Shown: positions 1 to 22,761 of the stretch, in pieces
Layout of the letters: every line of letters begins with the position of its first letter
Numbering within the stretch: position 1 is the first letter of the stretch
From: a bacterium
Lineage (GTDB): Bacteria > SZUA-182 > DTGQ01
DNA length: 22,761 nucleotides
Assembly: GCA_040752695.1 (NCBI GenBank)
Contig: JBFMGO010000100.1
Span: forward strand, 1 to 22,761
Reading direction: 5' to 3'
The notes under the pieces: generated by a model
Database searches by the model: none
Told to the model about the DNA's origin: nothing
What the model saw: only the letters and a program-made list of their open reading frames with translations
Made by a program: the position numbers and the translations under genes

Positions 1-3000
1 GATGAACTTTCTGTTGAATCACTTATTTTCCTGAGGGCCTATCGCGGCGGCAAGCGGTACATCGAGCAGTTCAGAAGGGTGGATTTTACCACCAAGAACA
101 GGAAGAAGATAGAAATAAAGGAAGATGGTATTTATGTAATAACAGGCGGTCTGGGGGGAGTTGGGCTGGTTATGGCAAACTACCTGGCACAGAAAGGGAG
201 GGTAAACCTTGCGCTGATAAGTCGAACGGGAGTGCCAAGGGGTAAGGAGCAGCAGGATTATCTCAGAAAGATTATGACCACAGGGACCAGGGTGGAATGT
301 ATAGCAGGAGATTGTACTGACTTCAGAAGAATGGACAAGATCATGAAAGGACTTCGCCAAAAATATGGCCGGATAAATGGCATTATTCACGGTGCGGGAA
401 TTATAGAAGTTGATACTCTCATTAACCGGTCCGAAAAAGAGTTCCTTTCAGTACTGAGTCCGAAAATAGAGGGCACTTTTATCCTTGATCGGGTTACTGA
501 AGAAGAAAATCTGGATTTCTTCATTCTTTTTTCATCAGTGGCCACTGTGTTCCCTACTATCGGTCAAAGTGACTATGCTGCGGCAAACATGTACCTTAAT
601 GCATATTCACAATATAGAAACAAAAAGAACAGAAATACGCTGACTATTAATTGGGTAGCCTGGAAAGATGTAGGTATGGCCGTTAGTACGGGGATCAGCC
701 AAGGCTTTATATTTAAAGCACTGCCCATTGATAAAGCCATGAAAGGATTTGATAAGGTAATACAATACCCTATCAGTAATGTTCTTATAGGCGAAATCAA
801 TTATTCCGATAATATCGTGTCTTTACTGGAAAAATATCCTGTAAGCCTGTCCTTAGACATTAAAGAGAATCTCAATCAGAAAAAAGAAGAGAGTAGTGCA
901 AGCAAGAAATCGAAGGCAGCCGTTGGCACTTCAGTAAGATTGGCGGGCAGAGAGGATAATAATTATACGGAAACTGAAAAAATATTGGCAGCTATTTGGG
1001 GCAAGATCCTGGGATTTGAAGAGCTGGATATCTTTGCCTCATTTTATGCATTGGGTGGAGATTCTATCCTTGCTTTACGGATAATTAATAACGTTAATAG
1101 CGAATTTAATATAAACCTCAATATTTCTGAGCTCCTTAATTATGTAAGTATTGCTTCTCTGGCTGAGATGCTCGATAGAGATTATCCAAGGAAGCACAGG
1201 AGGGCTCCTGATAGCATAGGAGAAAAAGCCACCTCATATCCCCTTTCCTTACAGCAGAAGAGGATGTATTCCATGTGCAACATGCCCGTAACATATCTTG
1301 TTGAAGGAGAAATTGATGCAGTTCGTGCGGATTTCGTTTATGATTTCTTAGAGCCTGTAGAAAAAAGAGAATATTATCCTGCCTCATCAGCACAAAAGCG
1401 CCTCTTTTTTTTAAACCAGTTAACGCATATTGGCATAAGTTATAATCTTCCTGTTATCGTAAAAGTGAAAGGGAAGTTTGATAAAAATCGATTTGAAAAT
1501 GCCATAAGGGAATTGATTGAATATCACGAAGCATTGAGGACATCTTTTCAATTGGTAGACAATGAACTGATGCAAAAAGTACATGATAAGGTTGATTTCA
1601 AAGTAAACTATATCCAAACCAATAAGTCCACCCTGCAAGAAGGAGATATCAGTCAATTAGCAAAAGAACTTATTCAGCCCTTTGATTTGTCAATAGCCCC
1701 CTTATTCAGGATTGCTTTGATTACTACTCTCTCAGAAGAGGAACATCTGATTTTATATGATCTTCACCATATTATCGCCGACGGGACTTCAATACAAATT
1801 TTTAATGCAGGATTTATGCGTCTGTACAAAGGAGAGAAATTATCCCCCTTGAGGATTCAATATAAAGATTATACCTGCTGGCAAAATAAATTGCTTGAAA
1901 CCGAACAAATCAAAGCACAAGAAAGGTATTGGCTGGACGTATTTTCAGGAGAAATACCGAAGCTGGATTTACCTACAGATTTTCCCCGTCCGAGTATTTT
2001 CACCTTTAAAGGTGATACCTGCTTATTTAAACTGGGATATGAAGACACCCAACTATTAAAAAAAATGTGCGCGGAGTGCAGCGTCACTTTATTCATGAAT
2101 ATCTTGGCAGCCTTTTATGTGCTCTTACATAAGTATACAAACCAGGAGGATATAATCGTCGGCTATGGAATAGGCGGACGTTCACATAAAGATTTACAAC
2201 CCATTATGGGTATGTTTATTAATACCTTGGCCATGCGAAACCAACCACGGCCCCAAAAGACCTATAAAGAGTTTTTAGATGAAGTAAGGGAGAATTGTTT
2301 ACAGGCTTATAAAAATCAGGATATTCAATTTGAAAGGTTAATAGACAAAATCGATTTACAAAGAGATCCATCAAGGACCCCGCTTTTTGATGTATCAATT
2401 GTGATTCAGAATTTTGAACGCTCAAGGGAGAGGATAGAAGAGAATATCTTTCATGAATATTACTTTGAAAAGAAAACTTCTATGGTTGACCTTACTTTAT
2501 TTATCAATGAGATTGACAATGAGATCCATTTTACTTTCGAATATTACTCAGCGATATTCAAACAAGAAACCATTCAGCGGCTCTCCAACTACCTGGTAAA
2601 CATAATAAAGCAGGTATGTAAAAATTCACAGATTCCAATATTAGATATAGACATCCTCTGTGAAGAAGAAAAGAGCCAACTATTGCATACCTTCAACCGG
2701 ACCAAAGCTTACTATCCGGAAGATAAAACAATTAACGAATTATTTGAACAACAGGTAGCAAAGGCGCCAGAGGCGGTTGCCTTAACCTTTCAGGCTCAAC
2801 AGCTTTCTTATTCAGGGTTGAATGCAAGAGCCAATCAACTGGCAAGAGTATTAAGGCAAAAAGGGGTAAGACCGGGTAGTATAGTTGGGATGCTCTTCGA
2901 GCGCTCAACAGATATGATAGTAGGGATACTTGGAATCCTAAAATCGGGTGGTGCCTATTTGCCGATAGATCCAGGGTATCCATTGGAAAGAATAAGCTAT

Positions 3001-4599
3001 ATGCTCAAGGACAGCAAGGTAAAAATAGTCCTTACACAAAAAGATTATCCATTTTCGGATAATTTATCTCCTGTTGACATTTTACCTGTAGACAACGAGG
3101 GCATGTATTCGAGGGAAGCATGTAACCCGGAGATTATAAATACTCCCGACGATCTGGCCTATATTATCTACACTTCGGGGACTACCGGTGAGCCCAAGGG
3201 TACAATGATTGAACATCGAGATGTGGTTAACCTTATCTGGGCATTAAAAGAGAGGGTGTATAGGAGGTATGAAAATTGCCTGAAAGTGAGTCTGCTCGTT
3301 TCCTACACTTTCGATGCTTCTGTGCAGCAGATATTTGGGGCTCTATTACAGGGGCACAGCCTTCATCTTGTTCCCGAAGGCATTCGAGCTGATGCTGCAG
3401 GTTTACTTAACTTTTACACAAGAAACGAGATAGATATTGCAGAGGCGACACCTGCCCATGTCCGGTTGTTGCTTGATCATATGAGACATAGTAAATTCCC
3501 CCTCAGGGTAAAACATTTCTTTATAGGGGGAGAGGCCTTACCCCGTCAAATAGTAAAGGATTTTTTCCATTGTATTAAGGAGAATACCCCTGATACTGAG
3601 CAAAATGTTCCTATAATCAGTAATGTGTATGGTCCGACTGAGTGTTGTGTAGTCTCTACCTCATACGAAATTACAACTGAAAACATAGATCATTATGAGA
3701 GTATTCCGATAGGCAGGCCCATCTTAAATAAACAGATTCATATTGTTAACAAAGAGAATAGACTTCAACCAATCGGAGTGGTAGGAGAAATATGTGTATC
3801 CGGCCATGGATTATCCAGAGGCTATTTAAATAAGCCGGACTTGATAGCAGAGAAATTCATAGATAACCCTTATGCAAAGGGGTGCAAGCTTTACAAGACC
3901 GGAGACCTTGGCAGGTGGCTCCCTGACGGAAATATTGAATTTATCGGCAGGATAGATAACCAGGTAAAAATACGCGGCTTGAGGATAGAACTTGGCGAAA
4001 TCGAGGCTCACCTCCTCAGGACATCGGGAATCAAAGAAGCGGCGGTGCTGGCCAAAGAGGCTGATGACGGTCAAGAATTCCTCTATGCTTATATTATCTC
4101 AGATAAGAGCCTGACAATGAATGAGTTAAGAGAACATTTATCAAAGAATTTGCCAAATTACATGGTCCCTTCATATTTTATTCAGTTGGAGCAATTGCCG
4201 TTAACTTCAAATGGGAAAATAGACAGGAAAAAATTAGAATCATGTGGCCAAGCAATGATGACAGGTGTTCAGTATGTTGCTCCAGAGAATGAGCTGCAAG
4301 AAAGGATTGCTGCTATCTGGGGAAAAATACTCAAATTGGATAAGGTGGGCATACATGATAATTTTTTTGATCTTGGCGGTAATTCATTAAATATTATCCA
4401 GGTTAACGATATGCTGAAAAAAGAGCTGAGCAGAGAAATTTCAGTAACATCCCTTTTTCAATACCCAACAGTAAATTCTCTGGCCAGGTTTTTAAATAAT
4501 CTCGAAGAGAACCAAACGTTTTCTGATCGCAAGGAAATCCTGGGAAAAGGGATGGATAAGTTGAAGAGATTGAAAAACAAGAAGATATCGGTAAATTAA
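1..4599 (+). CDS. Hybrid PKS-NRPS, 5'-truncated: KR-ACP-(C remnant)-C-A-PCP
   Basis: Frame 1 is open from base 1 (DELSVESLIFLRAYRGGKRYIEQF...), so the GTG at 79 is internal. KR Rossmann motif YVITGGLGGVG and catalytic GQSDYAAAN; ACP LGGDS (Ser 1063); C domain HHIIADG (1765-1785); A-domain motifs YIIYTSGTTGEPKG, YGPTE, YKTGD, NGKIDR; PCP FFDLGGNS (Ser 4384); TAA at 4597-4599. Confidence 0.96.
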   Translation, partial: DELSVESLIFLRAYRGGKRYIEQFRRVDFTTKNRKKIEIKEDGIYVITGGLGGVGLVMANYLAQKGRVNLALISRTGVPRGKEQQDYLRKIMTTGTRVECIAGDCTDFRRMDKIMKGLRQKYGRINGIIHGAGIIEVDTLINRSEKEFLSVLSPKIEGTFILDRVTEEENLDFFILFSSVATVFPTIGQSDYAAANMYLNAYSQYRNKKNRNTLTINWVAWKDVGMAVSTGISQGFIFKALPIDKAMKGFDKVIQYPISNVLIGEINYSDNIVSLLEKYPVSLSLDIKENLNQKKEESSASKKSKAAVGTSVRLAGREDNNYTETEKILAAIWGKILGFEELDIFASFYALGGDSILALRIINNVNSEFNINLNISELLNYVSIASLAEMLDRDYPRKHRRAPDSIGEKATSYPLSLQQKRMYSMCNMPVTYLVEGEIDAVRADFVYDFLEPVEKREYYPASSAQKRLFFLNQLTHIGISYNLPVIVKVKGKFDKNRFENAIRELIEYHEALRTSFQLVDNELMQKVHDKVDFKVNYIQTNKSTLQEGDISQLAKELIQPFDLSIAPLFRIALITTLSEEEHLILYDLHHIIADGTSIQIFNAGFMRLYKGEKLSPLRIQYKDYTCWQNKLLETEQIKAQERYWLDVFSGEIPKLDLPTDFPRPSIFTFKGDTCLFKLGYEDTQLLKKMCAECSVTLFMNILAAFYVLLHKYTNQEDIIVGYGIGGRSHKDLQPIMGMFINTLAMRNQPRPQKTYKEFLDEVRENCLQAYKNQDIQFERLIDKIDLQRDPSRTPLFDVSIVIQNFERSRERIEENIFHEYYFEKKTSMVDLTLFINEIDNEIHFTFEYYSAIFKQETIQRLSNYLVNIIKQVCKNSQIPILDIDILCEEEKSQLLHTFNRTKAYYPEDKTINELFEQQVAKAPEAVALTFQAQQLSYSGLNARANQLARVLRQKGVRPGSIVGMLFERSTDMIVGILGILKSGGAYLPIDPGYPLERISYMLKDSKVKIVLTQKDYPFSDNLSPVDILPVDNEGMYSREACNPEIINTPDDLAYIIYTSGTTGEPKGTMIEHRDVVNLIWALKERVYRRYENCLKVSLLVSYTFDASVQQIFGALLQGHSLHLVPEGIRADAAGLLNFYTRNEIDIAEATPAHVRLLLDHMRHSKFPLRVKHFFIGGEALPRQIVKDFFHCIKENTPDTEQNVPIISNVYGPTECCVVSTSYEITTENIDHYESIPIGRPILNKQIHIVNKENRLQPIGVVGEICVSGHGLSRGYLNKPDLIAEKFIDNPYAKGCKLYKTGDLGRWLPDGNIEFIGRIDNQVKIRGLRIELGEIEAHLLRTSGIKEAAVLAKEADDGQEFLYAYIISDKSLTMNELREHLSKNLPNYMVPSYFIQLEQLPLTSNGKIDRKKLESCGQAMMTGVQYVAPENELQERIAAIWGKILKLDKVGIHDNFFDLGGNSLNIIQVNDMLKKELSREISVTSLFQYPTVNSLARFLNNLEENQTFSDRKEILGKGMDKLKRLKNKKISVN
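124..1176 (+). other. PKS KR-ACP didomain (end of a module whose KS/AT lie upstream of the window)
   Basis: GIYVITGGLGGVG, IIHGAG, FSSVA...GQSDYAAAN, INWVAW, then ACP FYALGGDSI. Boundaries approximate. Confidence 0.9.
1237..1338 (+). other. Vestigial C-domain N-terminus fused to a carrier-protein tail (module deletion scar)
   Basis: YPLSLQQKRMY...NMPVTYLVEGEIDAVR is a C-domain start. It is followed directly by ADFV and then a second, complete C start (EPVEKREYYPASSAQKRLF). Confidence 0.75.
1369..4500 (+). other. NRPS module C-A-PCP; A-domain code DAQEFGVVVK (Gln/Glu family, divergent)
   Basis: Code read by alignment to GrsA from FDASVQ, IAEATP, FFIGGE and NVYGPTECCVV. Nearest classical codes are Gln DAQDLGVVDK and Glu DAKDLGVVDK. 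Confidence 0.7.
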
Positions 4600-4600
4600 C

Positions 4601-4606
4601 AGGTGG
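4601..4606 (+). promoter_or_regulatory. Probable ribosome-binding site for the 4844-aa gene
   Basis: AGGTGG lies 7 nt upstream of ATG 4614, within a 14-bp intergenic gap. Confidence 0.6.
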
Positions 4607-4613
4607 TGTAATT

Positions 4614-7600
4614 ATGGGTAAAAACTTAACCGGATTTGAGATAGCTGTTATTGGCATGTATGGAAGGTTTCCCGGTGCTGATAATATTGAAGAATTTTGG
4701 AATAATCTTATAAATGGGGTTGAATCCATTACTTTTTTTTCTGATGAGCAGCTATCAAATATTGGTGCAGGGCTTGTCAAGAATACAAATTCGGTCAATG
4801 CAGGAGGAATACTTCAAAACAAAGATTCGTTTGATGCCTCATTTTTTGAATATTCTCCCAAAGAAGTGGAAATTATGGATCCGCAGATGAGGGTCCTGCA
4901 TGAATGTGTATGGAGTGCGCTTGAGGATGCAGGATACAGTCCGGGGCAATATAAGGGATTAATAGGTCTTTATGCAGGCGCATCACCCCATTTTTACTGG
5001 GAAGCCCTTTCAACCCTTACCGGTAAAGTTAATGATTTTGGGATATTTGCTGCTCAGCAATTATTTGATAAAGATTTTTTAACCACCCAGATTTCTTACA
5101 AGCTGGATTTAAGGGGTCCCAGTGTTACCCTTTATACTGCCTGCTCTACCTCTTTAGTGGCTATTCATATGGCTTGCAGGGCTCTGATTGGCGGAGAGTG
5201 TGACCTTGCTCTGGCCGGCGGCGTATCCATAAGCTCACACGACAGGTCAGAGTACAGCTATCAGGAGGGAATGATTGTAGCTCCTGATGGTCATTGCCGA
5301 TCATTTGATGCCAAAGCTCAGGGAACGGTGTTTGGTGAGGGTGCCGGGATTATTGTGCTCAAACCTCTGGAGAACGCGATTGAGGATAATGACTTTATTC
5401 ATGCAGTTATTAAAAGCACAGCCATTAACAATGATGGGAAAAGAAAAGTTGGGTATACTGCCCCGAGTATCCAGGGACAGGCAGAAGTAATCAGGACTGC
5501 TTTAGAATTGGCCGAAGTTGACCCGGAAAGCATCAGCTATGTTGAAGCGCACGGGACCGGGACTGTATTGGGTGATCCTATTGAAATTGAAGCATTAAAA
5601 TTAGCATTTAATACGAACAGAAGAGGTTATTGTGGTATCGGCTCCGTGAAAACAAACATTGGACACCTTGATGCAGCAGCTGGTGTGGTAAGTGTAATAA
5701 AAACCATACTGGCCATGAAGCATAAAATAATCCCAAAGAACCTGCATTTTAAAACCCCTAATCCTAAGATAAATTTTGAAGAGAGCCCTTTTTTTGTAGT
5801 GAAGGAATTGAAAAAATGGGAAGATGGAGCACATCCTATTCGAGCGGGGATAAACTCTTTCGGGATTGGAGGAACTAATGCCCATCTTATTCTGGAAGAA
5901 GCTCCTCAGATAGATGACACCACCAGAAGCAGGCCATATCAAATTCTTTTACTTTCCGCTAAAACAAATACCGCTCTTGGTCAATTAGCGGAGAATCTGG
6001 CAGACCATTTAAGGAAAAACCCCGGTTTAAACCTGGCTGATGTCGCCTATACCTTGCAAACGGGCAGGGAGGCTTTTCGATATAGAAGAATGATTGTATG
6101 CTCTGATATTGATGAGGCAATAGAATTATTATCCTCTGCTCAAGGAAAAGAGAATATTTCCTTAATAAAAGAAGATGAAAAATATGCTGTCTTCATGTTC
6201 CCGGGTCAGGGCTCCCAATATATAAATATGGGAAAAGAGCTTTATGATACGGAAATTGTGTTTCGCAGAGAGTTAGACCGGTGCTTTAAAATCTTATCTC
6301 AGATTACTGGAAATGATTTAAAAGAAATCCTCTATCCATCTGCTGCTGATACCAGATCTGCCAAAATTAATCAAACAGAGTATGCTCAACCTCTATTATT
6401 TATTTTTGAGTATGCATTAGCCAAACTCCTCATGAGCTGGGGAATAAGGCCAAAGGCTATGATTGGCCATAGCATAGGTGAATTTGTTGCCGCGCACCTG
6501 TCCGGCGTTTTCTCATTGGAAGAAGCAATAAAACTGGTAGCCACGAGAGGAAGGTTGATGCAGCAACTTCCCCTTCATACCTCTCACGCCTTCCATAAAG
6601 ACAAAAAGGCAATCTTTTTTGAAACAGGCCCTGGCAGAGCCTTAGGTATATTTGCCGAGCAGCATAAAGAGAGGGACCCCGGGCAGAAGATAATCAATAT
6701 GGTAAGACATCCCAAGGAAGGGGTCTTGGATGGAAAATACCTTCTATCAAAGCTGGGTGATGCCTGGTTGTCAGGGTTATCTATAGATTGGTTCTATTCA
6801 GAAGAGAAAAGAAAGCGCCTGCCTTTGCCGACCTATCCCTTTGAGAAAAGGAGCTATCAAATTAAGGGCGACCTATTCAAACTGGGTGGGATATCTCAAC
6901 AAAGAAAATTGACTAAGAATCCAAATATTGCAGACTGGTTCTACGTTCCTTCCTGGAAACGTACTCTATTGCCTCCTGAATCTGCATACCAGCCATCAAT
7001 TCAGCATAATTGGCTCATATTCACAGATGAAACCGGTTTAGGATCTCGAATTATAAAAAGATTGAAAGCTCAGAATCAGAATGTGACTATTGTGAAGGCA
7101 AGAGCAGAATTCTCAAAAACAGATGATCAGGAATATAGTATCAATCCGGAGCAGGATAATGATTATTACAGGTTATTTGAATGCTTAAGAAAGGAAGGCA
7201 AGCTACCCGAGAAAATCGTTCACTTGTGGACTATATCAGACGACAGCGGGAATGATGATAAAGATTATACTCCTGAACTGGTTGATGAATATAATAACTT
7301 GGGATTTTATAGTTTGCTCAACATAGCTCGGGTGATCGGAAGGACGAGTATTACAGCCCAAATAAAGGTAATCACCAACCGTCTGCAAGAGGTAACAGAA
7401 CATGATTTTCTGTCTCCATGCAAGGCAACGGTTCTTGGACCGGTAAAGGTGATTCCCCATGAATTTCCAAACATCCATTGCATCTGTATTGATATTGAGT
7501 GGCCGGGCTCAGGAGGAAATAATGCTTTGCGAATGGTCGAAATACTCGGCCGGGAATTAGAAAGTGAAACTCCTGATATGATCATTGCTTATCGTGGTAA

Positions 7601-10600
7601 TCACCGTTGGGTTCAAATATTCGAACCGGCACGGTTGGCAAAACCAGGTGACGCTAACATCAGATTAAAAGATGCCGGCGCTTATCTTATCACAGGAGGA
7701 CTGGGCGGCATAGGCCTCGTACTTGCCGAGCATCTCGCTAAAACAAAGAAGGCAAGGCTTATTCTCACAGGACGTTCCTTTTTCCCGGCCCGAAATGATT
7801 GGGATGAGTGGCTGAAGAGCCATGATCAAGAGGATAAAACAAGCATCAAGATACGAAAAGTACAGGAGCTGGAAAAGTTTGGAGCGAAAGTATCAGTTTT
7901 CAGTGCAGATGTCTCAAATAAGCTCCAAATGCAGCAGGTAATGACAGGTGCAAAGGAATACTTCGGCGGAATTGATGGGGTTATCCATGCAGCAGGTACT
8001 CCTGACAGTGGAGTAATACAGTTGAGATCACGTGAAAAATCAGAGGAAGTATTCTCCTCAAAAATAACCGGATTACTTATATTGGATACTCTTTTGCGGG
8101 AGAATTCAATCACTTTGGATTTTTTTCTTTTCTGCTCATCATTGGCTTCCATTTTGCCGCCCTTTGGCCAGGTAGCATATTGTGCTGCCAATATTTTTCT
8201 CGATACCTATGCCTGCTTTAAGGTTTCTCAAGGCGGGCCAGTTACTATCTCGCTTAACTGGGATACATGGCAGGAAGTTGGTATGGCCTTTGAGACAATG
8301 AAGGATTTATCTTCAAAGGGATACAGCCTTGAGAAAGGGATATTACCTTCCGAAGGAGTAGAAACCTTTCGATATGTCCTTGAAAGTGCACTATCAAATG
8401 TTGCCGTATCAACTACAGATCTGCAGATGCGGATTGAGCAAATGCATACCCTGGAAGACGAAAAGTCAAAGTTACTTGAAGCTTTTGAAGAAGACTCGCC
8501 CTCTGTAAATTATCTTCCAAGACCTGAATTAAGTACTGAATACATGGCCCCAATGAGCGAGGTTGAGCAAAGACTTGCCCAGATGTGGAAAGATTACTTA
8601 GGCTTTGAAGAGATAGGCATACATGATAATTTTTTTGAATTAGGGGGGGATTCATTAAAAGCTGTAATGATTATTTCAAAAATTCACGAGGAATTAAATT
8701 CAGAACCTCCCTTAGCCATATTTTTTGATAACCCTACCGTTCAATCCCTGGCCGATTACATTGAAAATTCACAGAGAAAGATATATCGAGGTATTGAGCC
8801 TGTTGAAAAGAGGAAGTATTATCCTCAGTCCTCGGCTCAAAAGCGGCTTTTTATTATAAATCAGTTTGATAATGTTGGTGTAGCTTATAATTTATTTTTA
8901 GTAAAAAAACTCGAAGGCATATTTAACAAAGACAGGTTCGAAAAGGCGGTAGAGGCTCTGATTGAGCGCCATGAGATACTAAGGACATCCTTTACCATTA
9001 TTCATGATGAACCGGTTCAGATAATCCATGACAGGATTGATTTTGAAGTAAGATATTATGAGCTTGATGAGAAAGAAATGAAGCAAGAAAGAATGAGAGA
9101 ATTAAGCAAAGATTTTTACCAGCCCTTTGATTTATCTCGTGCTCCTCTCTTTCGCATCGCCTGTGCCAGGATGGTACCTGACAATGAATTTTACTTTATA
9201 CTACAGATGCATCATATTATTACCGATGGCAGTTCCGGAAATATTCTCTATAACGATCTTATGCATTTTTACAAGGGAGAAAAACCGAAACCGCTTCAAA
9301 TACAATACAAAGATTTTGTCTGCTGGCAGAATACCCTCATTGAAACAGGACAGTTCAAAGAGCAGGAAGAATATTGGACCAATTTATTTTCAGGAGGGAT
9401 TCCAAGGTTGGATTTACCATTGGATTTTCCCCGCCCTGATTTTTTCATGTATAGGGGAGAAAGCTATACCTTCACGCTTGATAAGAACACTACCTCTCAA
9501 CTCAAGAATCTGTGTTTAAAGCATGAGGCTACTCTTTTCATGACTCTCCTGGCAACGCTCAATATCCTGTTTCACAAGTATACTGGAATGGAGGATATTG
9601 TTATTGGAAGTATTGTAGCCGGACGCCGTTATCATCCGGAGCTGCAGAATCTCACTGGTTTTTTTATAAATGTCCTGGCTATGCGGAATTACCCCGGGAC
9701 AGATAAAACCTTTCTTACATTCCTGAAGGAAGTCAAGAAAAACAGTATCAGGGCTTATGAAAACCAAGAATTTCAATTTGAGGAATTAATTGATAGATTA
9801 AATATTGAAAGAGATCCTTCAAGGAACCCCGTCTTTGATGTCTGCTTTGTCGTGCAAAATTTCCAGGATCGATCAGCCCAGATGTTGCAACCCAATGAGA
9901 TGAAGGTACTTTCCTTATTTAAAGAGCAAGTCGAGGGGACAACCCTTTTTGACTTGGACATAGAAGCATCTGAAAGCGGTGATAAAATTCAAGTTGACAT
10001 AAAATATTGTACATCATTATTTAGACGGGAGACTATAGAACGGCTTGCCGGGCATTGGCTGAACATTGTGAATCAGGTTTGCCTGAGACCTGATATGCGG
10101 ATAGCTGACATTGAATTACTTTCAGAGAATGAAAAAAGAAACATCTTGTTCGATTTTAACCGGACAGAAGTAAAATATCCGGAAAATAAAACCATCTGTG
10201 ATCTATTTAAAGAGCAGGTAGATCGGCTGCCTGATAAAGTGGCGGTGACATTTAAAGATTATTCAATTACCTATCAGGAATTAGACGAAAAATCTAACCA
10301 GGTTGCCAATTATTTACATGGTGCAATCCAGATCCGTGCGGAATCAAAGATCGGGATTTTTATGGATAAGTCCATTGAGGTCATCATCGCGGTATTTGGA
10401 ATTTGGAAAGCAGGCGGCGCCTATGTTCCCCTTGACCCCTCCCTTCCCTTAGAGCGAATGAGGGACATCATCGATGATGCAGGCATCTGCCACATTCTCT
10501 CCCGGGGAAAATATCTCAATGTTCTCAATCAATTGCAAGAGCAGTGTCCATCAATGAAAGCCTTCTGTTATCTTGACCGGTCCGATACCGGCCTGCTCCA

Positions 10601-13600
10601 AAGGTACAGTAAGGAGAGATTGAACCTGGCTATTCCTCCAAAGCATCTGGCCTATGTTATCTATACCTCAGGCTCCACAGGGAAACCCAAAGGAGTAATG
10701 GTAGAGCACAGGCAATATGTGAATGCTGCCTATGCCTGGAGGGATGTCTATAGGTTGAGGAGTCAGGACTCAGAAGTGAATCTTCTTCAAATAGCCGGTA
10801 TCTCCTTTGATGTATTTGCGGGTGATCTGGCCAAGGCACTTGTAAATGGAGGAAAGCTCATACTCTGCCCTGAGGATTTGTGCCCAGATTTTGAGGGAAT
10901 GTATGCCTTGATCAAAAATCAAAAGGTGAGCCTGTTTGAGTCAACCCCGGCCCTGATTATACCCTTTATGGATTACGTCTACACTTTTGGCTTGAATATA
11001 GATAGCTTGCAGTTGCTCATCCTTGGTTCGGATACCTGTAATGCTGAGGATTTCAGGACACTGAGTCTGCGCTTTGGGGACAGGATGAGAATTATCAATA
11101 GCTATGGGGTCACAGAGGCAACCATAGATACAAGCTGCTATGAAGAATCCCTTGGCAAACTTCTTCAATCCGGAACTGTGCCCATCGGAAGACCGCTTCC
11201 GAATATGACCTGCTACATCCTTGATGAAAATGAGAAGCTTCAGCCCATCGGAGTTCCCGGTGAACTATACATAGGGGGTGCTGGAGTATCAAGGGGGTAT
11301 GTGTCCCAAGAGGAATTAACGAAAGAAAGATTCAGAAGAAACCCTTATATCAAGGGAGAACGTGTCTATAAGACTGGAGATCTGGCAAAATGGCTTCCGG
11401 ATGGCACTCTTGCCTTTTTGGGCAGATCAGATTATCAGGTCAAGATCAGAGGGTACAGAATAGAGCCCGGAGAGATAGAGTCAAAGCTTAAAGGACACAG
11501 CGAGATAAAAGAGGCGGTGGTCATTGATGGTGAAGATAATGCTGGTGATAAATACCTATGTGCATATGTTGTTAGTGACCGAGCGATTGAGGCACAGGAA
11601 TTGGAAGAGCACCTGTCACAATCATTGCCCAGGTACATGATACCTTCCTTTTTTATTCAAGTGGAAAAAATACCACTGACTCCAAATGGCAAGGTAGACA
11701 GAAAGGCTTTGCCTTTACCTGCGATAGCTGCAGGGCAAAAGTATATTGGCCCAAGGGATAGAATCGAGGAAAAGTTAGTTGAAATCTGGTCAGAAATACT
11801 GAGAAAAGAAGGAGAGCTCATCAGCATTGATGCAAACTTTTTTCATTTGGGCGGGCACTCATTGAAGGCAACCATCCTTGCCTCCAGAATACATAAGGTG
11901 TTTGAGATAAAAGTGCCTCTGAACATCATTTTCAAGTATCCTACTATAGAAGAAATAGCCAAATACCTAAAGGGTAAAGAAAAAGATCAATACCTGGCTA
12001 TAAGGCCGGCGGATCAAAAGGAATATTATCCTCTATCATCAGCCCAAAAGAGACTCTATATTCTGCAGCAGTTCGAGGAAAATAGTATAAGCTATAACAT
12101 CCCCTTGATATTTCCCTTGGCAGAAGGACTGGATAAAGAGAGGCTTGAGGATATCCTCAAAAAATTAATAACCAGGCATGAGAGCCTGCGGACCTCTTTT
12201 GAAATAATCGATGATGAACCAGTGCAAAAAATTCACCAGGAGGTCTCCTTCTCGATAGAATACTACGAAACTGATGAGAGTGATCTTGACATCATAAGGA
12301 GCAACCTCACGAAAGCCTTTCACTTGAGCCAGGCTCCTCTTTTAAGAGCAATTTATGTGCAAATGATTTCTTCCTCCCGGGCGGCAGGTTTTATCGATAT
12401 GCATCACATTATTACTGATGCTGAGTCAAATCAAATCTTAATCCGGGAGATTAAGGCCCTGTATGAAGGGAGGGAATTGCCGGAGCTTCAGCTCCAGTAT
12501 AAGGATTTTTCCGAGTGGCAAAACAGCCGGGAGCAGCAGGAACAGATCAGGCAGCAGGAATTATACTGGCTGGCAATATTTTCAGATGAGATACCTGTGC
12601 TGAATCTGCCCACAGATTACCCAAGACCTCCCGTGCGAAGCTTTGAGGGCAGCACAGTCGACTTTACCTTAACGGAAAAAGAAACCCGGATACTAAAGGA
12701 GGCAGCCAGAGAGACAGAAACCACACTTTTTATGGTTGTTCTTTCCCTCTATACCATCCTTCTTTCAAGATTGAGCGGCCAGGAGGATATTGTTGTAGGA
12801 ACTCCCATAGCCGGACGAAGGCATGCTGATCTGGAAGGCATTGTCGGAATGTTCGTGAACACCCTGGCCCTGCGGAACTACCCACACGGGGGAAAAAGCC
12901 TGGCCGGTTTTTTCGCAGAGGTAAAGGAGAGGACTCTTAAGGCCTTTGAGAATCAAGAGTTTCAGTTTGAGGACCTGGTTGATAAACGAAAGATTCAAAG
13001 GGAAATGAGCCGCAATCCCCTGTTTGATGTAATGCTTAATATATTAAACCAGGCAGAGTCCCAGGAGGACATGCTCAGGGGCAATGAGCAGGATTTCTTT
13101 AGGCATAAAAAGAGTACAGCCAAATGTGATCTGACCCTGACCGCTCTGGAAACCGGGAAGAGGCTGTATTTTCAATTTGAATATAGCACCAGACTCTTTC
13201 ATCCGGCCACTATCGAAAGATTTATCAGCTCCTTTAGACAGCTCATCCAGGCAATGAGAAAGGGCATGCAGCAGCGGTTATCAGATCTTGAAATACTGTC
13301 TGACCGGGAAAGGAATCAGCTCCTCCATGATTTTAACCAAACCGAAAGTTCCTATCCAAAGGACAAGACCATTCAAGAGTTGTTTGAAGCGCAGGTTGAA
13401 ATGACGCCGGATAATATAGCTGTATCCTCCGGAGGCAAAAGCATTACCTATTCGGAATTAAATAAAAGAGCCAATCAACTGGCCAGGGTGCTGAGAGAAA
13501 AGGGAACAGGCAGGGACTGTATTGTAGGAATACTCATGAATCGCTCAATAGAGGTGGTGATCGGTATACTGGGAATAGTAAAGGCAGGGGGATGCTACTT

Positions 13601-16600
13601 GCCGATTGACCCGGAATACCCGCAAGAGAGAATGCTCTCTATGCTGGAGGATAGTAAGGCCCAAATCCTCCTGACCCAGGATACTTTCAGAAGTAAAGTA
13701 AAATTTCGTGGTGAAATGATCAATGGAGAAGATGAAAAGGTATATGCAGGAAATTCTTCTAATTTATCGAATATAAACAAGCCTGATGATCTGGTGTATG
13801 TAATCTATACCTCCGGGTCAACAGGAAAACCTAAGGGTGTGATGATATGCCACCAGGGGCTGATCAATTATATTGAATGGGCCAAAAAGGTATATATCAG
13901 AGATGATAATCCAGCCTTTCCATTATATTCGTCCTTATCTTTTGATTTAACAGTTACTTCAATCTTTACTCCCTTGATTTCAGGAAACAAGATAATAATT
14001 TATGAAGATGATAAGAAGGATCTTCTTATCGCCAGGGTGATACAAGAGAATAAGGCGGGAATAGTGAAAGTTACCCCGACCCACCTTAACCTGATAAAGG
14101 AGGGCTATTATGGCAAGTCCAGTATCAAGCGACTGATTGTAGGAGGAGAAGACCTTAAAACTGAGCTGGCCAGGCAGATATATACTGCTTTTGATGGGAA
14201 TATTGAAATATACAATGAATACGGGCCGACTGAAGCATCTGTGGGCTGTATGATTTATAAATTCGATTTTGAAAGTGATACAAGGCCATCTGTACCAATA
14301 GGCGTTCCGGCAGATAACGTTCAGGTGTATATAGTGGATAAGTACCTGAATCTTTTGCCAATAGGTGTTGCGGGCGAATTGTGCATCGGAGGGGATGGGT
14401 TGGCCAGGGGATACTTATACAGACCGGAACTGACCGCTGAAAAATTTATTCCTCATCCCTTTATCCAGGGAGAGAGAATATACAAAACAGGCGATCTGGC
14501 CAGATGGCTTCCTGATGGCCGGGTGGAATTTCTCGGCAGGATGGATCATCAGGTCAAAATAAGAGGATTCAGGATAGAGCTTGGAGAGATCGAAAGTCAG
14601 TTGCTCACTCATGAGGCTGTTCAAGAAGCTGTAGTGCTGGCTCAGGAGGCCGATGACGGCCACAACTATTTATGCGCCTATCTTGTTTCAGAAAGGGAAC
14701 TGACAACTGATGAATTAAGAAGGCATCTATCAAGAAGCCTGCCTGATTACATGATCCCTTCATATTTTATTCGGCTGGAGGAATTACCTTTTACCGCCAA
14801 TGGTAAAATAGATCGCCGAGCCTTGCTGGAGATGGGAAAAAACGCCGGTCTTAGCACAAGTGCCGCCTACCAGCCGCCGCGTAACCACATTGAAAAGCAA
14901 CTGGTGGAGATATGGGAAAAGGTCTTAAGAAGAAAAAATATTGGCATCAATGATAATTTTTTTATGGTTGGCGGAGACTCCATCAGGATTATTCAAATTA
15001 TTTCAAGGCTGAGCACGTTTGGCTATAAGCTGAGTGTAAGAGATGTATTCCTTCATCCGACCATAGCCGGATTAGCTCCTCTGGTTAAGTCTGTAAAGCG
15101 CATAGCTGAGCAAGGGCCGGTTACCGGACATCTGCCCTTGACTCCGAATGATTATACCTACAAAAAGCTGCCCATTGAGGTAGTGAGTCACCTGCAGGAG
15201 TTATATGAACTAAAAGATATATATACCTTATCTCCTCTGCAGGAGGGCATGTTATTTCATGCCCTGTATGATAAAACTTCTCCTGCCTATTTTGAGCAAT
15301 TCTCCTATCGATTGGAAGGCAGGCTGGAAATATCTCTGGTAGAAAGGTCGCTCCAGGAGCTCTCCCAGCGGCATGATGTATTAAGGACAGTATTTCTCTC
15401 TGAAAATATGGGCCGTCCCATTCAACTGGTGCTCAAAGACAGAGCCCCTGAATTTTCATTTGAAGATATACGTAACAGAGGCGGGGAGGCAGAAAGAAAG
15501 GCTTTCATAAGGGATTTCAAGGTCAGGGATAAGGAGCGTCTGTTTGACTTAAGCAAAGGTCCTCTCATCAGGATGAGCATCCTTCAAGTATCGGAGGCAA
15601 GCTATGAAGTTATCTGGAGCTATCACCATATCCTGATGGATGGCTGGTGTTCAGGGATACTGCTGGCAGAATTTTTCGAAATTTACCAGAGCCTGGTTGA
15701 AAATCGTCCCCACACACTACCGGAAGCACCACCCTATAGCAGATATATCGCCTGGCTGGAAAATCAGGACAGGGAGCAATCAAGAAGATATTGGATTGAT
15801 TATTTATCCCTCTATGATGAGGCAACAGGCATCCCGAAGTCAAAGAACAATCAAAAACCCGGTGGCGGCTATCAGCACGGGCACTCTGTATTCACTCTCT
15901 CAGAGGAGAGAACCCGCAGGTTGAGCCAACTTTCAGGAAGGTTGAAAGTTACCCTGAATACGATTATCCAGACTGTCTGGGGGGTCTTGCTCGCCAAATA
16001 TACTGGTAAAACAGATGTAGTTTTTGGGGCGGTAGTTTCAGGCCGACCATCAGAAATAGAAGGAATAGAGTCGATGGTTGGATTATTTATCAATGCTATC
16101 CCTGTGCGTATACAATATGACGAGAGCATGCAATTTGACACTTTGCTTCAGCAGGTACAAGAGAGAGCCATAGAAAGTGAACCTTACCATTATTATCCAC
16201 TGGCTGAAATACAGGCAAATTCCGAGTTAAAACAAAATTTAGTTGACCACCTGGTAGTATTTGAAAATTATCCTCTTGGCGAGATCATTGAAAACCTTCC
16301 TGTTAAAGTAACTCGGGGAGAAGTGTTCGAGCAGACCAATTATGACTTTAACCTTCTTGTTTCTCCGGGAGGCACATTAGGCATGGAATTTAAATATAAT
16401 GCAAACTTGTTCCAGGCTGATTTCGTACAATCCATAGCCAGGCACTTTCTTCACATAATAGACCAGATTATAGAAAATGAAAAAGTGACCATGAAAGCCC
16501 TCCATCTTCTCTCGGAAGAGGAAAAAAATCAAATCCTCCATGGCCTTAACAATACCAATTTCTCTTATCCGAAGGATAAGACTATCCATGAATTATTTGA

Positions 16601-19148
16601 AGAGCAGGTGGAGAAGACGCCTGAGAAAGCTGCTCTCGTCTATGAGGGAAAACAGCTTACCTATAGAGAATTAAATGAAAAAGCGAATCAGTTGGCCAGG
16701 GTACTGAGAGAGAAAAATATTACGCCAGACTCTGTGGTGAGTATTATGGTGGATCGGTCTTTGGAAATGGTCATCGGCCTTTTGGGAGTGCTCAAGGCCG
16801 GGGGAGCTTATATGCCGATCGATCCGGGCTATCCACAGGAGAGAATCAGGTTTATGCGTGAGGATAGCCGGTCGGCCCTGATTCTCACTCAGAGAAAATA
16901 TATTGATCAGTTGAAGGGGGAATATCAGGCCATTGAGTCAAGAGGACTTGAGTCAGGAGCTAAAGAAACTAAAAATTCATGGCACACAGGGAACATCATT
17001 GATTTGGAAAATCCGGCCCTTTACCAGTCACAATTTGATACATATCCAAAAACACCATGTTTAAACATCATTGATTTGGAAAATCCGGCCCTTTACCAGG
17101 GCAGTGCAGGGAATCTTGAGATAATAAACCGCAGCACTGATTTAGCTTATATAATCTATACCTCAGGGACAACCGGCAGACCCAAGGGAGTAATGATAGA
17201 ACATCGGTCACTGGTAAACTTTAGTTTTTGGCACAATAGCTACTATGAGGTTTCGCCGGAAGATAATTCGACTCAATATGCTGGGTTTGGATTTGATGCT
17301 TCAGTATTAGAGATATTCCCATACCTGATAAAGGGTGCGACCTTATATATTATCAGTGAAGCCATCAAGCTGGATATTGCAGCATTAAATAACTATTACG
17401 AAGAGCACAATATCACCATCAGTTTCTTACCCACCAACATAGGCGAGCAGTTTATGAGGCTGGAGAATACATCACTACGAAAGCTGCTTACCGGCGGTGA
17501 TAAGCTGCGTACTTTTATCAAAAGATCTTATGAATTGTACAATAACTATGGCCCGACCGAAAACACTGTGGTAAGCACAAGCTGCCGGATTGAGGAGAGT
17601 AAGGATAATCTTCCCATTGGAAAGCCTGTGAATAACTGCCAGGTCTATATTCTGGAAAAAGATACGCTCCACCTTCAACCCATAGGAGTGGCGGGAGAGA
17701 TATGCCTGTCCGGTGACGGGCTCTCAAGGGGCTATATAAACAAGCCGGATCTGACCGCAGAGAAATTTATTGATCATCCCTATCGAGAGGGCCATAGGCT
17801 TTACAGGACAGGAGATCTTGGCAGGTGGCTTCCTGATGGGAGCATCGAATTTATCAGCCGGATAGACGATCAGGTAAAAATACGCGGTTTTCGGATAGAA
17901 CCTGGCGAAATTGCGGCTCATATATTAAGAATTCCCGAAATAAAAGAAGCAGCGGTACTGGCCAAAGAGGCTCATGACGGCCATAAGTACATTTGCGCTT
18001 ACTTTGCTTCAGAGAAAGAGACGGCAGCTCAGGAGTTGAGGAAACACTTATCAAAGAGCCTGCCCGAGTACATGATCCCCTCTTATTTTATCCGGCTGGA
18101 ACAGTTGCCTTTAACCGCCAACGGCAAAATAGATCATAAGGCCTTGCTTGAAGTTAATGAAAACACCTCCACAGATGCTGCCTATCAACCGCCGGGAAAT
18201 AAGGTGGAAAAAAAGTTAGCTGAGATATGGGAAAAGGTCTTGGGGAGAAAAAATATCAGCCTGAATGATAATTTCTTTTTAATCGGTGGGCATTCTTTGA
18301 AGGCAATGAATGTAAATTATCTGATCCAGAAAGAATTAAAGGTCAACTTGCCCCTTAAGGAACTTTTCATCGACCCGACCATCAAAGGACTTGCTCAATA
18401 TATAGTAACACATGCACCTCAGAGATATAAAAAGAGAATGGAGGAGATACCCTTCATGGAGCTGAATGAAGAGCCATATTTGTTGCTCAATAAGTTAACC
18501 ATCAATAAGATATTCTGCTTTCCACCCATAACAGGCTATGGAACTGTATATATGGGAATGGCATCGTTAATTGAGAATTGCTCAATCTATGCATTTAATT
18601 ATCTACAAGATGAGGAAAATGTCATCCAGCACTATATTGATTACATCCTGGATATACAACCGAAAGGGCCTTATGTATTCTTAGGATATTCTGCGGGGGG
18701 AAATATTGCCTTTGAAATAACCAAAGAGCTTGAAAAAATGGGGCATGTCGTTTCAGATATCATTCTCCTTGATTCTTATAAAAAGAAAAAAACAAAAGCA
18801 CCATCAAAACAATCCCTGAGGAAATTTGAAGAAACAATAAATACTGTAATAGCGGAGCGGGGAGTTGTGTTTGAACCATACAGGCAAATGGTAGTAGAAA
18901 AAGCGAAACGGTTTAAGGTCTACTTGAGCAGTATTGATAATTCTGGTGTGGTAAATGCAAATTTACACCTGCTCACTGCGAACAGGCGGAAACATTACCA
19001 TGATGGGTGGGGAGACTCAACCAGTAAAGCGTACAGGGTCTATCAGGCTTACGGGAAGCATTGGGATATACTGGAGCCAGGATTTAGAGAAAATAACAGG
19101 GAAATACTACAAGGTCTGATCAATACGATATTTACCCCGGTGTCGTGA
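4614..19148 (+). CDS. Hybrid PKS-NRPS megasynthase, terminal: KS-AT*-KR-ACP-C-A-PCP-C-A-PCP-(E scar)-C-A-PCP-TE
   Basis: KS: EIAVIG, TACSTS (Cys 5142), HGTGT, KTNIGHL. AT: FPGQG, GHSIG, HAFH. KR: YLITGGLGGIG and GQVAYCAAN. ACP GGDS (Ser 8652). Three C domains (HHIITDG, HHIITDA, HHILMDG), three A domains with intact core motifs, PCPs GGHS/GGDS/GGHS, and TE GYSAG (Ser 18690). Confidence 0.97.
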   Translation: MGKNLTGFEIAVIGMYGRFPGADNIEEFWNNLINGVESITFFSDEQLSNIGAGLVKNTNSVNAGGILQNKDSFDASFFEYSPKEVEIMDPQMRVLHECVWSALEDAGYSPGQYKGLIGLYAGASPHFYWEALSTLTGKVNDFGIFAAQQLFDKDFLTTQISYKLDLRGPSVTLYTACSTSLVAIHMACRALIGGECDLALAGGVSISSHDRSEYSYQEGMIVAPDGHCRSFDAKAQGTVFGEGAGIIVLKPLENAIEDNDFIHAVIKSTAINNDGKRKVGYTAPSIQGQAEVIRTALELAEVDPESISYVEAHGTGTVLGDPIEIEALKLAFNTNRRGYCGIGSVKTNIGHLDAAAGVVSVIKTILAMKHKIIPKNLHFKTPNPKINFEESPFFVVKELKKWEDGAHPIRAGINSFGIGGTNAHLILEEAPQIDDTTRSRPYQILLLSAKTNTALGQLAENLADHLRKNPGLNLADVAYTLQTGREAFRYRRMIVCSDIDEAIELLSSAQGKENISLIKEDEKYAVFMFPGQGSQYINMGKELYDTEIVFRRELDRCFKILSQITGNDLKEILYPSAADTRSAKINQTEYAQPLLFIFEYALAKLLMSWGIRPKAMIGHSIGEFVAAHLSGVFSLEEAIKLVATRGRLMQQLPLHTSHAFHKDKKAIFFETGPGRALGIFAEQHKERDPGQKIINMVRHPKEGVLDGKYLLSKLGDAWLSGLSIDWFYSEEKRKRLPLPTYPFEKRSYQIKGDLFKLGGISQQRKLTKNPNIADWFYVPSWKRTLLPPESAYQPSIQHNWLIFTDETGLGSRIIKRLKAQNQNVTIVKARAEFSKTDDQEYSINPEQDNDYYRLFECLRKEGKLPEKIVHLWTISDDSGNDDKDYTPELVDEYNNLGFYSLLNIARVIGRTSITAQIKVITNRLQEVTEHDFLSPCKATVLGPVKVIPHEFPNIHCICIDIEWPGSGGNNALRMVEILGRELESETPDMIIAYRGNHRWVQIFEPARLAKPGDANIRLKDAGAYLITGGLGGIGLVLAEHLAKTKKARLILTGRSFFPARNDWDEWLKSHDQEDKTSIKIRKVQELEKFGAKVSVFSADVSNKLQMQQVMTGAKEYFGGIDGVIHAAGTPDSGVIQLRSREKSEEVFSSKITGLLILDTLLRENSITLDFFLFCSSLASILPPFGQVAYCAANIFLDTYACFKVSQGGPVTISLNWDTWQEVGMAFETMKDLSSKGYSLEKGILPSEGVETFRYVLESALSNVAVSTTDLQMRIEQMHTLEDEKSKLLEAFEEDSPSVNYLPRPELSTEYMAPMSEVEQRLAQMWKDYLGFEEIGIHDNFFELGGDSLKAVMIISKIHEELNSEPPLAIFFDNPTVQSLADYIENSQRKIYRGIEPVEKRKYYPQSSAQKRLFIINQFDNVGVAYNLFLVKKLEGIFNKDRFEKAVEALIERHEILRTSFTIIHDEPVQIIHDRIDFEVRYYELDEKEMKQERMRELSKDFYQPFDLSRAPLFRIACARMVPDNEFYFILQMHHIITDGSSGNILYNDLMHFYKGEKPKPLQIQYKDFVCWQNTLIETGQFKEQEEYWTNLFSGGIPRLDLPLDFPRPDFFMYRGESYTFTLDKNTTSQLKNLCLKHEATLFMTLLATLNILFHKYTGMEDIVIGSIVAGRRYHPELQNLTGFFINVLAMRNYPGTDKTFLTFLKEVKKNSIRAYENQEFQFEELIDRLNIERDPSRNPVFDVCFVVQNFQDRSAQMLQPNEMKVLSLFKEQVEGTTLFDLDIEASESGDKIQVDIKYCTSLFRRETIERLAGHWLNIVNQVCLRPDMRIADIELLSENEKRNILFDFNRTEVKYPENKTICDLFKEQVDRLPDKVAVTFKDYSITYQELDEKSNQVANYLHGAIQIRAESKIGIFMDKSIEVIIAVFGIWKAGGAYVPLDPSLPLERMRDIIDDAGICHILSRGKYLNVLNQLQEQCPSMKAFCYLDRSDTGLLQRYSKERLNLAIPPKHLAYVIYTSGSTGKPKGVMVEHRQYVNAAYAWRDVYRLRSQDSEVNLLQIAGISFDVFAGDLAKALVNGGKLILCPEDLCPDFEGMYALIKNQKVSLFESTPALIIPFMDYVYTFGLNIDSLQLLILGSDTCNAEDFRTLSLRFGDRMRIINSYGVTEATIDTSCYEESLGKLLQSGTVPIGRPLPNMTCYILDENEKLQPIGVPGELYIGGAGVSRGYVSQEELTKERFRRNPYIKGERVYKTGDLAKWLPDGTLAFLGRSDYQVKIRGYRIEPGEIESKLKGHSEIKEAVVIDGEDNAGDKYLCAYVVSDRAIEAQELEEHLSQSLPRYMIPSFFIQVEKIPLTPNGKVDRKALPLPAIAAGQKYIGPRDRIEEKLVEIWSEILRKEGELISIDANFFHLGGHSLKATILASRIHKVFEIKVPLNIIFKYPTIEEIAKYLKGKEKDQYLAIRPADQKEYYPLSSAQKRLYILQQFEENSISYNIPLIFPLAEGLDKERLEDILKKLITRHESLRTSFEIIDDEPVQKIHQEVSFSIEYYETDESDLDIIRSNLTKAFHLSQAPLLRAIYVQMISSSRAAGFIDMHHIITDAESNQILIREIKALYEGRELPELQLQYKDFSEWQNSREQQEQIRQQELYWLAIFSDEIPVLNLPTDYPRPPVRSFEGSTVDFTLTEKETRILKEAARETETTLFMVVLSLYTILLSRLSGQEDIVVGTPIAGRRHADLEGIVGMFVNTLALRNYPHGGKSLAGFFAEVKERTLKAFENQEFQFEDLVDKRKIQREMSRNPLFDVMLNILNQAESQEDMLRGNEQDFFRHKKSTAKCDLTLTALETGKRLYFQFEYSTRLFHPATIERFISSFRQLIQAMRKGMQQRLSDLEILSDRERNQLLHDFNQTESSYPKDKTIQELFEAQVEMTPDNIAVSSGGKSITYSELNKRANQLARVLREKGTGRDCIVGILMNRSIEVVIGILGIVKAGGCYLPIDPEYPQERMLSMLEDSKAQILLTQDTFRSKVKFRGEMINGEDEKVYAGNSSNLSNINKPDDLVYVIYTSGSTGKPKGVMICHQGLINYIEWAKKVYIRDDNPAFPLYSSLSFDLTVTSIFTPLISGNKIIIYEDDKKDLLIARVIQENKAGIVKVTPTHLNLIKEGYYGKSSIKRLIVGGEDLKTELARQIYTAFDGNIEIYNEYGPTEASVGCMIYKFDFESDTRPSVPIGVPADNVQVYIVDKYLNLLPIGVAGELCIGGDGLARGYLYRPELTAEKFIPHPFIQGERIYKTGDLARWLPDGRVEFLGRMDHQVKIRGFRIELGEIESQLLTHEAVQEAVVLAQEADDGHNYLCAYLVSERELTTDELRRHLSRSLPDYMIPSYFIRLEELPFTANGKIDRRALLEMGKNAGLSTSAAYQPPRNHIEKQLVEIWEKVLRRKNIGINDNFFMVGGDSIRIIQIISRLSTFGYKLSVRDVFLHPTIAGLAPLVKSVKRIAEQGPVTGHLPLTPNDYTYKKLPIEVVSHLQELYELKDIYTLSPLQEGMLFHALYDKTSPAYFEQFSYRLEGRLEISLVERSLQELSQRHDVLRTVFLSENMGRPIQLVLKDRAPEFSFEDIRNRGGEAERKAFIRDFKVRDKERLFDLSKGPLIRMSILQVSEASYEVIWSYHHILMDGWCSGILLAEFFEIYQSLVENRPHTLPEAPPYSRYIAWLENQDREQSRRYWIDYLSLYDEATGIPKSKNNQKPGGGYQHGHSVFTLSEERTRRLSQLSGRLKVTLNTIIQTVWGVLLAKYTGKTDVVFGAVVSGRPSEIEGIESMVGLFINAIPVRIQYDESMQFDTLLQQVQERAIESEPYHYYPLAEIQANSELKQNLVDHLVVFENYPLGEIIENLPVKVTRGEVFEQTNYDFNLLVSPGGTLGMEFKYNANLFQADFVQSIARHFLHIIDQIIENEKVTMKALHLLSEEEKNQILHGLNNTNFSYPKDKTIHELFEEQVEKTPEKAALVYEGKQLTYRELNEKANQLARVLREKNITPDSVVSIMVDRSLEMVIGLLGVLKAGGAYMPIDPGYPQERIRFMREDSRSALILTQRKYIDQLKGEYQAIESRGLESGAKETKNSWHTGNIIDLENPALYQSQFDTYPKTPCLNIIDLENPALYQGSAGNLEIINRSTDLAYIIYTSGTTGRPKGVMIEHRSLVNFSFWHNSYYEVSPEDNSTQYAGFGFDASVLEIFPYLIKGATLYIISEAIKLDIAALNNYYEEHNITISFLPTNIGEQFMRLENTSLRKLLTGGDKLRTFIKRSYELYNNYGPTENTVVSTSCRIEESKDNLPIGKPVNNCQVYILEKDTLHLQPIGVAGEICLSGDGLSRGYINKPDLTAEKFIDHPYREGHRLYRTGDLGRWLPDGSIEFISRIDDQVKIRGFRIEPGEIAAHILRIPEIKEAAVLAKEAHDGHKYICAYFASEKETAAQELRKHLSKSLPEYMIPSYFIRLEQLPLTANGKIDHKALLEVNENTSTDAAYQPPGNKVEKKLAEIWEKVLGRKNISLNDNFFLIGGHSLKAMNVNYLIQKELKVNLPLKELFIDPTIKGLAQYIVTHAPQRYKKRMEEIPFMELNEEPYLLLNKLTINKIFCFPPITGYGTVYMGMASLIENCSIYAFNYLQDEENVIQHYIDYILDIQPKGPYVFLGYSAGGNIAFEITKELEKMGHVVSDIILLDSYKKKKTKAPSKQSLRKFEETINTVIAERGVVFEPYRQMVVEKAKRFKVYLSSIDNSGVVNANLHLLTANRRKHYHDGWGDSTSKAYRVYQAYGKHWDILEPGFRENNREILQGLINTIFTPVS
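4635..8765 (+). other. PKS module KS-AT*-KR-ACP (no DH/ER)
   Basis: KS catalytic triad intact; AT shortened to about 195 aa; KR retains the catalytic Tyr; no DH motif seen between AT and KR. Confidence 0.9.
8815..11975 (+). other. NRPS module C-A(Orn)-PCP
   Basis: Code DVGEIGSIDK (from FDVFAG, FESTP, LILGSD, NSYGVTEATID) matches the classical ornithine signature of the GrsB/TycC/fengycin Orn modules. Confidence 0.85.
12020..15085 (+). other. NRPS module C-A(Asn)-PCP; PCP of the pre-epimerase type
   Basis: Code DLTKIGEVGK (from FDLTVT, VKVTP, LIVGGE, NEYGPTEASVG) is the classical Asn signature. PCP motif is FFMVGGDSI (Ser 14979). Confidence 0.88.
15100..15200 (+). other. Scar of a deleted epimerization (E) domain
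   Basis: AEQGPVTGHLPLTP (E-domain start) is joined directly to LTPNDYTYKKLPIE (E-to-C linker end) through the shared LTP at 15138-15146. Confidence 0.8.
15215..18405 (+). other. NRPS module C(DCL-type)-A(Leu-like)-PCP
   Basis: C domain shows DIYTLSPLQEGMLFH, WSYHHILMDGWC and VVFGAVVSGRP, typical of post-epimerase DCL domains. Code DALFLGNVVK is one residue from the Leu signature DAWFLGNVVK. Confidence 0.78.
16992..17099 (+). repeat. Perfect 36-bp direct repeat x2 separated by a 36-bp unique segment, in frame within an A domain
   Basis: AACATCATTGATTTGGAAAATCCGGCCCTTTACCAG occurs at 16992-17027 and 17064-17099, each encoding NIIDLENPALYQ. The insert at 17028-17063 is TCACAATTTGATACATATCCAAAAACACCATGTTTA. 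Confidence 0.97.
18505..19145 (+). other. Type I thioesterase (chain release)
   Basis: IFCFPP, GPYVFLGYSAGG, DIILLDS and YGKHWDIL (catalytic His) resemble SrfA-C/GrsB-type terminal TEs. Confidence 0.9.
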
Positions 19149-19190
19149 AATATACTCTTAATCGAAAAGAGAAAGGAAGGGCGGAAGGGA

Positions 19191-20555
19191 TTGAGAGATT
19201 TGATATGTCTCATGGCCGCAGGCGGTACCACTGGAGATGTAAGGCCGCTCTTGGGATTAGCTGTCGGCTTAAAGCAGAGGGGTCACAGGATTCGTTTCTT
19301 TGCTGATCCGGGATTTAAAGATCTGGCTGAACAGAGGGGGATCACCGGGGAAGAGTGGTTCAGTTCAAGCATTATCCCTCAGCCCGTCTTTTGGCGAACC
19401 GAAAGTGCCCAGAGATATCTATGGGGCAAACTGCCAAGAATACGTGACCTGATGTTTATCCGGAAGTTACACAAAAGCCATTTCCAAAAGGCAGAAGCAT
19501 TCTTAAAGCACCTTGATGCCCGGAATAACTCAGCGATTGTTGCTTCAATAGCCAGCCTATCTGCCCGGTCTGTTCTTTATAAATTTGGCCCCAAGTGCGC
19601 TAAAATTATCTCCTGTCCTATGCCGTATCAGCCAAGCAGTACTTTCTCACTGGCCCCTTCGGAGCCTTTCTTTAAAACCCCGATTGGAAAATGGTTCTTT
19701 CATATTCTCTGCTATCGAAGATTGATAGGTTTCAGAAGAAAGAAATATGAGAATTTTATAAAAAAAACTTACCATCTTGTTTCTGTAAGTTCAGAATTTT
19801 TCCCTCGACCGAAAGACTGGCTGCCGAATATGCAAGTTACCGGCTATATTCCACTTCAGGAGACAGGGGACTGGCAACCACCAGACTCTCTGGTTCAATT
19901 CTTAGAGAGTGGAGATGAGCCTCTATACGTCGGCTTTGGTAGCCTGGCATTATTTTCCGGACTGCGCGGAAAAAAACTGGCAGCAAAAGTAATCGAAGCA
20001 GTTTCTCGGCTTAATCAGCGCTGCATTATCCAATCCCCAGACTTGTCTGATCTTTCTCATCCTTCCAATATTTATATTATGGATTATGCCGCTCCTCACC
20101 ACTGGCTTTTCCCTCGTTGTGCAGTTATCGTGCATCACGGCGGGTATGGTACAACTCATGCGTGTTTGTCCGCGGGAAAGCCCATGGTTATCTACCCATT
20201 TCATACCGACGAGTTTCTCTGGGCGAAAAAGGTTGCCGAGTTTGGAATTGGACCGACTCATACAGTAAGAATCTGGAAACTGGACCAGGAGGAATTGATC
20301 AAAGGTGTTTTATTTGCCCTTAAGCCGAGTGTACAAAGAGCTGCCCAAAGGTTTTCTGTCATAAGAAATGAAGATGGCCTTTCTGTGCAGATTTCGGCTA
20401 TTGAGAGCATCATAGAGCACCATCAACGTGGCCTCTCTCCATGGCAATGGAATATGCCCTCTGACCTCACTGTTGATGACACAGCCGGGCAATACCAGAA
20501 ATCAAAGGACAGAGAACAGGAGGGGCGCAAAGTCGAATGTCATCTCATGAGGTGA
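19191..20555 (+). CDS. Family GT1 glycosyltransferase (sterol-GT / GtfB-like clade), paralog A
   Basis: N-terminal GGTTGDVRP; FPRPKDW...VTGY; PLYVGFGS; PHHWLFPRC...HHGGYGTT. The TTG start is supported by the upstream AAAGGAAGG and by alignment to paralog B. Confidence 0.92.
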   Translation: MRDLICLMAAGGTTGDVRPLLGLAVGLKQRGHRIRFFADPGFKDLAEQRGITGEEWFSSSIIPQPVFWRTESAQRYLWGKLPRIRDLMFIRKLHKSHFQKAEAFLKHLDARNNSAIVASIASLSARSVLYKFGPKCAKIISCPMPYQPSSTFSLAPSEPFFKTPIGKWFFHILCYRRLIGFRRKKYENFIKKTYHLVSVSSEFFPRPKDWLPNMQVTGYIPLQETGDWQPPDSLVQFLESGDEPLYVGFGSLALFSGLRGKKLAAKVIEAVSRLNQRCIIQSPDLSDLSHPSNIYIMDYAAPHHWLFPRCAVIVHHGGYGTTHACLSAGKPMVIYPFHTDEFLWAKKVAEFGIGPTHTVRIWKLDQEELIKGVLFALKPSVQRAAQRFSVIRNEDGLSVQISAIESIIEHHQRGLSPWQWNMPSDLTVDDTAGQYQKSKDREQEGRKVECHLMR

Positions 20556-21820
20556 TATGCCTTCTGACGAAAAATGGGACTGCCGGGGATGTGCGGCCGC
20601 TTTTAAGACTGGCTGCCGGATTGAAGCAGCGCGGCTACAGGATTTACTTCTTGGCTGATCAAGGATATAGAGAATCGGCCAGGCGGATCGGAATTACTGA
20701 GGAAGAGTGGTTTTGTCCGGGCGATATTCCACTCTCCATTTTTTTACGAACTGAAAGTGCCCAGAGGTGGCTGCGGGGCAAAGCTCCAAGAGTGAGTGAC
20801 CTGATATCTGCCCGGAAATTCCGGAAAAACCAGTCCGAAAAGATAGAAGCATTCTTAGAGCACCTTGAGGCTTGGAATAATTCAAGAATTATCGCTTCTA
20901 TAGCCAGTATATCTGCCTGGTCCCTTCTCCATAGGTTTGGCCCCGCGTGCGCGAAAATTATTTCCTGCCCTGCGCCTTTTCAACCAAGCAGCACCTTTTC
21001 CCTCGCTCCACCAGGGATTTTTTGGCAAACACAGGTTGGAAAGTGGTTTTTCAGGAACTTGCGCCAACGCCGCATTACAGGAAACACCAGAGAAAAATAC
21101 CTGAAGTTCATGCACAAGAGCTATCATCTTGTTTCGGTAAGCCCGGAATTCTTTCCGCGACCAAAGGACTGGCTGCCGAATATGCAGGTCACCGGCTATA
21201 TCCCCTTACGGGATATGGAAGACTGGCAGCCGCCGGATTCTCTGGTCCAATTTTTAGAAAGCAAAGATGCACCGGTATATGTCGGTTTTGGGAGCTTGCC
21301 ATTTTTTGCCGGGCAGTGGGGGAAAAAACTGGCCACCGAGATAATCGAGGCCTTTTCCATTCTCGGACTGCGCTGCATCATCCAGTCTTGCGACTTATCT
21401 GATTTTCCTCATCCTCCCCCTGTGTATATTATGGACTATGCCGCCCCTCACCACTGGCTTTTTCCCCGCTGCCAGGTTGCAGTGCACAATGGAGGATATG
21501 GCACAACCCACGCCTGCCTTTCTGCCGGTAAACCCATGGTCATTTATCCTTTTCAGGCAGATCAGTTCCTCTGGGCGAAAAAGGCGGCAGAGTTTGGGAT
21601 TGGACCAAATGATGTAATGAGAATCGGGAAGTTGAATCGAAAAAGATTGATCGCTGATATTCTCTTTGCTCTTGAACCGGATACACAAAAGGCTGCCCAA
21701 AGATTTTCCGCAGCGATACGGGAAGAAGATGGTTTTCCCGTTCAGATGTCAGCTATCGAGAGCATCATTGAGCACCATCAGCGCAACCTTTCCCCTTTAG
21801 AATGGAATATGCCTTTATGA
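20537..21820 (+). CDS. Family GT1 glycosyltransferase, paralog B
   Basis: GTAGDVRP; FPRPKDW; PVYVGFGS; HNGGYGTT; PFQADQFLW. AGGAGG at 20518-20523 precedes the ATG. Overlaps paralog A by 19 bp. Confidence 0.92.
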   Translation: MSSHEVICLLTKNGTAGDVRPLLRLAAGLKQRGYRIYFLADQGYRESARRIGITEEEWFCPGDIPLSIFLRTESAQRWLRGKAPRVSDLISARKFRKNQSEKIEAFLEHLEAWNNSRIIASIASISAWSLLHRFGPACAKIISCPAPFQPSSTFSLAPPGIFWQTQVGKWFFRNLRQRRITGNTREKYLKFMHKSYHLVSVSPEFFPRPKDWLPNMQVTGYIPLRDMEDWQPPDSLVQFLESKDAPVYVGFGSLPFFAGQWGKKLATEIIEAFSILGLRCIIQSCDLSDFPHPPPVYIMDYAAPHHWLFPRCQVAVHNGGYGTTHACLSAGKPMVIYPFQADQFLWAKKAAEFGIGPNDVMRIGKLNRKRLIADILFALEPDTQKAAQRFSAAIREEDGFPVQMSAIESIIEHHQRNLSPLEWNMPL

Positions 21821-22761
21821 ATGAAAATGTGTATGACGGGAAGATCAACGGCCTTAAGTATATATCGTTTTATGAATCAAGTGGTTATGGGAATGCAGCT
21901 CGCTCCTATCTGCACGCTGTCAGACGTGCAGGAATCCCCTTCACCTGGAGCCCAATGGTGCCCGGGAGGGCGCTGGGCTTAGGATATGAACCATTCAAAG
22001 GGAAGGCCATAGGCGATCCTGATTTAGATCGGTTTTGTAACCGGCAGATTGACTATGATGCGGTTATTATCCATACTGTCCCGGAGTATTTTCCCTTTTG
22101 CATAAAACAGGAGTCAAACAACACACGTACTTTCGGATATACGGTCTGGGAAACAGATAAGATTCCCCGCCACTGGCCTGCACTTTTGAACCTGGTCGAT
22201 CATTTACTTGTCCCCTGCCACTGGAACAGGGAAGTTTTTCGGCAGGGCAGCGTTAAGACTCCCATTGATGTTGTTCCTCATATCTTTGAAGAAAAAGAGC
22301 CGATAAAAGGTGGATTCCCCTGGGACATACCGCCATCCGATTATATGTTTTATACTATTGGGGTCTGGACAGAGAGAAAGGCCGTCTGGAACGTAGTCAG
22401 ATGCTATTTGGATACTTTCACCGCACATGATCCGACCCTTTTGGTTATTAAAACGACCGGCAAGGACCTTACCAGGAGATTTTTCCGAAAATGGCTCGGG
22501 AGCACGAAATATGCCGTTTCAAAAATTATCCGCCGCTACCGCTCACCGGCCAGAATCATGCTCATAGATAATGAGATAAGTGACCAGGATATTCTGAGAT
22601 TGCACTATCGAGGAGACTGCTATATTTCATTATGCAGGTCAGAAGGGTGGGGATTAGGTGCATTTGATGCAGCCGGATACGGCAAGCCGGTGATTATGAC
22701 CGGTTTTGGTGGACAATTGGACTACTTACACCGGGATTTGGCTTTTCTGGTGGACTATTCC
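21817..22761 (+). CDS. Family GT4 glycosyltransferase, 3'-truncated (absent from the ORF track)
   Basis: ATG 21817 overlaps the upstream stop (ATGA) and the frame is open to the window end: MNENVYDGKINGLKYISFYESSGYGNAARSY...GYTVWETDKIP...LLVPCHWN...ERK...CYISLCRSEGWGLGAFDAAGYGKPVIMTGFGG, with a GT4 E-x7-acid motif at 22642-22668. Confidence 0.9.
   Translation, partial: MNENVYDGKINGLKYISFYESSGYGNAARSYLHAVRRAGIPFTWSPMVPGRALGLGYEPFKGKAIGDPDLDRFCNRQIDYDAVIIHTVPEYFPFCIKQESNNTRTFGYTVWETDKIPRHWPALLNLVDHLLVPCHWNREVFRQGSVKTPIDVVPHIFEEKEPIKGGFPWDIPPSDYMFYTIGVWTERKAVWNVVRCYLDTFTAHDPTLLVIKTTGKDLTRRFFRKWLGSTKYAVSKIIRRYRSPARIMLIDNEISDQDILRLHYRGDCYISLCRSEGWGLGAFDAAGYGKPVIMTGFGGQLDYLHRDLAFLVDYS

Follow-up and report, generated by a model that had tools for sequence, protein, structure and literature searches.

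Related systems

Degenerate ATs occur in the colibactin system, and Lohman 2015 (PNAS) and Nivina 2019 (Chem Rev) reportedly take the view that AT remnants persist in AT-less modules. Among the closest described systems is the pepstatin family (pepC; PMC12081711). As far as that account goes, it has a truncated AT in a statine-forming PKS module that follows an NRPS module, the pep cluster works, and the homologous clusters include cis-AT and AT-less subtypes. A truncated AT in such a module and the two subtypes are likewise seen in the window, by which we mean the whole 22,761-nt stretch of DNA analysed here, and its relatives, and the present cluster likely works too. However, the pep genes are described as stand-alone and iterative and have no KR, whereas the window module is one part of a 4844-aa hybrid protein and includes a KR. 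Compared with the pepstatin account, the present cluster also offers three grades of AT loss among relatives, mapped breakpoints and a standalone AT that is adjacent in the relatives.

In the described iturin/mycosubtilin systems (ItuD/FenF; PMC11751314), a malonyl-CoA transacylase encoded at the head of the operon acts in trans to load an ACP belonging to a hybrid PKS/NRPS, and the gene order in the two relatives that hold the cluster (G003 and G005) is alike. Unlike iturin as described, the cluster has two KR-bearing PKS modules, a cis-AT in one of them (G005) and glycosyltransferases that follow. The acyl ligase, aminotransferase and seven NRPS modules of the iturin family are not the make-up of this locus; an acyl ligase and an aminotransferase were not found by Pfam in the scanned proteins of the window, G003 and G005.

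In the account of glycopeptide NRPSs (PMC1894796), an E domain is present in some orthologues only, and the DCL-type C domain left downstream accepts L-donors after E loss. The arrangement here is similar, although the stereochemistry of the glycopeptides is known, that of the window product is only predicted, and the A core upstream is also swapped. Among solved structures, the G005 AT has its best relative in the ZmaA AT of zwittermicin (PDB 4QBU; PMC4207774; 320.9 bits), from which the subdomain boundaries were taken. ZmaA-AT is described as intact and takes hydroxymalonyl-ACP (GYSFG/GAAH), whereas the window AT is malonyl-type (GHSIG/HAFH) and broken. With respect to two kinds of described site, the T-domain breakpoint at FFxxGGxS and the A3/A6/T1 hot spots (bioRxiv 10.1101/2022.12.02.518901; PMC11428043), the A-core swaps of the window fall in the A3-A6 region, but the AT, E and methyltransferase excisions lie at other sites, at domain or subdomain edges with a few bases of homology. 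FFxxGGxS is also the motif at a PCP-PCP join in X1, a run with a soil strain ~94% identical to the window. The NaPDoS2 hybrid trans-AT KS subclass, as described (PMC9582728), places AT-less KSs in one clade with hybrid cis-AT KSs, a sign that cis modules have lost their AT; that pattern is phylogenetic, whereas here the intermediate state itself was found. A precedent exists for each event type at this locus.

Gene layout and relatives

The main reference was G005, which has an orthologous cluster at 71-75% nucleotide identity and belongs to the same family as the window organism, whose own genome bin is G000. A search of related loci for a full orthologue returned none; it gave six genome-contig loci at 34-59% and two metagenome-contig loci, of which only L021 is close (1130 bp, 93% identical, covering no junction). 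Protein searches with regions of ORF2 (8000 and 1594 candidates scored) returned multi-module synthases and no close full-region orthologue, the best being 65% over 38% of the query.

The features are listed in Table 1. Both reading frames are open throughout, as originally predicted, and the KS, KR, C, A, carrier and TE motifs said to be intact are all present. Pfam finds four A domains in the window. By Pfam, the end of ORF1 (C-A-PCP) and the start of ORF2 (KS-AT*-KR-ACP) have the layout of a statine-forming NRPS-PKS pair, which is described as an A-PCP module followed by KS-AT-KR-ACP (PMC12081711). The glycosyltransferase region is 88-91% identical to G003 at the nucleotide level, and the continuation of the GT4-like gene was found on contig C127. 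The substrate codes presumably specify a Glx-derived statine-like unit, Orn/Lys, L-Asn and Leu. The product would be a glycosylated acyl-peptide built from an acyl/ketide part and these units.

Table 1. Features of the locus and their positions in the window
Feature	Position	Strand	Remarks
ORF1	1-4599	+	1532 aa, 5' end off contig; KR-ACP-(C relic)-C-A-PCP
C-domain N-terminus relic (C1 + C2 motifs)	1222..1335	+	fused to linker before live C domain
A1 specificity core	3009..3815	+	replaced relative to G005
ORF2	4614-19148	+	4844 aa; KS-AT*-KR-ACP-C-A-PCP-C-A-PCP-(E lost)-C-A-PCP-TE
KS2	4638..5903	+	Cys and His catalytic motifs retained
Half-deleted AT (AT*)	6189..6728	+	retains Ser and Arg motifs, HAFH; without small subdomain and 65 residues after His
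AT deletion 1	6572..6573	+	62 aa/186 nt gone vs G005 (ZmaA A226-R289)
AT deletion 2	6596..6597	+	65 aa/195 nt gone vs G005 (ZmaA S298-N362)
KR2 region	6868..8590	+	42-43% aa identity to G005 vs 61-79% elsewhere
A2-A3 backbone N-methyltransferase scar	10540..10620	+	about 280-310 aa missing
A3 core	13655..14358	+	replaced relative to G005
Last module	14948..18264	+	deleted in X1 (3315 nt)
E deletion	15138..15146	+	436 aa/1308 nt gone at about 15140/15141 vs G005, in frame
36-bp exact duplication	16992..17099	+	copies at 16992/17064, in A2-A3 loop of last A domain
Thioesterase (TE)	18507..19076	+	
3 glycosyltransferase genes	19191..22761	+	2 GT28/EryCIII-like paralogs, 1 GT4-like

Deletions in the module 2 AT and the E domain

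The two deletions predicted in the AT of module 2 were both confirmed, in frame, by comparison with G005 (L010), and an island of 8 residues is left between them. The small ferredoxin-like subdomain corresponds to ZmaA A226-I292, and deletion 1 coincides with it to within a few residues. A complete AT has both subdomains with the Ser-His dyad in place; the window AT is missing 127 aa. Its GHSxG-to-ExGP spacing is 52 aa, compared with a median of 175 and a minimum of 89 among 237 motif-matched AT domains of the proteins retrieved. The module 2 AT of G005 is complete (Pfam match 1-281 of 319), and the G005 cluster is therefore mixed, with an AT-less module 1 and a full AT in module 2. In X1 the entire AT is gone (6175>6729, net -540 nt), and the missing part agrees within a few residues with the crystallographic limits of a complete AT (ZmaA P93-S407). 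Neither module 1 of G003 and G005 nor module 2 of the window and of X1 has a working AT of its own.

The predicted loss of an E domain was borne out as well, since G005 (L009) has a complete E. A short microhomology marks the junction, which connects the E1 motif with the E-C linker. The C domain downstream of the lost E does not have the LCL motif LPxDxxRP, and such a DCL-type C domain would now take an L-residue. The deletions would have arisen by short-homology recombination, and only those that kept the frame and fell at the edge of a domain or subdomain would have survived. Conservation of the AT remnant equals that of its neighbours (omega 0.12 vs G005), so the losses of AT and E may have happened very recently and the signal of selection may be older than they are.

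X1 has further in-frame changes. Its last module is deleted, with two PCPs joined at the FFxxGGxS motif where they have 11 bases in common, and all nine of the length differences listed between X1 and the window are divisible by 3 (probability by chance about 5e-5).

Methyltransferase and C-domain remnants

A methyltransferase loss near 10580 had been raised as a possible fifth deletion. The loss is real, but the methyltransferase is also missing in G005, so it is older than the others. Five of the top 7 (of 881) matches to the N-half of this A domain in a BLAST-based scan bear an A2-A3 methyltransferase. The distance from the entry motif to A3 is 47 aa in the window and 322-356 aa in 7 methyltransferase-bearing matches, and the type V SAM motif (PMC8341866) was found in 7 homologous A domains. 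In a family 4 interrupted A domain (A2-Mb-A3), about 270 aa of type V methyltransferase lie between motifs a2 and a3; in the window only the entry and exit sequence is left. Judged from its sequence, the window A domain is a derived, methyltransferase-less form of this family.

The prediction of a module remnant near 1326 stands in part. The C-domain relic (1237-1335) is real: a profile built from 36 C-domain N-termini gives it 22.2 bits, and the highest score in 2000 shuffles was 11.8. An extra module is absent in G003 and G005. The relic has its own 9-aa internal gap at 1275/1276, and X1 loses another 75 nt there (1186>1263). No close source of the relic turned up in G000 or among the proteins retrieved.

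Exchanged and duplicated segments

The locus also has DNA gains and swaps that went unmentioned in the first reading. Three A-domain cores in all are swapped relative to G005. We take the A1 code to be Glx-like in the window and Phe-like in G005, and the A3 code to be Asn-like in the window and Thr-like in G005. The G005 counterpart of ORF1 has two A copies that are 93% identical to each other. A paralogous donor in G000 outside the window was not found above 75% nucleotide identity. The KR2 region is likely an exchanged KR on the basis of its low identity to G005, and X1 has the same version. The A2-A3 loop of the last A domain is expanded to 108 aa, compared with the usual 45-76, and X2 skips 99 nt there.

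Loading of the AT-less modules

In both of the relatives that hold the cluster (2/2), the ORF1 counterpart starts with an AT-less KS, and a FabD-like standalone AT gene lies directly upstream of this AT-less module 1. The standalone AT scores 302 bits against a FabD cut-off of 261, and a Logan assembly contains a third AT of this kind (63-66% identical). Since module 1 is AT-less and has a dedicated AT adjacent to it in both relatives, a trans loader was already needed. The G000 bin returned no orthologue of the standalone AT or KS1, with best matches at 38-44%. The window contig begins downstream of where the standalone AT sits in the relatives. A contig of another genome (G007:C23) carries the same long standalone AT, yet in a different cluster, and was rejected as an orthologue.

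In a quick KS tree without bootstrap, KS2 is sister to the KS2 of G005 (SH-aLRT 100) within a 34-row group in which 31 rows are labelled AT-bearing (labels assigned by motif, one of which, P0037, is wrong), and KS1 falls in a separate AT-less KS group. KS2 is thus outside the AT-less lineage expected of a canonical trans-AT PKS of the bacillaene type. Two unrelated synthases (P0156 and P0246) have the AT-excised end state and are also inside the cis-AT KS group.

The window organism would have a standalone AT whose gene lies upstream of the contig start, and this enzyme would have made the cis-AT of module 2 redundant. The module 2 AT was likely lost because the standalone AT took over its loading; discrete ATs can rescue AT-null cis modules (PMC6164871). 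This likely cause was missed by the first reading. On balance, we think it probable that the AT and E of the window were removed by real in-frame deletions and that the cluster likely works, with the standalone AT loading ACP2 in trans.

Selection, decay and assembly

The original prediction was that domains had been excised under continued selection. Purifying selection is supported, but a single pruning episode is not, as the events differ in age. The dN/dS, a check proposed in the first reading, is about 0.1-0.3; relative to G005 it is 0.07-0.26 in 14 of 18 segments, the other four being saturated. The window branch has 17 nonsynonymous and 26 synonymous changes (43 polarised changes; omega about 0.2). 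Its 19 kb contain no frameshift and 0 stops, where about 26 would be expected on a neutral 2.75% branch, so the stops, frameshifts and dN/dS near 1 of a pseudogene are not seen. These counts speak against very recent decay, in which a cluster that was selected until lately would have lost AT and E as the earliest damage, in frame by chance, on its way to inactivity. We consider this rather unlikely, even though three in-frame events would occur by chance 1 time in 27 and close comparisons give a higher omega (0.17-0.34) than deep ones (0.07-0.26). Decay is further favoured by a stop codon in the KS2 of L021, either real or a sequencing error, and by the cluster copy that was not found in three of the five family relatives. 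The lack in G000 of a cyclic-peptide exporter gene that is present at this locus in G003 points the same way; the gene was likewise not found in G005, and it may therefore be a G003 gain. The deletion ends coincide with subdomain boundaries and X1 has lost the same two domains, likewise in frame and at structural edges, both of which argue against decay. In G005, ORF2 is frameshifted within a repeat tract.

Misassembly, in which the junctions are collapses or chimeras of the metagenome assembler, is very improbable. The genome assembly is in 239 contigs, the present contig is the only source of either ORF1 or ORF2, and no run listed holds at least half of the window's words. None of the runs listed is an RNA run, which has no bearing on expression. 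No independent contig across 6572/6596 or 15140 was found among the 30 pieces listed of 123, and X1 deletes across both. X2 gave short pieces only, none listed of which crosses an AT or E junction (piece 10256-10588 ends 8 nt past 10580), and X3 and X4 gave short motif matches only. However, X1 contigs cross 1326 and 10580 without gaps, the longest word common to both ends of each deleted G005 segment is 6-8 nt (indirect evidence, as G005 is only about 75% identical), and the two AT deletions, 24 nt apart, would require two separate collapses. All three AT and E deletions are also in frame and on structural boundaries. It is also quite unlikely that the cluster works with module 2 loaded by a housekeeping FabD or other genomic AT, or that the module passes the chain without elongating. 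G000 does have further standalone AT/FabD genes (C17, C91 and C132), an AT-null DEBS module can be rescued by a fatty-acid malonyl transacylase (PMC6164871), and hybrid KSs without elongation are described (PMC9582728). Against these readings stand the retained catalytic motifs of KS2, the retained Tyr of KR2, and the dedicated AT next to the AT-less module 1 in both relatives.

Significance

With the standalone AT as the probable loader, the relatives may trace a stepwise change from cis-AT to trans-AT, a reading that we hold tentatively and with some doubt. The AT would have been intact, then lost its small (carrier-docking) subdomain, then the segment after the His, and then been excised, with the line active throughout and the standalone AT covering. 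The origin of AT-less modules has so far been mostly a matter of tree inference, and here one cluster family shows the before, the middle and the after. The base-level breakpoints and the candidate trans-acting AT nearby make the transition open to reconstitution in vitro. The family also offers natural junctions at which an E domain, an A2-A3 methyltransferase or an entire module was removed, and engineers could use them should the shortened lines turn out to be active. If the stepwise reading is true, the three natural alleles would be a direct test of how AT-less modules originate and would provide nature-tested junctions for AT, E and methyltransferase removal.

Organization and inheritance of the locus

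The genome carrying the window (G000) is 6.05 Mb in 239 contigs and is rated 96.6% complete. The window is the entire contig C100; it begins within KR1 and continues directly on contig C127. The catalytic motifs of the KS, both KRs, the C and A domains, the carriers and the TE are kept. GC3 is 0.40-0.43 in the window ORFs and 0.59 in rpoB. A second PKS (G000:C69:11237-31386) has three KS modules, and the GHSxG AT motif was not found in any of them.

When 41 genomes were searched by DNA, two of the five other family members, G005 and G003, proved to carry the cluster; the remaining 35 genomes gave nothing beyond short motif matches. Identity is 70-80% to G005 over most of the assembly line and about 70% to G003 in ORF1, and the rpoB identities are 72% and 74%, respectively. 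These rpoB values suggest vertical inheritance of the cluster core. A later exchange is indicated for the TE and glycosyltransferase block, which shares 88-91% identity with G003. The N-terminus of the last A domain, the TE and the glycosyltransferases are all far more similar to G003 than rpoB is. In the match of window 16518-22761 to the G003 loci L013:12-403 and L014, the A-domain N-terminus is 85% identical. The ORF1 A domain of G003 begins like the last A domain of the window. G003 may carry a minimal version with one NRPS module, in an arrangement masked by a contig gap.

Features of the window and joints in the matching contigs of strain X1
Feature	Position in window	Length change	Remarks
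ORF1	1-4599		KR-ACP-C-A-PCP; 5' end open
ORF2	4614-19148		KS-AT-KR-ACP, then three C-A-PCP modules, TE
Three glycosyltransferase genes	3' of ORF2		
GT28-like genes	19233-21813		tandem paralogs, 72% DNA identity
C-domain relic	1222-1335		internal 9-aa gap
AT deletion 1	6572/6573	-186 nt (62 aa)	relative to G005
AT deletion 2	6596/6597	-195 nt (65 aa)	relative to G005
Methyltransferase scar	about 10580		
E-domain deletion	15138-15146	-1308 nt (436 aa)	relative to G005
X1 joint 1	1186>1263	net -75	within one contig
X1 joint 2	6175>6729	net -540	within one contig
X1 joint 3	14948>18264	-3315 (letters between not known)	within one contig

Domain deletions

The original prediction placed at least four in-frame deletion junctions in this assembly line, and a possible fifth. 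Both AT deletions in module 2 are in frame, with 8 residues retained between them. The best solved match of the G005 AT is the ZmaA AT. Counted along this alignment, deletion 1 corresponds to A226-R289, and the small ferredoxin-like subdomain is A226-I292 (PMC4207774). Deletion 2 corresponds to S298-N362 and begins immediately past the catalytic His. The distance from the Ser motif to ExGP is 52 aa, versus a median of 175 and a minimum of 89 in 237 AT domains motif-picked from fetched proteins. The remnant would be inactive because one wall of the active-site cleft is gone. Its dN/dS versus G005 is still 0.12, so the deletion is probably recent.

The predicted E-domain loss is likewise in frame. 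G005 has a complete E domain behind PCP4; in the window, the E1 motif is fused to the E-C linker at a short microhomology. The loss adjoins one of the swapped A-domain cores. The downstream C domain keeps HHxxxDG and does not have LPxDxxRP, a motif described in PMC1894796 as found in LCL and missing from DCL domains. The same source describes glycopeptide NRPSs without E whose DCL-type domains work on L-residues.

The fifth deletion proved to be a genuine methyltransferase loss, but an older one, since G005 lacks the methyltransferase as well. An A2-A3 methyltransferase occurs in five of the top 7 matches (of 881) to the N-terminal half of this A domain. Seven methyltransferase-bearing matches have the type V SAM motif (taken from PMC8341866), and their entry motif lies 322-356 aa from A3, versus 47 aa in the window. 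The protein P0425 has a methyltransferase-interrupted-type A domain without its methyltransferase near 6201 (loop 88 aa) and an intact methyltransferase-bearing one at 1597.

Of the module remnant predicted near 1326, the C-domain relic stands: its match to a profile built from 36 C-domain N-termini reaches 22.2 bits, compared with a top score of 11.8 among 2000 shuffles. A lost module is plausible, but neither relative has a module at this site; the linker there is short in G003 and filled with repeats in G005. In window 1219-1276, a contig of sequencing run X2 skips 56 nt of the relic; the short side counts 24 nt, and the skip stops at the position of the relic's internal gap.

Recombination beyond deletion

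KR2 is 42-43% identical to G005, versus 61-79% elsewhere, and three of the four A-domain cores differ. From the motifs observed, we take the A-domain codes to be Glx-, Orn/Lys-, Asn- and Leu-like in the window and Phe-, Phe-, Orn/Lys-, Thr- and Gly-like in G005. ORF1 of G005 has an additional A module, and the last A domain of the window acquired a 36-bp duplication. These changes fit the A3/A6/T1 recombination hot spots of PMC11428043. Tracts of an 8-base repeat fill several inter-domain linkers of G005 (L009:10108-10305, L010:2524-2586, L010:3271-3347, L011:8150-8441). One tract shifts the ORF2 frame at the methyltransferase scar; the shift may reflect an error of assembly or may act as a slippage switch.

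Standalone acyltransferase

The gene immediately upstream of ORF1 in G003 and G005 encodes a standalone AT, about 400-420 aa long. In both, the first module is KS-KR-ACP without AT. The G005 protein is above the FabD cut-off (302 versus 261 bits) and retains the GHSLG and His motifs. A third member, from a context-less Logan assembly, is 63-66% identical to both copies. Neither the standalone AT nor KS1 was found in the G000 bin, which an assembly gap would account for if the organism has them. A cluster of genome G007 was rejected as an orthologue: although an AT of this family stands at its head, it is a different cluster, mixing AT-bearing and AT-less modules. That locus (G007:C23:35668-78216, L036-L038) is a large mixed cis/trans PKS-NRPS with a long standalone AT first and apparent extender-unit genes upstream.

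A quick tree built from 70 KS domains places KS2 next to its sister, G005 KS2, within the cis-AT group, and KS1 falls among AT-less KSs. Inside the cis-AT group, AT-less KSs occur in P0156 and P0246, where the distance from KS to LPxYPF is 143 and 168 aa; the X1 span would be 138 aa. AT excision is thus recurrent in this enzyme group. They are unrelated hybrid synthases (KS at 4905 and 3814, respectively) with the AT cleanly excised, an X1-like end state.

Alternative explanations

X1 is a soil metagenome strain whose contigs (depth 15-20) differ from the window by about 5-6.5% and cover 27 of its 30 bins. They cross 1326 and 10580 gap-free. Joint 2 runs from about ZmaA E91 to D408, removing the entire AT (P93-S407) and reaching the first post-AT linker residue; by codon arithmetic, its 13 intervening letters preserve the frame without a stop. 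Joint 3 fuses PCP4 to PCP5 at the FFxxGGxS motif, where the two share 11 bases; this motif is a reported breakpoint (bioRxiv 10.1101/2022.12.02.518901). Each of the nine listed length differences (three joints and six small indel sites) is divisible by three, an outcome with a chance probability of about 5e-5. The AT and E junctions of the window are bridged by none of the 30 listed X1 pieces (of 123), and X1 deletes across both. Misassembly is very improbable. Two collapses 24 nt apart, each in frame and at subdomain edges, would be needed, and the deleted-segment ends share only 6-8 nt words in G005 (an ancestor proxy only), which are too short for assembler collapse. The original preference for true deletions is thus upheld by these short words and by the X1 contigs at 1326 and 10580. 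Over window 1-19990, differences are skewed to G/C in X1 (A>G 187, T>C 175, A>C 139, T>G 79; opposite shifts G>A 92, C>T 84, C>A 20, G>T 18).

Recent decay of the pathway seems unlikely, although several observations favor it. The KS2 of a 93%-identical metagenome relative (L021, 1130 bp in all; L021:578-1129) is interrupted by a stop codon, ORF2 of G005 is frameshifted within a repeat tract, and no cluster copy was seen by DNA search in three of five family relatives. The cyclic-peptide exporter gene of G003 (L014:6455-8485) is cleanly absent near 2313 of C127 (L039), with a junction between the stop and start signals of its neighbors; this ABC exporter family occurs in one of five genomes searched, and the difference may be a loss in G000 or a gain in G003. 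Separately, L021 has two extra residues near the KS2 start, and at C127:3185-3518 about 330 unrelated bases take the place of another G003 gene (L014:4140-5378). Against decay, 14 of 18 segments have dN/dS values of 0.07-0.26 versus G005 (the other four are saturated). Versus G003, the value is 0.13 for KR1 and C1 and 0.17-0.34 across the A5/TE/GT block; versus L021, it is 0.18 in KS2. Among the X1 differences, about 850 in total, the 40 listed give a pN/pS of 0.18. Polarization with outgroups assigns 17 nonsynonymous changes and 26 synonymous ones to the window branch, an omega of about 0.2, and the branch has no stops, versus about 26 expected if neutral at such length. Continued selection on flanking domains, as originally predicted, agrees with these low values, but they may predate the AT deletion. 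It is quite doubtful that module 2 is served by another loader or is non-elongating.

Implications

The closest precedent is the pepstatin family, in which the AT of pepC is truncated and related clusters split into cis-AT and AT-less subtypes (PMC12081711). AT-null cis modules can be rescued by discrete ATs (PMC6164871), an iturin ACP is loaded in trans by ItuD (PMC11751314), and NaPDoS2 places hybrid trans-AT KSs in a clade with those of hybrid cis-AT type (PMC9582728); trans-AT systems and module excision are treated in PMC7930024 and PMC11907408. Graded, breakpoint-mapped AT loss among close relatives was not found in the literature searched, which covered few subscription papers; the PMC12081711 supplements may map such cases. 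The deletions are genuine, and the hybrid cluster that carries them is actively recombining. Judging from sequence, it is fairly probable that a trans-acting neighboring AT reduced the need for the cis-AT, which would then have been lost, and that the E domain and methyltransferase were lost while selection kept the reading frame.

Follow-up and report, generated by a model that had tools for sequence, protein, structure and literature searches.

A doubly deleted acyltransferase domain that retains both catalytic motifs, and its intact and absent counterparts in related hybrid PKS-NRPS clusters

An acyltransferase (AT) domain that has lost two internal blocks and still carries its catalytic Ser and His motifs raises the question of whether it is an enzyme, a relic or an intermediate. 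The preliminary description of the locus left three readings side by side, namely a cis-to-trans-AT transition state, a docking remnant and an unusual minimal AT. The window, i.e., the whole stretch of 22,761 nt that was analysed, is the entire contig C100 of a 239-contig assembly (GCA_040752695.1, hereafter G000), which represents the window's own genome. The reading that we favour, at a probability of about 0.72, is that the cis-AT lacking 62 and 65 codons is likely inactive and that its module likely still works, with a free malonyl transacylase of the FabD/BamD type loading the module's ACP in trans.

Two in-frame deletions within a cis-type acyltransferase

The features of the locus are collected in Table 1. 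The catalytic residues were located inside the hybrid gene where the preliminary description had placed them, the GHSIG (6465-6479) and HAFH motifs are both kept, and ETGPG follows at 6621. The spacings were likewise as described, with 41 codons from Ser to His and 9 from His to the Glu of E-x-GPG. The figure of about 109 codons, given there for comparison, holds for E. coli FabD (S92 to H201, as listed in Table 2 of PMC4207774), but not for the cis-ATs of the family to which the window AT belongs, in which the distance is about 99-103.

Table 1. Coordinates of the features in the window and evidence for their assignment
Feature	Position	Strand	Details and basis
3' part of upstream gene (KR-ACP-C-A-PCP)	1..4599	+	domain reading; synteny with G005
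Hybrid PKS-NRPS gene	4614..19148	+	4844 aa; KS-AT (doubly deleted)-KR-ACP-(C-A-PCP)x3-TE; domain and active-site motif reading
Ketosynthase (KS), Cys-His-His motifs, cis-AT (hybrid NRPS/PKS) type	4638..5903	+	motifs; tree: sister of G005 KS (100/99)
KS-AT linker domain, intact	5904..6179	+	Pfam PF22621/PF16197; model pLDDT mostly 85-97
Interval skipped in X1 (whole AT)	6176..6728	+	553 nt replaced by 13, net 540 nt (180 codons), in frame
N-terminal half of AT hydrolase core: GQGSQ, GHSIG (Ser 6471), conserved Arg (6546)	6180..6572	+	79% aa identity to G005 orthologue
Junction 1: 186 nt (62 codons) missing, i.e., ferredoxin-like small subdomain including CoA/ACP-binding RXR stretch	6572..6573	+	placement within a few nt
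8-codon island LHTSHAFH with catalytic His (6594)	6573..6596	+	8/8 residues as in G005; pLDDT about 52, coil
Junction 2: 195 nt (65 codons) of large subdomain missing	6596..6597	+	DNA alignment to G005
C-terminal AT remnant (ETGPG strand, helices) and post-AT linker (LPTYPF)	6597..6870	+	alignment, motifs
KR (structural and catalytic parts) and ACP (GGDSL at 8643)	7011..8762 (end approximate)	+	domain and motif reading
Scar of second in-frame domain loss: epimerase (E) domain, about 436 aa, intact in G005	15132..15155	+	comparison with G005

The deletions were measured against G005, a genome of the same family and a different genus, whose orthologous cluster is spread over four contigs and is syntenic with the window at 70-80% nucleotide identity. 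Among the 60 other genomes searched, with a first-look scoring of limited depth, the orthologous locus was found in G005 alone. Its AT is full length (Pfam Acyl_transf_1 positions 1-281 of 319, Ser to His 103 codons, His to Glu 74), while the Pfam match to the window AT covers profile positions 1-125 only. The DNA alignment of the window to G005 contains gaps of exactly 186 and 195 nt, each in frame, which flank LHTSHAFH. The claim that the ferredoxin-like subdomain and a later block are gone, with an 8-aa HAFH island left between them, was therefore borne out by intact homologues as two clean gaps, and the doubly deleted AT is a real feature.

In the alignment to ZmaA-AT, residues 13-233 of the window construct correspond to ZmaA 3-226 and residues 239-318 to 361-443. 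Deletion 1 begins at the residue aligned with ZmaA 225/226; as ZmaA-AT's small subdomain, described in PMC4207774 as carrying the RXR stretch by which CoA and ACP are oriented, comprises A226-I292, the first gap begins at the first residue of that subdomain. Of the features of a functional cis-AT, the GHSxG nucleophile and the conserved Arg are present, the His motif lies at the 41 codons given above instead of about 100 residues past the Ser, and none of the 62 small-subdomain columns is kept. At the 99 AT columns conserved in at least 85% of 92 homologues, the window retained 74, lost 22 and changed three; the deletion of 22 conserved columns indicates that the loss is not a matter of chance.

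It is very improbable that an assembly error conceals a strain with a full AT. The G000 assembly is fragmented and the junctions are known from it alone, as they were found in none of 17 metagenome loci and 22 genome loci, and the best hit of the protein searches was 60% identical. Against such an error stand two separate gaps that are each a multiple of three. The window sequence contains no N. The junction flanks share at most 5 nt (with the G005 sequence as a proxy), too short for a repeat collapse. The missing AT blocks were not found elsewhere in G000, the search for them yielding only a partial Pfam match on C100, and in a close relative (X1, see below) this domain has likewise been lost in frame, but in another way.

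Relative to G005, the N-terminal AT remnant had a dN/dS ratio of 0.095, close to those of the KS (0.094) and of a C domain (0.10), at dS 1.0-1.7. The remnant thus shows no visible decay in either its identity to G005 or its dN/dS, and the deletions are probably recent. This recency, and not a minimal enzyme, best accounts for the fact that both motifs survive. The same ratio is a counterpoint to our reading, since it gives no sign of relaxed selection and fits continued constraint as well as recent loss.

The structure of a construct comprising the KS-AT linker, the AT and the post-AT linker was predicted with AlphaFold from a 93-row alignment. The mean pLDDT was 86.1; the island block scored about 52 (residues 234-238 below 50), compared with 90 and 89 for the neighbouring blocks. 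The model superposed on ZmaA-AT with a Z score of 34.1 and an rmsd of 2.4 over 304 of 436 residues. The remnant probably folds, leaving the KS scaffold undisturbed, and in the model the His loop is without its anchors. The notion of an unusual minimal AT consequently fared badly, with the CoA/ACP-binding subdomain and the 22 conserved positions gone and the His loop unanchored in the prediction. Ser, Arg and HAFH are all retained, and the window AT is the sole one with both motifs among the 19 shortened ATs surveyed below; still, it is extremely improbable that the short island places the His against the Ser so as to give an active AT or acyl hydrolase, given the loss of the small subdomain and of the conserved columns, the low confidence of the island in the model and the dispensability of the whole domain in X1.

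Absence of the domain in X1 and a free acyltransferase in G005

The relative X1, retrieved from a soil metagenome run, is about 95% identical to the window, and its contigs cover most of window positions 4600-8900 at 93.5-96.7% identity. One joining contig (1078 nt, depth 17.5) spans positions 5371-6175 and resumes at 6729, with 220 nt on its shorter side, so that the AT is wholly absent. The cut runs from the first AT strand to just ahead of the helix preceding the post-AT linker, and the remaining indels of this contig add up to multiples of three. The deletion is defined by one contig from one run at 80% stringency; X1 cover is absent over 6184-6615, and this absence was counted only since a single contig joins across it. 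Among the 40 differences listed of 192 between the KSs of the window and X1, 30 were synonymous and 10 non-synonymous. At 4753, 6791 and 7360 the window is shorter by 9, 6 and 6 nt, in frame, and X1 has the length of G005, so X1 is probably a sister lineage and not a descendant of the window allele. The AT loss in X1 may have started from either the intact or the gutted state.

In the G005 cluster, the gene corresponding in its 3' part to the upstream ORF of the window (1-4599) is overlapped at its start by a free AT gene (L025:3200-4471, 423 aa, motifs GHSLG and GPFH). The free AT scored 302.4 bits against TIGR00128 (fabD, cut-off 260.9), with both the Ser and His motifs present, and was 35% identical to BamD over 92% of its length. 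It matches malonyl-CoA transacylases of the BamD/FenF type and the 'fabD' genes of plasmid clusters along its length (35-43%). The gene after the free AT opens with a KS-KR-ACP module in which the span from the KS end to the post-AT linker is 190 aa, compared with 470 aa in the intact G005 module and 327 aa in the window; this first module is thus AT-less. One X1 contig matches the G005 free AT (82% over 289 nt, depth 14.9), its link to the cluster not being seen in the X1 contigs, and a second bridges the AT-less linker at unchanged length.

The standalone AT, a search for which the preliminary description had proposed, was therefore found in the G005 cluster and as a matching contig in X1, but was not seen in the G000 assembly. 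Neither the free AT nor the upstream KS was found there; the best match (37%) was the housekeeping FabD, and the window contig starts inside the upstream gene. By analogy with the relatives, the window's strain would carry the free AT in the unassembled upstream region. Other free ATs of G000 are encoded on contig C91, which carries the genome's FabD, and on C17, C132 and C98. Two proteins encoded on contigs C132 (L003) and C17 (L005), 792 and 769 aa long, are AT-enoylreductase-like, and these contigs also encode a 328-aa AT without the usual GHSxG match. Contig C69 was considered as the remainder of the window's cluster and rejected, as it carries a separate canonical trans-AT PKS whose KSs lie apart in the tree; no other G000 contig overlapping the window ends or bearing matching C or KR-structural domains was found. 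At the end of the C69 PKS (11237-31389; L001, L002), motif reading places a reductase-like domain joined to a GMC-oxidoreductase-like one, and the first module of this PKS contains a long degenerate AT-like insert.

The absence of the domain in X1, with the frame kept, weakens the proposal of a docking remnant. Selection could maintain a catalytically dead remnant if it served as a scaffold for folding or gave the free AT a place to dock, and several observations are compatible with this: the remnant and linkers are predicted to fold as a compact unit, the dN/dS of the remnant is as low as that of the KS, 14 of the 18 other shortened ATs lack the small subdomain but keep most of the large one, and a review describes trans-ATs as binding a remnant AT domain (PMC4849084). 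We nevertheless regard such selection as quite improbable. The whole remnant is missing in frame from X1, the first module of G005, predicted to work, has just the short linker region, and the divergence between the window and G005 is probably mostly older than the deletion.

Condition of the remaining assembly line

The catalytic motifs of the KS, ACP/PCP, C and TE domains are present in the window genes. The departures at conserved sites, window versus G005, numbered 7 versus 6 in the KS, 4 versus 13 in the KR, 3 versus 6 in C1 and 4 versus 13 in C2; these are not in excess of G005, and the other domains thus show no extra decay. A second in-frame loss has removed an E domain (Table 1). This deletion sits at a short, shared Thr-Pro repeat, and the PCP before the scar retains GGDSI. 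The start of the C domain after the scar resembles the type found after E domains.

The adenylation pockets were located by motif reading at aa 1104 of ORF1 and aa 2065, 3110 and 4227 of ORF2. Their codes (DAQEFGVVVK, DVGEIGSIDK, DLTKIGEVGK and DALFLGNVVK) are unlike those of G005 (DAWTIAAVCK, DVGEIGSIDK, DFWNIGMVHK and DILQLGVIWK) in three of the four window A domains, which suggests A-domain swaps. We assume the window pockets to be roughly Glx (doubtful), Orn, Asn and Leu-like, and those of G005 Phe, Orn, Thr and Gly. The E-domain loss and the pocket changes fit the rapid diversification of a working cluster, with early decay as the alternative; domain loss has been described as a path to diversity (PMC12184294).

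Further peculiarities of the two clusters were recorded. In the upstream gene of the window, a short stub resembling the start of a C domain lies between the ACP and C domains (1168-1386; weak match, E about 0.05-0.09), and G005 has a different, repetitive linker at that position. Two paralogous GT28/EryCIII-like glycosyltransferase genes and a GT1-like gene follow the TE (19191-22761), and glycosylation of the product is possible judging from these genes. Several linkers between domains of the G005 cluster (L022, L024, L025) carry an inserted, repeated peptide-coding element that is KEGTEAQRHKGT-like, and a frame break within the first A domain of C217 divides ORF 2 of G005.

These data bear on the alternative that losing the AT put the module, or even the entire line, out of action, the cluster being in early decay with its frame intact by recency, or the module being skipped. 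The window gene contains several deletions (two in the AT, the E domain and the private 9-, 6- and 6-nt ones), the upstream gene contains the stub, and the free AT was not seen beside the cluster in G000. The loss of the E domain and the three small private deletions, which could be early decay, also count against our own reading. Such decay is unlikely, however, as all six deletions preserve the frame, the 4844 codons contain no stop, the KS, C, PCP and TE motifs are retained and conserved sites show no excess change. In X1 the AT was lost at a different breakpoint with the frame likewise kept, and the KS differences are mostly synonymous.

We therefore return to trans loading as the preferred explanation. 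The window AT is likely a dead cis-AT, judging from the deletions and the model, and would be redundant through the free AT encoded in the cluster. The cluster may have fused an old cassette of a free AT and an AT-less module to a cis-AT module of the same malonyl specificity, which would have made the cis-AT redundant. Deletions within it would then be tolerated as long as the 14.5-kb gene stayed in frame and kept the scaffold of the KS-AT and post-AT linkers, and Ser and HAFH would persist solely owing to the recency of the deletions. In this genome the free AT would be encoded where the upstream cluster region is missing from the assembly, or another of the genome's free ATs may be used. 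Loading of the ACP in trans by the free AT and formation of a product are what we infer; it is an established finding that FabD or trans-ATs can rescue cis modules that are AT-null, as outlined in section 3.3 of PMC6164871.

Descent of the module, known systems and implications

A tree of 42 KS rows (a subsample of 99 candidates, midpoint root) placed the window KS as sister to the KS of the G005 cis-AT module (100/99), within a 34-row cis-type group and outside the trans-AT clade, the trans-AT KSs of C69 being located elsewhere. The KS of the AT-less G005 module grouped with AT-less KSs adjoining fabD-like genes on two plasmids (100/97). The module likely functions in a trans-AT-like manner, yet by these placements it is cis-type by descent.

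Shortened ATs were surveyed in 348 distinct KS-to-post-AT spans from fetched proteins and loci, a similarity-biased set. The span was 430-520 aa in 320 cases, 260-429 aa in 19 (the window included), below 260 aa in seven and above 520 aa in two. Of the 18 other shortened ATs, 17 keep at most 18 of the 62 small-subdomain columns, and the GxSxG Ser was present in two and the His motif in none. Those of them that were aligned to the G005 reference were more diverged from it (32-48%, compared with 72% for the window AT). The loss of the small subdomain in 17 of 18 points to a common path of AT decay, of which the window would be a young case. ClbI (8XJY) retains GHSLG and HAFH in the alignment.

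The best-matching solved AT by both sequence (E 7.5e-84) and structure is ZmaA-AT (PDB 4QBU). The zwittermicin A line is likewise a hybrid NRPS/PKS that mixes cis-ATs (ZmaA-AT, ZmaK-AT) with a free AT of about 400 aa, ZmaF, and ZmaK-AT carries the same GHSIG/HAFH malonyl motifs as the window (Table 2 of PMC4207774). Unlike the window AT, however, those of the Zma line have their full length, and ZmaF loads another extender (aminomalonyl-ACP) and is hence not redundant, whereas in the window/G005 cluster both ATs have a malonyl-type look and it is the cis-AT that is gutted in the window. The 'fabD + AT-less PKS' cassettes on plasmids of Clostridium estertheticum and Bacillus thuringiensis have the gene order seen in G005, and their AT-less KSs cluster with that of G005; in the window/G005 cluster, what comes after the cassette is a cis-AT module in the course of losing its AT. 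Canonical trans-AT PKSs (of the bacillaene and disorazole type, and the C69 cluster) share AT-less modules, a retained KS-AT linker and loading by a free AT, as described in PMC11907408, but the window KS lies among cis-AT KSs far from those of C69, and about 200 AT residues are left in the window. In engineered DEBS module 6, an inactive cis-AT is similarly rescued in trans by FabD, DszAT, KirCII or BryP (section 3.3 of PMC6164871); these constructs are laboratory-made, whereas the window, G005 and X1 form a natural allelic series.

The suggestion of a cis-to-trans-AT transition state gained support from the intact (G005), doubly deleted (window) and absent (X1) states, and from G005's free AT, which is encoded in the cluster next to an AT-less module. 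We consider it reasonably probable that these three natural states of one orthologous module, in a working line that owns a free AT, represent an ongoing de novo conversion of a cis-type KS module to trans-AT loading. Degenerate or shortened ATs and their trans-complementation are already known, and the new part is the intact/gutted/absent series in one module. We found no published account of such a series in one orthologous module; the search mostly covered literature outside subscription journals, and a prior description is possible.

The retention of Ser and HAFH is a caution for motif-based annotation, by which the window AT would be labelled a malonyl-specific AT. The origin of AT-less modules from cis-AT ones is usually inferred from old, eroded remnants, and here three alleles differ mainly in the AT. 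They allow a direct measure of the rescue of a cis-type module by a free AT, of the effect of the remnant on trans loading and of compensating changes in the KS and ACP. The X1 breakpoints mark a natural excision of the AT with the frame and both linkers kept, which is useful to PKS engineering; if the conversion reading is true, they would be evolution-tested breakpoints for building AT-less modules.

What the first reader, a model, noticed from the sequence alone, without database searches (positions are those of the whole stretch)
14958..15650. Epimerization domain excised at an LTP microhomology, leaving pre-E PCP and DCL partners
The Asn-module PCP has GGDSI (typical before E domains) and the next C domain is DCL-type, yet only about 45 residues separate them. 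They read as the E start VTGHLPLTP fused to the E-end linker LTPNDYTYKKL. The roughly 450-aa E domain appears deleted between its two LTP motifs (ttgactccg, 15138-15146). Either a D-selective C domain now accepts L-Asn (a natural stereochemistry switch), or D-Asn is supplied by a trans-acting racemase or epimerase.
Basis: partly seen in the sequence, partly recalled or inferred. Interest (0 to 1): 0.8.

Follow-up and report, generated by a model that had tools for sequence, protein, structure and literature searches.

The report
Peptide synthetase lost its epimerase domain
A bacterial peptide-assembly gene lacks, in frame, the 436-residue part that flips an amino acid from L to D in a related gene, while the next enzyme still carries its D-preferring residue, so it is likely a recent case of a known, recurring loss and would make an L-form product inefficiently.

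Summary
An orthologous gene in a same-family genome (G005) has carrier-E-DCL here; the window gene lacks exactly 436 residues (1308 nt) between the Thr-Pro of the E-domain start and the Thr-Pro of the E-end TPSD-type motif, in frame. The next C domain is DCL (HMM 591 vs 206 bits; sister to the ortholog's DCL). The shared word is securely only Thr-Pro: the ortholog has Tyr, not Leu, before the second copy. No read or contig bridges the junction, so an artefact is not excluded (about 10%). No stand-alone E domain or Asp/Asn racemase was found in the genome, though the cluster's 5' part is unassembled. E-less carrier-DCL joints are not rare (36 against 462 E-DCL in 374 homologs) and are in print for glycopeptides. 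Most E-less DCLs have lost the acidic residue shown to gate D-donors (14 of 35 keep it, against 408 of 462); the window keeps it. Best reading: a recent deletion in a cluster being pruned by in-frame deletions, passing L-Asn through an unadapted DCL slowly; a stalled line is the main rival. A close strain dropped the whole following module at an 11-nt repeat.

The parts
4614..19148 (+). Hybrid PKS-NRPS gene, 4844 aa, one open frame: KS, truncated AT, KR, ACP, C-A-PCP, C-A-PCP, (E missing), C-A-PCP, thioesterase
13383..14807 (+). Adenylation domain of the E-less module; pocket residues read by eye match the recalled L-Asn code. Its core is far less like the ortholog's (21-49% in 100-column blocks) than the flanks (58-77%), i.e. 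a swapped A core; the ortholog's reads as Thr-type by eye
   Evidence: code assignment by eye and from recall, not computed
14898..15077 (+). Carrier (PCP) domain with the Asp-type core motif (14970-14984) typical of carriers that serve E domains; 73% identical to the ortholog's pre-E carrier region
   Evidence: 249 of 312 Asp-type carriers are followed by E; 3 of 242 His-type
15108..15146 (+). Remnant of the carrier-E linker and first residues of the E domain
   Evidence: codon alignment to the ortholog's E start
15138..15146 (+). Deletion junction (Leu-Thr-Pro, residues 3509-3511); 1308 nt missing relative to G005
15141..15227 (+). E-end TPSD-type motif and E-to-C linker, retained
   Evidence: motif named in PMC11546977
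15216..16538 (+). DCL-type condensation domain; catalytic His motif intact at 15624-15644; 65% identical to the ortholog's DCL
16329..16331 (+). Glu3906, aligned to SrfA-C Glu382 / GrsB1 Glu386, the D-donor gate residue; retained
   Evidence: alignment (position counted by eye), PMC10949931
16596..19076 (+). Last A domain (Leu-type by eye; swapped core relative to the ortholog), His-type carrier, thioesterase
14949..14959 (+). 11-nt direct repeat, copy 1 (copy 2 at 18264-18274); a related strain's contig joins the two copies and skips 3315 nt
6189..6640 (+). Acyltransferase remnant lacking roughly 120 residues of its second half, apparently in two in-frame cuts
   Evidence: (profile positions 1-125 of 319), alignment; end coordinate approximate
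1..4599 (+). Upstream hybrid gene, 5' end off the contig: KR-ACP-C-A-PCP
19191..22761 (+). Three glycosyltransferase genes downstream (two paralogs 67% identical, one cut by the contig end); no racemase among them

Best explanation
The gene lacks, in frame, the 436-residue epimerization domain present in its ortholog, likely through a recent deletion between two short Thr-Pro-coding matches, and the D-preferring condensation domain left behind would likely accept L-Asn at a reduced rate. Shown: the missing stretch, its ends, the intact frame, the DCL class, the retained gate Glu. Inferred: that the deletion is real DNA, that it used microhomology, that it is recent (both E remnants still unworn, gate not yet changed), that the A domain loads L-Asn, and that the line still turns over. 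The predicted product is a polyketide-extended peptide ending in a basic residue, L-Asn and a Leu-like residue, possibly glycosylated.
For: Ortholog with E in the same position and co-linear flanks at 58-77% identity. The cut is in register because both Thr-Pro copies are conserved in-frame motifs (47 of 79 intact units; median spacing 438 aa). The 14.5-kb frame has no stop and the catalytic motifs of KS, KR, carriers, C, A and TE domains look intact by eye. The cluster shows other in-frame losses: truncated AT; in run X1 a 3315-nt module skip at an 11-nt repeat with no cover over 15268-16519, and a net 540-nt AT removal (both divisible by 3). Wild-type DCL domains leak L-donors even when D competes: GrsB1 73% D-form, SrfA-C 83% (PMC10949931). 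Glycopeptide DCL domains work on L-donors after E loss (PMC1894796). Only the window, 1 of 36 E-less joints, matched both an E-start and an E-end remnant; 7 more matched the end only.
Against: No read or contig bridges the junction. The gate Glu is kept, and full-length wild-type GrsB gave 100% D-form product. Natural switches between L and D modules were reported to exchange carrier and C domain together, the DCL being 'mandatory' on E gain (PMC8097286). The close strain in X1 has removed this carrier-DCL-A unit, which fits a unit that did not work. The ancestral bases at the second copy are unknown, so microhomology longer than Thr-Pro is unproven. No expression or product data.
Confidence: 0.45

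Rival explanations
1. The deletion is real but the DCL domain rejects L-Asn, so the line stalls before the last module; the cluster is decaying or is rescued only by losing the whole module.
For: Gate Glu and the GrsB1-Asn256 equivalent are retained. Full GrsB made only D-form peptide. X1's strain joins the Asn module directly to the last carrier and thioesterase. AT is eroded. The two same-genus genomes lack the cluster with this query. The G005 ortholog's frame is itself split in its A domain.
Against: No stop or frameshift in 14.5 kb; every deletion seen keeps the frame (though in-register deletions do so by construction). The GrsB figure was measured with D-donor available.
Confidence: 0.3
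2. The junction is an assembly or library chimera and the organism has the E domain.
For: Single draft assembly in 239 contigs; no independent sequence spans the junction (pattern scans 0 of 16 hits were NRPS, with the own genome possibly left out).
Against: No E-domain sequence anywhere else in the 96.6% complete assembly. The two ends share only a few bases in the ortholog, far under usual assembler word lengths (general knowledge). In-frame deletions occur elsewhere in this cluster and in an independent strain.
Confidence: 0.1
3. D-Asn is supplied in trans by a racemase or a stand-alone E domain, so the DCL still sees a D-donor.
For: It would explain the retained gate Glu. The cluster's 5' part is not in the assembly. 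Two uncharacterised Asp/Glu-racemase-superfamily genes lie on contig C133. Direct D-amino-acid loading is known for D-Ala and D-Ser (PMC3897469, PMC8719831).
Against: Only four condensation-family domains in the genome, all in the window. No Asp racemase over cut-off; the C130 gene is glutamate racemase; the C133 genes sit beside transporter-like genes on another contig and match no NCBIfam family. In G005 the genes just upstream of the cluster read by eye as HEPN, nucleotidyltransferase and CHAT-type, not racemase. The A pocket reads as the ordinary L-Asn type by eye.
Confidence: 0.08
4. The C domain itself epimerizes (dual E/C) or has shifted selectivity through residues other than the known gate.
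For: It has Ser at the GrsB1-Phe155 position (14 of 462 E-preceded DCLs). In MIBiG only 47% of DCLs have an acidic gate, and glycopeptide shifts could not be tied to known positions.
Against: It groups with an ordinary E-preceded DCL (SH-aLRT 99) on a short branch (0.30 against 0.22 for the ortholog); position 155 affects side-chain, not stereo, choice. No dual E/C reference was in my tree or HMM set, so that class was not tested directly.
Confidence: 0.07

Closest known systems
Glycopeptide-antibiotic NRPS modules 3/4 and 6/7 (DCL-type C domains with LCL activity after E loss; PMC1894796)
   Same: A C domain of DCL sequence type follows a module with no working E domain.
   Different: There L-acceptance is known from the products and the loss is old. 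Here the junction is fresh and base-mappable against an E-bearing ortholog, and activity is unknown.
Gate-residue switch GrsB1-E386L / TycB1-E385L / SrfAC-E382L (PMC10949931)
   Same: Same DCL family (SrfA-C and TycB1 are among the best solved relatives); same position examined.
   Different: The window keeps Glu, so it lacks the engineered D-to-L change.
Natural carrier-LCL / carrier-E-DCL cassette exchange (PMC8097286)
   Same: Changes the stereochemistry of one residue; A-core swaps are seen in this cluster family too.
   Different: There carrier and C domain are exchanged with the E domain; here E alone is cut out, leaving both D-type partners.
Trans-racemase D-amino-acid loading (cyclosporin, fusaricidin, argyrin; PMC3897469, PMC8949500, PMC8719831)
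   Same: A module without E.
   Different: Described cases use D-Ala or D-Ser; no matching racemase found with this cluster.
COM-domain fusion sites TPSD and the C1 motif (PMC11546977)
   Same: The right-hand breakpoint is the TPSD-type motif that engineers use as the E-domain boundary.
   Different: Here it is an internal linker of one protein and a natural cut.

Membership tests
DCL condensation domain | Scores and groups with DCL rather than LCL or E | tested here: met
   Self-built HMMs: DCL 591, LCL 206, E 76 bits; quick tree, sister to G005 DCL at 99, inside the DCL side at 98; best PDB hits are BacC, TycB1, SrfA-C
DCL condensation domain | Intact catalytic His motif and acidic gate residue | tested here: met
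DCL condensation domain | Preceded by an E domain | tested here: not met
DCL condensation domain | Prefers D-donor in catalysis | not testable with these tools
   needs enzyme assay
E-less DCL after E-domain loss (glycopeptide-like) | Ortholog or ancestor has E at this place | tested here: met
   G005 contig C217
E-less DCL after E-domain loss (glycopeptide-like) | Product carries the L residue | not testable with these tools
   no product known
E-less DCL after E-domain loss (glycopeptide-like) | Adaptive change at the stereo gate (seen in 21 of 35 other E-less domains) | tested here: not met
Trans-racemase-fed module | Racemase or stand-alone E in or near the cluster | tested here: inconclusive
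   none in window or over cut-off in genome; 5' part of the cluster unassembled
Trans-racemase-fed module | A domain activates the D isomer | not testable with these tools
   pocket read by eye as L-Asn type
Dual E/C domain | Dual-class sequence signature and clade | not tested
   no dual E/C reference; closeness to an E-preceded DCL argues against
Microhomology-mediated deletion | Identical short repeat at both ends in the parent allele | tested here: inconclusive
   only a 65-73% identical ortholog is available; 4 of 6 Thr-Pro bases shared there

The most novel reading that the evidence does not exclude
This is the intermediate state of a natural two-step D-to-L switch: the E domain is first cut out cleanly between conserved Thr-Pro motifs, and the orphaned DCL then either loses its gate Glu (as 21 of 35 other E-less domains have) or the whole module is dropped (as in the X1 strain). 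The window allele, the G005 ortholog and the X1 allele would be three states of one cluster, and the E-less homologs a natural catalogue of D-to-L gate substitutions.
Probability: 0.35. Interest if true: 0.55.

Novelty: new member of a known kind. Interest (0 to 1): 0.33.

Why it matters
Stereochemistry is hard to change in engineered NRPSs because DCL domains filter for D-donors. A natural, base-mappable E excision gives a ready boundary to test, and the E-bearing ortholog is a matched control. The side result, that E-less DCL domains mostly lack the acidic gate residue, links a laboratory mutation (PMC10949931) to natural evolution. I did not find it in the papers read, but the searches were few and the Wheadon and Townsend 2021 paper could not be read. 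It also warns that DCL calls over-predict D residues in genome mining. The locus itself is an uncharacterised cluster from a small phylum (20 genomes held).

Tried and rejected
Read support: two runs held small shares (0.07, 0.05), both contigs only; no RNA holder listed. No record bridges 15138-15146; one X2 contig covers 14662-15138 and stops there, another covers 15248-15996, which proves nothing. Recurrence of the same junction: a degenerate junction pattern gave 4 hits in genome contigs and 12 in metagenome contigs, 0 of 16 in an NRPS; the pattern is narrow, so this only says this exact fusion was not found. More orthologs: of 19 other genomes in the phylum only G005 has the cluster with this query. 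An in-genome donor or stand-alone E: none. First counts of E-less joints included 3 false rows from an indexing bug (P0007, P0019, P0172); fixed. The careful tree did not finish; the quick tree is reported. A single-sequence structure prediction was submitted and never returned. Earlier scan findings: none returned. The Wheadon and Townsend 2021 paper is not held. A-domain pocket codes and catalytic motifs were not computed; they are by-eye readings against recalled codes. A possible C-domain stub upstream gave only a weak pairwise match. Papers looked at that did not bear on the question: PMC10562733, PMC10510592, PMC12751119 (passages only).

Full report
Setting. The window is the whole of contig C100 of a 6.05-Mb draft genome (239 contigs, 96.6% complete) from a phylum with 20 genomes held. 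It carries the 3' part of a hybrid PKS-NRPS gene (1-4599), a 4844-aa hybrid gene (4614-19148) and three glycosyltransferase genes. The large gene reads KS, truncated AT, KR, ACP, then three C-A-PCP modules and a thioesterase. These are the genome's only four condensation-family domains.

Observation. The carrier of the second NRPS module has the Asp-type core motif at 14970. Among 577 carrier-like motifs in the first 121 proteins, 249 of 312 Asp-type ones were followed by an E domain against 3 of 242 His-type ones; PMC10212144 (passages) gives the same pairing. Only 46 residues separate the Pfam carrier and condensation matches. A search of 61 genomes found an ortholog in G005, same family, other genus, where the matching carrier (73%) and C domain (65%) lie 1.3 kb apart in one frame. 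Alignment shows co-linear flanks and one gap of 436 residues; at codon level the window follows the ortholog's E start up to Thr-Pro and the ortholog's E end from Thr-Pro on. TIGR01720, an E-domain family, hits the ortholog's stretch only. So the E domain is absent and was cut at its two conserved Thr-Pro motifs. The second is the TPSD motif known as the E boundary (PMC11546977, passages). One correction: the ortholog has Tyr before the second Thr-Pro, and Leu stands there in only 30 of 79 intact units, so a 9-nt Leu-Thr-Pro microhomology is possible but not shown.

Class of the C domain. HMMs that I built from architecture-defined homologs score it 591 bits as DCL, 206 as LCL and 76 as E. In a quick tree of 47 domains it is sister to the ortholog's E-preceded DCL (SH-aLRT 99). 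Best solved relatives are BacC, TycB1 and SrfA-C. Dual E/C references were not included. PMC10949931 (parts 1-3 of 5 read: abstract, results, discussion; supplement not opened) shows that one Glu (GrsB1 386, SrfA-C 382) gates D-donors: D-form product fell from 73% to 20% in the two-module test, from 100% to 29% in full GrsB and from 83% to 12% in SrfA-C on change to Leu. The window keeps this Glu (residue 3906), as does the ortholog.

Is it real DNA? Not proven. Neither of two related-strain runs bridges the junction. Against an artefact: no E sequence elsewhere in the assembly, only a few shared bases at the ends, and other in-frame losses in the same cluster. The AT domain lacks about 120 residues. 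A contig from run X1, about 95% identical, joins 14948 to 18264, skipping 3315 nt at an exact 11-nt repeat, with depth 0 over 15268-16519; another removes a net 540 nt of the AT remnant. X1 is one sample and contigs only. I put the artefact risk at about 10%.

Trans supply. The window has no racemase. The genome has a glutamate racemase among housekeeping-looking genes (C130), an alanine racemase (C35), a weak second PF01168 match (C121), and two unassigned Asp/Glu-racemase-superfamily genes on C133; no aspartate-racemase match passes cut-off. The trans-AT and first KS seen in G005 have no clear counterpart in this assembly, so the cluster's 5' end is missing and a gene there cannot be excluded.

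How rare? In 374 proteins (372 search hits, the window protein and the ortholog) I counted 462 E-preceded DCLs, 140 N-terminal DCLs and 36 DCLs directly after a carrier, the window included; 35 of the 36 carriers are Asp-type. The set is biased towards such joints because two of the three searches used the junction as query. On the tree the 9 closest E-less domains need 6 label changes (at least 4 on starred branches), so the loss has happened repeatedly. It is in print: glycopeptide C domains of DCL type act on L-donors after E loss (PMC1894796, section 26 read whole). PMC8097286 (passages) reports instead that natural L/D changes swap carrier, E and C together.

What is new here. At the gate position 408 of 462 E-preceded DCLs are acidic against 14 of 35 other E-less ones (Fisher p 2e-10); among the closest domains 243 of 275 against 2 of 9; one per protein, 14 of 30. 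Kin are not independent, distant rows may be misaligned at this column, and PMC10949931 finds an acidic gate in only 47% of MIBiG DCLs, so the p values overstate. Still, the trend suggests that E loss is usually followed or preceded by loss of the gate. The window is the only one of 36 that matched both E remnants and it keeps the gate, which fits a recent event. A narrow pattern for this exact fusion found no other NRPS in either collection (0 of 16 hits).

Mechanism. Most likely (0.45) the A domain loads L-Asn (by-eye code, recalled reference), no epimerization occurs, and the unadapted DCL condenses the L-donor slowly, giving the L-epimer of a polyketide-peptide. Nearly as likely (0.30) the line stalls; the X1 allele, which drops the mismatched unit and fuses the Asn module to the terminal carrier and thioesterase, could be the escape from that state, though whether its ancestor had E is unknown. 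Artefact 0.10, trans D-Asn 0.08, dual or otherwise shifted C domain 0.07.

Verdict. A real-looking, precisely mappable new example of a known and recurrent kind of NRPS change; function untested. Interest 0.33. Other papers: PMC3897469, PMC8949500, PMC8719831, PMC10562733, PMC10510592, PMC12751119 were seen as passages only; Wheadon and Townsend 2021 was not readable and may cover E loss in more depth. No supplements were opened.

Noticed in passing
window 6189-6640; run X1 joint 6175-6729: The AT domain is cut down in frame in the window and nearly removed in the X1 strain, while G005 has a stand-alone AT gene heading the cluster (L014 3200-4471): looks like a stepwise move from cis-AT to trans-AT.
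   Followed up: partly
window 14949-14959 and 18264-18274: Exact 11-nt repeat in two carriers; the X1 strain skips the 3315 nt between, losing one whole module.
   Followed up: partly
window 13383-14807 and 16596-18128 against L013; first module against L014/L015: A-domain cores differ between the window and G005 (Asn- versus Thr-type, Leu- versus Gly-type, by eye) within otherwise co-linear genes: subdomain swaps. The A domain before them is conserved (74%).
   Followed up: partly
window about 1237-1310: Possible stub of a C-domain start between the ACP and the C domain of the upstream gene; weak pairwise match (13 of 34 identities).
   Followed up: partly
window about 17000-17120, inside the last A domain: A 12-residue stretch occurs twice, 24 residues apart, in a variable loop (seen).
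   Followed up: no
L013 about 10166-10250 and L014 ACP-C linker: G005's cluster contains short repeated elements translated in frame; one coincides with a frame split in an A domain, so the E-bearing ortholog may itself be broken or misassembled.
   Followed up: no
window 19191-21820: Tandem glycosyltransferase paralogs, 67% identical; not found in G005 with this query, covered by X1 contigs.
   Followed up: partly
P0242, P0303: Proteins with four and three successive E-less carrier-DCL joints, none with an acidic gate.
   Followed up: no
G000 contigs C69, C22, C98, C132: Further PKS-like genes elsewhere in the genome.
   Followed up: no
G000:C133 174-1058 and 3133-4005: Two paralogous Asp/Glu-racemase-superfamily genes with no NCBIfam match, beside transporter-like genes.
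   Followed up: partly
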